Under the pieces are notes generated by a model. That model made no database searches. It saw nothing but the letters and a program-made list of their open reading frames with translations, and was not told the DNA's origin. From Convolutriloba macropyga (lineage: Eukaryota): a stretch of DNA of 64,000 nt. Of this stretch, positions 1 to 64,000 are shown piece by piece. The stretch spans positions 13,640,001 through 13,704,000 of the forward strand of contig NC_134469.1 of NCBI RefSeq assembly GCF_964194025.1, given 5' to 3'. The translations under genes were made by a program, and so were the position numbers. Within the stretch, counting starts at the first letter, position 1, and each line of letters begins with the position of its first letter.

Positions 1-3000
1 TTTCATCCGTTAATTTTGAAATATTTGCTGTTTTGTCAAACTATCTATATCGTTAAAATATGAATCAGCCATCCGTTTCAGTAGACGAACATCAAAAATA
101 ATTAGTTTTGGTCTTATTCTGAAATTTTACAATTCTCAATTATCAACAATTATCCGGAGAGCGGTCCTTTAAAAAGTTTTTTCCTTTTTTGTTTTTCATG
201 TTAACTACAGCCCTGAATGACTTGATATCGAAGCTCTATTAGAGATATCGAAGCTCTATAAGACTTTTTGTCAGATCACAATTGCGTAAGAAAGAAAAAG
301 GAACATATATCGTAATTTCAGCGGAAAACTTTTTTGCTTCAAAACTTCACTTGCATAAAATTCTGTGAAATTTTGAGTTCTGCCTATATTTGATGTATTT
401 TGATCAACCTCAATAACGACAGCTCCAATTACCTTTTTAAACGGTGAAAAGTTAATCTATTTTTCAATTGAAAGCTTACGCTTGTTAGGTCTTAGTTTTC
501 AAAAAAAATTGGTCTCTACAAAAAACAACTGTTTAAGACTCGTCACTTTTTACCTTATTTCCAGCTCCTTGTAGGCAGTCTAGCAAATATAGAGTTCGCA
601 TCACATTTCAAGTGAAATAGAATGTAGTCCTAATTGCTTTTTTATCAATTAAAAAAATTCGTTTCTGGCTCTGCTGATACACGTTTTTATTTTTCGGACC
701 TTTTTCAATTTTTGAGGTTCTTCTTTTGCTGTTTTTTTTTCAATTACCACATTAATGACAATTCACATATTACCCTAGTGTCATTCAATGAAGGCGAAAT
801 TGAATATATTAAAAGTTTTAAGCACATAGATTACTGTTTCAAAGGCTTCGACGCCGTTTTCCCATAAAATTTAACTTAAGTTTTGGTTTTTGCCTGTATT
901 TGTTTTTTTTGCAGTCGAGTGATATTCTGAATAATGAAAACTCTTAATGAATTCACATGGAGCTATAAATGAAGCCATTTAATGATTTCATTTGTCAGCT
1001 CATAGTTTTCACGACTTTGAAATGAATTCTCAAAAAGTATGAACGTAGTTTTTAACTTTGCCCTCTTTGTTTTTGTCTACTTGTTCATTGTTTTCAGTAA
1101 AGAGAAGACCCATCTTTTGTAGTAAAATTTTGTAGCGAAAGTTTAGTTGTCATCTGATGCTAATTTGAATTTCTTATTGAGTTTTTCTAAAAAAGAATAG
1201 ACACTGAGAATTGATCGTAATTAAGGCTGGTTGGTTTCACTTGATTTTGTTGTTTGTCGTTTTCTGGTCTCCTCAATGACAGGTACTATCGGCCTTCTAA
1301 TGAAGCATTGTATTAATTGCTTAGTGGTTTGAGTTTAAGTCGCGTGTTAGATGGATATACCAAATGTTTTCGAACAATATGAACATTTAAAATTTTTTAT
1401 CTTTTCCTCAATTGTAGACATTTAGGTCAAAAGCGTGGCTAAGCCTGGTCGTAACACTATGCGCAAACGCACATTACCGAGCCTCCTTGTTACAAATTAT
1501 TTCAAATGTTACCATGTTTAAAAATGACACGTTTTGCAAAAGCTTGAGGGGGGGGGGGTGGTTGGGTGTGGGCTAGATTAAGTCATAACGGCTATACTTT
1601 AAATTTTAATAACGAAACCCACCTCATTTGACAATTTGATGTTCTCAAGGCGTAACTGGGTATTCTCTGCTCTTATCTGAAACACAATGTCGTGCGATTT
1701 CATCAGGTTGAAGATAGCATCTCTCCTATTTTTGGAATTCTAATATCCTTTTGTTAGCAGCACTAAATAACAAGATATCTTTCAATGATCACAGCGCAAA
1801 TAATTGTTATCACATCAAAAAAAATCCCTGTGCAACATCAGAACAAAATGCCTAGCTATGATAGCTGATAACTATTTAGGATTGCTAGTTAATTCAAAGC
1901 CTGAATTGTTTTAACTTCGTTTTCAACATTGTCCTGCTGTAATTTCATGCCAACAAACTGATACTTCCAGTCAGAATTTTCTCCCGGAAGCATCCAGGTT
2001 GCAGAGATATGTTGCAAACAGGGTGGTGTTAAGAATTTTAAAAACAATTCAGGCATTGGATTCAAAGGCAACCCCTTTCACAAATAAACCAGAGTGTTTG
2101 TTCTAGGACATTGATAAAAACATACAAGGAACATCCGACTTTTTCAATAGCTAGCTGCGGCTAAAGGAGGCTAGCTTAAGAGCTTAATTGAGGGTGGCGT
2201 GAAGTTTGCGTTGAGCATTGGGGGAAGGGGTCAGCTCGAGCGTGCATGGTTACGGGTAGAATGAGGGCGAGGGGGTGTAGCTGAGGCGCGATAGTGGCGG
2301 GTGTGTGGGTGGGATTAAGTGGGAGGGGGTCTAACTCCAAGAAAAGAACGGCTCTTCACAGCATGAAAAGTTTTGGGGAATCGCATACTTAGACTGTTTA
2401 TCCAGTTTTTGCGGACGAAAAGTCATGGTCGGACGAAAAATCAAATGGTCGGACGAATAAACGATCAAAAAAATTTTTGATTAAAAAAGACTAGTAGAAC
2501 TAATATAATTGCTAAAGTTCGTTTGAGAGCAATTAAAAACCTTTTTAGCAAACTGAGCAAGAAAGCTCGTGCGTAGCACGTGGTTCTGTAGCACAGAATG
2601 TTCCATACCTCTCACGGTTGCGAAAACCTTCAAAATTTGTCAAAAAAAACAGTTGTGGGTATCCGAAAGCAACTTATATGCACCGGAGACAATTACTTGA
2701 ACTGTTTGAACCACAAAATAAGCCGTCGTTTCTCGGCAGATAAAAACGAACACTCTTCACCAAACTTCGTCACACGAAAAAAAGTCGTCTTACGAGACAC
2801 CGGAAAAACCATACAAACCCACACATACAGCACCAACAACAACTAAAATCCTTTTACCAATAGGCGAAGGCTAAACCAGATAGGGCGCAGATAAGCCGTC
2901 AGACACGGCTAAGCCAGATACGGCGCAGACCAGCCGTCAGCAAGCTTTAAAAAAGGTTTTAGTTTTCGTCTTAAAAAAGCCGTAATTCGTAGCAAATAAG

Positions 3001-3883
3001 TAATTTTTCTTATTTTCATGTTCGCTGATAGTTTTTGCCCTCTAAATTTATCCAACATTTAAAGAAACCAATTCTCTCAATCTAGACCTCTCTTTCTTTT
3101 TTCTATCATAAACACAAACCACAAATATAACACACTCGAACACACATGCATACACCAACACAAGCACAAATACAAACAAAGAAATAAAACAATTTAAGAT
3201 TTTTTGGGCATCTTTACTCAAGGTTAATTACCGTTAGTCTAAATTCTAATTGTTTTTTATTCACAAAATAATTGTGGAATTTTGGAGGCAATTGTATTTG
3301 TAGTGGTGAAATTCACACTAAAAACTAAAATGATCCTTTTGAAAAGCTTTTTTCCTCAAAGAACTTCAAAAAGAACTTTTCACAAGGCTTTTGATGTTTG
3401 ATGAGCCTAATGGAATTTATACCTATCATTTAAAGGAACGAGCTCACTCACACTAACTCTTTTTCTTTGTCTCTCTTGCAGACATACCTTACATTTCAAA
3501 ATGCGCACACATGCGTACATCCACAAGCGTGCGCGCGCCCACAAACAAAAACCTTGCAACCGAAAACATTTTCAAGATTTTCCTTTTTGGCATATAATCT
3601 TTATTCAGGGCATGTTACAGTTAAAATAGGCCTTCTAGGTTTTTCAAAGAATTGAAAAAAATTAGTTAACAGTTAAGTTTATGTTTTGGACCTTTCAACA
3701 TTTGAATTAAGTGTAGTTTTAGAGAAAAAGGAAACTTTTTCTTCTGAAATGAATTGAAAATAAAATTCCTTTCTTTCTCCCTTCTTCGTTCTTTCATGAG
3801 TAGTTTAAAACTAAAAACATAGCTGGCAAATTGCCAGAAACTAGCCGCAATAGCTTCATAGATCTGACCATCAAAAAGAAGGT

Positions 3884-4468
3884 AGTAGTAATAGGGTGGA
3901 CGACAGTCCCGGGGGGGGGGGGGGGTGAAGACCCCCATGTATTAAGATTGGTTATAGCGGTTTTTGACCGCTAAGGGTCTTCCCTAATGTATTAAGATTA
4001 GGGATAGAAGCTAGGGGCGCCTAAATGTATTAAGATAGGGTATAGGGTGCATATATTAAGATTAGGAATAGAATCTCCATGTATTAAGATTAGGTATAGC
4101 CGCCATGTATTAAGATTGGGTATAGCCGCCATGTATTAAGATTAGTCATAGCGGCCAACATGTATTAAGATTAGTTATAGCAGCCGACATGTATTAAGAT
4201 TAGTTATAGCGGTCGACACGTTTTAAGATTATTTATATCCGCTGACATATATTAAGATTAGGGGTATTTTTTGAAAAATTGTTGAGGTTTTTGTACATTT
4301 TTACGCCGTTTTTTCAATAATTTCTAAATACTCTCTTCTGATTGGTTAAAAATGACAGCTTTTTTAAAGAAAATTGAATTGAAAAAGTTATAAATAACAG
4401 ACACAGTATAAATTATGCACATCAAACTACAAAATCACTCTAACATTTACATTCAACAGGTATAAATT
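3884..4468 (+). repeat. Left TIR of the Maverick (~585 bp)
   Basis: Reverse complement of 21167-21748; about 9 substitutions plus a few small or homopolymer indels by manual comparison. Confidence 0.96.
3936..4265 (+). repeat. Tandem array of ~11 copies of ATGTATTAAGATT(A/G)GNTATAG inside the TIR (mirrored at ~21373-21702)
   Basis: Directly visible; unit spacing mostly 26-29 bp, longer for the outermost copies. Confidence 0.95.
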
Positions 4469-4629
4469 GTTATCAAAATAAGTGAAAACCGAGGTACATT
4501 TAGCCGAGTGGGTTTATAAATCCGACAAAAAGGAAAAACTTGTGTAGCTAACTGAGTAAAAGGTACAATTGTTAAAAACTAATGTCGACTTTATTGGGCA
4601 CCAGCTTAGTGTATACCCAGTAATCAAAT

Positions 4630-5028
4630 TTACATATAATTACTAAAAAAATTTAGTGCATGCACATCATGAACATTGTTCAAGTTTGTTTGTAAAAAAT
4701 TAAATAGATGAAAAGCAGCATAAATAGTGTAGAACCCACACAAGTTGTCCATTTTCTGGAGTGGTCTGTGTATCATTTTCTGATACTTTTAATTCAAAAA
4801 TTTGTAATGTGTGACTGATCGTGCTAGAGAATCCGCATAGTAATAGTTCCTATTGAGGCGACCAATCATTATCCAATGTTAACCAACCTCACTGCTTGGG
4901 GAAGTGTTGATGATTGCAAAAGTAAAATAGGGTAAATTTGGGACAAAATCTGCTGGAAAGGATCCAATATACCGGAATTTTAGCTCTAGATTACGTTCAA
5001 TAATGTCACGAAGTGAGGTGTTATCCAT
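4630..5028 (-). pseudogene. Adenain-like cysteine (maturation) protease with two premature stops; not in ORF track
   Basis: Manual translation: MDNTSLRDIIERNLELKFRYIGSFPADFVPNLPYFTFAIINTSPSSEVG*HWIMIGRLNRNYYYADSLARSVTHYKFLN*KYQKMIHRPLQKMDNLCGFYTIYAAFHLF...NYM*. Has the IxNT..G-HW, DS and Q..CG catalytic motifs. Confidence 0.92.
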
Positions 5029-5093
5029 GACAAATAAGTTTTCTTTTCTTTATCTCACAAGCTCCGTTTGTACAAGGATTCCTGACAGAGCAA

Positions 5094-5297
5094 TCAAGTT
5101 GAAAACTTTCGTTCTGTTGAGAGAAGCAACAATCTTTGGATTTTGTCAACCGTTTCGTCCTGGGTGCTGGGATGAAACAAAACAATAATTATAAAAAGTC
5201 CAAGGAAAATTAGCAAAGGAATATAAATATATATATTTGAAGTTAGTCTACTCCAGTTCACATCCATTAGTGAATTAACAATTGATGTAGAGAACAA
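5094..5297 (-). CDS. Small predicted membrane protein of the Maverick (probably frameshifted)
   Basis: Hydrophobic stretch IYIYIPLLIFLGLFIIIVLF; co-oriented between the capsid and protease genes. Confidence 0.4.
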   Translation of the reverse strand: MFSTSIVNSLMDVNWSRLTSNIYIYIPLLIFLGLFIIIVLFHPSTQDETVDKIQRLLLLSTERKFST

Positions 5298-5367
5298 CAG
5301 CTAGATAGAGAGGTTAAGACTACAAATGTTCCAACAAAGTACATAAAACCGAAAAAATGAAAAATTA

Positions 5368-6695
5368 TTAGACATTTTTAGCAACAGTCCCAAACTGATC
5401 AATTTTAACAGTGGACATCCTTTCTCCCAGAACAATGATTTCTGTCACGTTTCTTAGCGAACGATCAAAAAACATTTCCAATCGAAAACTTTCACCGCTG
5501 AGTTCAGGATAATGAATATTTTCGCCAGCATCTTGAAGTGAAGTGAGATCGAATACTAGTATGTAGTGGTTCTGAAACTGATGATGTGGTAACGCAGGAA
5601 TTTCCTCGTTAAAATTCATTGCTTTTATTGTTGTTACGTATGCTCTTCAGTCATTAGTTGTATCAAGTGATACTATAGCTCTACCTCCGCGAACAATTCG
5701 AAGTTCTCGCAAACCAAATTTCTGATAATGGAAAGGATCTTCTTGAAAATGTCCCGTGAATGCCGAATTGGTGTTAATCGCAATAGCTACTCTTCTGATT
5801 GGAGCATTGTTAAAAACATTTTCCTGAATAAACTGGTTCTGTCCTGAGGGAATAATAAATGTACGTGCAATGGTTTCCATAAAGTTGTAACAAGCAGGTT
5901 GATGAGTTAATTGGTATTTGATAGTCTGGTGATACACTTCGTTAACAACCACGCGTCGTGTAAATAAGGAACAGTCAAGAACCTTAAGGGAAACGTGAGG
6001 ATTGTAGGAAATCATGTAATAATTAGGTCTTGCACAAATCAATTTCAATCTTACTTTTGTATTTGGAAGCAGTAATTTTTCACATTGGAACAAGTCAATA
6101 GCTAATTTACCGTAGTAAGTGCTTCCATTTTTCAGCAGAAGTTCTTCCTCTCTGTCTATAAACGGGCTCTTCTCATAATCACTAGGTTGTTTTTCAAATT
6201 CGTATCCATGACAAGCCAAAATACCATCATTATTTCTCGTTGAAGCATTAAATTCATTGGAAATTAAAGCCTTGTGTCCATAGAGACCATTTGAGTTGTA
6301 CACTTGTTGATTGTTCAGATACACTTCACAGTTGGAGAAGAGTGAGTGTAAAATATTGTTGACGTGAGTTAGATAATGTAAATTGTCATCTGTGAAAGAC
6401 ATACCCATATCTGGTTTTCCATGCTCATCTTTTTTCATGAAGTCATCAAACAATCTTCCCTTTTGTAGTCCAACTTTGATTTGAAGGTGAATATCTCTCA
6501 TATCAAGATAGATGCTTCTATCTGTTTCAAATTCAAATTCAATGCTGCTTTCATCCAGTGAAGTACTAGGATAAACTTCTTGAACAGGAGAAGACTCAAT
6601 TGGTTCCAAAACAGGAATTTTGTCAAAAATCTCCAAGCACGAGTTTGTAAAGTGTCCATATCGAAAATTGGAACGTTTGATGATCTAGAATTCAT
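5368..6695 (-). pseudogene. Major capsid protein (double jelly-roll, PY/hexon-like)
   Basis: ORFs 6498-6695 (N-terminus, frameshift ~6635), 5647-6636 and 5368-5619 (same frame, one nonsense codon at 5647) join to ~440 aa. Motifs YP..SIEF, YLD, NNILHSLFSNCEVYLN, NPF-like DPFHYQ and FDLT are typical of Maverick major capsid proteins. Confidence 0.9.
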
Positions 6696-7047
6696 TTTAG
6701 ATTAGCAAATATATCTTTTCTTGTTCGACGACGTCGACTGATTTTTGGAGGTGATTTACGAAAAATGCGATGCTTTCTTGTTTTTCCTGCACCTAGCTGT
6801 TTACGTAAAGTTTTCTTTCCAACATCAGCAGCAACAGATTTGAGTTTTTTCTTCCCAGTCAAAACATTTCCAATTTCAGGAGCAGCCATTTCAATTAAAT
6901 CAGCTCCCACTCTTTTTGCTGCTGGGACAACATATCGTCTCAAAAACGGAATTGCTGTCCTCCCAATTGTTTGCGCTAAAGCTCCAAATCCCCTTCCCCT
7001 TTGTCTGGCATATCCGCGAAAATAGGTAAATCATTATCAGCAACCAT
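6692..7047 (-). pseudogene. Small basic core / membrane-active protein (QRGxG-type, adenovirus pVI/pVII/pX-like)
   Basis: Reconstructed MVADNDLP[fs]YFRGYARQRGRGFGALAQTIGRTAIPFLRRYVVPAAKRVG...KQLGAG...RRRRTRKDIF. QxGxG sites, amphipathic helix, Arg-rich tail; lies between the minor and major capsid genes. Confidence 0.75.
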
Positions 7048-7064
7048 TTCTTACAGTCTTAATT

Positions 7065-7876
7065 CTAAAAACGATTTTCAGAAGTTTTTCTAAACATTAG
7101 TACTGCTCTAGTTACTCCAACAGAGTTGAAAGGTACTTTTTCACCATAAGAGTCTCGGACCTCAAATGTTATGCTGTGGAATGAATTTTTCAGAATCTTT
7201 TTAAATTGTAGGTTGCGAAAATTTTGATAATTCATGTATTGCCCAGTTGAGATGATGTCTCCATTCTTGACCTTTGATATAAAAGGAATACATCGTAAAA
7301 GAGCAGCTTTTGTATCACCAACAATGTTGTATTCAACAATATCACTATATATCATCAAGGTATGTATTCGTACAATGTCATAAGGGAACTTGGGAAAATG
7401 TGGACCAGCACCGCTCATGAAAGCCCCCATCCCATAAACAGCATCTTCACATCCAAAGACATGACAAAGATCACTAAATATAACAAGTAAAGAATTCTCA
7501 TTGGGAAGACTCAAAGAAATTCGCTGTGTAATTTTGTTAACGTGTAATCTGATTGGTGTTTTTTCATACTTTTCTCGTTCCTGAACTTTTTTTGTTCATT
7601 TCGTTTACAATATCAGAGATCAAAGGATATAGACCTGGATCAAGTGTGTAATAGACTGATGGTTTTGTATTCGGTGTTGCTTCGTCTAGATAGAAAAAAT
7701 TCCCTTCCGTGATGTTTTGGTACAAGGAAGGATAAGATAGTTCTGTAATTGCAACCTCCCATTCTCCTTCGAGATTTATTTGTTCCGGAAGAAAGTTTGT
7801 AAAAGAACTTAATGTATTATTTGGGTAACAATCAAAGGAAGCATTCGAAACCAACTCTACAGTAAAAGAATTATCT
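7065..7876 (-). pseudogene. Minor capsid protein (penton-like, PX)
   Basis: N-terminal FTVELVSNASFDCYPNNTLSSFTNFLPEQINLEGEWEVAITELSYP and C-terminal IYSDIVEYNIVGDTKAALLR are characteristic. Frameshift near the T-run at ~7590. Confidence 0.9.
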
Positions 7877-8800
7877 CTAAATGATACACTTTGCAAGCTC
7901 TTGTTCATAAAATTTGCCTAAAATTTCATCACCTTGTTCTCCGTGAAGGTTATGGGTTGGTGGTTTTAAAGTCGCAATTTAAACAATTTGAAAAAATTCA
8001 CATGTGAATTGAGACTTGTAACCTTTTCTAAATGGGATATCGTACTTGGAGATTCGAACTTTGTCCCCAATTTTGAAGCGTGGTTTTTTGTACTCAAAAA
8101 TAGGGTTTTTGTAAAAAAAAAAAATTGACAAAATTCTGAATTTTTAACGTTTTTGGGGGATTTTACCTATAGATCTGTTAACTCTTGTGTTCATATTGTT
8201 AACAAAACTATCCATTTTGTGAACGTATTTATCACCGTTTTCCTCCATGTAGCGATAAATGATGTTTTTTAAAGATCTAATTGCTCTTTCTGCTATAGCA
8301 GCTTTTGTTTCAGTTCTTGTAGAGTAGATTTTGATGTCTTTACTCTTGCAAAATTAATTTTTCGAATTCTCCCCCGAACTCAGTACCTTGGTCAACCCAA
8401 ACTCTATCAGGTTTAGTGTTCTTCCTCAACATTTTTTTAAAGGCAGCTACAGCATCAGAGGCATATTTTGACTTCATTGATTGAACACGGACCAGGCGAG
8501 AAAAGACAACACATATCAATAAGTACTTCACACCGTTATTAAATTCAGACAATTTATCCATAAAAGCCAAATCAAGACACCAAATCTCATTGATACGTTT
8601 TGCAAAAGCAGGCAATCTTTTGAAATGTCGAATCGCTTGTCGAAATTTAGTGTAAGAATTCTTTCTGTATAAAAAATCAGTAACCTTCTTCTTTGACAAC
8701 CCGCTAGTTTTCTGAAGGTTTTGAACTGAACCATATGCGGCTTTTCCTTCCCTGTACAACCTCTGTAGCTTAGCTTTTTCAGATTTGGAAAGATTCCAGC
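7877..8800 (-). pseudogene. Retroviral-like (rve, DDE) c-integrase, no C-terminal chromodomain
   Basis: WCLDLAFM, VWVDQGTEF and, after a frameshift at ~8355, KAAIAERAIRSLK...RFKIGDKVRISK...FRKGY...GKFYEQELAKCII* (manual translation). Confidence 0.93.
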
Positions 8801-9180
8801 TTCCTCGTCCTTTGCTTATGGCATCTTTGTTTATAATTTTATGTGGATTTAAGCCAATTGCGTCAAGAATTGTGTAATAAATATCGGGACATTCGGCGTT
8901 TTTCCTCTTTAAAGTGTATACGAAATCGACAAATGCCACGTTTGTATCTCTTCCGTCTAACAAAATGGAGTCAGATAGGGATAGCTTAATGCGAGGTGAA
9001 TTTAAAATTTCATTGAAAAGTGATTCGTTGCTGGAAAACTTCTTTTTAGCGTTAACTTTTCTATAAACAGTTTCCAAATTTTTTGGAACCGAATCCGGTT
9101 TTTCGTTATATTTGTCCAATCTTTGAGGTGATAACCTGATTTTCTGATCATAAAGTTGTTGAGGAATCAAAACAAAATGA
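8780..9180 (-). CDS. Uncharacterised Maverick protein upstream of the integrase
   Basis: N-terminal ~125 aa of ORF 8340-9170 (…SPRIKLSLSDSILLDGRDT…); probably a separate gene fused to the integrase by a 1-bp deletion. Confidence 0.5.
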
Positions 9181-9480
9181 TCCTGAGTGACGATTGATGA
9201 TTGACGGAGTTAAAATTGATATAAGACTGATCCCTTTTTTGGAACTCAGGACCTCTCTTCTTTTACTGAGACTTGTTCTTTTTAAAATAAGATGAATTTC
9301 TTCTCTGAACTTTAAAACTTCTTGTTTTTGAATTTCTCTCAGCACTCCTCTCAGAAGGTTTACTATTCACTCGTTTAGAAACTGGATGAAGTCTTTGGGA
9401 CAATTTTTGAGAAAAATTATTTTGAAGCTCTGGGAATATTTCTGGAACGCGATCAGAGTAGAGAGATGTTGTGTGCTCAT
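9148..9480 (-). pseudogene. Conserved small Maverick protein (ECxxNLLxG type) overlapping the ATPase 3' end
   Basis: Manual translation MSTQHLSTLIAFQKYSQSFKIIFLKNCPKDFIQFLNE*IVNLLRGVLRE...SLSKRREVLSSKKG; TGA at the expected Cys. Confidence 0.65.
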
Positions 9481-10135
9481 CGTTCAAAAATGTAATCTGT
9501 TGCCTGCTTTGAGGTAGAAAAAATAAAGATGGCGTTGAACCACTGTTAGTACAGTATCTCAGAGTCGACTGTTTTTGGAGTCAAGTCAATAAGTAAATGA
9601 TCATAGGGAACTGAAGTTGCTGTGGTATACCCGTCTTTTAGTTGAGATCCCAATCCCATTTGTTGACTGAGCGGGTTTATTTGTAAGACGTCTCTGGGTG
9701 ATTTGAATAAAACAAAATGGGTGTTCTGCAGTTCAATATCCCTTCCTAGTTGGCTTTGATGAAAGAGATTGTGCTTTTTGTACACTGTACTTAAACCTTT
9801 ATGTCTACCAGCAGTAGCTATTTTCACAAATTCTTTCGAACTAGAAATTTCTTCACAAGAGTCATCAAAAATAAGTAAATACTTTGTTCCATTATTAGGT
9901 AAATTTTGTATCAACTCAAAATCAACACCTTGAACGAACTCAATGTTTTTTTTATATTTTTTGACATTAGTCCGTAAAGAGATTGATAGTGTTGATAAAA
10001 ATAGTAAATTTTGTCAAATTCTGGTTGAAAAGTTCCAAAAACTAACCAATCATGGATGAGATGGGATTTCCCAGATCCACTTGGTCCAACCAATGAAAAA
10101 AAAACTCGTTCTTTTGTGGAAATTATTTTGTTCAT
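9263..10135 (-). pseudogene. A32/FtsK-like genome packaging ATPase
   Basis: Walker A GPSGSGKS, Walker B LLIFDD, AGRH and LFKSPRD motifs; split across three ORFs by two frameshifts. Confidence 0.95.
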
Positions 10136-10395
10136 AATTTTGGGGAAGGTAAAATATATCCAACTGTACTCGACAAAAAGGCGATCCAAACTGTTGTCTC
10201 CTCACAAGTCTCAGCTAATGTAATTTTTACGATACAACAAGCTAAAATCAATAGTATGACAAAAAACTGGGACAAAAAAACTACTAAAGACCGGTTACAC
10301 GTCTGTCCAAAGCATTTCCAAGATTGACGTTCTTTATTATTGTCATCAAAGACAAAATTACCTAATTGAAGCCCCTTATCAGTGTGATAAGTCAT
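10132..10395 (-). CDS. Small two-TM membrane protein (87 aa)
   Basis: Intact ORF with two hydrophobic segments, W-x-C and C-terminal GYILPSP; resembles small TM proteins of Polintons and Polinton-like viruses. ATGA overlaps on both sides. Confidence 0.7.
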   Translation of the reverse strand: MTYHTDKGLQLGNFVFDDNNKERQSWKCFGQTCNRSLVVFLSQFFVILLILACCIVKITLAETCEETTVWIAFLSSTVGYILPSPKL

Positions 10396-10637
10396 TTATA
10401 CGCTATCTTCTTCCCTAGGGATAAAGGAACTGAGCAACTGAATTGAAACGTAAACAACAAAAAAATGCCAAAAATAACTGAACTAAACATAACACACAAC
10501 CAAAATATTGTTCCGTCAAAGGAATCAGTGAGAAAAAGCATCAAAATTGAAAAATGTACCAAAGTTAGGAGCAAGACTATGAAAGAATAGTACAGTATGG
10601 GAACACAGTATTTTTTGATATTTGTTGATCAACTCAT
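10392..10637 (-). CDS. Small hydrophobic protein
   Basis: Two hydrophobic segments; its stop overlaps the next ATG. Start uncertain. Confidence 0.45.
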
Positions 10638-10706
10638 TCTCTTATACTAATTTCAGAGGAAAAAAATACAAATAAAACTGATAAATTACAATCACAAACA
10701 CAAACA

Positions 10707-11173
10707 TTAAACATTATCAAAAAAATTTAAAGTCCATATCCCATAAACGTAAGCCTTTTTTTCTGCGCATTGAAGAGTCTTCTTGTGTTGATAGGGGTAG
10801 CTGCTGCAATTCCAATCAGCATCATCAATTTCTAACAGTTTGCAAGCCTTGGGACAACCAAGATCATCAAGATTTTCCACATCTTTACACAAGTAGGGTG
10901 ATAAAATTTTGCATTTTTCAAGTCCTTTAGCAAAGTACTCTGTTGTTGGTGAGCAATGATGATGTATAATAAAAGCCAGCTCAGAATAATCGAGCTTTCC
11001 AGGGTTCCAATTTATACCGTGCATTTTTTTGTATTCCATTTTGCTTGAAAATTCGGCTTGTAGTCTTTAGGTGGGAGAAAACTGTATCCAAGTACAATTC
11101 CGTCCTTAAAGATTCCCAACTCTTTGACAACTTTTCCTTCTAAGCATTCAATATCTAGTACAACGAGAGGCAT
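10707..11173 (-). pseudogene. DEDD-like 3'-5' exonuclease-fold protein with Cys/His tail
   Basis: Reconstructed MPLVVLDIECLEGKVVKELGIF...[fs ~11030]HGINWNPG...AKGLEK...NLDDLGCP...C..H...CA. Confidence 0.65.
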
Positions 11174-11213
11174 TCTTTCTTCTGGGATGATTTTTCAAAA
11201 AATGATCAACAGT

Positions 11214-11609
11214 CTAGCATTTTGTAAATACGTGGATGACAAATTTTATAAAGACACAAAAGAACAGACCAGTAATGTGACCCAAGAGACAAGAGCTCGG
11301 AAATTGAGGTAACATGTAACAAAAACCCGGTCCTTGGTTTGTAGTTGCTTTAACCGCTCCAGCAGAATCGTGTAAAATTGCATGTAAACGAAACACTTTC
11401 GATCTTGCGAGGAAAAAGTCCAGAATTGAATTACCGTAACCAAGTCCTCCGTGGGGGAAGTTTTGGTCAATTTCCTCCAAATTAATGTTTTGATCCCAAA
11501 TTTTACATGCAGCCAGGAAACAGTTTTTTCGTTTTTCGTTGTTGGGAAACATTGGAAGAATACTACTGTAACAATTAAAAATGTTTAGAAGTGTGACAAT
11601 ATCCATCAA
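11214..11609 (-). CDS. HD-motif protein, possibly a divergent phospholipase A2-like protein
   Basis: Intact ORF; GLGYGN...HAILHD spacing resembles the parvoviral PLA2 YLGPGN...HD pattern; hydrophobic C-terminus. Confidence 0.45.
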   Translation of the reverse strand: MMDIVTLLNIFNCYSSILPMFPNNEKRKNCFLAACKIWDQNINLEEIDQNFPHGGLGYGNSILDFFLARSKVFRLHAILHDSAGAVKATTNQGPGFCYMLPQFPSSCLLGHITGLFFCVFIKFVIHVFTKC

Positions 11610-11618
11610 TTTTTTTCT

Positions 11619-12014
11619 TTATTTATCTAAAGTGATACTAGTCTTTTTGAAAGTCTCTACATAAGAAAGAAGTTCAGGAAGATGTTCCAATAATTCTTTG
11701 TATTCCTCCTTTTTTAGTTCAATCTTTGTCAAAAAACTCCATTGAACTCCGTTCCAACGATGTTGTGAAATGGAAATTTCGTGTTTATCAGATAGATATA
11801 TTAAAGTAGTGCGTCGTAATCCGTTATAAATAACCCACTTTAGTTCTGAATAATTGGACTTACTGTCAAGTTTATCAATTTTGGGAAAATTTAGAGCTTC
11901 AAGAACTGTATAAGAAGACTTTTTTAGTTCGTAGTGAAATCTAACGTGGAAAACTTTTGATTTATTTCTTAGACTCAAAATAAGATTTCTGGAGGAACCA
12001 ATATTCCAACTCAT
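11619..12014 (-). CDS. Hypothetical protein, possible PC4-like ssDNA-binding fold
   Basis: Intact 131-aa ORF with ATG; beta-strand pattern ending IELKKEEYKELL. Confidence 0.5.
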   Translation of the reverse strand: MSWNIGSSRNLILSLRNKSKVFHVRFHYELKKSSYTVLEALNFPKIDKLDSKSNYSELKWVIYNGLRRTTLIYLSDKHEISISQHRWNGVQWSFLTKIELKKEEYKELLEHLPELLSYVETFKKTSITLDK

Positions 12015-12072
12015 TTTCAGTTTGAAAAAAACAAAAATGATTCAAATAATATGAATTAAAAAGACAAATACA

Positions 12073-12588
12073 TTATAAAATTACAAACTGAAATGTACAT
12101 TGTTGAATATTAGAAAAGTCCTTCAGATTTTGTATCAACTCCTTAAATTCATCCAGAGTGTAGCTGACATAAGTCACTTGTTTGAACTCGTTGTTCTCCT
12201 TTCTACAAAAAAGTCGAATTTGTACATAAGTTGAAGCTGGCTGGTCCTTGATGTATTGGAGGAAAGTAACATAGAGTCTGCGGTTTCGTCCAATGCTAAT
12301 CTCTCTCACCTTGTGACACTGTTCCAGCACGTGTTCCATGCCTATATTTTTGTCGAATTGAGGTTGGTGTTCTCTCATCTCCAGTTCTCCATTGAGAAGA
12401 TCTTCCTTGAGGAAGCAGAATTTCTTAAACTCATAGTCTCCAATTCGCAGTTGCTGGTACATTTCAAAAGTCCCAGAATTGTCTTTTCTAAAGACTTGGA
12501 TGGTTGGTTCAGTATAAATTTGTCCGTTTCTTGAAATCTGGGACATAGTTAATCTCCCAAATCTTTTCGAATTGGATCCAAAGTCCAT
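12073..12588 (-). CDS. Tandem PC4-like domain protein (may extend to ATG 12684 through one nonsense codon)
   Basis: LYVTFLQY...YVQIRLF...VSYTLDEFKEL resembles the PC4 pattern VxVxxF...VDIRxY...ISLxxEQWxxL; a second, weaker copy lies N-terminal. Confidence 0.55.
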   Translation of the reverse strand: MDFGSNSKRFGRLTMSQISRNGQIYTEPTIQVFRKDNSGTFEMYQQLRIGDYEFKKFCFLKEDLLNGELEMREHQPQFDKNIGMEHVLEQCHKVREISIGRNRRLYVTFLQYIKDQPASTYVQIRLFCRKENNEFKQVTYVSYTLDEFKELIQNLKDFSNIQQCTFQFVIL

Positions 12589-13131
12589 ATAAAAAGGAAC
12601 CGAATCAGTCCCTGGTTTTGGTTAGGATTGAGTGTACATTGAAGGAGCACTCGAAAGAAAAGGTGATACTTTAGAGAGAGACATTTCAACAGCTTGAGCT
12701 GAGAGTGAAATAGAAAATAAATGATTTGTATTTGTACGCAATTCCCCTCAATAACTTAAAATTTCCTTTTTTATGGTAAGTAATGACGTCATGTATACCC
12801 ATAAAAGGTATGCTAAATGACGTTATTTCCTTATAGGGTAATCTATTCGGAAATCTTGAGGTTCGTAAATTTTTTAACCAGAATTTCAAACGGATCCTGG
12901 TGTTTAGCTCGTCTGTGTTGCATTAAAGAAAAATAGTGCTTGAAATATTATGAACAAGTATAACAAAGAATTCTTTTAGTCTTCTGTTTCTTGAACTGCA
13001 ACTGCATCATTATGAAAATGATTTTTTAGCTTTTTATGAAAACAGAAATTGCAAGCTCTAAAAATAGAAAATTACGTTACCGTACTTTTTGTTTCCATAT
13101 ATAGGTTCTATTCTGTTATCCCGATATAGAA

Positions 13132-13737
13132 ATGGCAGCAATAATGTGTCAGGTTTTACCTCAATTTTACAGAGATTATAATGACAAGACATTATTCCTT
13201 TCTGTATCTGTTAAGGAGTATAAACCTTATCTACTCATTAAAAAATACTCCGTTGCTACTCATAATGACAATTTTTGTCCCTTAAAGACTTGTCGCTACC
13301 ACATTATTCTCATTTCATTCTCAGTGAAGGAGATACTAGAGATAATAGAAAATTTGTCTTATGTTTATCAAACAGTTGATTGCTTGTACACACTCTATAA
13401 ACACCAGTTCTTTGGTTCCATTATAGAAGAGTCAGGACTGGTCTTTGCTCAGTTAACCAGAGCGGTGGAGCACAACTTGAAGAAGTACGTGGAAAAAGTG
13501 ATCAGTATCTCCAAAAAACGATTGAGCAGAAAGAAGTTCAAGCGTCACCTACTACGCGCTGAGCAAAGAAATGCGAGCACTCAAACCCTTGGATCCTCTT
13601 TTCTAGATAGGGTGCATTCCCTTAGAAATTCAAAGTATGAGAGTGAACTTATAAAGATTGTTGATTGTTTGTTAGATGGACATGGCATAATTGATAATCT
13701 TGTTTTGTATCTTGAAATTAGAAAACAAAGTATATAA
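13132..13737 (+). CDS. Hypothetical Maverick protein (201 aa)
   Basis: Intact ATG ORF in a good context, divergent from the structural block; basic NLS-like KKRLSRKKFKR. Confidence 0.65.
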   Translation: MAAIMCQVLPQFYRDYNDKTLFLSVSVKEYKPYLLIKKYSVATHNDNFCPLKTCRYHIILISFSVKEILEIIENLSYVYQTVDCLYTLYKHQFFGSIIEESGLVFAQLTRAVEHNLKKYVEKVISISKKRLSRKKFKRHLLRAEQRNASTQTLGSSFLDRVHSLRNSKYESELIKIVDCLLDGHGIIDNLVLYLEIRKQSI

Positions 13738-14354
13738 TTTCTTGTTTGTGTTTTGTATCTGTGTTTATAATTTGAAAGAACGTATTGATAAAAATCAATT
13801 TTAAAAAAAACCGAAAATTCAAACAACTTTTTTGTTAAAAATCGAAAAAATTTTTAATATTTTCTCTTATATATCGAAAATTTTTTCAACACTTTTTCTT
13901 AAATATCGAGATTTGGATTTGAAAAATTTTCTTAAATGTCGAAAAATTGTTCAAAAACTGTTATTTAAAAACGCAGAAAAATATTCATTTTTCTTCATTT
14001 TACGATATGATTTTGCGCAAAAAAAGAAATTTTCTTTAAATTTTAAAATGACAACTGTCAAACTTGTTTTGTTTCAATAAATATCAAATCTCAAAACAAA
14101 AAATTTTATTAAAAATCGAAAAACTATTTCAGTTCTTTTCCTAAAAATCAATTTTTAAACGACTTTTTTTTGTTAAGAAACAGAATTTCTATCAAAGTTA
14201 AAATAAAATTTTGACAAAAATTGCTGTGTTTTTGTTTCAACATAGCTTGCATAGTGTTTGGAGTAAAGAGAAAGTTCAACTTAAAAGAAATGAATTCAAA
14301 CAAAAGTATAAATACATCACAAAGAATTCAACTATAAAATTTACAATATCAAAT

Positions 14355-15092
14355 TTATTCAAAAAGAGTTCTCACAACGTGATCTGGCAAGTATTGAATT
14401 TCATTGCCAAATGGACGGACTCTTTCAACAATTGCTGGAGGCTCTGTAGGTCGAACACTGATGGGAGTTACGAGAGCCTCATCTGTCAGCACAATGGGGT
14501 TGTGAGCTGTTCCGTCCTCTATGGAGGGGGTTGTCATTGACGGTGTAGTCGACATATCAGTCGAACCATAATACTGAGCTGGATCGAAGTTTTCCAGATC
14601 GTTAAATGACCACGTGGTGCTAGTATCGACACTCAATTCGCTTTGTTGACTGCTGCCAGCATTGCTCACTATCTGGAGAAGGCTGCTTTGCTGCTCTGGA
14701 CTGGATACTTGACTTGTCTCGGGTGTATGGAACCAGTTGTTGGGAATCTGTCCTTCCTCCCACGGAAATGTGTACTGAATGCTTCCAGCAACGTAGTTGT
14801 CGGGAAAATCTGTTCCGTTAACGTGAGGGCAGTGATGCCCACTGATCACAGCAACTTCGTGGCCCATTGGAACAGCGTGAGTTCCAAGCTGATTCTCCGT
14901 GATTGGAACCTGCCCCTGATGATATGTGTCAAACTGTTGTCGCTGGTGCTCAATAATGTGCCACACTGTGATAGGTAGGGTTACAACGGACTCGTAGAGC
15001 CCATTCGACAAGTCTCTGATGCTGATCCGACCGGTCTCCTCTAAGAAAGAAACTGAGTAGAGAAGGCTGTTGTTCTGCACTGTAAATTCCAT
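14355..15092 (-). CDS. Hypothetical Maverick protein (245 aa): compact N-terminal domain plus acidic S/T/P/Q-rich tail
   Basis: Intact ATG ORF with higher GC than its flanks. Confidence 0.7.
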   Translation of the reverse strand: MEFTVQNNSLLYSVSFLEETGRISIRDLSNGLYESVVTLPITVWHIIEHQRQQFDTYHQGQVPITENQLGTHAVPMGHEVAVISGHHCPHVNGTDFPDNYVAGSIQYTFPWEEGQIPNNWFHTPETSQVSSPEQQSSLLQIVSNAGSSQQSELSVDTSTTWSFNDLENFDPAQYYGSTDMSTTPSMTTPSIEDGTAHNPIVLTDEALVTPISVRPTEPPAIVERVRPFGNEIQYLPDHVVRTLFE

Positions 15093-15402
15093 TTCTCAAT
15101 GTGGTGAGACTAGAGTCAAAGGTAGTTGAGACAGAGGTGATGTTGTTTTTAAAGAGAAAGCAAGTGATGCTGGGTAAATTTTTCAGCTCTATTTATACTA
15201 AACTCCAACCATGGAGAACAAAGTTTCCAAAAAGGGTAATGTTTAGCAGAAAAAGTGACGTTATTTTCCAGAAAAGGAAATGTCTCAATTGTAAAGTGAC
15301 CAAAGAAGGAATCAACTCAGAAAATCTAACATTACTATTCGAAACAAGTAAGCTCAAAACTGAATAGACCAAAAAAGGTAACTTTTACACGTGTTACCCT
15401 AG

Positions 15403-15994
15403 TTAACAGCCAAAGATGGATAAGTTAGAGGAAATGAGTTGACAAAAAAAAGTCAAGCTTTGATAAATTCTCGCCATCTCGTTGAATCTCAAATCGATAT
15501 CGGAAGATGTTCCAAATTTGGAACTAAATTTTTGTACATAAATTTTGGGGAGTCGTATTCCAAATCGTACTCTTACCCCCTCTGCATTGTAGTCCTTGTA
15601 ATAATGAAAGAAGAGCGCACTGTGTAGAGATGAAGTAATTGTTACCGATTCAGGAATTGGGATATAATTAGATTGAGACAAATTTCTGTACTGTTCCATT
15701 ATCTCTGGGACAGAATTCAATATGAAAAGCATTTCATACTTGTTGATGTGTAGTTCTGACGATAAATCAAATGATTGTTTTATGTAGTCATCATACGAAT
15801 TTTTTTATAGAAAAGGTTGCATATTGAAATCCTTTACTAAATCGGATGATTCTGTTGTTTTGAGTAAAAACGTCCAAGAAATTGTAAAAGAAATAAGAGT
15901 CAACATCAATTTCGTCTACTCTGTAAGCATCAGCGATTCCTTCCTTTCTTTTGTAAATTTTTTCCAAAAGTTTTAAGTGATTTTTGATCAACAT
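15403..15994 (-). pseudogene. Hypothetical Maverick protein, frameshifted (possible PC4-like repeats)
   Basis: ORFs 15791-15994 and 15403-15732 join via YDDYIKQSFDLSSELHINKYE after one frameshift. Confidence 0.45.
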
Positions 15995-16745
15995 TTTTCA
16001 CAAATGAATACGGTATCAAGTAAAACCCTGTTAATATAAGAGAAAAATAAAATAGAAAAAGCAACGCATAAAATGAAATCGTTTATCTTGAGAATTAGAT
16101 TTCTAAAGCTGAAGTCTGATTGGGCGGGAGGTTCTATTACAACAACATTAAGTTGTACAACGTAAACTTGTTCTTCAATAATAGAAGGAAACTTTTTCTT
16201 GATCTCTCTCTTGTTGTGTTGAAAGCACATTTATGCGCTAGTTTCTATTTTCAATAAAACTAAATTTGATCTCAGACAGTAAAATTTATCAATATTTGAG
16301 ATACACAATTTTGGACTACATCTATTCAAAATACTGTGAATCGTGAATTTTTAAAGAATAGTTTTCTATTTGTAATTTTTTTGGTGAAATTTTCTGTATG
16401 GGAAAACTTAAATAAAGTTTAACAAATAAGAGTGAGAGGAAAATGAGAAAAAAATGTAAAGTTGGAATTTTTCGCCACGGAATGAACTTGTACATTTAAA
16501 CTGAAAGTTAGTTAATTATATGCAGAACTGTCGCAATTGGAATCATATCAATCTTCTAGAATGTTCTGGCATGACGCCTGAATCTAAAAATAGAAACAAC
16601 GTCATTTTAATACATGGAAGTGATGAGTAATCATCGAGTACCGCAAAGTTACATAGCAGCTTTAAATCATTATACTTTCTGTTTTTTCAGATTCAGTTGC
16701 TCCGCAATTTACTGAATTTTTCATAAATTCATCTTGAACTTAACA

Positions 16746-19700
16746 ATGCCTGCTCTCGATAGAAATCTCCCAGTGAAATGCACAAAGTGTGAAAAAATGG
16801 TTGCTAAACTAAACATGGCCAGGCACAAAAAATCTTGTGATAGTGGGACTTTATCATGTCCCAAATGTCCTAACTTTTTTACAAAGAAGAAGGAAGACTT
16901 GAACTATCACCTTGCCAAGCATCATGCCTCGAAAGATGTTCAGCTTAGTACTGTGTGTACTGTGTGCTTGGAAGAGTTCCCAAGCTTTTATTCTCTTCAA
17001 CAACACAAGAGGAGAAAGCATGGAACTTCGACAAAAATTGGGACCAAATCGAGTGAAAAGCTCAAAGAAGTCCTAGAATCAGAGGAGCTAGACCAGAACA
17101 ACGAGCAATTACAGCAGGCACTTAGTGCTTGTCAGCACTTTTTCACGATACGGAAATGGAGAATGGGAGACATCGAGTGTTTAACTTCAAGTTGTCCAAG
17201 CTCGATCCCAATGAGATCAACGAGAAAAAAAAAGAAGTTTTTGAAAAATTAAATTGTGCTGCCAAAGTAAATCTGGCTCTTGGATTTATTTTGCGCAATG
17301 TGGACATAGACGAGTATCGGTACTTTTATGCGCATGAGAACAACACTTTCTTTGAAAAATATCATTTGCTCTGCTCAAAAGGTGACTTGGTCTCTCTTCA
17401 AGACAGAGTAGAGAAAATGGATCTAGTGGAGACGTGTGCACAGGAGAGGGAAAATACAAAGTGGCAATTTGCTTTGACTACTAACGTAACAATATTCAGC
17501 GCTCTCCTAAAAAACATTCCAATGGGATGTATCGATGCTGTTCTTCTTGAACAGTATCTTAGACGACCAGATGTGAATTGTCTTGTATCGAATGGTTACG
17601 GCGAACCTTACAAAGATTATCTTTGCCTGTTCAGAGCTATAGCTGTCCACTTGTACGGATCATCTGAGTTGGAAACGAATGCTGCAAATTTGTTTAGTGC
17701 TTTTCTTCATGAATCTGGTGGACATGATGCAATCAATTTTAGAGGAGTATCAATCGATCACCTCGTGTTTGTTGAAAATGCGATAAAGCATAACATCTTT
17801 ATTTATGATATTGATATAGAGGAAGGAGAATTTGTCGGAGAACTTGCGAGAAGAAGTGTTGAAATGTACGAAAAGAACATTAATTTACTGCGATACAACG
17901 ACCATATATGCTACGTGGATGATATTAACACATTCTTTAAACGATTCCGTTGTCCCAGTTGCGATACATTTATAAAGCATGCAGGTCAATTCAACCCTCA
18001 TTTAAAATCCTGCAAAGACAGAGTACAGCATATTTACCCAAAGAGTGTGTATACTCTGCGAGAAACTTTGTTTGATAAACTCGATGCATTCGGAATTTCC
18101 TACAACGATGATCAAAAATTGTTCAAAAACTTGGCTATTTTTGACTTTGAATCTATCTGCGTTCCCACTGAAGAGCTAAAAGATACAAATACAACTACTT
18201 GGATTGGAAAACATGAGCCAATATCTGTCTCCATTTCCTCCAACTTGATTGAAGAACCTGTGTTTCTATGCGACAAAGACCCTAAGAACCTGATTGTTTC
18301 TTTTGTCGAAACTCTTGAGGAGTTAGCTAACAAGAGTAAAACCGAAATGCAAGCAAAATTTGCATCAATTCAGGAGATAATCAATAGCCGAGTTAAAGCC
18401 ATCTTTGAAAAATTGAAAGAAAGGAAAGGTCACACAACTCCTGCATTTGATTTTGAAGATGTGTATTGAAGAAGAGGAGGAAGCTGATATGTCTACTCAG
18501 TTCCTACAAATGCAGAAAAATCAACTTTTGGGCTTGCAACAACACTTTGAGCGTTATATCAACACATTTCCTGTATTTGGATTCAACAGTGGAAAGTATG
18601 ATTTGAATCTCATCAAATCCTATCTTCTACCTTATCTCATTCATGAACGGGATATTCAACCTACAGTTATCAAAAAGGCAAATCATTTTGTTTCCTTCAA
18701 GTTCGGTGACGTGCAGTTCCTTGACATTCTAAATTTCCTTGGAGGAGCTACATCTCGATTCATTCCTCAAAGCTTACAAGACCAGCGAGACTAAAGGTTT
18801 CTTCCCAAATGAATGGTTCGATTCTCCAAATAAACTTGACGCACCTTTTCTACTTTTCTACCCCCTATGAATGTTTCTTCAGTAAGCTGAAGGATCACAA
18901 CCCTTTGGAGAAGGAATTCACTAATTTTACTAAGTTGCTGAACAGTGGACTATCTCAACAAGAAGCTCTGAAAAAATTGAGACTGAAAGAACTTCCCCAT
19001 CTGGAGTCGATAACTACAATTACTTGAAAGTGATTTGGGAGGAAGAGCAAACGTCTACATATAGAGATTTTGTCAAGTGGTACAACAACAAGGATGTTGT
19101 TCCAACACTAGAAGCAATGAAAAAAATGATGGATTTTTATAACAACAAAGGAATTGACATGTTAAAACTCGGATGTACACTTACCAATTTGGCAAACATT
19201 TGTCTTCACAAGTCAACAAACCACAAATTTTTCCCATTTGTTGAAAGTGACAAGGATTTACATGATAAAATACGCGAAGACATGACTGGTGGACCTTCTA
19301 TTGTGTTCACAAGAAAGGCAGTAGTTGACCAAACCTACATCAGGAACTCAGAAAATATATGTAAATCTATCGTGGGTATTGATGCTAGTCAACTCTATCC
19401 CTTTTCAATGTGTCAAGAAATGCCAACAGGACTTTACACACGATGGCAGCTTGACACAAATTCTCAAAAATTCAAAGCTCGAAACAATAAATCTCGAACA
19501 TTTGAGAACATGGTCATGTCTTATCTCCAATCACAACGCCCAGAATGCACAATTGAAAGCTACTATACAACCGGGAAACAGGAAAAGATTGACTGTTTTA
19601 CCGTGGACGGTTTTTGTGCTCATTGCGACACAGTATTCGAAGCTATGGGTTGTTATTTCCACTTTTGCCCATTCCAAGAATCTCGAGCAAGCCTCTCGGA

Positions 19701-21082
19701 GGAGGAAATGCAGAGAGAAATTAGAAAAAGAGAACATGATGAACTGAGAAGAGATTATTTGAGAAACAAGGGATACAATATTGTTGAAGTCTGGGAGTGT
19801 AAATGGTTGGAACGTGTTGAAGAGGAAAGTGTCAGAAATCACGTGAGGAAGAAATTTCCCTTCAAACTACCTATGACGCAAGAGTCTCTTTTAGCGAAAA
19901 TAAGAGATGGGAAAATGTTTAGATATGTACAGTGCGATCTCGAAGTTCTCTAATTTCCCTCCTATTTTTAAGAAATTTAATATCAGTCGAGCCGATATTG
20001 GAGAATATATGAGAGAGTATGCAATTGAAAACAACCTACTCAAACATCCTCAACGAATGTTGATTTCGAGCTTCAAGTTGGAAAATGGGTCAATCATTTT
20101 TCCTTTACTCAACTTTTATCTCAGTCTTGGTCTGAAATGTACAAAGATTTATAGATTTCTACAATACACACCCAAAAAATGCTTCAACAATTTTGTTCAG
20201 TCAGTGGTAGATGCTAGAAGAGCGGGTGATGAAAATCCTGATTCTAGCGTTGTGGCTGAGACAATGAAATTGTTGGGTAACAGCTCTTATGGGTATCAAA
20301 TTATGGACAGAAGTAGACACACAGAGACCAAGTACCTGAATGATGAGAAGAAGCACAAAGCAATCAATGGGAAAATGTTTAAGCGTCTGAACAATGTGTC
20401 AAAAGAAATTTACGAAGTTGAGCTTGCAAAATCAAAAACTGAGCATCGAGAACCTATAATAGTTGGATTCTTCATACTTCAGTACGCTAAATTACGTATG
20501 TTGGAGCTCTACTATAGCTTCTGTGACAGATTTTGCGATGTGGATAAATTCGAAGTGTTAGAGATGGATACAGATTCTCTTTATTTAGCGCTAGCGCACG
20601 AGAACATTTATGATTGTATTCGACCTGCTAAAAAGGAAGAATGGGAGACTTTGCGAGAAAAGGACTGCGATGATTCCTTCAGAGCAGATGCCTCACACAA
20701 CTTTTTCCCTAGAACATGTTGTTCTAAGTATAAGAAGCATGATAAACGGGAACCAGGTCTTTTCAAGGAAGAATTCAGATGCACCGAAATGATTTGTCTC
20801 TGTAGTAAAACCTATTGTTGCTACGATGCTAGGTCAGACAAGTACAAAATCAGTAGCAAAGGCCTGAACAAAAGAACTCTGGAGGAGACTGGAGATGGAC
20901 CAATGGAAAAATATCGACGAGTGATGGATGAAATTATCAACCTTACTTCGACAAATAGAGGTTTCAGAACAATAAATCATTGTGTTGCTACATATGAACA
21001 GACAAAGAAAGGGCTATCCTATTTCTATCCCAAGCGAGTAGATCTAGATGACGTTATCCATACCGAACCCCTCAAATTGTAG
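16746..21082 (+). pseudogene. polB: Protein-primed family B DNA polymerase with N-terminal C2H2 zinc fingers and inserted Vsr-like endonuclease; ~5 frameshifts
   Basis: Exo I DFES, Exo II GFNSGKYD, Exo III YNNKDV, GGPSIVF, Pol A DASQLYP, Pol B KLLGNSSYG and Pol C EMDTDS across six consecutive ORFs. Confidence 0.97.
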
Positions 21083-21166
21083 AGCTTTTATAATAACTTT
21101 TATTCTTCTCTAATATGTGATATTTTTATTATTTTGTCTTTGTGAATTTTTATAATTATGCTTTAA

Positions 21167-21748
21167 AATTTATACCTATTTAATGTAAATGTTCGAGTGA
21201 TTTTGTAGTTTGATGTGCATAATTTATACTGTGTCTGTTATTTATAAATTTTTCAATTCAATTTTCTTTTAAAAAAAAGCTGTCATTTTTAACCAATCAG
21301 AAGAGAGTATTTAGAAATTATTGAAAAAACGGCGTAAAAATGTACAAAAACCTCAACAATTTTTCAAAAAATACCCCTAATCTTAATATATGTCAGCGGA
21401 TATAAATAATCTTAAAACATGTCGACCGCTATAACTAATCTTAATACATGTCGGCTGCTATAACTAATCTTAATACATGTTGGCCGCTATGACTAATCTT
21501 AATACATGGCGGCTATACCCAATCTTAATACATGGCGGCTATACCTAATCTTAATACATGGAGATTCTATTCCTAATCTTAATATATGCACCCTATACCC
21601 TATCTTAATACATTTAGGCGCCCCTAGATTCTATCCCTAATCTTAATACATCAGGGAAGATCCTTAGCCGTCAAAAACCGCTATAACCAATCTTAATACA
21701 TGGGGGTCTTCACCCCCCCCCCCGGGACTCGTCCACCCTATTACTACT
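21167..21748 (-). repeat. Right TIR of the Maverick (~582 bp)
   Basis: Reverse complement of 3884-4468. Confidence 0.96.
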
Positions 21749-22115
21749 GAAGGTAAAAAAGACACAAAGGGCTGAGATGTTAAATTTCGATTAAGAATCT
21801 GTATAACTGATTGCTGTTTCTATTAGACGCTCTTGAAAAACCTTCAAAAAGAGTGACAAGAACTCAATTGCCCTTCTCTCTTTGAATTAAAGCACAGAAA
21901 AGTCCATTTCAGAGTGAGAAGTCATTTTTGAGAGTGAGGTAAGTCACGTGTGACCAAAAATTTAATCACGCAAATGAACAAAAATACTAGCTCCACTAAG
22001 TGCAAAAAATGACGTCACGGGCGCAATTCAGTTGAAATTGAATGAACGAATGAACAAAAAGCAGATTTGAAGTGGTTGTGACGTCATTTGGTCGTAACAA
22101 AAATCTTGATGAAAT

Positions 22116-22675
22116 AAAAAACATAGCTGGCAGATTGCCAGAAAATAGCCGCAATAGATTCGTAGATCGGCAGTCTAAAAAAAACAGTAAAAAAGACAGA
22201 CCAAAAAAATTCGTCTTTTCATTGAAGGCTGATCTGTTATATTTTGATTAAAAATCTGTATAGGTTTTTGCTGCCTCTATTAGCTGCTCTCAAATAACCT
22301 TCATTTAGAATGACAAACACCCATTTGACCTTATCTTTTTGAATTGAAGTAAATTAAAGTCAATTTCAAATTGAGGAAGTCATTTTTGAGAGTGAGGTAA
22401 GTCAAGTGTGACCAAAAATTTAATCACGCGCATGAACAAAAAAACTCGCTCCACTAAGAGCGAAAAATGACGTCACACATGCAATTCAGTTGAAATTGCA
22501 TGAACGAATGAACAAAAAGTGGCTGTGACGTCATATGGTCGTAACAAAAATCATGACGACGAAATAAAAAAAAACCAAGAGAAGGCCAATAATAGCCCCA
22601 GCTATCGCTGTGCGGCTATTAAAAAAACCAAGAGAAGGCCAATAATAGCCTCAGCTATCGCTTCGCGGCTATTAA
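22116..22675 (-). mobile_element. Non-autonomous Helentron (HINE/DINE-1-like) element, terminal ~55 bp tandemly duplicated
   Basis: Subterminal inverted repeat AATAGCCGCA/TGCGGCTATT, hairpin CTGGCA-GAT-TGCCAG at one end, palindrome at the other, ends in A/T runs, no TSD. Confidence 0.8.
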
Positions 22676-24015
22676 AAAAGATTTAGTTTTTTGATCTACA
22701 GAGCCGCCCAAGAGCAACTTCAATATACAGAAGTGAAAAAATTGTTCTTAAAACTTGCAAAAAATGACATTTAGAAAAAAAATTTTCAACCTGGCGATCC
22801 AAATAAATTTCTTACTCTCAGATTCTTCTATTTTTCATTCTCCCCGAGGTTATTAGTTCGAATCATCTGCTCTGACAGTTTAAAGAATACAAATAAAGAA
22901 AGATTTCCAACTTTAGAAATTTTCAGAAATTTCTTTGGTTGATTTGATGTTCATTACATGAAGCTAATTTTTTTTACGTCTCCGAAGTCTTGAGAACATT
23001 GAATTGGTTAGTTCGGATGAAATCAGAAGAATTGTTTGCAAACAAAACTCTAGAATTCACAATAAAAACATTCTTCTGGTTTTATTTTCACAATTTCAAA
23101 GTTGATTTTTGCTATTTTGAGAGATCTAAGTTGCCTGAGGTCCTCGATATTCCATAAATGTTTCACCAGAACAGAGAATAATTGGTTCTTACTTTATTTG
23201 CTTTATTATGTATCAAGCCGAATACATACTGACGGTTCGAAAAGTTTTTAAATGAAATTCGGAGAAAAGAACCTTAGATTTTTTGGAATTTGCGGTTAAA
23301 ATAACTTAAATTGTTAATTTTTAGTCTTAAAATGTAAAGAATTACCGGTGACAAATCTCCATTTAACATAACTAAGGTTACTACAATTTACCAACGTTTT
23401 TATTTCAAATTTCAACGGCCATCTGTCACCTCCCCCAAGCGAAGTGGTTTTTTCCTGTTCAATTTTTCCTTCCAGTTTTGGAGTCCCCCTTTTTGAAACT
23501 TTTGATAATTTTTAATAATAGAAATCAAAACTAGATCCTGAGGGCTACAACATGATGTCGTTCTTTTTTCTCTACGATCCGTAAACAAAAATTGAAAATT
23601 TGACAAGAAAAAGGCAGTCTCGCATATATATTCCCGCAATATTGAAAAAATGTTGGAACAATAAAATTGAGAAAAAGAGGCATTTTTGATCGAACTTTAT
23701 TTAGTTGTGTGCTCTCACAAGCATAGTGCTCGGAGGTTGCAGACCTTAACGTAAAAAGCAATCACTTCATTTCAAACTACAGACACCACTTATTTGGGAA
23801 ATCAAATATGGCGTTTTTTATGTATTCGATATCTCGACCCAAAGTTACAGGTCAACTAACGACCTCCTCTCGAATGGCGAAGGAAAGTATTTACTCACAC
23901 AACAATAGGGTTCTTGCAAGCATGCAACACAAGCTTATAGTCTCCTATTTCGAAAATAGAGCAGTCATTCTCGGGGTCAAAGATTGGTCCAAAATGTACA
24001 GGCTTTTTGATTTAC

Positions 24016-24384
24016 CTGTTTGATTATTGAATCTTTGTGCCCGTCCACACTAAACAACTGTCCCAACATATCATTCTCATGATCATTTACCGCATCCTCA
24101 CTTTCAGTAGTACTAATAACACCATTAACAGCGACCTTCATGCTACCAGAACCAGCTGGTGCTAGGGTCACATCAGCCGCATTAGCCAGTCTTCCATTTG
24201 GGGTTAAAACGCCACGAACAATTGACATTGCAACGGGAGCAGGATTCTCTCCGTGTGCATCGTGGCTGTTCTGAATCATAGATTTTAAAGACAGAACCAG
24301 CTTGTTGTTGTTGTTTGGCTCCTGGTTGCCCAAACTGCCACTAAACAGGTCACCATAAAGATCCAAATGTCTATCTTCACCCAT
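24016..24384 (-). CDS. First coding exon (123 codons) of an unidentified host gene
   Basis: TTTCTTTCAG acceptor 6 nt before GCCATGG; open frame with coding-like composition; ends at CAG|GTAAAT donor. Downstream exons not identified. Confidence 0.6.
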
Positions 24385-24621
24385 GGCTCTCTGAAAGAAA
24401 AGTAGTACTTATTGCAATGCCGCAATCTAATTATACATAAATGTATTTCATTCAATCTGAATAAATGTATTTCATTCAATGTCCTTCATATCTTTGTTTT
24501 CAGATAACTGAAAACAAAGTATTGAGCGTCCTCACACGGATAATGGAACAAGTTTCGGGATATGATAGAGTGGTAGTAAAACAGTGGTCTTCAAAAAAAA
24601 AAATCACAACAATTTTTTTTT

Positions 24622-27600
24622 TTACAAATTCTTTGTTTTTACTTTTATGAAGCTATCATGGCTCACCAAACTAGCTCGTTTCATTCTACCAGTTTCGTGC
24701 AGCTTTTTAGAATTCAATTTATCAAAATAAACAATCAAATCATCAATTTTTCTTTCATCAGGCTTGATTTGAGTCAATTTCAATTGTGATAATAATTTCA
24801 CGTGTGGCACAAGTTGAGAGCAGTAATGATTGCGCATAGGATATAATTCCCACAAAGCTGTGTTCTGGGCATTGGCTAAGTCGGGGTCGTTCACCAGCGC
24901 ATTGTACTTGCCACTGCCCACTGACTCCTCAGTCAGAAGTTGATCTGATTGGTTGGTCGTAGTTCGACTGAAAATATACGAGTGAAATATACGATCAATC
25001 CATACAGACACTACTAGGAAAATTTTGCACAAGCTCACATTATCACGAAATCAAAAATCAACAATGTGCGATTGACTGTCATCAAATTAATTATTCCTAT
25101 ATTTTTGAAATGTGAACTAGATACCAGACACACTTTTTTGTCGAAACGGATTGATTTTTAGGGTATCTCCGACAGATCGTGTGTGGTATTGTTATAAACA
25201 TTTCTTTGCATATGATTAAAGCAAACAAATCAGAAAATCCCCTTTTGGTTATAATTCAACGAAAAATGCATTGTAAAAAATCTTGATTAATTTGGCAACC
25301 GAAAATTCCCAAGAGAAGTAAGTTTCGATTTTGCTACAAATAAAGCAAAAAAAACTATACAAGGGGTCAAAAATAGCTTAAAACTCAAATTAACGCATAA
25401 ATAAACTCAACAATCAAAAAACATCAAAAAAACTAACAATATCAAAATTATTAATTTGATAAATACTAACCTGACAGAAAACATAAAATTTTAAACCCAA
25501 ACAGCAGCCTGAAAATGCCGCAAGTGAAAAAAAAACAAAGCCTCCCCCTCTCCCTCTTCGAATTTTTACACTTTCTTTCTTTCCGTTTTTTTTTGCCCGC
25601 TCATTTAAGATGCATTAGCCAGAAGAATTCGGGAAAAAAACTCGAAGATGGCATTGCCAAAAAGCAGCCAGACGAATAACTAGTTTCTGATGGCTGTGAG
25701 CATGAAAGAACACATAGCCGGCAGATTGCCGGAATAGAATAGAGCTGCGAAAGAATAGACCTGCGTGCCATATAATAGAGATAGAAACAGATACAGATCT
25801 AAATTAAAAAAAATCGACGCTAAAAAAACTGGGCTAAAAAACATTCAGCGATAAATCAATAAAGGTTGTTAAAATTCATTCCACAGAAGCCTCTTATTAG
25901 GGACCTTTACTGCACATATGAGTTCCTTTGACCTTAAACTTATTCAAAATAAACTGAAATTCTTAAGTGCAAAAGTCATTTTATTGAGTGAGGTAAGTCA
26001 CTTATGATCAAAATCTAATCACACAAAAAACTTTCGCTAAAGCGAGTGAGAAATAACGTCACGCGCGCAAGTGCCGTTAGTGAGAGGAAGAAGTCATTCA
26101 GAAAATTTGACTTTTTCAGCTTTGCTGTGTGAACAAATGTAAAACGAAAAAAGAGCGTCAGACGACGAAACAAAAAAAAACCAGGAGCACCGCAATATAG
26201 CTACGCTCAGCTTACAGCTTCGCAGCTATAAAAACAAAATTAACTAAATGCAATTTAGACAAGGAAAATAAAAATTGAATTGCTTTTTCAATTTGTACAA
26301 AAACAAATACAAAGGGGGAAACAACACTTCAAGTAACCAAGACAATTTAATTGCACATAAAAATTCAGACAAGCCGAAATAAGCACAAAAACATCTCTAA
26401 TTTTGAAATAAAGCAAAAAAGAAATTAAGCAAAACTATAAAAAAATTCTCGATTTTTGTCACAATTCAAAGACAGAAGCTTGGTACCAAAAACCTGCATT
26501 TAATTTGTAATAGAAACTAGCCACGAGCATCAGGCATATATTCATTTACAACCAAAAGCAATAGAATACAATAATGGGCCAAAAATTGCAAAAATAGCCT
26601 TAAAACCTGAGAATTAGTTGAAAATACTTCAAATTAGCGTAACCCTGCAATAAGCAAAAACATTTGAAAGGCTATCAAAACAACCTGAAAATTATAACTT
26701 TGGCTTGAAATCACCTTTTAGACAAAATATAAATTTCAAAAAACAGCTTGAAAAAGCCGCACGTGAACAAAAAAAACTTCTCATTTAGCGATTTTTTTTC
26801 AGGCCTACATTTCTCGCTCTATTAAAAGAAAGCACGTACAAAAGAACCACTCTCTCTTTTCTCTGATCTTCGAATTTGTTCACTGAGACAGCCTTTTCAC
26901 TTTATTCCTTCCCTGAACTTCCGGTTTTATTGCTCGCTGACTTATAAAAAAAACAGAACCAGAAAGACTCTTGGAGTTTTAAAATACAGAGAAACATAAC
27001 GCCTCAGCGAGACGTAAAACCTCAAGAAAAACAATACTCCTTTTCGAGTCGTAGAAACTACAATAAGACCAGTAATAGCCTCGCTATGGCTTTTCTTCTG
27101 TTAAAAAATGAACAGAAATGATCAAAGATCACAAAAATGGGTTGACAGTCTTTCATAGATTGAAGTTAGTGATAAATGCAAGCGATTATTTGGGTGTCAA
27201 AATATTGCCGTTTTGTAAAAAAAAATCAATGAACTCTATTTATTAAGAGCTTTCACGTGGTACATGTCTTCCGTCAATTAGTCAAAGACATACGGAAAAT
27301 ACAGCCTGGCGAATATTTAACCCCTTGTCATTAAAAACGTTAGAACAATTAAAGCAAAAATACGTCATCCAAAACTATTGTAGCAAGCAGCCAAAAACCT
27401 GCGTGAGAAAAGCTAAATAGAACGGCAAAATTATAACTGAGTGGAAAAAATTTACCCGACATAATTTTGAACTCCAAATTTAATGTGTAAATTGAGCTCA
27501 AAATTCGATATCATACTAATTTAATCTTTAGAGTTTGGTAATTAGGTGAAGCGCAATAAATTGAACTGAATAAAACGTTCCAGAAGTACTCACTTTTCGT

Positions 27601-30600
27601 GTAATTGGCTTTGCAAAAAATCAAGGCCGAGTGGCATCAAAAACATCACGAGAGTGGCATCAAAAACAAAAGATTGATGGGATGACTTGATAGTGCAATG
27701 CTACAAAGACAGCTTTCTAAAGAAGGACCTGAGGCGTAGGGCGCAACCTTGGTCAGTAACCTCCATCTGGGGCCACCTGTGTAACTGCCGCTAGCTCAGT
27801 CAGTGGAAGTTAGCTAAGCTGACAGTCCGAAAATTGAGCCGTGAATAGGCCACCATGGACTTAAAACAAATTATTTCTAGACTTCCTTGTCAATCCGTTT
27901 CACATCAGCGCATGCAAGAGCCTGAGATGCGAGGTGTTGAAGCAGAGCATCGAATAGCGCCCGTGAAAGAAGGGAGCAAAAGTGGATGTTGGCGGGACCC
28001 TGAGAACAAAAGTGGCTCTTGTAGTCATGTCTCGCCGACTTCTATCTGTTGGAAATGTCTCCAATGAACGAAAGATGGTCAAAGTTAACACATTCGAAAG
28101 TCAACAAAGCAACGAAAGTGACATAGACTAGTAGCTGAAATTTTGATAATTTAGTAGTGATTTGGAAAGTCTTGTGAACTCTAATCGGCCTTAAACCCTT
28201 TTTAGTAGGCAACTAACGCAAGGTTAATATGGTTGAGATGCGAGGGACCTTGGGAAGACTGCTACACATTATTCACTGAACGTTGCGGAGTAGTGGAAGA
28301 GAAAACTGTTTGTGATCCCTGCGCACAATTGGTATCTGAGATGAAAGTCTTCTAATCGGAAATACTGTGTAAAGTCCAGACAAGACAGATGCAGTGATAG
28401 TCACAGAAATAACATCAGAGTAGTGTTGCAACTGTGATCGCAGAGCCAAAAAGATAAAGAGTGACTACACTATATATTTGGTCCAGACAACACTTGCTCT
28501 GCTTGTCCCGAAAGATGGTTGGAATACAGAGATACTTGAGGCTCTGGGGACACAACACCTCAAAGAGCAAAGAGCTGGACCCCAGAGGGTCCTCGCACCG
28601 ATGCAACACAGTTTACCCTGGCTTGAAATTCATTCCTCTAAAGGTCAGTAGACTAAATACTCGAGGCTCCGGCCAAATGGGCAGGTGCACGAGATTGATA
28701 TCTAAATTTGAGAGCTTTTGAAAAACATAGCTGGCAGATTGCCAGAAAATAGCCGCAATAGCTTCGTAGATCTGTAGTCTAAAAAAACAGTAGAGAAGGA
28801 CCAAAAAAATTCGCCTTTTCATTGAAGGCTGATATGTTATATTTTGATTTAAAATCTGTATAAGTTTTTTCTGCCTCTATTAGCTGCTCTCAAATAACCT
28901 TCATTTAGATTGACACACCCACACCCATTTGACCTTATCTCTTTGAATTAAAGTAAATAAAAGTCAATTTCAAAGTGAGGAGGTCATTTTTGTGAGTGAG
29001 GTAAGTCAAGTGTGACCAAAAATTTAATCACGTCAATTAACAAACATAGCTGGCAGATTGCCAGAAAATAGCCGCAATAGATTCGCAGATCGGCAGTCTA
29101 AAAAACAAAAAAAAACACAACAAAAAAATTCGTCTTTTCATTGAGGGTTGATCTATTATATTTTGATTAAAAATCTGTAAGAGTTATTGCTGCCTCTATT
29201 AGCTGCTATCAAATAACCTTCATTTAGAGTGACACACTCCCATTTGATCTTATCTCTTTGAATTAAAGTAAATAAAAGTCAATTTTAAAGTGAGGAAGTC
29301 ATTTTTGAGAGTGAGGTAAGTCAAGTGTGACCAAAAATTTAATCACGCACATGAACAAAAAAATTCGCTCCACTAAGAGCGAAAAATGATGTCACACATG
29401 CAATTCAGTTGAAATTGCATGAACGAATGAACAAAAAGTGGCTGTGACGTCATATGGTCGTAACAAAAATCATGACGACGAAATAAAAAAAAAACCACGA
29501 GAAGGCCAATAATAGCCCCAGCTATCGCTGTGCGGCTATTAAAAAAAAACTCGCTCCACTAAGAGCGAAAAATGACGTCACGCAAGCACTTGTTGAAATT
29601 GCATGAACGAATGAACAAAAAGCAGATTTGAAGTGGTTGTGACGTCATATGGTCGTAACAAAAATCGCGACGACGAAATAAAAAAAAACCAAGAGAAGGC
29701 CAATAATAGCCCCAGCTATCGCTGTGCGGCTATTAAAAAGTTACAACTTTTTTGCATAGTTTTTGGGACGTTATTATAGCAAGTAGTAGCCACAGACCAG
29801 AGAACGAAAACAGCTCCGTCAAAAATTAGTTCAAATTTAAGGCTTATTACAACAATTACTTGTCATTACAACTCATTGTTATCGCAAGCTTACCCGATCG
29901 TCTGGAAAAGTCTCATGGCACTTCTGTTGTCCACACTCAACAACACAGTAGCCAGTCTCTTGCACATGGCCAACAGTCTCGATGTTCTCATATCTTTCTT
30001 GCGCTCTCGAGCAACAATTTCTTCTATAGTGTCAAGCGCCATGTTGAAATCTTGGCGACTTACTTGACCAAGAGCAAGCAAGGATTCGTACAAATATGAA
30101 TAGAACTGTTGCAAGTCGACATTGACCAGTTCCATGTCACAGCCACTCATTAATCTGCCACAACAGATTGAATGTATTCACATGAGCTCGAGAAAATGTT
30201 TTTTTTTGTAGGACAAATTTGGTTTGTATTAAATCGCCATTTGAAGAGATGATTTTTCACCACAAAAGGTCACAAACAGGGCAACCACAAAAAATTCAAG
30301 AAATACAATTATCTTTGCTTAAAATAGTTCACAGCCAATTAATTTCTATAAACCATTAAATAACACCAGGGAATATGACCGAATCACATTTCCCGCCTGT
30401 GCGTAACGAAAAAGAGTACAATTTTTAAATTCAAACAATGGTTTTCGCTCAAATGTTCACACATGACTTTTTATAATGTTCACCCGATGGGTACGTACCT
30501 AAAAACAGACAGCACACAGTGTAGTCTCTGTTTGTAATTGAGGTCGAGCCTCTTCAAGATGTCTTTGATGAGCACAAGCAGATCATCATAGAACTCAACT

Positions 30601-33600
30601 CCGATCAGATGTCCCAGCTTTGCCACCCCTTCCAACACCACCTCTAGATTTTTGGAATTGGTGAGTCTCTTCAGCACTCTATACATGACAACATCAAGAT
30701 TAAAATATCCTCCAAACTATCATCAATAGTACCCCAGACCCTCAGCTAGAAGTCAAAAATCCAATAGCCCGTCAAAAAAACCTTCAAAACGGTCCAGTTA
30801 TCTTTTCCACATACAAGTAGTGTATATTTAAATAATCAGTAATTCTTGCTAGAAGCAATTTCAAGTACTAGAAACTGTCCTGCCACCCATAGTCGACAAG
30901 ACCAACGATCTACTTTTTCGCCGCATGAAGAAAAGTTATCTTCATGAACACGTGAACAAACTAAGTTGCGCTTTTGCAGTAATAATTGTTTGCATAGCCC
31001 AATAGGATGTTGAGCTAGTCATTAACTTATTATATACAATTACAGAAGGGTAGGCAACGCGGAGCGGTAGGGAGGGGAGGGGAGGGGGGCTCGACACTAA
31101 ATAGTTCATACGAAAACCAAAACTTTTGCTTAGAGTAGAGGTAATGAAACCAATTCAAACACTATTAAACGTTGCTAAACAAGAAAACAATAGTGCTTGA
31201 TTGTTTAGAATTCCGACAAAGTGCGCTTTAAAGAAGTACAGTTTATATCCACCCTATTGTAATTTCCTCTTATTCTTTAAGTAAAAAGCATTGGAAATTT
31301 CAGTAAAAACCAAATGAAAGTTGAGTAATTTATTTTATTTCCTTGAACAATTACCCTTTGATTTATTTATTAAAGAGCATTTATCAATTACTGAGGAAGA
31401 AAGGCAACAACATGGATGGTGAAGTATCTTCCAGCGATTTTTCAAATACTGCAACAGGTATGAGTGGTGATACTGTTTTGACTAAAAAAGTTGATGAACT
31501 ATCGAAAGTAGTGTCCGGATTAATAGACACGAACAAAAAACAGGAACAAAAAATTATTGATCTCGAAAAAAAAACAGGTTGAAATAAACGACAGACTGAG
31601 AGCTCAGGAACGTTACACAAGCAAGGACTGTGTTATAATCTGCAATCCACCCTTTGACTCAAGAGACAATCGAAATGTGTTGCGAAACACATTGAAATTT
31701 TTTGAAAATTTTCTGAATATCAAACTGGACGAAAACAGAATTAAAGCATGTCCTATATTACCCGGCACAGCAGCAAATGGATGCCCAGAGTCAGTGATCT
31801 GCAAGTTTGTCTATTTTGAAGAAAAAGATAGGGTTTTTGGTGCAAAGAGGAAACTTTAGAAAATCAAGAGTCCACTAAATAATCTTAATATATACATTAA
31901 TGATATATACATGCCTAAACATGAAGCAGAAATAAACAGTGAGGCGAAGAAAATGGGAATGATTACGTCAACAAAAAATTGTACAGTGTCAGTTATGGTT
32001 AAGAATCTGCAAAATGAAACATCCTTTAGAGCAGTAAATAACGTGGACGAATTGAATAAAATCCAAAATCCTGTCTTACGGGAGAGTGGACGCAACAAGC
32101 GAAAATTTATGAAGGAAGCAGAAGAGCTCTCATGTGAAAAGGGCCAAGAGAGGTTTTCACCTGATAACAAGAGACCAATGAAAAAATGAACTCCATAGCG
32201 TAATTTCATACATTAACAGTGGAAACTTAAACTTTTTGATCTGATTATTAAATAATTTTTTGTAGTAAATTTCATAATAACCCCACACAGTAGCAGTACT
32301 AAAATAATGAGACTATAATGTTCCTACTCATTCATTTTGCTCGCAATATTCGCAGCAAGATGGGATGGTAGTAAGTTTAAGGCATATGTCTTCTTTCATT
32401 TTAGACTTCTTATCTCATTGTCCTATTTCTCATTGTCCTAGCAAGTTCTCATTGTCCTTTTTAGCTCGCCATATTCGCAGCTGAATGGTAAGATGAGAAA
32501 ATTTTAGGGGTATACCTGTCGCCTTACGTAGAAAAATCAAACCCCTTCCTGCTTACAGTATGCGCAGCAAAGAGACAATTTAGATGGAAATTTTAAAATG
32601 TTTTAGTGGCAATATATGTCTAGCGATATCCGCAGACAAAGCTGCCTTAGATGATTTGCATTTTTAGGTTTTTCATTAAAAGAAATTTTTTAGAATTAAA
32701 AAGTCAAAGTTTGCGATATCCGCAACTCTGAAATTAAATTAGGTTAGAAAAAGAAATAAACTCAGTTTCTTTTATTGTGGAGGCCTGCGATATCCGCGGT
32801 CATTCACATTCATACATTCATATTGATTTTTTTTTCTTCTTTTTTCTTTTTACTCTATCTTTTGTCCAAATTTACAAGTTTTAGATTTCTCTCTTTTTTA
32901 GGTTTGACAAAAATGCATTTGAAACCCTGATAGAAAATTAAAAATTGGTAATGTGTTCAAGGGAAAAAAAATTTCAAAATGAGTGCAAACAAAATAATCT
33001 TGCAAAACATCAGATCGATCTACAAAAATTTGAACGAGTTTGAAGTGTTGATAAAACAACAGGAGAGTCAACCGTTAGCAATATGTTTGACGGAAACGTG
33101 GCTCAAGGACCAATCTAACACAAAGTGCATTAACCTTGATGGCTACCAGGAGATTGCTACAAGCAACCGAAATACCTCTAAAGGAGGAGGGGTTGGGATC
33201 TTTGTAAGATTGGATTTACAACAAACAATTATTAAAAAGTTTGGCTGTACCAGTATTCAAATTTTAACTGTGAAAATCAACACAAAAAATGGCAAAAGTT
33301 TTTTATTAACAGTGATCTATATCAAACCAAATACAAGTATAAAGATGTTTGCAGATGTTTTTTGAAGAACTAACTCCGGAACCGGAACAGTTACACATTG
33401 TTTGCGGAGATTTTAACATTGACCATAGTAGCAATAACATCAAGCTTACAAAATTAAAAGACATTTTTAGTTCTTACAACTTAAGGAATATGTCTAACGT
33501 TGGGTATACTAGAGAAAGCGCAAAGTCGAGAACTAATATTGACGTAGTTTACTGCTCGAAGACAGTAGAAATTGAAATCATCAAGTCAGCTGTAACGGAT

Positions 33601-36600
33601 CACTATACTGTCCAAATCGTGTTCTCTGACTACGTGGAAAAGACTGTACCACTGAAAAACAAAGTTTACAGGGATTGGACGGCTCTTGAAAACCACTTAA
33701 TTTTAGAAAAAATGGTTTTTAAAATAAGAGACGAATTAGGCAGACTTATGTCGCACTTTTTTGTTTTGGATTGTGATCTTGCTTTTGAAAAGTTTCAAGA
33801 GGCTATCATTGAGGAAGTTGACAATTACATTCCATTGAAAAAATCAAAACCTTCTCAGCAACCAAATTGGATTGACAACAGTATAAAAAATTTAGCTGCA
33901 AAAAAACAGAGCTTATTCCAGACGTTCTTGAGACACAAAAATAATAAAAACAAGGAGAAGTTCAATAAAATCAGGAATAAGCTGAGAAAGAAAATAAAAG
34001 AAAACAAAAGAATCTATTATCAGAAAATGTTGCACAGAAACGCACAAAAGAATTCCAGCAGCTTTTTTAATACAATGAGAACATTGAGTGGAAATACGCG
34101 AAAAGAACAAGAAGAGTTGTCAGAGAAACAGGTTGAAGGTTTCAACATTTACTTCACAACTATCGGAAAAATTTTATCGAATAAATTAATTGATCCTGGA
34201 AAAAACGGAAGACAAAAAAAGAACTTTAAACAGCATGTTTTTGACCTCAGCAAATGAAGCCGAAATATCACTAGTCATTAAAAAATTGAAAAATAAATAT
34301 AGCACTGATTGTGACGGTCTCAACAACTTTATACTTACAAAAATAGAATATGCTATAGTTCCTACATTGACGTTTCTAGTCAATAAGTGTTTCGAAAAAG
34401 GAACTTTCCCAAAATGTTTGAAAAAAGCAGTAGTAATTCCTATACATAAGTGCGAGAATGCTTACAAAGCTCAGAACTACAGGCCAATTAGTTTATTACC
34501 AACGATTGGAAAAACACTAGAAAAATTACTCTGTGATCGAATGACCGCATTCCTCGAGAAATACGATTTGCTTAATAAAAATCAATTTGGGTTCCGACAA
34601 AAAAGAGGGACTACTGATGCATTAGTTAATTTCCTCGAGGGAATCAGAGAAGACTGGGAAAATGGATTTAAAGAAGTGAAGGCTGTCTTCATAGATCTGA
34701 AGAAAGCATTTGATACAGTTGAACAAAATTTGCTCCTTGAAAAGCTAGAAAACATAGGAATGAGAGGACCTGTACATAAATTACTGAAATTTTATCTGAG
34801 TGACAGACAACAATGTGTCAAATCGGTTGAGTTTAGGTCGGAATTCTTACCAATAGAATATGGAGTGCCGCAGGGCTCGGTGCTAGGACCACTGCTCTTT
34901 CTAGTTTATATAAATGATATTCAGGAGTTCTGCGGTGACTCAACTGCAATTTTGTTTGCTGATGACGCTGTTTTGAAGCAAAATGTGTATTCAAGTAAAG
35001 AAAAATTTGAGAAGTCATTAGAATCTGTAGCCGACTATTTTTTGCAAAACAAACTGACACTCAATTTAGAAAAAACGCATCTTGTGAATTTGAACGCAAT
35101 CAGAAAATCTTCTCAACAATAGATAATTTTGCAGAATTATGCGATCTGTCAAAAAACGTCTTTAAAATACTTAGGAGTACATATTGACGAAAAACTTAAT
35201 TTTAATCGGCATATCCTCGAATTATGTGCGAAACTGTCCAAATTTTCTGGATTGTTTTATAAATTGAGATCAATTTTAACAACTGCACAGCTTCTTGTAA
35301 CATATAAAGTTTACGTACAACCAATACTAAATTATGGTGTTTTAGTCTACGGAACCAGTAGCAAGACAACACTTCAGCCTCTAGAAGCAAAAGTAAAACA
35401 AATTGCCAGAATCATTTTTAAAAGAGAAAAACGGAATCAACACTGCAAAATCGAGAAAAGTATAAAATGCATTCGATCAAAGATTTGCACATTTATGAAC
35501 TGTTTAAAAAACTAACAGAGATACTTAGATCAGAATGCGAAATAAATAGTCTAAAATTGCTTATAACAAAGAAAGAAATAGAGTCAGTTGAGTTAAAAAG
35601 AACATCATCCCGTCAGTTAAAAAGTACAAACGCGGTTAGTGGACTTAGCCCTAAACGACTAGGAGTAAGAATAAGAAAATTGTTAAATTTTATATTAAAA
35701 TTTAACCCCAATTTCATTTCAGAAGTACAAATCTTGAGTAAAAAAGAATTGAAACGTTATCAGTATAGTTTTAGAGACAATTACATTAGCAATAACCAAC
35801 AATTAGTTTCGTTAATATATTGAGCCGATCATTTCAAATCCTTAGCATCTTTAGCATCTGACAATCTGTCTTTTAAAGTTTCTTAGTACTGCTACTGGCA
35901 TCACTTGACGAGGACCATCGGACCTTTTGATGACCTATCAAGTAAGTGGCGGTTCTGTGCGGCCTAGTTTGTACAGCAATGCCAACTTACTTGAAAACAA
36001 TTTATTATTATTACTATATTAAACCACAACCGAAAGACAGCGTCTGTCGACTGCGCCTCTAACCTGAAGTAGGAAGCAAACACCAGCCCTATAATCTTTC
36101 CGTGAATGAAGTTGATTCTGTCTTTGTCTTCTTTCAACTTCAACTCCTCTAACTCTCTCACCCACTTCTCTTCAATCTTGCTGGCCTTCTTTCTAATTTT
36201 GGAGTCATATCTGGCTAAAACATTGCCCACATCACTCTTAGCACTGATATAGCAAGTTAGGAGAACCTTTAAAAGTCTATACATAACATGAACTATATGA
36301 GCGCAATTAGAAATTACAATGCCACTTTATATAGATAGCGGACAATAGCAAAAGTGCCTATGATTTATTTCGTTTGTTTCAGCTTTCTGAGCTGAAACCT
36401 GTACCCATTTTATATTCTACAGAGCAACGGGCTTATAACATATAAATTGACATAAAAGAAGCCAAATCGGTTATGTATAACTGAATCCAGCAAACCTGAA
36501 GTAACTTCTACAAAATTCGTCTAAGAGCAACTAAGAAAAGTCAACATGCGGAAAACTTACCATTCTGCTTCTTGCGCATTCTCTTCTCTCGTCTCTCTTT

Positions 36601-38216
36601 GATCTCGAACTCTCGAATCTTCTCATAATTCACCTCAGTAATTGGAAGAGATAGGAATGTTTTCAAACAGCAACTGTGCACCGTAAACGCTTTACTGACC
36701 AGAATTTTATCCAGGTAGAACATGATCTCCAGTGACGTTTGACCTGATCTGTCATTTTCAAAAATTTGCGCAATTGCTGTACTCGCAATTTCGGCTAATT
36801 CTTTATTCGAAGCTGTGGAGAACATACACACAATTCTTATAATATTCGTGCGGTAATTGAAATGCGATATGTTTACCAATAAAGAACCAGCGCATTGGGC
36901 AACGACAGGTCGAAGTATTTTAGCCTGTTTTCTTAGATAGTCTAATTGAAAAACCTTTGAGTCATTTCCACTCGTTGTTTGAAGCTTTCTGGCTCCTAAT
37001 GGACACGCTCCTTTTAAGATACACTCCATATGTTTAATATACGACTGATAATCTCGCAGCAAAATTTCCTCGAAGTTGCGGAGCTTCTTAACATCTTTCT
37101 TAACACGTACTTTCTTCTCGTCCGAAGTTAATTCTCTGATCTTATATCCAGGTACGATATCCTTTATAACTTCACATACAGAAAGTAGGAGTAATTTCAT
37201 TAAAATTGAACTCTTTCGAACTTTAGGTCGGTTGAACAGGGCCACCAAATCCGTAAGTTGTTTAATATTTGTCTCTGGATCTTCGCAGATGTTTTGAGAA
37301 AGACACGCAATTTTAATTTTGGTTTCTTCTAAGAATTCTGCTTCCGATAGTAGATCTCTCATTGCACTTTGCTTACCTATAAATATTCAATGTCGTGTTG
37401 GCCACAAGCCTAACAAACTAACATAGCCAAAAATTTGCATTAGCCAAAATAAATTTGAGCCAATAAATCAAACTTTGACAGGTTAAAGCGCTTTTTGCAA
37501 ACAAAACTTGTTTTACTTTCTGAGGTAGAAACTAGGCTTCTTAAATTCTACGACACTACATCCAATCATTCGTTGGTGTGAATTTTCTAAAACTCTATTA
37601 CAACAGAATTTGAAATGTTAATAGAAAAGTAGCGAACTTGACTAATAACAGTTTAAGTTTCTAGATGATCCTTACCTCTTTTCCCCAATTTTTTACCACT
37701 TTCCTCATAAATCAGTTCGTCTTCTTGATGATCATCCTCAACATCTTCCTCTTTGTCACTCAATTCAACGTCATTCACTTCCATGTAATCTTCTTGCATT
37801 TCACTAATGTCAAAATCACTCATTTCATTATCATCTTGCGCAACTACCTTCCCATCATCGAACTTGACTGGCAACCTTCCCGCCTTCTTATTGTGCAATT
37901 CTGATTGGTCGACATTCCTGAATGATCCTTTATGCAGTTTTTCGTACTCTTCATCGTCGCTCAATCCTTCGTAATCATCATCAGCCTCGTCAGCTGAGAA
38001 TCCCGCTTCTTCATAAAACAATTTCTGGGCTTCAACGTCATCATCGTCCGCTTTTCGAGATTCGATAGTCGCATCTGTTTTCTTGAAAGTCGAAGTTGAC
38101 TTTTGGGATTTGAGATCCCTCAGATGTGATTTGTCTAAGGCTTTCCGAACTTTTAAAGACCTTTTAGAAAGTTTCAGGACGCGTTTGGCATCCGCGTCCG
38201 GGAATTTGATACCCAT
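24622..38216 (-). CDS. NOC3L: Nucleolar complex protein 3 homolog, 6 coding exons, 764 aa
   Basis: Exons 38216-37676, 37376-36561, 36214-36064, 30678-30499, 30154-29894 and 24967-24622; all GT-AG and phase-consistent (2295 nt). Motifs RLPVK, KDIVPGYKIR, HFNYRTNI, LEGVAKLGHLI.VEF and GSGKY...DPD..NA...LWEL. Confidence 0.93.
25710..26232 (-). mobile_element. HINE-like element, divergent subfamily
   Basis: CATAGCCGGCAGATTGCCGG hairpin, AGCTGCGAA...TTCGCAGCT subterminal repeat and shared core GAGTGAGGTAAGTCA. Confidence 0.65.
27739..27823 (+). ncRNA. Degenerate HDV-like self-cleaving ribozyme fold
   Basis: P2 GTCAGT/GCTGAC, P3-L3 ACC-TCCATCT-GGG, P1' GCCACCT, P4 TAACT..CCGCT/AGTGG..AGTTA, J4/2 GCTAA with the candidate catalytic C at 27814. 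P1, P1.1 and P3 contain mismatches. Confidence 0.55.
28722..29737 (-). mobile_element. Head-to-tail cluster of HINE-like copies (28722-29040 truncated, 29042-29540 complete, 29541-29737 partial)
   Basis: Same termini and core as 22116-22620. Confidence 0.8.
31412..32189 (+). pseudogene. LINE ORF1 (coiled coil + RRM-like), frameshifted
   Basis: Coiled coil followed by QERYTSKDCVIICNPP...VICKFV...IYIND. Confidence 0.75.
32979..35823 (+). pseudogene. LINE ORF2: AP endonuclease + reverse transcriptase, several frameshifts/stops
   Basis: APE motifs NIRS, CLTETW, GGGV, GDFN and TDH; RT motifs NYRPISLL, QFGFR, DLKKAFDTV, GVPQGSVLGP, FADD and KYLGV. Confidence 0.95.
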
Positions 38217-39309
38217 TTGAGTTACCTGAAAATTAATGTTTAACAACCACTATTGTAAAGCCACAAGGAGTGCATAATGTAATGAAACACGCCTTTGATG
38301 CATTTAAGACGTATTGATTCAAAACGGTAGATCATGGATATGGTCAACAGAAAAAAATGCTCTGATCTTATCAAATTTCTACGCGTACTTGAGCTTTAGT
38401 CGTTCATTTCTGCCACTTCAAAAAAACTCGCTTCGACATTGAAATTCGAGCTTTGACAGAACTGTAGCAACACCTTCGGACCGCATTTAGATAATCGCGC
38501 ATCATCAATTAAGCAAAAACATTGCCGACAATTTACCACAAAATAGCCGTGATTGACATCCTTAAACCTTATAAAGATTGATAGACATCAAAAAGCAGAA
38601 AAACGTGACGGCATGTTATTTTCAAAACGTTAAAAAGCATCCAATTTAGATCAGTATTTGAAAGGGTTCAATTTGGAGTAATTTTTAAATGACCAAAAGT
38701 TTTTTAAGGCTCAAAGTCACGATAAACCTTGGACGTCTACTTTAGGTACAGCCCGATGACCTTCAATTAGTTTCAATAAAATTTAATTCAGTAGGGAATA
38801 CAGCTTTCTTTAGTGAAGTCGTGTATGATCAAATCTTATCACCTCATTGAGCTGAAAACGCACGTTCGGCAGTTTAGAAAATGAAAAATGACCACATGCA
38901 AACAAATTCAATGGCTGAGATCTAGAAGCCAATGAATTATACTGAACTGCAAAACTAAGTGTTATAAAATAATGTTATAAAATAACATTGTGAAGAAGAT
39001 TTTTACACCGCTGATCCCTTACATTAGTCCTGTCGCCTGCCCATTAAATAACTAAGAACAAAATTCAAGTAACGGGCATCTAAAATTGGGCTTTATGGGT
39101 TTATTCCGTTTCTATTTCTGATTTCGTTTTTAGATACTGACTCAGTTCAATTTAAATAGCTTTGCTGAGCAAGTACTGTCTAAAAACACTTTAAGCAAAA
39201 TGAGAGAACAGTGCAACTAGCCTAAAGAAGTCAAAAAGATTTCAAGCAAAACGTTGAACAAGACGTGAAACTAAGGTTAAAGCGAAAATAAAGTAGTATG
39301 AGAAGTAAA

Positions 39310-40645
39310 AGTAAAAAACATAGGACAAGTCCTGACGAACAATTCAAAGAATTTTCAATGACTAAATAAAAAACAAGGCCTAGAATGAACTATGAATAGA
39401 TTGGGAAAACCATTAAAAAAATCTGATCCAAAAATTAAAAATCAAAGTGAAATTGCCGCATGTGAACAAAAAACCACTAGCGAGAAAGCGATTTTTTTGT
39501 TCAAACACCGTTTTCTCACTCTACTTTAAAATTAGAGTGAAAAAATTTCACGCCGCAAAACCACTAGCTTTTTCGCTCCACTTCCTGTTTCGGCGTGACA
39601 AAAATCACTACTCCAATTTGACTACAAAAAATCATTAAAATGTGTGAACAGATCTTAAAAAAAAACATAGCCGGAAGAATTCCGGAAACGACTCGAAGGA
39701 GAAAATTGCCCATACTTATGACTAAACAACTAGAACAACTATTGCGAACCCTAAACCTCCACAAATGCCATACAAAATTAAGGAAGAATAGAAACGGCAC
39801 TCAAAAACAAATTGAACAAGAAAAAACTATAAAAACTTAATGAGTTTTTTTTAATAGCACAAGGAAACATAAAGCCGAACAAAGTTCCTTTGCAATTAAA
39901 GCATTGAAAAGCTCGCAAAACAATAGGCAAGTCAAAATAGACTGAGAAACTTGTCTAAGATTCAAAAAAAGAAAAAACGCAAAAAAATAAGAAAAATGGT
40001 TTAAAATCTCTCAATTTTTCTGTCATTTTTCCTAGGAAAGAAATGATTTATACCAACAAAACTTCAATCAATTGGTATTTGAAAATTCCTTTAGTAACAA
40101 GCTTCCATTCAAATCCCACTTAAAGCAGTAAAACAAAAAAACAGGTAAAAAATCATTAAATTTCTTCTAAAAACAGCAAAACTGATCAAAAACCTCCAAT
40201 TAGCATTAAACTCAAATTAACTACTTGAAACCTTCAATTCCTATCAAAACAAGCCTAAAACTAATACAATATCACAATCAAACCTCATAACCATCAAAAC
40301 TTGCAAAAAAAACTGCTTTTAAAAGCCGCACGTGAACAAAAAAATTTCGCTCGCTTAGAGAAAATTTTTTCACACATCAACTTCTCGCTCTCTCACAGCG
40401 GTATGAACAAAACCCACTCTCTTTTCGCTCCGCTCTCTTTACTTTTGTTCAGCACCAAAATCACTCCAAAATTCTTCACGCGTTTCATTTCCCGCTTCAA
40501 AAATCTCTCCAAAAAATTGATTAAAAAAGGACTTCTCCAATACTCCTGTTCGAGTCGTAAAAAGACAGCGCCCCAATACAATTCAAATTCTTTGAATTGT
40601 AAAAAATAGGAGCGCCGGCTAGGAAGCTGCGGCGGCCAGTAATTA
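39310..40645. repeat. Dispersed A-rich repeat family with GCCGCA(C/T)GTGAACAAAAAA core (related copies ~26260-27090, 42700-43895, 54150-54730)
   Basis: Shared blocks, e.g. ACAAGTCCTGACG..CAATTCAAAGAATTTTCA (39326, 54161) and TACTCC..TTCGAGTCGTA (27035, 40541, 43818). One copy ends TGCGGCTATT like the HINEs. Confidence 0.65.
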
Positions 40646-41768
40646 CTTTTATATTAGCATCAAACTTCATTTTAGAACGAGAGCAATTGAAATTACTCAA
40701 AATGAAGAAGTGAAGCTTGAACAATTATCTTGAAAAGTCACAATGTTCTAGAACAAAAGCGCAAAAATAGTCAAGCAAAAATTTTGCATAAAAAAGACAA
40801 ACACGTTTACAATAATTGGTTCAAACTTCTTTCGAGAGCAATTAATAACCATTGTAGATCCAATAACAGTTTCTGTTCCAACTAAATTTATAAACGACAA
40901 CACAAAAATCTATCATGAAACTTCTTTCCTCGTTTTGGCATCGTACAAATTCAGCTAAATCTGTGTCAAAGTTTAAACTAATCTTGAAAACTAAAATCTA
41001 GAAAAGAAGGAGATTTCGAACCAAGTTAGTTCCAAAAATCTCGCTCCGAAATTCTTTGCTCATTACCTTTTGCTAGAAGCACTGCTAGACGTAAACTTTA
41101 AACACTTCAAATTGAACCAACAGGAAATCGCAAAAAAATTCAAAACGAATCCCTGAATAAAACTGTTGAAAGATAAAGACAAACACAAATTCAGTCAAAA
41201 TCTTTCATCACAGCTCATATCGCATGGAAAGAGACAAAAATAACATTAAATCAATTACTAAAGTACATTATGTCAAATAAGTCAAAATAAAACAGTAGTC
41301 GTAATCCTCAAAAGTTTAAATCCTTTTCAACGGTAATTAAAAAAACATTTTTCTTAGAACCTTATTAGAAAAGAAACAACAGACTAAGGTCGGCCGTATT
41401 GCTCTCAAACGGGTGGGGTGTTTCGAGCGGGAGTGGGGTCTCAAAAGTCAACGGCCGGATTTCGAGAGAGCGGGTTTAGGGTTGGACGAGAAAGGACGAA
41501 GAAAATAACTGACAGCAATTATCGCACTGAACATTTGAACGCATGACCGTTTGTCTTTGCGCACCGAATATATCAATAAAGGAAGTTACACTTGTCACTA
41601 TCTTAACGCCGTTGGTAACAATTTTTTTTCAGGCGACGTTGACAATATTTTTTTAAATTCCACAATTGATGCGAATAAACACACTATGCTTCATAATTCC
41701 CAGAAATTGCCAGAATATCTATCTACTATGGCAATACATTCTGCCATAAGCGAAAGGATTTGTATAAA

Positions 41769-42169
41769 CGGTTCTACTTTTTTTCACCCCCTATTCATTT
41801 AACCCCCTATCATTTAACCGCGATTTTTTCACCCCTCTATCATTTCACCCCTCTAGCATTTCATCCCGTCACTTAGAAGTCGACATTAAAGGCATGTTTT
41901 GTCATAATTAAGTGGATAAATTAATCCCACGTTCGGTTGTGATAGTTTCATATCAAGTCCCACGGGCCGCTGAGGCATGGCCATGGCCCGTGAGGCATGG
42001 CCAAATGACTATATTGCTAATTTAATTATCCTTATTTTATAGAAAGATTAAAATCGGGGTGAAATGATAGAGGGGTTAAAAGATAGAGGGGTTAAATGAT
42101 ACAGGGGTGATTAAATCGGGGTTAAATGATAGGGGGTTAAATGAATAGGGGTGAAAAAGCGGGACACCG
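41769..42169. mobile_element. MITE/foldback element with internally repetitive TIRs and TATAAA TSD
   Basis: CGGT...ACCG ends, TATAAA on both flanks, (ATCATTT(A/C)ACCCC)n on the left mirrored by (GGGGT(T/G)AAATGAT)n on the right. Confidence 0.8.
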
Positions 42170-43159
42170 TATAAACATGCAGTTGACGTGTGAAGTTGGT
42201 GCGGTGCTGCGTCAAATCGATGGAGACTCACAACACTGCTAACATTTAAAAGTAACAAAAAGTATCTCGCACTGGCTCTAAAAGTAATCGAGCAAGAATT
42301 CGGATGACTAAAGGACACTCATCGCCCAAAAATGTCAAACATCTGCTAATGCAATAAATTATAAGATTTCCTATAGAAAAGTAGAAAGAAGTAATGCCTT
42401 TTGGTGTAGCAATGAATTCCGGTGTACAAATTTTGGTGTACAAACTCGAAAATATTTTCCATATATTTTATATCTCCTGAAGATTGCTGGAAAATAGCTG
42501 CGATAGGCTGCGTGACCTTCACTGGAATTGAAACAAGCATCGAATAAAGATATATAAACTGACCACCTATTATTTCCTCTCAGGGTTAGATTCTGAGTTA
42601 ACTAGTTCTCACTTCCAACCAGATAAAAGGAACAAGAAGAAGAGCTTGAAAAACCCCGATTCTCAAGAAGTAAGCCTTTAAAATAAAACAAAACGCATTT
42701 AAAAAAACTTAACTAAAAAAATCGTGAAAATAACAATTTTTTTAATATTACGAGCACAAATAGAGCCAAAAAAGTTCATTGGAGCAAATAGAGTATTGGA
42801 AAGCTTTCAAAACATTAGACAAGTCAAATAAAGATTGTGAACTTGTCTAAGATGAGAAAAAAACAAAAAGCTGAAAAAAAGGAAAAAGTTTACAATTTGT
42901 CTAATTCTCATATTTGTCAACGAAAAATGTTTCATACAGACGAAACTGTAATCACTTGATATCTAGAAACTCCTTAAGTAATAGGCTTCTTATCAAATCC
43001 TATTTAAAGGACTAAAACAAAACAATAGGCAAAAAATCACTTAAATGTGCTAAAATTTAGCAAAATATCTGAAAAATCTCCGAATTGGCTTGAGACACAA
43101 ACTACCAACAACCTTTAAACCTCTGTAAAAAAAATCAAAAATCATACATAACCGACTAC

Positions 43160-43550
43160 CGTCGGGCCAGTTATTGTCAAACAAACGTCGGGCGGTTGGC
43201 TCCGGTAGTAGCCAGCTGGGGCTTAGGGATGCTAGCATTAGGGAGTGTTGAGAGGCGCGGAGGGCGGGGGAGGGGGTGACTGAGGGGGGGGGGGGGGGGG
43301 TCAAATATTTAAGATGAAGAAGAACCGCCCTTCACATTGAAAATGTCTCCTCAAAACAGTTTCAGTGAATCACATTCTTAGAGTACAGTAAGGCATAGGG
43401 CTCTAACAGATTTGAATGCTCTCCGAGCACTACCTGTTTATCACGTTTTGAGGACGATAATTCAAATGGGTCAGACGAAAAATCGGTCAAGCGAAAAAAT
43501 CGCATTAAAAAAGCACAGGACTAATATACTTCCTTTGGGAGCAATTAGTA
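43160..43550. repeat. Second dispersed repeat family (related copy ~2150-2535; probable other-end fragment ~41388-41500)
   Basis: Shared G-rich block, AGAAC.GC.CTTCACA, CTGTTTATC, GGACGA..AATGG.CAGACGAA and terminal GAGCAATTA. ATTGCTCTCAAAC (41398) is the reverse complement of GTTTGAGAGCAAT (2521). Confidence 0.55.
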
Positions 43551-44211
43551 AAATGTCATAATCAAACCCCTTAATCATAGTTTTGATTAAAACTGTTTTA
43601 AAGAGCCGCATCTGAACAAAAAATCGCTCGCTTAGAAATTTTTTTTCACACCTCGATTTCTCTCTCTCTCTCAAAAATAGTGGTATGAACAAAAAGCCAC
43701 TCTCTTTTTGCTCCGCTCTTCAATATTCTTCAGCAACCAAACCACTCCGAATTTTACGCGTTTTTTCGTGCTTCAAAATTCACTCCAAAATAATTTTAAA
43801 AAGGACAACACCTCCAATACTCCTCTTCGAGTCGTAAAAAAACCGAGAGATGTCCAATAATATCCTCAACTATTAACAAGCTTTGCGGCTATTAACATGA
43901 ATCGTTCTCATTTTCATGTTTGATTTTTGTTCAGCAGATTGACCAAAACTATTGTTTTTACATGCGGCATCGACATTTACATTCTGTTTCGGTGACATTT
44001 AATAAATTTAAAAAAACAGGAGATCCCAATAACTCCTCTTTGATTTGTAATAAAACGATGAGATAGTTCTTGATTTCTTTTCAAGTATCTGTCACAAGAA
44101 AATGATTAAGAAGATACATTTCGTAAATTGGACACAAAAATAAGACAACAAAGATACATTTATTTTACAAAATAGATTACATTCACAAACACGTACTTCT
44201 AGCTATCTCTT

Positions 44212-47200
44212 CTATCTCAAATTCTTCTGTTTATCGTCAATTTCTACCCTTTTCGATTTGGCCGCATCCAGTACTACCAAGTTGAAGGGTCCCGACATAT
44301 CACAAAAAGGTTCGGCTAGGAAGGACATGCACTGATAAGCACCATCATCAATTCTTGAGATGTTGTAGAAGCTAAGGTTGTTCTGAGGCCTCATCATCTC
44401 AGTGTACTGCATGAACACCTGGTCATTCTTGAACCATTGCCAGTAAGCAGGACTGCTTGCCTCGCACGTGAACGTCACATTTGAGTTCTCCTGTACAGAT
44501 GTGTCTGAAATATACCCAATTTTTCTTCATCCTGGTCAAAAGTGACTATTTTAATTGACATAGCAAAAGAATAGTTTAAAGGAAAAAAAAACATTCTCCA
44601 TTCTATCATTAGGTAAAATTCTGTGTCTATCGATCCAGCTCTCAAAATAACGACAACGTCGCAGAAATTGAGCTGTGAAATTCAACATTGTTAACCAGTT
44701 GGAAATTGAAGGGCAAAGCCTGACGCGCCGGTCCTTGTGCCTACCGTTCTAGCATTATTTCCCTCAAATCAAAACAATAAAGCCCATGTCAACTAAGACA
44801 TGTCATCAAATTTTAATAGGAATTAATATCATAAATATCAATTAAATTCAGATTTTTTTAAAAAAAGCTTTCAACAAGTCCTGAAATACAATCTTTAGAA
44901 CTGAAAGAAAAACTTAGAACTAATGTACCCGACCAGCAGACCAATTGAAAAATTCCAGCCAAACAGTATCACTTTAGAGAAACTAAAAAAAAACAAACTA
45001 AACAAAAATACATAGATAAAACTCATGAGTTTTGACCCTGGAAGCCACATTTCATCGAATTAAATAAACCCATTCACTCATTTACATGCATTGATAAGGG
45101 TTTATTGGCACTTAAAGGTAGAAAAACTCGAGAAACAGGACAAATCCACTAAAACTGAAGATAGCAAAATTTACTGAAAGTTTATATTTCGCAATATTAA
45201 TAAGTTAAAAACCATTTTTGAGTCTCGAATCTGTCCAGTGGCACATGTGCAAGACCAAAAAAGATTTCAAATGCCCTTAAAGGCATCTTTAAGGGCATTT
45301 GAAATTTTTTTTGGTCTTGCAGATGTGCCACTGGACAGATTCGAGACTCAAAAATGGTTTTTAACATATTAATATTGCGAAATGTAGAAACTTTCAGTAA
45401 ATTTTTCTGTCTTAAGTTTTAGTGGTTTTGTCCTGTTTCTCGAGTTTTTCTCCCTTTGTTTTCTACCTTAGTTTTTCTATGAACATAGAAAATGACAAAA
45501 ATGAAAAGAATTGCAAATTTTATTGAAAAGTTGATAAAATCTTCAAAACCATTTCGCTGTCTCCAAAAACTATCCAAAACCTATCAAAAAAGAATTATCT
45601 CCAAAAATAATTTCAAGCCTGAAAAAGGCCAAGATAGTTATTGATATATTTGAAAAATGATTTAAAAATTAAGAAAATTTGAAAAAAAATTAAATTCGTA
45701 ATATTAAAATCTTGAAAACAAGTCTGTTGCCATTAGAAACTAACTATGCAACAACCTTTTAACAAACCCTAGAGGAGGTTCCCTGGCTACTGAGGCTGGA
45801 GCATTCAAAAATGACAAAAATTTTCGTTAAACTTCAAAAAGCACAAATAGTATCATTTTACGTGCTAATGTTTGCAATACAAAGACATATAGCCAACAAA
45901 ACGGTAACAAAAAGTAACTATGTCTTGCAACAGACCTTTGTCAACTTTAAAATTTTCAATTTAGGAATGATCAGAGACATTTCTAATGGCAAAAACGTAA
46001 ATTGCACCATTTTTGAATCAAACTCCTGAAAAGGACTTTTTAAAAGCTTTCCCAGCAGCTGCAGCACTCTAAGATCCTAAAAGACTACTAAAGCCAGCCA
46101 TGGGCCTCTAATGAAAATTAATGCCAACTGTGCGTTAACTGTATCTTGTTTTGAAAGATCAAAGTCCTGGAAAAAAAGTGTGAAAACATCTCACAAAAAA
46201 GGGATTTGTTTCCGTTTGTGTCCCCCAGCTGAGTGGGCGCATATTATTTGCAACCTCCAGTCGCACGAGCTATATTTTTACAAGCGTATCACCATGCAAA
46301 GAACAGAGCTAAATATAACAATGCTAACCGCACTTTCGTGCTAGCTAGCCGTTCGTCTGTCCGATGATGATCAACTCGCCTTGAATTCAATTATCGTATG
46401 TCGCTCAATGCGCCGAAAACCCAAAATCAATTTACTTCACGAAATTTAGTATTGAGAAAATAAGATGAAACATGACAAAAATTCTGGGGTAAAACTAGTT
46501 TCAAACTTTGGAAAATTGAAAATATTACTATAAAAAAACATACAAGAAAAATCTAAGGCACGCGGAAAACAAGATAACAGAGAACTCGAGAAACTGCATA
46601 TCAGGCACTCAACATCAGTATTAACACAATATAAATGTTATTACGTTACAATTAGTGTGATAACTAAAAATCAAAGATGGCAGAGGCCGAGAAATAGCGG
46701 TTATTGATTTGTTGACACGCAGCGCAAAAAACTGAAAAAATATCTTAGAATGACTCGGCAATGTGTTTCAAGTCTTTTTAAATATTATCACGTCTTGTGA
46801 TGTCTCAAGTAGTTTCTAAATTTGACCTCAGATAAAGTTCAATTAACGAGGCGGCCTCAGTCGGCTGTAATATCTCCATTTGGAAGCATACTCATTCATG
46901 TAGCAACACAATTGTCTATGCGAATGGAAAAATTTATTAATGAGATCGAAAACTAGCATCAAAACCTGGTCTACGAACTGCATGAGCGAATTAAAATCTT
47001 ATTTGAAAGGGGCCGAAAAAACAGAGATACAAAACTTTTGACCACAAATTAAATACAGCAAGAGAATTTCGGAGTATAAATTAGACAAAACGGGGAAAGT
47101 ACAAAAAAGTCAAACTATCGCACGTAAAAATCTCTCGAGAGCAAAAAATACCGTTTTTGTTCAGACGCTGTTATTCCAATTTAACTTCTTGTTGACAAGA

Positions 47201-50200
47201 GAAACCAGAAAAGTTAACAGTCAACCAAAAAGACACTTCAAATAATTAATATTCTTTGCGTTGTAAAAAGCACAGCAAGACAAGTCATGAACAACAATTC
47301 AAAGATTTTCTACTGAAAAAACTAAAACACCAAAGGAACTGGGGACGAACTGTAAACACAATTCAACATATAAAGATAAAAAAGCCTATAAAAAGTGAAC
47401 AAGTCGAATTACCGCACGTGAATAGAAAGCTGCCTCTCACAAATTCAGCCCCTTCACAATGCTTGAATAGAGGTCAAAAAAATACGCGTTAAACAAACTC
47501 GCTTTTCCTTTTCATTTACTGCTCCAGCGTGACCAGAATGCTTTTCAATTTCTGGTCGTGACCAGAAATTGAAAAGCAGCATTTAGTCAGTGAGGACAAA
47601 CAAGCATTTACCAGGCGAAGATAGACCTTATGCACTTGAATTTGTAGGCCCCAAAAGGATTTGTTGACGCAGCTTTAATGAACATCGCACAAAAGATAAC
47701 TAAGAATTGGAAAACGAAAGCTGTCAGGAACGAAACAGGATTACCAAAAGTAATTCAGTCAGAACCTGCTGCTTGAAGTCTGAAAACCACACTGACACGT
47801 TCAGCTATCACCAGTGTGTTTAAAACTACTCAAAAAGGATGTTGTGTTCAAATATTAGAAGAAGACTTCAAATATAGAAGGCCAAAAATGAAATCTTCAA
47901 TTACTTTTAGAAAAAATAGCATTTGGACTAAACTTAGTGTCTTCATTGTAAGTAACAATATGAAACAAAATTGAAGACATAGTTTTTACAATGCATGAGA
48001 AACAGTAGCTATAAAAGATTACCAAAAAATCGTATTAAAACATGACAACTCTCGGTGGAAAACACAGCCAAATAGGACAAAATTTAACTTTCTCGAAACA
48101 AATCAGACAGCGTGATCCAATTCGTCGAAAATGAGCAAAATTTGGTTAAATGGGATCATGAAACCACTAACAATTTATATTTTCACATTCCTTTTCATAT
48201 TATTATACAAGTAGCCTCGGTATTCTGCGTTTGCACATAAAGTTCCGACACGCTCATCCATATTTTTGGTATAAATGTCTACCAAATGAGGAACAGATAA
48301 AAACCCCAAATTATTTTTCAAAAAAAAAATGTGTAGCAAATAACTCAGTGGAGTAAAAAATGCCGCATTAGACTGATAAGATCAGTCATTAATTCAAAAG
48401 CAAATCAAGACGAACAAAAAAATCTAACAACAATAACAACAAACATTAATTACATCCAAAACTTACTGTTCATTTTTTTTAAAAAAAACTTATTAACAAG
48501 GTCAAAATAGCGTCAGATAAAACTAAAACTAAACAAAACAAATTGTACTACAGTAGAAAAATATGGAACCACTATATAATAATCGGTAACAATTAGACAA
48601 AAAAAAGAACAAAAACAGCAAAGTTAAGAAAATTTCTCCATTGGAAGCATACTCATTTATGTAGCAAAAAACTGTCTATGCGAAAGGAAAAATTTATTAT
48701 TGAGATCAAAAACTAGCATCAAAACCTGGTCTACGAACTGCGTTAGCGAACTAAAATCTTATTTGAAAGGGGCCAATAGACAGATACAAAATTTTTGACC
48801 ACAAATTAAATACAGCAGAAGAATTTCGGAGTATAAATTAGAGAAAACCGGGAAAGTAAAAAAAAAAAGTCAAACTACCGCACGTAAAAATCTCTCGAGA
48901 CCAATAAATACTATTTTTGTTCAGACGCTGTTATTCCAATTTACCTTCTTGTTGACAAGAGAAACCAGAAAAGTTAACAGTCAACCAAAAAGACACTTCA
49001 AATAATTAAAATTCTTTGCGTTGCAAAAAGCACAGCAAGACAAGTCATGAACAACAATTCAACGATTTTCTCCAGAAAAAACTGCAAAACTAAAACACCA
49101 AAGGAACTGGGGACGAACTGTAAACACAATTCAACAAATAAGGATAAAAATTCTATAAAAAGTGAACAAATCGAATTGCCGCACGTGAATAGAAAGCTGC
49201 CTCTCACAAACTCAGCCCCTTCACAATCTTTTAAAAGAGGTAGAAAAAACACGCGTTACACAAACTCGCTTTTCTTTTTCATTTACAGCTCCAGCGTGAC
49301 CAGAATGCTTTTCAATTTCTGGTCCTGACCAGAAATTGAAAAGCAGCATTCAGTCAGTGAGGACAAACAAACATTTTCCAGGCGAAGATAGACTTTATGC
49401 ACTTGACTTTTTAGGCCCCAAAAGGATTTGTTGACGCAGCTTTAATGAATACTACACCAAAGATAAGTAGGAATTGGAAAACGAAAGCTGTCAGGAACGA
49501 AACAGGATTACCAAAAGTAATTCAGTCAGAACCTGCTGCTTGAAGTCTGAAAACCACTATGACACGTTCAGCCATCACCAGTTTGTTTAAAACTACTCGA
49601 AAAAGTAGTTGTGTTCAAATATTAGAAGAAGATTTCTAATATAGAAGGCCAAACATGAAATCTTCGAATACTTTTAAATCAAAAAATAGCATTTGAACTA
49701 AACTTAGTGTCTTCATTGTAAGTAACAATATGAAACAAAATTGAAGACAGCTTTACAATGCATGAGAAACAGTAGTTATAATAGATTAACAAAAATCGTA
49801 TTAAAACTCGACAACTCTCGGTGGGCAACACAGCCAAATAGGACAAAATTTAACTTTCTCGAAACAAATCAGACAGCGTGATCCAATTCGTCGAAAATGA
49901 GCAAAATTTGGTTAAATGGGATCATGAAACCACAAACAATTTATATTTTCACATTCCTTTTCATATTATTATACAAGTAGCCTCGATAATGTGCGTTTGC
50001 ACAAAAAGTTCCGACACGCTCATCCATATTTTTGGTATAAATGTCTACCAAATGAGGCACAGATAAAAACCCCAAAAATTATTTTTCAAAAAAAAATGTG
50101 TAGCAAAGAACTCAGTGGAGTAAAAAATGCCGCATTAGACTCAGAAGATAAGCCATTAATTCAAAAGCAAATGAAGACGAACAACAAAATCTAACACCAA

Positions 50201-53200
50201 TAACAAAAAACATTAATTACATCCAAAACTTACTGTTCAATTTTTATATAAAAAAGAAAACTTATTAACAAGGTCTAAAATAGCGTCAGAAAAAACTAAA
50301 ACTAAACAAAATAAGTTCTACTACAGTACAAAAAATGTGGGACCACTTCATAATTATCAACAATTAAGACCCTGTCATCATTCAATTTTTTTGTGTTGTT
50401 ACAAAAACATCATTCAATTTTGTATGTAGTTACAAAAAGAACAACAAATATAGGCAACAAAAAATCAATTATAACTTGCGAGAAACGCTGTCGAGGCCGT
50501 AAAGCCATATTTTCCTCCACAAAATATGTTTAATTGAAACTTCCCCGAACACGAATAATTTGTTGTGCGACCTCTCATAAATAGGATGGTTAATAAGTAG
50601 ACAAAGAGAAAAAGTTGCAAAATTAAGTAGTACTTTTGTATTTTTAGAAAACAATTATTTTCAAAGTCATGAAACCCATTAGCTGCAAAAAGAAATTATT
50701 AAATAGATTCATTTATTCGTCCAAAGGAAGCGACTGAGACCTGTAATTATTTAAAATACGCCTTAAGTCTACAAAAAGGTCAAATGTAGACAAAAATCAA
50801 AAATTAGTTTACTTCTTTTGCGAAAAACCCTTGTAGAAGTCAGTAAATTCATAAAAAAATCTTTAAAAACGTTAGATTTTGTACACTAGCACCATCCATC
50901 GGCAACCGAAATGTCATATGTGATCTGTAATTAACGAGAAAAGGTAACAGATAGACAAAAAAAAGAAAAGTGCGAAGTTAGAAAGTGTTTTTTTATTTTT
51001 GGAAACAATTGTTTTCAAAGTTATGAAGGCCATCATTTATCTACTCAAATCAGAATATAGGCTAATTTGTTCCTCAATAAAAAACCAATGAGACCTATCA
51101 TTAAGCAGGAAATTTCATGGTACTAAAACGACAAAGTAAAAACGAGAGGTAAAGACAAAGGTAAAAAAAATCAATTAAATTCTTCGAGAAAGGGGTGTTG
51201 AAGCCGTTAAAACCTTGATCTATGCCTTTAAAGACTTCAGTATGTTCAATTGTGCCTTATTTTGAACGCAAACAAAGAAATATACGAATTGTCAATAATG
51301 TGATAATGTGACAAACGAGAAACACCGTGAAAAAAATCACCAAGCCACAAGTTGACCAAATTAAAAGAAAAATAGTGGCAAAGTTTAATAAGCCATTGTT
51401 TATTTAAAAATAAAACAATTTTAAAAGTCAAAACGACCATAATCTTTCGAGTAAAGAAAGTAGACCCATTTATTTGGGAATGTTTAGGAAGTCAATTGGG
51501 CCTATCAACAATTGGCTCTGATTTGAATTGTTCTGTTCTTTAATTAACATAAAAAAGATTGCATTTTTTTAAAAGACTAATTACAATCCCAATTTTTTGG
51601 ATTATAACAGACCAAGATTGGACCAAAACCAGCCCTGATATTGCTGTTCGTCCCTTAAGAACACTCAATTGTTTCGAATGTTATATATATCTAGATGAAT
51701 TGTTAGATAAAAGATCAAAAATAAATGCTGCGTTTTTAATAATCACAAAGTTAGCAAAAAACGGCAACAATTTAATTCCAGACTACTGTCAATTGAAGTG
51801 GAAGTAGAACTGGCTCCTTTTGTAGAATACAAAGATTGCGTTAGTTAATTTTGGGTGTGTACTCTCGGCAAATTTAATCAAAGTGGACTACAGAAATTCA
51901 TTTTGTGCAGTTTTTGATGAAAACGGCTGATTTTTAAAAAATTTAGCCAAAAAATTAAATCATATAGTCAACAATACTTTTTGTCTTTAAAAATGAAATC
52001 AACAGTACCATTGTTAACAATTTTTACATATTTAAGCAAAATTGACGCTTAAGACAAAAATTCCAGAAAATGTGAATAAAATTAACGCAAATCGATCTAA
52101 CATTCACAAAAATTTAACTCAGAAAACGAAACTCGCTCAAATATCACACTGGCTTTTTAAGGAACATAGACGGCAGATTGCCAGATAATAGCCGCAATAG
52201 CTTCGTAGATCTGCAGTCTAAAAAAACAGTGAAAAGACAGACTAAAAAAATTCGTCTTTTCATTGAAGGCTGATATGTTATATTTTGATTTAATTTGTAT
52301 TTAATTTGTATTTAATCTGTATAAATTTTTTCTGCCTCTATTAGCTGCTCTCAAATAATCTTCATTTAGAGTGACACACACACACACACACACACCCATT
52401 TGACCTTATCTCTTGAATTAAAGTAAATAAACGTCAATTTCAAAGTGAGGAAGTCATTTTTGAGAGTTAGGTAAGTCAAGTGTGACCAAAAATTTAATCA
52501 CGCAAACGAACAAAAAAACTCGCTCCACTAAGAACGAAAATGACGTCACACATGCACTTCAGTTAAAATTGCATGAACGAATGAACAAAAAGCAGATTTG
52601 AAGTGGTTGTGACGTCAGATGGTCGTAACAAAAATCGCGACGACGAAATGGAAAAAACTAAAGACCAATAATAGCACAAGCGATCGCTGTGCGGCTATTA
52701 ATAACACTCACAACTCTACGATGGATATACCGATCGGTTAAAATTGTCTGAACAAGTTGAGTATATAGTTCCTCCCCACCTCCTCAAGAGGGATCAGAAC
52801 AATTATATTTAAACTTATTCAAATATGAAGACAACCAATCTTTTTGCAGTATGATTACAATTTTAAAATTATATGCAGGGGTTACAAGATAAGCGATTCG
52901 TACCCATCTCCAACTGTAAAGAACTAATCGAATTTAAAAACGTTGAACTTACTTTTATAACATTTGGCTACATTCCTCGGTACATCATTTTTCAGAAAAC
53001 AAGTTGTGAAATTCCACGCCCAGTTTTTTTTCTGTTTCTTTAAAACAATTGATAAATAACTTGACAACCGACTTGTTTGACAGTAATAGTTGCTGCATGA
53101 ACGAGCAAGCAACTAAGTGCACTATCGGTTTTATGTCAATTGCATTCAACGACCCTTGAGAGTCGAATTATCTTTCAAGCTAAAATGAAACAGCTGCCAA

Positions 53201-56200
53201 AAATTCAAAATTAACTGATAATAAGAGAGCCAAGACCATCAAAATTTGCCTAAATTGTGAGTTTAATTAAGGTAATAGTTCAAATATACTATACAAACCA
53301 TATTAGAACGATTTCTGAACAATTAGACTACTGCCTTAGTTTCAGTTGACCGAAATAGCCGAAACATAGCTCAAAAGAAACTATACTAAGCAATAGAAAA
53401 GAACTCCTTATTTCATGACGTTGTTTCAACTTCACGAAATAAGGAGTTCTTTTTTGTTTAGTATAGTTTCTTTTGAGCTATGTTTCGGCTATTTCTGTCA
53501 ACTGAAACTAGAGCAGTGTTCTAATTGTTCAGAAATCGTTCTAAAATAGTTTGTATAGTATATTTGAAATGTTACTTACTCACAGTTTAGTCAAATTTTG
53601 ATGGTCTTGGCTCTATTAATATCAGTTAATTTCAAATTTTTGGCAGCTGTTTCATTTTAGCTTTGGTTCAAGCATTGGTTCCTAAATTTCAACGCACTCA
53701 GTGAAAAATTAAGGGAAGTCAATTGCCAAAGCTGCATTAAGTGACTGCAATAATGTACCTTAAGTAGTGAATAATTTGGAGGTTCCTAAGTTACAAAAAT
53801 TGTTCCAATTCAGTATTCGGTTTCAGTTAGATTCTAAACCTATACTTACTTCAGCTTCTAAACTGAAGGGTATTAAACTTAATACTAATATAATCTAGCA
53901 AACGCTCTAATGAACTTTGATAACCTATTTCAAAAAGACTTAATGACCGGGCATTATCGGTTTGTGCCGTTTCTTTTGATTTTGCTCTTTTGACATTGAC
54001 CGTAATTACAAAACTACGTAATTCAATGCTTAAAGAATTAAAATCCATTCAGTTGAAACAGCGAGTGATGTAAGTCAGAAGTCAAACGTGAAAATCGTCA
54101 CTTATGTAAAACAAAAAACCTGATAAAAAGGTAAAGCGATTTTTAAAAAAACATAGCAGGACAAGTCCTGACGTACAATTCAAAGAATTTTCATTGACTA
54201 AATAAAAAAAATAGACCTAGAACGGACTATGAGTGAATTGGGAAAACCATTTCTAAAAAAATTCAGAAAATAAAAAAAACAGAATATGTAAAAAATGCCG
54301 CCAGAGAACAAAAAATTATAAGCGAGAAATGGAAATTTGTTTCAAACAAAAAACTATGTCTAGCATGAACTATGAATCGATTGGGAAAACCATTTTGAAA
54401 AAAAAATCGATCCAAAAAATTGAAAAAAAAGTAAAAATCAACGTGAAATTGCCGCATGTGAACAAAAAACCACTACCAATAAAGCGAATTTGTGTTCTAA
54501 CACCGTATTCTCACTCTACTATAAAATTAGAGAGAAAAAATTTACGCCGCAAAGCCACTCGCTTTTTCGCTCTATTTCCTGTTTCGGCGTGACCAAAATC
54601 ACTACTCCAATTTGAGTTAAAAGATGATGAAATGTGTGAACAGATCTTAAAAAAAGACAGCGCCCCAATACAATTCAAATTCCTTGAATTGTAAAAAAGG
54701 AGAGCGCCTAAATAATAGCCATATGAGAGGCTGACGTCAGATATGTTCACAATGAGTTAATCCAATTGCCTGACGACCCCTGCGTGTATGATAAAAATTT
54801 ACGATCGGTTCAGAGAATTTATTATGATCAGGTAGCACAGATCTGTGTCAGAACTGAAACCAGCAACTAATGAAACGAAGAACTGAATAAAACAAGGCTT
54901 GAGTACTGTCACCAGATCTCTCGTTGTGGCAAAGTTGTAAGAAAGATGTTGGGCGACGCAAATGGATTGTGGGTTGCTGGAGTAAACGTCAATAATCGGA
55001 GATACGAGATCGCTACGGCATTAATTGCAAATTGTCAAGATGAGTTGCAAACGTTGATCACACTCTTGGAAAAAAATAGCAAAACGTATGGCATGGAAAT
55101 AAATCTCAAAAACGGAGGTAATGGTTGTATCGAAGAAGCAGACATGCGAGGCGCCAGTATGTGAAAAGGCAGCAGTTTTAATTACTTAGAATGCCTTTTC
55201 TAATCAGACTGTCGAGAGGAAGAAGAGACCAACAGTCAAAATGGCCACGGCAAAGATGCCTTTAAGAAAATGAAGAACATCCTTTAAAAAATTTGGCTTT
55301 TAAATGCCGACATTAGTCCTCAAATGGTACGTAAACCCAGTATTGACTTACTCAGGCATGATGATCAGGGGGCACACGTTAAAGACGAACAAACGCCTGG
55401 GAAACGTGTTTTCGTCGCATTCATCGCATCTACTAGAAAGCAATGAAACTATATTCGGACAAGTAGGGAAAAAATGTGACATATTTTTGAGCGTAAGAAC
55501 AAGAAAATTGAAGTTTCTAGGCCACATAATTCGTAATTGAAAACTTGAGAATCAGGATGATCAGTTGAAAGAGATGACGACAAAGAGTGACGTTTCTACA
55601 AAAGTTCCGCACTTCACCAATTGACATTCTTGAAATAGCGATAAACTGTAATGAATCGACGGAACTTTCCAAAGAGGCAATCTATGTTGTGCGATGTTCC
55701 GCCTTCAGTTAATTTTGAATGTGTAGTGTTGGTGCTGCGGCCGGACGTCAGAGAAGCAAACTAATCAGCATGCTTCACTGACGCCAGTGTTGGTGGTGTT
55801 TCATAGCACGTGCCTCTCCTGGTACATATGTCTCGAACATACAAGATACTTTAGACAAGATGCAACACAGATGACTTCTTTAAACATTGGATTTTTTCAA
55901 CTTGTTTTTTGCCGAGACATGCCATACAGTTTTGCAATTGTAGTTATATCTTATACAGTTATAGTAGGTACTTTGTAGTCAAAGTAACAACTGCATCTGC
56001 AAATATGGAGAGTTGAGCAACAGTTCCAGGAAACTTTGCTGCATAAACATTTTAAATCACAACTTTTCATGAGTATATATTTGAAATCCCCGCACCAAGT
56101 TCGGGAACCCTAAATGCCAAATGCCATGGTTTCAACAACTTCGTAAATTTGAAATACAAGTTGCATTTTTACCTGGTGGCAATTTAACAATGCTGATTGG

Positions 56201-56428
56201 TCCGACAGATATGTTTCGACACTGATCTGGAGTGAGGAACGGAGTCTTGTACAAACTGTCGCCCACTTTGTAGTAGTCATACACCAAAATGATCACTGAT
56301 GGCGCCAGTAGCAGAATGACACAGCAACAGGCCACTAATTCAAAGTCCAGTCGTCTATAGCAACCTCTCAAAGGTAAGCCAGAGTAATGCGCGCTGGCAT
56401 TTCCCCCTGATAGTACGGCTGTTTGCAT
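44212..56428 (-). CDS. Two-exon type II membrane protein with a single Ig (I-set-like) domain, 182 aa
   Basis: Exon 56428-56173 (CCAG|GTAAAA) joins exon 44504-44212 (TTTCAG|AC) in phase to give IVKLPPDTSVQENSNVTFTCEA..WQWFKN..LSFYNISRIDDGAYQC. TM segment LVACCCVILLLAPSVIILVY. Confidence 0.75.
45114..45457. repeat. Long hairpin, ~170-bp arms, 4-nt loop (45283-45286)
   Basis: ...AAATGCCCTTAAAG-gcat-CTTTAAGGGCATTT...; arms nearly perfectly complementary. Confidence 0.93.
46874..50370 (+). repeat. Tandem duplication of a ~1.76-kb unit (46874-~48600, 48636-~50370)
   Basis: Both copies start CTCCATT(T)GGAAGCATACTCATT and are collinear with scattered differences. Confidence 0.93.
52163..52700 (-). 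mobile_element. HINE-like element with internal (CA)n microsatellite
   Basis: Same termini and core as 22116-22620; (CA)~11 at ~52374-52395. Confidence 0.8.
53177..53663. repeat. Long hairpin, ~245-bp arms, 3-nt loop (53425-53427)
   Basis: AAGCTAAAATGAAACAGCTGCCAAAAATT...GTTG-ttt-CAAC...AATTTTTGGCAGCTGTTTCATTTTAGCTT. Confidence 0.93.
54790..55560 (+). pseudogene. Degraded RTE-clade LINE reverse transcriptase fragment
   Basis: Remnants KQG..LSPDL, GVNVNNRRY..TALIA...ELQ.L...YGMEIN, FNYL, YVNPVLTY and RKLKFLGHIIR. Confidence 0.75.
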
Positions 56429-59400
56429 TTTATTGTATACGAGCCAATAAACAATTCTTCATAAGATGAAAGGCAAAAACCAAGAGACGTATAAATAAAA
56501 AATGCAAATTTGTCAAGTCTTTCTTCTGATTGCCAAGAGGTTTATCAGATAAGTAAATTCCACGGGAAAAATATTCATGCAAATCAAATAGTAACTTTTC
56601 CTTTTTAATCAACAAATCAAAACCAGTATTCTAATTTGATCTCCTCTACAAACTTCTTCCAAAAATGTAATAATTTTACTTGCATATGGAAGAAATAATC
56701 CGCAGGGCGAATTGGTTTATTAATTCTGAGCAATAAAAGATTTTGCTCAAATAACAATTTCCTGTTTTGCAGACACATTTACACAATAGGACACCCTATG
56801 GAAGACAAAACATAGTCCAATCTGTCACAAAAACACATTTTGTGGTACAATTTTTGCCTTCTCTCTGGCCAAATTTCCTCCGATATTCGATTGTGTTCGA
56901 CCACCAAAAGTAATAATGGAATAGATAAAACAAATAACACGCACACAAACTGCCGACAAATAAAAGAACAGAACCAGACCAAATTAACCCGACGCAAGGG
57001 TGAAAAAGGGAGTAATTTGTCGGTTTTGATTACAAAAACGGGGTCATCTGGAGCTAAAATTTCTGGGTTCAGTTTTAATAAAAAAAAATAACAGCGAGGG
57101 AAGCCAAAAGTTAGAGCGGCGTTGTTGTTATTTTCCTTGTTTGTTTTTGTTTACCACCCAATCTAATCACAGGATGTGGGAAAAGGTTAGGGTGAGTGTG
57201 AATGGCTTTGGCGGCGTCGGTACGGGAATAAAGTGCTTTAAGCAAAGAGTTTATGAAAAACAAGTGATCACAGCAAGGGGAGGTAAGACTGAGGGGCGAT
57301 AAATAGATAACACATAATGGACTGACTGAATATAAAAGAGGGCATGAAAAGAGCAAACGGGGAGGGGTGGTGGTGGTGCTGAGTTTAGGGGGGGGGGGGA
57401 CTTGGACAGAGACTGATGAAAATTGATGGCTAATTACTTTGGGGAATTGACTCCCCGCGTCTTATCAGACTACCCACCCAAAACTATCTCTATTTTTTGC
57501 TCTCTCTCCCACCGCCAAATACTTGCACAGTTATTGATGGGTGACTTTCTCAACTCCTTCCCCAGCCACTTAACTATAGCACAGCGCCCGGAGGAAATAA
57601 GACGCTCCCTCTAAATTGCTAATCGAAAAATTATCCAAATAATGAAGGAAAAGGAATTTAAATCAAGAAAAGTAAAGAACGGTCACATTAAAATTTCAAA
57701 CTTGAAGTGAAAAATTTACTGCTTGAGAGTAAAAAGACAGTCAAAAATTGACAGTTAGAAGGCACTGGTCCAATTTCAAATCCCATGATAATAATAGAGT
57801 GATTAATATGGCAGCAATAGTGATGGAATAAAATTGAGGGCTTAAACTCAAGGTCACTCTAAGTAAATTTTTACCCTTTAAACGAAAATTGAAGAGCTGG
57901 AAGGAAATATAATGACGTTCGGGCAATGAAAGCCAGTTAGGGCAAAAAGACAAAATTCTTTTCAAAAAGTGACAAAATGTCACTAAATGATCTCACAACC
58001 AGCGTTAGCGCTTTCAGACACGAGTGACGGAGCGCGCGTAGCAATAGTAAGCGTAAATAGTACCAAACAATCTTCAAAATGGGCTAATTTAGTAGACTTC
58101 AATGAAATATTTAAATCCTTGTATTCTTTTCATTCATTCAGTTGTTATTGCGAACAGTCGGAGAGTAACTTCATGTAACGGTTCCAACTTACAGCTTAGT
58201 TAGTCCTCAGCTGTAAAATCAATACCTTCTCTGGCTTATGAAGTGTACGCGTTGATTACACCAAGCGGGACTCTAGTGTTGAACTGTTTAACAAGAACCA
58301 CTTTTATCCCACACACCAAATCAACCAAAGCAGTTGAGAGAAAGCTTCAAATTTTGATAATAGTTTCATAATACCAACAATAATAAGTAAGAAGTAACTA
58401 ACTTTGATTCATTTCCGCACACAGAGACACTCACTCAACAGTAGTGTTCATTTTTAAAATATGGTACAGTGTAAGAATGTATTCTGCGAAGGTATTTGAG
58501 GTGTATTTGCAGCTGATTGTATGAAAAATTGATCTTAGGAAAACAAATCAGATTTGGACGGATTTGTAGTCCCACAATATACTTTGAACAGTTGCGCTAA
58601 GATAGAATTTACGGTCATACAATGACAGCAACAAAAATAAAATGCGACACTATATACACAACACTCAAAATTCTTCCCGTTTTTGGCCTAATACTGTGAA
58701 CGCATTAGGCAACACCTAGCAACTTTTCAGAACACCGGAGGATTTTTTTCACAAATTGGAGTGTTCGAACTAGAGATAAAAAAAATTTCCGCCCGAAGGT
58801 CGAGAAAAACTGCAAATTTAAGTTCTTCACAGAATATTGCTGACCAGAAATAAGGTAATTCAACGAGAAGAAGAACGGCGCTATAATAAATCAGGCAAAA
58901 AGGGTAGGGTTAGAGTACGGGGGAGGCTCTAAAATCCAACTCCACAATTTCCTGCATCTTGTTTATGGAGATAAAAATGCAAAAGGGCGGAGACTGGTAA
59001 TGGTGATTATTGTAGCGAGGAATGAAAAGAAGCTAATATTATCTGAATATCGTCTCGTAATACAAGAGCATAGTCCCACAGGGGAGGGGCGGGGGCAGGT
59101 TTACTGGGATGATGAAATAACGCAAAGAGACAAAAAAGACGTACAAGAGGTAATGTGCGAGAGAGCAAATCAGAGAGAATGAAAGATAGATGGATAGACA
59201 AGATGAATTATGAAGGAGTAAATAAAAGGGAATAATAATAATAAAAGAATACTGAAAACAAAAACAGGGAGCAAGGTTCCCTCTATTCCATTTGCATTTT
59301 CCTTGATCACAGTTTCCCTCCGCAACGTTAACACAGGGTGGTGTTAGTATTAAAAAGTAACTAAAATCCGGGGAGAGAGACGTTATAAAACCCAGTTGGT

Positions 59401-60242
59401 GATAGGTTTAATTTTCATCAAAGAACTGAATAATTAAGACCTCAAAGTAACTGTAAGAAACAACAAAGGCCACCCAAATGTCGTGACCATCACGCCACAA
59501 AAATTCAGCGCAAAAGTAAGAACTGAGAAAGAATAAAAAGCTGCTACGATAACAATCAGTAACTAATCAATACCTTCAACATCAACTATTGATAAGCAAA
59601 AATAAGCCTTCTCTAATACCAAACCCACTTTATGTTAAAAGGTTCCTGAGATCGCAAACCATTCATTTTCATCCGCTAACTATTTCATACTGCAATTGGT
59701 TAGCAATGTCAAGTAACTTCAACATCCTGCTTTCAATTGGAACAGCAACAAAGCTAACGGTGATAGCTAGTTTGTAAAAGGAAGAGTTAAGAGGTACCAT
59801 ATACTACATGCTATGCTCAGCCGGTGGATAAGAGCAATTTATGGCCTTTTTAAGCACTGTTTGAAACTATAAATGAAAACACGGACCGTAGAGAGTGAGT
59901 GGCACTAGTACATTAAGATATTGATACCAGATGTCCTCTCCAAATTCTATCGGCCTCCTTGCGAGCTAAACAAACAAACCACGCACGCGCAATTTTAGAT
60001 GACAAGGAAGGCCTTTTAAATCCTTCACTTTGGCCGCTGGCATATTTCTGAATGGCAGTGAATTAAGCGTATGTAACAATGGCAAAAAATGAAGCTTAAA
60101 CTTCTTCAAATTCTCATCAAACCACTACAACAATGCTAACTGTTTAGACTGAAGAAAACTGATGTAAAACGTCTCGCAGAGATTAAGATCTACCAAACAC
60201 CATTTTCAGCTATGAGCTCTATTTTAGTCCAGATTGACTACA

Positions 60243-61070
60243 TCATGATACCTCTAAGTTGAGTTCATTGCAAACAATTTTCATAACTTCATCAACTTTT
60301 GCGTATATTCGTAAATCAGCGTCTTTGTCTAACGGTGTTTGCTGTAAATTGATGATAACTAGTTTGCCGTTATTTTTCTTGGTCAAAAGTGGAAACTCAT
60401 TACACGGTAAAATTTGCAGAGAGGTCCCCAGTGTAACTGAAAGATTGGCTTTTTTGGAGTTCGCAATAGCATTGTTAAGTTCTTTTTCAGGAAGTTCGTC
60501 TTCCCAGTCTAAAATTGTGTCCTTCATTTTTCCACGACAATGCAGTTTCTCAGAATAGCCGCTAAAATACGGACACTTGCTGCCTGTAAATTTTAAACCC
60601 ACTGTAGGTACGCTTGTTTCCCGTATGTATTGCTTCCTACATTTATGACACTTTTCAACAAAAACATTGCCATGCATGTCAGCGACAATTCCATCCGGAG
60701 TTCCCGCTTTTAAATGCAAACCATCGATATTCTGATTGACCACAAATTGCACCACTTCTGCTTTCACCATTTGATAAATTGCTCTGTGAGTATAGGTTGG
60801 CCGGGCGGTGTCAAATGAAACATTAATGGTTGGTTTTTTCCCCATTTTTTCCAAAGTCCACACACCATTAGGTCCACGAAAGTCGGGAATACCCGAAGCC
60901 GTTGATATACCAGCACCAGTATGTAATACCGTCCACGAACTATTTCGAATGAAACGAGCAAGTTGCTTAGATTTCTCTTCGATTGCTGTAGCATCGTCCA
61001 GAAACTCCGGCATACCGACCTCTCCCTTATTTTCGTACGGTGAGAGACCGTCGGCGTAATTGCAAGACAT
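60243..61070 (-). CDS. SIRT6: NAD-dependent protein deacylase sirtuin-6 (class IV), intronless CDS, 275 aa
   Basis: MSxNYAxGLSPYxNKG N-terminus, GAGISTASGIPDFRGPNGVWT, QNIDGLH, HGN, four Zn-binding Cys, DTILDWED, LGTSLQI and NLQ. Confidence 0.96.
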   Translation of the reverse strand: MSCNYADGLSPYENKGEVGMPEFLDDATAIEEKSKQLARFIRNSSWTVLHTGAGISTASGIPDFRGPNGVWTLEKMGKKPTINVSFDTARPTYTHRAIYQMVKAEVVQFVVNQNIDGLHLKAGTPDGIVADMHGNVFVEKCHKCRKQYIRETSVPTVGLKFTGSKCPYFSGYSEKLHCRGKMKDTILDWEDELPEKELNNAIANSKKANLSVTLGTSLQILPCNEFPLLTKKNNGKLVIINLQQTPLDKDADLRIYAKVDEVMKIVCNELNLEVS

Positions 61071-63299
61071 CTCTGAAAATTATACCTATAGCAACTTTTT
61101 TAAAAACAAAACTCATTTTGACCCCTTTTGCGGAGTGCAATCAAATGAACAAAAAACAGGCAAAAAGATCAATTCATTAAAAGACCCTCACTTTTATCTG
61201 CGATTATTTTCTAGAAAAAGCAGTATGGCTTTCAATATGGCTTTCTAATTTTCTAGCTCAATAGGCTTTCAATATGAAACCAAACAACACTTTTCGGGTG
61301 TCTAAAATTGGGCTAGATGGGATCTGGGGACGGGTAAGGGGGGAAACATCTTAAATCGGCTTTTTACGAAGACCTCCAAATCAATATATTGACAAGCATA
61401 ACGTGATTGTTCAAATTATATGGTGTTATAAAACTTCACCCGCAGAAGGCACTCTTGTCTCTTTTCAGTTGCAGCATAAGAACAAAAAAAATAAAATTCT
61501 TTAACAACCTTTCCCAAAACTAGGTAATTATTAACTACTACTTAGTCTTTCCAGTTCTACGTTCACAAACATTTGAATTTAAATCAAGTAAAAAAGTGTA
61601 CACAAACAGTCAATTTAGAAAAGACCCCCTTAAAAGGTACTCGGTCGACAAGGGCCGGCAAGTCAACATCTATATACCCAAATAGATAGATATCCCACAC
61701 TGGTTAAAAGTCCCATCTTCCACTACTGCCGCCGCAGAGCCATCTCGCAAGAGCACCCCTCAAACCTTGATGCAAAAACTGCGCTTCAGAGTATGTAAAG
61801 AGTATTTTTGTGCCTATAAAAACTTAATGACGCCGTATTTTTCATTGCATTTGCTGCTGATCTAGTCTGCACGACGTTATGCCACTTTTTGGTAGAGGTC
61901 TGGCACCCACCTTGCATGCAAACACAATTTTAGAACTTTCTGTGATTGGTGGCACTTATGGGTATCCGAAATTCTTTTAGAGGTCGATTGGGGATTATAG
62001 ATTGCACAGGTTAACTTTCGGCTCGATCTCGACGTCGTATCAAACTTCCTAGATGTATTGTCACTGCTGATTTCGTTTTCACATAAGCTTTCAAATAGTG
62101 CCGCGAGTATGAGGTGGTAAACGTATGTTCACTGGCCGGGGATAATATTAAGTTATCCACGTTGCACACTTTTCTACCTTCGTATGTCAATGAGAAGTCC
62201 AAATAAAGTGGTAGTTTTGATCACGCTGGAGAGGTAAAGTGAGTGAAAAAACAAGTAGGTTTGAAGCGGGACTCTTTATCAATTTACAATTCAAGAGTGA
62301 GAAATCGGTATTTGAACCAGTATTAGGTTTTTGAAAGCCAAATTAGTGCTACGACCGGCAATTTGACTTCTATTAATGCTGTTTTTTTTTCTGATTTTTT
62401 AATTAATGGTTTGAAACGTCAGTTAAGTGTTTTACTATTTGTAGTGGTATTTTTGAATTCATCAAAAGGCAGTTAATGGTTTATGAGACTTCGACACTCC
62501 ATGTTTTATTAAATATGTGATTTTTTTTGGTTTGACCAATTCTTTTTATGTACTGTCTCCTAATCTCATTAGTGATTGATAAAATTCACTCTAAGTCTCA
62601 ACAGACGATATGTAAAAATATCAAATTAACATCTAAATGTTTCGACCACTTATTTATACCTTCAGAACTACGCAATATGTTTTCTCATTTTGCGTATTTA
62701 CCGTACCCTTTGTTGTAATATAAGTCAGCGTGATTATTTACCAAATCAATTATCGGTTGCTTATAAAGCACACACAATCGAAGTAATTGTTTCAATTCAC
62801 AGCTAATGCCTTCTATGGCGTTGAAAAAAACTAATCTAATTACTAGCGAAATCTTGTGTTTTGTTCACTTTTTAATGTTTATTTTGTCTTATAGTCTAGT
62901 CTCATTATTGCCAATTGTCATCAGTTGCTAATCAAGTAAAAATTAATCTTACTTAATTGAGTTCGTACCAGTGGTTTTTGTGAACTGAGCTATTTCTTTT
63001 GAATTTTTAGTCATGCCTGTTTTTGTTGCTTTTCTTGGGGTTTTATCGCTTAATCTCAAAAATTACTGTTCTCATTGGGCTTTTATTGCGGCGTAGTGTA
63101 GTCATCAATGTTTGGTTTTGAAATTTTAGCCACCGCATTTATTGAAACGGACAATTTTTTGAATTGAATCTTGCTTTCAGCTGGGGTTCGTTTGTCTCTT
63201 TTTCACATAATGGAACTCCTGATGGTTGATTTATGACTGCTAAAGTTGTATGTCATGGTGTGATTGAAGATATAAATGTGTAGTTTTGCGTTTTTCTTA

Positions 63300-64000
63300 C
63301 TAGTTTGCGTCCTTAACGTGTTTAACTTTAGGATTATTGAGGGGCACTGAGATGAATCTATAGCATTCAAGGAGTCCTAAATTCACAGGATGCTGCCGAT
63401 TGTGCTAATTGTGCTAACTGCATCGATTGTTCTAATTGTGCTAACTGCAACTGTAAGCACGAAGCTGATGCGACTGAGTGCCCCTCTTACCTGAAATTTA
63501 TATCAAATTTATATTCATCGCGAGGAACAACCCTTGCCAAACCATATCCAAAAAATGATGAATCGACTCCATATCGGAAATGACTGGTTGGTAATGGATG
63601 TAAATTTCTGGAACTGAATATAAGCGGACTGAGTGATCACTGCAAAGTGGCCTTAAACAAATACATGGACGGACAACGATCACCTCTCCAAAGACTTCTC
63701 CGAACGTGAACATATCCGCTTTAAAAAATCGCTCTCGCTTCTCTTCTTTCGACAATGATCAGATACATCCTAAAATGCAGCAGAAAGTCGGCGCCAGATT
63801 TATAGAAGTCCTAATAAGACTCTTCAATATGTGCGTCTAGAGAAGTATCTGGCCCTGGAACACCTCTAGAGTGATATTCAATAAAACAGCTTAATGAAAT
63901 TTTTAAGATGTCCCCTCCAGTAGTCGACCTCTATCGATCGCTTCCCACATTGGAAAGGTTTTTGAGCAAATGATCGAGCACAGAATATGACGACACATCG
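63300..64000 (+). pseudogene. Heavily decayed LINE fragment running off the window end
   Basis: CANC...HEADATECP zinc-knuckle remnant (~63440-63485), ISGLSDH APE remnant (~63620) and RPLSIASHIGKVFEQMIEHRI RT start (~63925-63990). Confidence 0.65.

Follow-up and report, generated by a model that had tools for sequence, protein, structure and literature searches.

The element spans positions 3884-21748 of the window, the stretch of 64,000 nucleotides analysed here, and inspection of its ends together with alignment of its TIRs showed that it starts with AGTAGT and finishes with ACTACT. The arms of 589 and 585 bases agree at 573 aligned positions and differ by 9 mismatches and 4 gaps, giving an identity of 98.5% where a preliminary description of this DNA had estimated about 98% by eye, and a second detection recovered the same arms. 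The left TIR contains 11 cores of a tandem unit of 26-29 nt. The left and right flanks are consecutive parts of one host repeat, which is uninterrupted at 22117-22418, 28721-29022 and 52163-52492 of the same window. Because the flanks rejoin a repeat that is unbroken elsewhere in the window, the element is a true insertion and its ends are correct; the termini and the target-site duplication (TSD) proposed previously are therefore confirmed, with GAAGGT on both sides of AGTAGT/ACTACT and the host repeat split between them.

We probed the element with ORFs that have stayed open in sibling copies and counted 20 gene slots (table 1), close to the roughly 19 genes reported earlier but not the same number. 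The minus-strand genes follow one another in transcription order as accessory ORFs, ATPase, 100-aa gene, 135-aa gene, integrase, minor capsid, basic 118-aa gene, major capsid, small hydrophobic ORF and protease, and the right end of the element is occupied by the polymerase by itself, encoded on the plus strand.

Table 1. Features of the inserted element and its borders, numbered from the first letter of the window ("siblings" are other genomic copies of the family, "here" is the window copy)
Feature	Positions	Strand	Basis
Left target-site duplication, 6 bp	3878..3883	+	identical to 21749-21754; GAAGGT both sides
Left TIR, starts AGTAGT	3884..4472	+	TIR alignment
Adenovirus-like cysteine protease, 132 aa in siblings, interrupted here by two stops	4633..5028	-	Pfam Peptidase_C5
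Small hydrophobic ORF, sibling length 84-95 aa, frame change here	5024..5267	-	sibling ORFs, dN/dS
Putative major capsid protein (PY/hexon), sibling length 442 aa, one internal stop here	5368..6695	-	size, position, conservation
Basic 118-aa gene between capsid genes, frame open	6695..7030	-	sibling ORFs
Minor capsid protein (PX/penton), sibling length 270 aa, frame change here	7065..7872	-	PX alignment
rve integrase, 313 aa in siblings, frame changes here	7880..8816	-	Pfam rve
135-aa conserved gene, limits approximate	8780..9182	-	sibling ORFs, dN/dS; PZ by synteny only
100-aa gene overlapping ATPase end, one stop here	9184..9480	-	sibling ORFs
A32-like packaging ATPase, sibling length 291 aa, two frame changes here	9266..10135	-	Pfam Pox_A32
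87-aa two-helix membrane-type ORF, open	10132..10395	-	94% identical between subfamilies
84-aa hydrophobic ORF, broken here	10399..10637	-	sibling ORFs
155-aa ORF, N-terminal VLDIE motif, Cys/His tail, frame change here	10707..11173	-	motif by eye
134-aa ORF with LHD motif, last residues unlike siblings	11214..11606	-	motif by eye
131-aa ORF, open	11619..12014	-	weak match to tandem-unit family profile
Tandem two-unit beta-beta-beta-alpha protein (predicted), 199 aa in siblings, 171 here	12073..12588	-	ESM Atlas lead
199-aa ORF, no family assigned, open	13132..13737	+	ORF, dN/dS
243-aa ORF, Ser/Thr/Pro-rich tail, open	14355..15092	-	ORF, dN/dS
202-aa ORF, no family assigned, two frame changes here	15402..15994	-	sibling ORFs, dN/dS
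80-aa ORF with hydrophobic end, open	15988..16230	-	ORF, dN/dS
Putative protein-primed polymerase B, sibling length 1452 aa, at least four frame changes here	16746..21082	+	motifs
Right TIR	21164..21748	-	TIR alignment
Right target-site duplication	21749..21754	+	matches left 6 bp

The integrase matches Pfam rve (PF00665) at E=1e-11, over the cut-off, and retroviral integrases of the PDB at E=6e-6. The best Pfam match of the ATPase is Pox_A32 (E=8e-5), its 22.7 bits lying just under the cut-off of 22.8, and that of the protease, obtained with the sibling ORF, is Peptidase_C5 (E=0.004, below cut-off). The 442-aa protein, for which 1414 relatives were found, gave no match in Pfam, NCBIfam and PDB searches; it is a candidate for the double-jelly-roll major capsid protein PY from its size, its synteny (it follows the PW-like gene) and its conservation. 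The basic 118-aa gene presumably occupies the PW/GasderminX position, by synteny with the vertebrate Maverick map, and the 100-aa gene the PM/Cupiennin position, by synteny. The small hydrophobic ORF had no family match in Pfam or NCBIfam. The 1452-aa frame is presumably pPolB, on the strength of exonuclease, palm and vOTU-like motifs recognised by eye. Besides the exonuclease and palm motifs, this protein comprises N-terminal C2H2 fingers, which were matched in family-profile searches, vOTU-like Cys/His motifs and a VSR-like insert (a weak match, E=0.026); it gave no Pfam or PDB polymerase match, and its pieces gave no PF03175 match at E<=0.5 or, in a separate search, at E<=0.1. The minor capsid protein shows, by eye, a motif-by-motif likeness to the PX rows of Ciona, sea urchin, Xenopus and turtle in the figure available from PMC4028283 (Fig. 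S2). With all six core slots assigned, AGTAGT ends and a 6-bp TSD, the identity that had been proposed, a Maverick/Polinton with six core genes, is supported.

The element belongs to a family that is widespread in the 1.18-Gb genome. Exact matches to a degenerate 24-nt capsid motif were found at 305 sites, versus 0 for the control, and matches to a terminus motif at 520 sites, versus 26 for the control; both counts are lower bounds, and the terminus motif misses the ends of subfamily B. These controlled exact-pattern counts replace first-pass candidate counts of 678, 4565, 686, 1782 and 10196, which we rejected as copy numbers. We fetched 20 copies from the top of the capsid-score ranking, nine belonging to subfamily A, ten to subfamily B and one to subfamily C. 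Subfamily A is 91-95% identical to the window copy and subfamily B about 77%, and within subfamilies the left halves are 98.2-99.8% (A, eight compared) and 98.5-99.4% (B) identical. Full-length open frames are present in these 20 copies for the major capsid in 20 (the property selected for), the protease in 18, the minor capsid and the ATPase in 16 each, the integrase in 12, the polymerase in 7 and the accessory ORFs in 15-19. In four of the 20, all six core frames are open. Hand counts at top-ranked places gave full-length, stop-free frames in about 96 of the 137 cases scored for the capsid and in 33 of the 150 scored for the polymerase. Since copies and frames were taken from the top of the ranking, all these figures overestimate openness. 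The preliminary description had suggested that younger intact relatives may exist, which the relatives with open frames bear out; an intact capsid ORF is present in every copy of this capsid-selected sample.

The ends of other copies tell of separate insertions. The TSD rows of 12 copies were left out because of internal AGTAGT, and seven further end pairs were re-examined (six of B, one of C): each has its own exact 6-bp TSD, with 0-2 TIR mismatches over the stretch aligned. Among the four A copies with both true ends, two have an exact TSD, one a TSD with five of six letters and one none. Damage is common among the fetched copies, many of which show breaks, deletions or expanded TIR arrays; two of them have no polymerase but keep both ends. 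The family is young and of high copy number, with repeated recent insertion at many sites. A high Maverick load in invertebrates has a precedent, since in an acoel genome Mavericks amount to 4.5% of the assembly according to the available part of PMC6451197. Vertebrate Mavericks average 22 copies per genome, with maxima of 287 in axolotl and 280 in tuatara, all defective, and at most 38 intact copies (PMC8097293, as far as its accessible text goes); copy number here is comparable to those top counts, but many frames here are open. Pieces of the element were also present in two other organism-labelled runs at low depth; the flanking host repeat was present alongside them, so these runs do not support horizontal transfer.

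The window copy was described earlier as a complete virus. It does have its full extent and all six core genes, but each of the six is interrupted by stops and/or frame changes (table 1), so that the copy is complete in extent yet dead. In unbroken pieces compared with subfamily A, pN is 0.023 and pS 0.097; most of the 5-7% difference between the window copy and A therefore predates the insertion and arose under selection. The window copy is a sister sub-lineage, and its decay followed a fairly recent insertion (TIR difference of 1.5%).

Capsid, core and accessory genes of the family have been under purifying selection. Between subfamilies A and B, the major capsid gene has a dN/dS of 0.03, the minor capsid gene one of 0.02 and the polymerase gene one of 0.04; the range is 0.04-0.10 across polymerase, integrase, ATPase and protease, while the remaining genes, accessory ones included, lie at 0.02-0.25. 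Each value comes from a single pair, with dS above 1 in most cases and near saturation, so the values are rough, but their sign is safe. For the 155-aa gene dS is saturated versus B, and dN/dS is 0.05 versus C.

These results lead us to consider the window element, with a probability of about 85%, as a decayed proviral copy of a young, high-copy Maverick family of Beta type (group I-like) in an invertebrate host. This host is an animal whose mitochondrial code reads TGA as Trp. By its negative PF03175 searches, the likeness of its penton by eye and its motifs, the family looks like a Beta-type (group I-like) Maverick. The Beta class is defined by divergence of the polymerase from pfam03175 in the accessible text of Starrett et al. 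(2021, PMC8502044), and the absent PF03175 match fits this definition. Shared with the Beta adintoviruses shown there are the putative pfam03175-divergent polymerase with OTU-like motifs, the integrase, the adenain, the FtsK-type ATPase, the penton, the putative hexon and genes in the GasderminX and Cupiennin positions; unlike them, the family has an integrase without chromodomain and C2H2 fingers fused to the polymerase.

With vertebrate Mavericks or group I Polintons, as described by Barreat and Katzourakis (2021, PMC8097293), the element shares (AGT)2 ends, a length of 17.9 kb, TIR length, purifying selection on capsid genes and, by position, the gene order int-mcp-pw-Mcp-pro and atp-pm-pz. 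Unlike in those elements, the polymerase lies off the ATPase block on the opposite strand, with an accessory block of about 6 kb between, and the major capsid and protease genes are separated by one more small ORF; Maverick layout is known to vary. The departure from the vertebrate layout noted before is consequently partial: the detached polymerase and the central block are real, but the order inside both core modules is that of vertebrates. The VSR-like nuclease inside the polymerase, a weak match here, recalls the pPolB2 Polintons of marine nematodes and molluscs in the accessible part of Jeong et al. (10.1101/2023.08.22.554363), which have Group 2 polymerases; no fusogen was recognised in the element here.

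The life cycle of the family can be outlined from the Polinton replication model, which includes a terminal protein and a vOTU domain (PMC11161782, available portion). The protein-primed polymerase would copy the linear genome, starting at the TIR ends, and the vOTU domain would release the terminal protein. The ATPase would then package the genome into a shell of major and minor capsid proteins matured by the protease, and the integrase would re-insert it, with the 6-bp duplication of the target that is seen here. Spread may proceed through particles, or at least via a capsid-dependent step. On present sequence evidence, we give about even odds that the young subfamilies spread by particles rather than inside cells only. 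The main alternative is that the family spreads as an intracellular transposon only, the copies having multiplied without particles and capsid conservation reflecting old viruses that entered separately. The breaks, deletions and expanded TIR arrays of many fetched copies, including the two that keep both ends without a polymerase, agree with this alternative, and purifying selection between subfamilies would then record ancestry, not present use. However, dN of the major capsid is still below dS within subfamilies (0.005/0.023 in A and 0.002/0.012 in B), and the window copy compared with A has a pN/pS of 0.16 in the capsid, so that we regard purely intracellular spread as unlikely, if still a serious contender.

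The central accessory block separating the polymerase from the ATPase module spans about 10.1/10.4-16.2 kb; the middle region of about 5.5 kb delimited previously at 10.7-16.2 kb was right in its right end but begins too late. Its ORFs are real genes, as shown by purifying selection and the same order in A, B and C, although none matched a family in Pfam, PHROGs or NCBIfam. The tandem-unit protein has at least 148 relatives, down to about 25% identity, with two tandem units, and among 13 accessory ORFs the 131-aa ORF weakly matched its family profile (E=1.7e-5). The top matches of the tandem-unit protein in the ESM Atlas are all PC4 (0.82-0.85; 169 of 256 features), which we treat as a lead only, and a single-sequence model of pLDDT 48 predicts two strand-strand-strand-helix units. 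The protein may thus share the beta-beta-beta-alpha unit of the PC4/Sub1 family (PF02229), from which it differs in having two units in one chain, without significant sequence or fold match. Pfam PC4 was matched by none of 98 relatives; the score against a host PC4 exon was reached by 11 of 300 shuffles and is not significant, this one exon being the reference after two bacterial candidates turned out to be false matches; and the fold search with the pLDDT-48 model gave a best Z of 4.6 (Pur-repeat rows reached 3.8), while Foldseek had no match at E<=0.001. The ORFs at 13132-13737 and 14355-15092, thought by eye to be PC4-like, were dropped, as profile and shuffle comparisons gave them no support. 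Our literature search found no relevant paper joining Polinton with PC4.

The 155-aa protein may be a DEDD/MAEL-like nuclease, going by its motif as recognised by eye; it had no Pfam or NCBIfam match, its model reached pLDDT 29 and its best PDB match was an unrelated ferredoxin-thioredoxin reductase (E=0.009). The 134-aa protein, with its LHD motif, may bear a faint likeness to parvovirus-type PLA2, which Pfam and other searches, all without match, did not support. One distant relative of the tandem-unit protein continues into a stretch resembling the 134-aa gene. Scans of IMG/VR (with the capsid, the 155-aa protein and a distant relative of the tandem-unit protein) and of one JGI metagenome, which work by exact words and reach close relatives only, gave no confirmed relative. 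Most likely the central block serves replication and host control, and our best guess, from leads in sequence and models, is that the tandem-unit protein is a candidate PC4-like ssDNA binder and the 155-aa protein a candidate DEDD/MAEL-like nuclease. One might instead see in the block captured cargo without a role in the virus cycle, given that Pfam, PDB and Atlas support stays at lead level for all its ORFs and that the word-based search recovered only close relatives of the tandem-unit protein; we find this improbable in view of the gene order common to the three subfamilies, the dN/dS of 0.02-0.25, the deep relationships of the tandem-unit protein and the distant relative running into the 134-aa-like stretch, a hint of old linkage in the block. 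Still less credible is that the locus of the window copy is intact and its breaks stem from faulty assembly, for which the breakage of all six core genes beside so small a TIR difference might be cited, because sibling copies keep long open frames in the same assembly and the breaks include in-frame stops besides frame changes. The window copy itself is an ordinary fossil.

Such accessory cargo has precedent, since genes labelled MAEL, SSDBP and SLATT appear in adintovirus maps (PMC8502044, Fig. S2), a comparison by labels, not sequences; as far as the text layout of that figure shows, the MAEL and SSDBP labels sit in the Alpha-polymerase panel. The suggestion that the middle block points to a poorly described lineage is weaker in this light. 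A bolder proposal sees in the family a Maverick that is still active and forms particles, from an invertebrate lineage that has been little sampled. It would be part of an undescribed clade whose integrase lost the chromodomain, whose polymerase became fused to zinc fingers and whose members carry, as a fixed cassette, PC4-like ssDNA binders together with a MAEL-like nuclease; as replication aid and silencing counter-measure, the cassette would have enabled hundreds of copies with many open frames. We rate this whole combination as rather doubtful; if true, few natural sources would be better than this host for seeking animal Maverick virions. Particle formation by animal Mavericks is a long-open question in the accessible text of PMC8097293, and at least 305 capsid-bearing sites, subfamilies about 99% alike and strong capsid selection make this a good host for seeking transcripts, particles and free linear genomes.

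The lack of a chromodomain in the integrase, remarked on in the preliminary description, is by design and not by decay. The protein is 313 aa long in both subfamilies A and B, stopping right after the SH3-like tail, and a Pfam search gave no chromodomain match. Chromodomain annotation or motif was found in none of the 120 best integrase relatives (down to 56% identity), and the 86 of these 120 that show the terminal motif all end within 11 residues of it. Starrett et al. (2021, PMC8502044) count the chromodomain among the features of adintovirus integrases, and in the freely accessible literature covered, PMC5803895 included, we found no description of a clade without it. Such a clade, with high member counts in other genomes too, could be used to test whether the chromodomain steers insertion sites. 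One such integrase cluster, with 336 members, shares no more than 61% identity with anything that was scored in the 1.18-Gb genome, which indicates that the short integrase marks a wider clade, expanded in other genomes too.

The ends of the Maverick copies differ among the three subfamilies, A, B and C, to which the siblings of the window element belong: the bases lying immediately inside the terminus vary by subfamily, and in B, in C and in part of the A copies the TIR contains an additional AGTAGT motif (sibling copies L023-L039, L009, L017 and L019). The window copy combines a terminus of the type seen in C with a body that is nearest to A, an association of C-type end and A-like body that, on sequence grounds, may have arisen by recombination.

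Rearranged copies are present also among the siblings. Two A copies, L004 and L012, entirely lack the polymerase region while still possessing the right end, and their array of the 26-nt TIR unit is expanded, reaching ~2 kb in L012; judged by their sequences, both are non-autonomous derivatives. Another copy, L001, has an internal tandem duplication of ~3.6 kb, with the capsid genes inside the duplicated part. The paired places L005/L006 and L013/L014 (G000:C4, 15.82-15.89 Mb) correspond to two Maverick copies in opposite orientation, ~37 kb apart. The pair shares 99.8% identity, and the hexamer flanking the left end of one recurs next to the right end of the other; this suggests a rearrangement between, or derived from, these two copies.

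Within the window element, the 100-aa gene (9184-9480) shares the tail of the ATPase gene (9266-10135) in a different frame, an overlap that is conserved in both A and B. Relatives with 43-74% identity (clusters P0211, P0397, P0399 and P0011) recur on many short ENA/Logan contigs, a single sequence occurring on up to 54 of them, whereas the genome copies sit on long contigs.

The Maverick insertion site lies within one copy of a dispersed host repeat, which has very high abundance in the sequencing runs examined and is listed below with the other features.

Other features of the window
Feature	Window position	Strand	Remarks
Non-LTR retrotransposon, fragmented	32952-35823	+	endonuclease and RT domains
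Host gene, NOC3-like	24622-38249	-	exons across ~14 kb; PF07540, PF03914
Host gene, Sir2-family ORF	60243-61079	-	278 aa; no intron apparent
Dispersed host repeat family	21768-22693, 28716-29754, 52155-52719		
Hairpin/MITE-like inverted repeats (n=3); direct duplication	41781-42158, 45114-45457, 53177-53663, 47103-50255		duplication of 1.77 kb

Follow-up and report, generated by a model that had tools for sequence, protein, structure and literature searches.

A cluster of five small genes lies within a Maverick/Polinton element

Within the window, which is the whole stretch of 64,000 nucleotides that was analysed, we delimited a Maverick/Polinton element by its ends, its target duplication and its gene content (Table 1). 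The element has AGTAGT//ACTACT termini, is bordered by the 6-bp target site duplication (TSD) GAAGGT at 3878-3883 and 21749-21754, and carries terminal inverted repeats (TIRs) of about 550 bp (451 nt at 99%). Termini of this type and a 6-bp TSD are given as Maverick hallmarks in PMC8097293. The element thus shows the TIRs, (AGT)2//(ACT)2 ends, 6-bp TSD, pPolB, rve integrase and ATPase by which Mavericks/Polintons are recognised, and what it has in common with the known members (adintoviruses) extends to capsid-like and PLA2-like genes. The integrase and ATPase were assigned from Pfam matches (rve, E 1.3e-4; Pox_A32, E 1.1e-3), both of which lie under the curated cut-off. DASQLYP, KLLGNSSYG and DTDS are established family B DNA polymerase motifs; the PLA2, exonuclease and capsid labels are presumptive, from motifs and gene position.

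Table 1. Positions of the element, its genes and the motifs in the window
Feature	Position	Strand	Description
Maverick/Polinton element	3884..21748	.	17,865 bp (17.9 kb)
Virion/integration module	4882..11606	-	PLA2-like, exonuclease-like, A32-type ATPase, rve integrase and capsid-like genes; several broken
Gene A	11619..12014	-	Probable PC4-like; C-terminal repeat 11640-11852; basic, pI 9.5
Motif IELKKEEYKEL	11691-11723	-	Gene A
Gene B	12073..12588	-	Predicted type I PC4-like protein with two beta-sheet/helix repeats in tandem, one at about 12397-12588 and one at about 12106-12327
Motif VSYTLDEFKEL	12136-12168	-	Gene B
Motif LRIGDYEFKKF	12418-12450	-	Gene B
Gene E	13132..13737	+	Inside cluster; N-terminus (13153-13377) with strand-helix pattern alike by eye; absent from the earlier note's list
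Gene C	14355..15092	-	245 aa; N-terminal repeat of about 60 aa (14913-15092), then acidic Ser/Thr/Pro-rich tail
Gene D	15403..15994	-	Predicted tandem (type I) PC4-like domain after N-terminal helical extension; B paralogue; frameshifted here
Motif IDLRFNEMARI	15466-15498	-	Gene D
Motif LHINKYEMLFI	15721-15753	-	Gene D
Zinc-finger and family B DNA polymerase gene	16746..21082	+	Several frames; DASQLYP, KLLGNSSYG, DTDS motifs; divergent from PC4-like cluster

The cluster considered here comprises genes A to E; the virion/integration module lies downstream of it and in the same orientation. For gene B, 150 of 866 candidate matches in the genome were scored, which puts the element at 150 copies or more, and the element copies that we fetched form three subfamilies, with DNA identity to the cluster of about 93%, 73% and 72-73%, the gene order being conserved in the third. 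Between subfamilies, dN/dS was 0.12 for A (49 pairs), 0.08 for B (91), 0.10 for C (48), 0.07 for D (14) and 0.05 for E (4), and the PLA2-like and exonuclease-like genes gave 0.07 and 0.05, all at a dS of 1.2-2.9, which is near saturation, and from non-independent pairs after removal of saturated ones. Genes A-D are therefore real and under purifying selection (dN/dS 0.07-0.12), at a strength like that acting on the two comparison genes.

Relatives of B numbered 147 among 1.84 billion representatives, with identity down to about 22%. Three predicted proteins with 34-42% identity to B run on into A-like sequence, so that the adjacency of B and A also holds in distant families. Relatives were not found in IMG/VR (P0082 and the D alignment) or in the JGI metagenomes (P0082), and neither P0278-type nor P0097-type families turned up in the element's own genome, with E limits of 1e-60 and 1e-40, respectively. 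No RNA holder was listed either, a result that carries no information about expression. A TGACGTCA site at 12784, upstream of B, is present in 7/7 close sister loci and was set aside as a feature of the cluster, as it occurs in 0/15 loci of the other subfamilies.

A recurrent motif falls at a predicted strand-helix junction

An earlier note on this DNA had proposed about six diverged PC4-fold domains from a recurrent (I/V/L)x(L/Y/I)xxxE(F/Y/M)xx(L/I/F) pattern. All five strict examples are indeed present on the minus strand, and VTLPITVWHII, cited as a looser example, is found in the 245-aa ORF of gene C but does not fit the pattern. The five reading frames contain 5 matches, where 20,000 shuffles gave 0.07 on average and never more than 2, a significance that is overstated because the pattern was written from these very sequences; the six frames of the element contain 7 matches, 2 of them outside the genes in question. 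Better support than the shuffle count comes from where the motifs are placed. In the models of B and D all four occupy the junction between the last strand and the helix (residues 47-57 and 141-151 in B, 83-93 and 168-178 in D), which is the place of ISLNREQWLSL in the host's own PC4.

Genes B and D are predicted to encode tandem type I PC4-like domains

For 12073-12588 and 15403-15994 the suggested PC4-like fold is borne out by models and structure search, both of which point to the type I arrangement (Pur-alpha/Whirly/MRP). Pur-alpha came first for both proteins among 48,161 chains, 3-4 Z units over the next row, with repeats I-II (PDB 3k44, 5fgp, 8cht) as the top structural match, whereas superposition on Whirly (WHY1/2, PBF-2) and trypanosome MRP1/MRP2 was poorer (rmsd 5.4-6.0). 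Unlike Pur-alpha, B and D are encoded by a mobile element, lack a third repeat and give no Pfam PurA match, and their identity to it is 9-12%. Single B repeats superpose on PC4 (1pcf) with an rmsd of 3.2. For D the modelling reached medium confidence (40-66 across five models), the Foldseek E-values exceed 0.001, and repeat 2 has a helix in place of the expected first strand. As tandem type I proteins rather than homodimers of the PC4 kind, B and D would turn four of the 'six domains' into two functional units.

Gene B encodes 199 aa in 20/20 sister loci, and its N-terminal extension is broken in this copy. Gene D forms one ORF of 202-204 aa in 7/7 close sister loci but not here, where 15791-15994 and 15403-15804 lie in different frames and the 3' end diverges from the sister copies.

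At the sequence level, both B repeats match a PC4 profile with scores above 40/40 shuffles, and no match to it was obtained with A, C, D or E; the profile holds 12 rows, excludes the non-PC4 rows from L034-L036 and does not include locus L041. The affinity of B is towards the PC4/YdbC ssDNA binders. In repeat 2 of the B family (58 rows), R16 is basic in 97%, R38 basic in 88% and F40 aromatic in 88%, and these residues correspond in position to the IR-x-aromatic strand of PC4; conservation of basic and aromatic residues on the strands is seen in B, D and A alike. Net charges of the B and D repeats are 0, +3, -2 and +2, mildly basic at most, with D repeat 1 acidic. Compared with PC4/Sub1 (PF02229; 1pcf), YdbC and the phage T5 homologue (4bg7), which are of type II, B and D differ in being fused tandem repeats and in escaping PF02229: at its curated cut-off of 25 bits that family matched no ORF of the window and none of 76 B relatives, and its sole match in a search of the genome was one host gene. 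Searches of Pfam, PHROGs and PDB sequences with the cluster proteins returned nothing relevant.

The proposed paralogy of the whole module was retained in part. A profile comparison of B and D gave E 9e-7, with 0/20 shuffles as high, and supports descent of the two from a common gene. This signal emerged only with distant members, since in the all-versus-all comparison of half domains (hhalign) the internal repeat of B was significant but cross-gene scores (12-20 bits) overlapped those of unrelated controls (up to 17). Profile-to-sequence matches across genes did not exceed the shuffled maxima (111 of 136 proteins used); high scores at the A N-terminus were disregarded in this test, being ascribed to predicted B proteins that continue into A. 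A is marginal in the profile comparison and neither C nor E showed sequence homology to the other cluster genes. Overall, four of the approximately six domains are well supported, one moderately and one weakly, and two further candidates are unsupported.

Gene C combines a predicted helix-swapped dimer with an acidic tail

When residues 1-66 of C were folded as two copies, the dimer score was 0.35, against 0.02 for the best control and a mark of 0.32. This mark was reached by 21/30 solved homodimers and 0/23 single chains from microbes, and by 17/29 solved homodimers and 0/30 single chains from eukaryotes. The model has a pLDDT of 69 (>=68), and at least 95% of contacts agree between runs. Helix residues 43-51 contact strand residues 5, 12, 14, 23 and 25 of the partner, and alternate residues on four strands face the partner's helix; such an exchange of helices is the defining feature of type II domains. 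We conclude that the N-terminus of C is predicted to form a helix-swapped, PC4-like type II homodimer, by a narrow pass, and this pass may mirror a resemblance to solved PC4 dimers. The dimer prediction speaks for the PC4 domain proposed at this position, but the first 62 residues showed no sequence link to B, D, A or PC4 in any comparison.

The further proposal that one domain is fused to an acidic tail holds for C by composition: residues 63-245 contain 12.6% D+E, 21% S+T, 10% P and no lysine. The whole protein has a net charge of -23 and a pI of 4.5; lysine is missing from all 245 aa here, and 14/14 full-length sister ORFs have 0-1. The repeat itself is also acidic (net -4), which points to a dimerisation base rather than a protein that binds single-stranded DNA (SSB), and the acidic repeat and low-complexity C-terminal tail set C apart from PC4/Sub1, YdbC and the T5 homologue.

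Genes A and E are weaker candidates

Gene A probably has a PC4-like fold, to judge from its sequence. Of 166 frames compared with the D profile, it gave the best non-self match (E 4e-4), profile matches over its last strand and helix reached 21-22 bits against a shuffled maximum of 17, and an Atlas match to PC4/YdbC clusters (0.84-0.85, 154-155 shared features) serves as a lead only. Its profile comparison with the other genes was marginal (E 0.011-0.014), and a control pair also beat 20/20 shuffles, at 16.8 bits. The N-terminal half of A is possibly a second copy without the full helix; a PC4-profile signal there vanished once the non-PC4 rows were dropped and the 12 rows rerun. Gene E aligned with D repeat 1 at 19 bits over 23 columns, and further comparisons with the PC4 profile and the other cluster genes gave no match, so that a PC4 fold is doubtful and unsupported for E. 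A PC4 fold was also considered for L052:9087-9608 and left unsupported.

Candidate strand-binding proteins for protein-primed replication

PC4-like domains bind ssDNA or RNA on curved sheets and unwind duplexes independently of ATP, and the family spans transcription cofactors (PC4, Pur-alpha), RNA matchmakers and phage coat proteins, according to PMC7549692. Phage phi29, which replicates by protein priming, covers its displaced strands with an SSB of its own (PMC4974454). Polintons also use protein-primed replication, yet no SSB is assigned to them in the literature that we checked, whereas phi29 and adenoviruses carry one.

We tentatively favour, at a little short of an even chance, a role in replication for B and D, and probably A, as ssDNA binders, a function that the earlier note had suggested for the domains in general, and a role for C as an activator in dimeric form. 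On this reading B and D (probably also A) would bind and melt ssDNA during strand displacement: the two curved sheets of B and D could coat displaced strands and help to open the termini without ATP, a task that phi29 p5 and adenovirus DBP perform in their systems. Those proteins have other folds, p5 being a predicted OB-fold and the fold of adenovirus DBP differing from that of PC4, and each of those systems has a single gene. Paralogues would have split tasks after duplication, and C would use the PC4 fold as a dimer base for its acidic, activator-like tail. We favour replication because displaced strands need cover, PC4-like domains are suited to binding them, B conserves basic and aromatic residues, and the element ORFs offered no other recognisable SSB candidate. 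Three or four cluster genes, PC4/Pur-alpha-like by prediction, may supply a strand-binding helper, a function for which Mavericks had no known gene. Against this, a shared fold demonstrates no function and the repeats are only mildly basic; the cluster is co-oriented with the virion module and not solely beside the polymerase; and since phi29 manages with one SSB, replication alone does not account for three to five genes.

The number of genes fits stage-specific regulation, and a rather less probable but serious account is that the PC4-fold proteins bind open promoter bubbles and give host RNA polymerase II a set of coactivators private to the element, C being the activator. Both PC4 and Pur-alpha act as cofactors in transcription, and the tail of C is acidic and free of lysine. 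In a distant Maverick family of the same genome, for which we inspected 20 kb around four copies (a stretch perhaps shorter than the element), one PC4-like protein, composed of a single repeat and an acidic tail, is encoded beside a TBP gene; its polymerase and TBP genes were confirmed, and the pairing hints at a role in transcription. However, no TBP gene was seen among the ORFs of the 3884-21748 element, a tail of the activation type is lacking from B, D and A, and this account would leave the element without a recognised SSB.

That the proteins bind RNA, and would act on viral mRNA or dampen small-RNA silencing by the host, with B and D possibly forming an MRP1/MRP2-like heterocomplex, appears improbable. 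Pur-alpha and MRP1/2, the best structural matches, bind RNA, as do the MS2/PP7 coat proteins; MRP1/2 are a type I pair only 18% identical and hence a precedent for diverged paralogues, and a gene labelled exonuclease-like by its motif adjoins the cluster, but the sequence of B is closer to the PC4/YdbC ssDNA binders. Least probable of all is that most copies have lost nucleic-acid binding and act as scaffolds for protein interactions or as decoys of host PC4/Pur-alpha, as the low net charge, the acidic C repeat and D repeat 1 and the divergence past Pfam recognition would allow; against it, the strands of B, D and A keep their basic and aromatic residues.

Relation to known Mavericks

In our literature search no paper was found that ties Polintons/Mavericks to PC4, PC4-like, coactivator p15, Pur-alpha or Whirly. 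The term 'PC4' is absent from the main text of PMC8502044, PMC11071296, PMC11161782, PMC8097293, 10.1101/2023.08.22.554363 and 10.64898/2026.06.19.733378, whose supplementary gene tables could hold it; in PMC11662393 it is a cluster label and in PMC12513018 a plasmid name, irrelevant to the fold. What is new is that a Maverick carries a cluster of several predicted PC4-fold genes, part of them with tandem repeats; the fold and the phage T5 PC4 homologue were already known.

Within 17.9 kb, the PC4 repeat appears duplicated both within a gene and between genes, a viral parallel to the Pur-alpha/Whirly architecture, and the cluster provides named, small SSB candidates that can be tested. More speculatively, and in our view less probably than not, animal Mavericks in general may rely on so far unrecognised PC4-fold proteins for single-strand binding and gene control; in this lineage one ancestral repeat would have given rise to up to eight repeats in four or five genes, with the work of replication and transcription divided among them. 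The products would include a PC4-fold acidic transactivator and tandem Pur-alpha-like domains, the first such domains in a eukaryotic virus-like element. As the genes escape Pfam, similar ones are probably unannotated in other Mavericks, and the distant family of the same genome already has one candidate.

A PC4-like protein in a distant TBP-bearing Maverick family

Using the profile of the family of gene B, which encodes a predicted tandem PC4-like domain, we found that its top match among 890 frames in all four copies of the distant TBP-bearing Maverick family of the same genome was a 205-aa protein (hhalign E 1.3e-4 for the protein of L052, one of these copies). The possible PC4 repeat noted by eye in the gene next to the viral TBP was without support from profile tests.

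Sequence features of the remaining genes and termini

Lysine is absent from the 245 aa of gene C (14355-15092), and 14 sister copies contain 0-1. Its PIVLTDE may be a SUMO-interaction-like motif, and its terminal LPxxVxxxLF helix may be similar to the start of an F-box. Gene E (13132-13737) carries the basic stretch SKKRLSRKKFKR, followed by RNASTQT, which is kept in both subfamilies and resembles the TQT motif bound by the dynein light chain LC8. The hydrophobic ORF has a dN/dS of 0.16 and about 40% identity between the subfamilies, and evolves fastest among the genes tested. The terminal inverted repeats contain a G/C homopolymer run, and purine-rich single strands might, speculatively, be a ligand of Pur-like domains. 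Finally, PLA2-like, two-helix membrane-protein and exonuclease-like genes, so labelled by motif, occur together in one Maverick (window 10132-11606).

Features of the window's Maverick and of the L052 copy
Feature	Position	Strand	Remarks
Terminal inverted repeats	3915-4468 and 21167-21723		G/C homopolymer run and array of 26-29 bp units
Two-helix membrane-protein gene	10132-10395		87 aa; labelled by motif
Exonuclease-like gene	within 10132-11606		155 aa in sister copies, broken in window copy; labelled by motif
PLA2-like gene	11214-11606		Labelled by motif
Hydrophobic ORF	15988-16230		80 aa; overlaps start of gene D
PC4-like single-repeat protein	L052:1273-1887 (G000:C6, near 28344900)	+	205 aa, acidic tail; gene B profile, hhalign
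Gene immediately upstream of viral TBP	L052:9087-9608	+	174 aa; PC4 repeat with long insertions by eye
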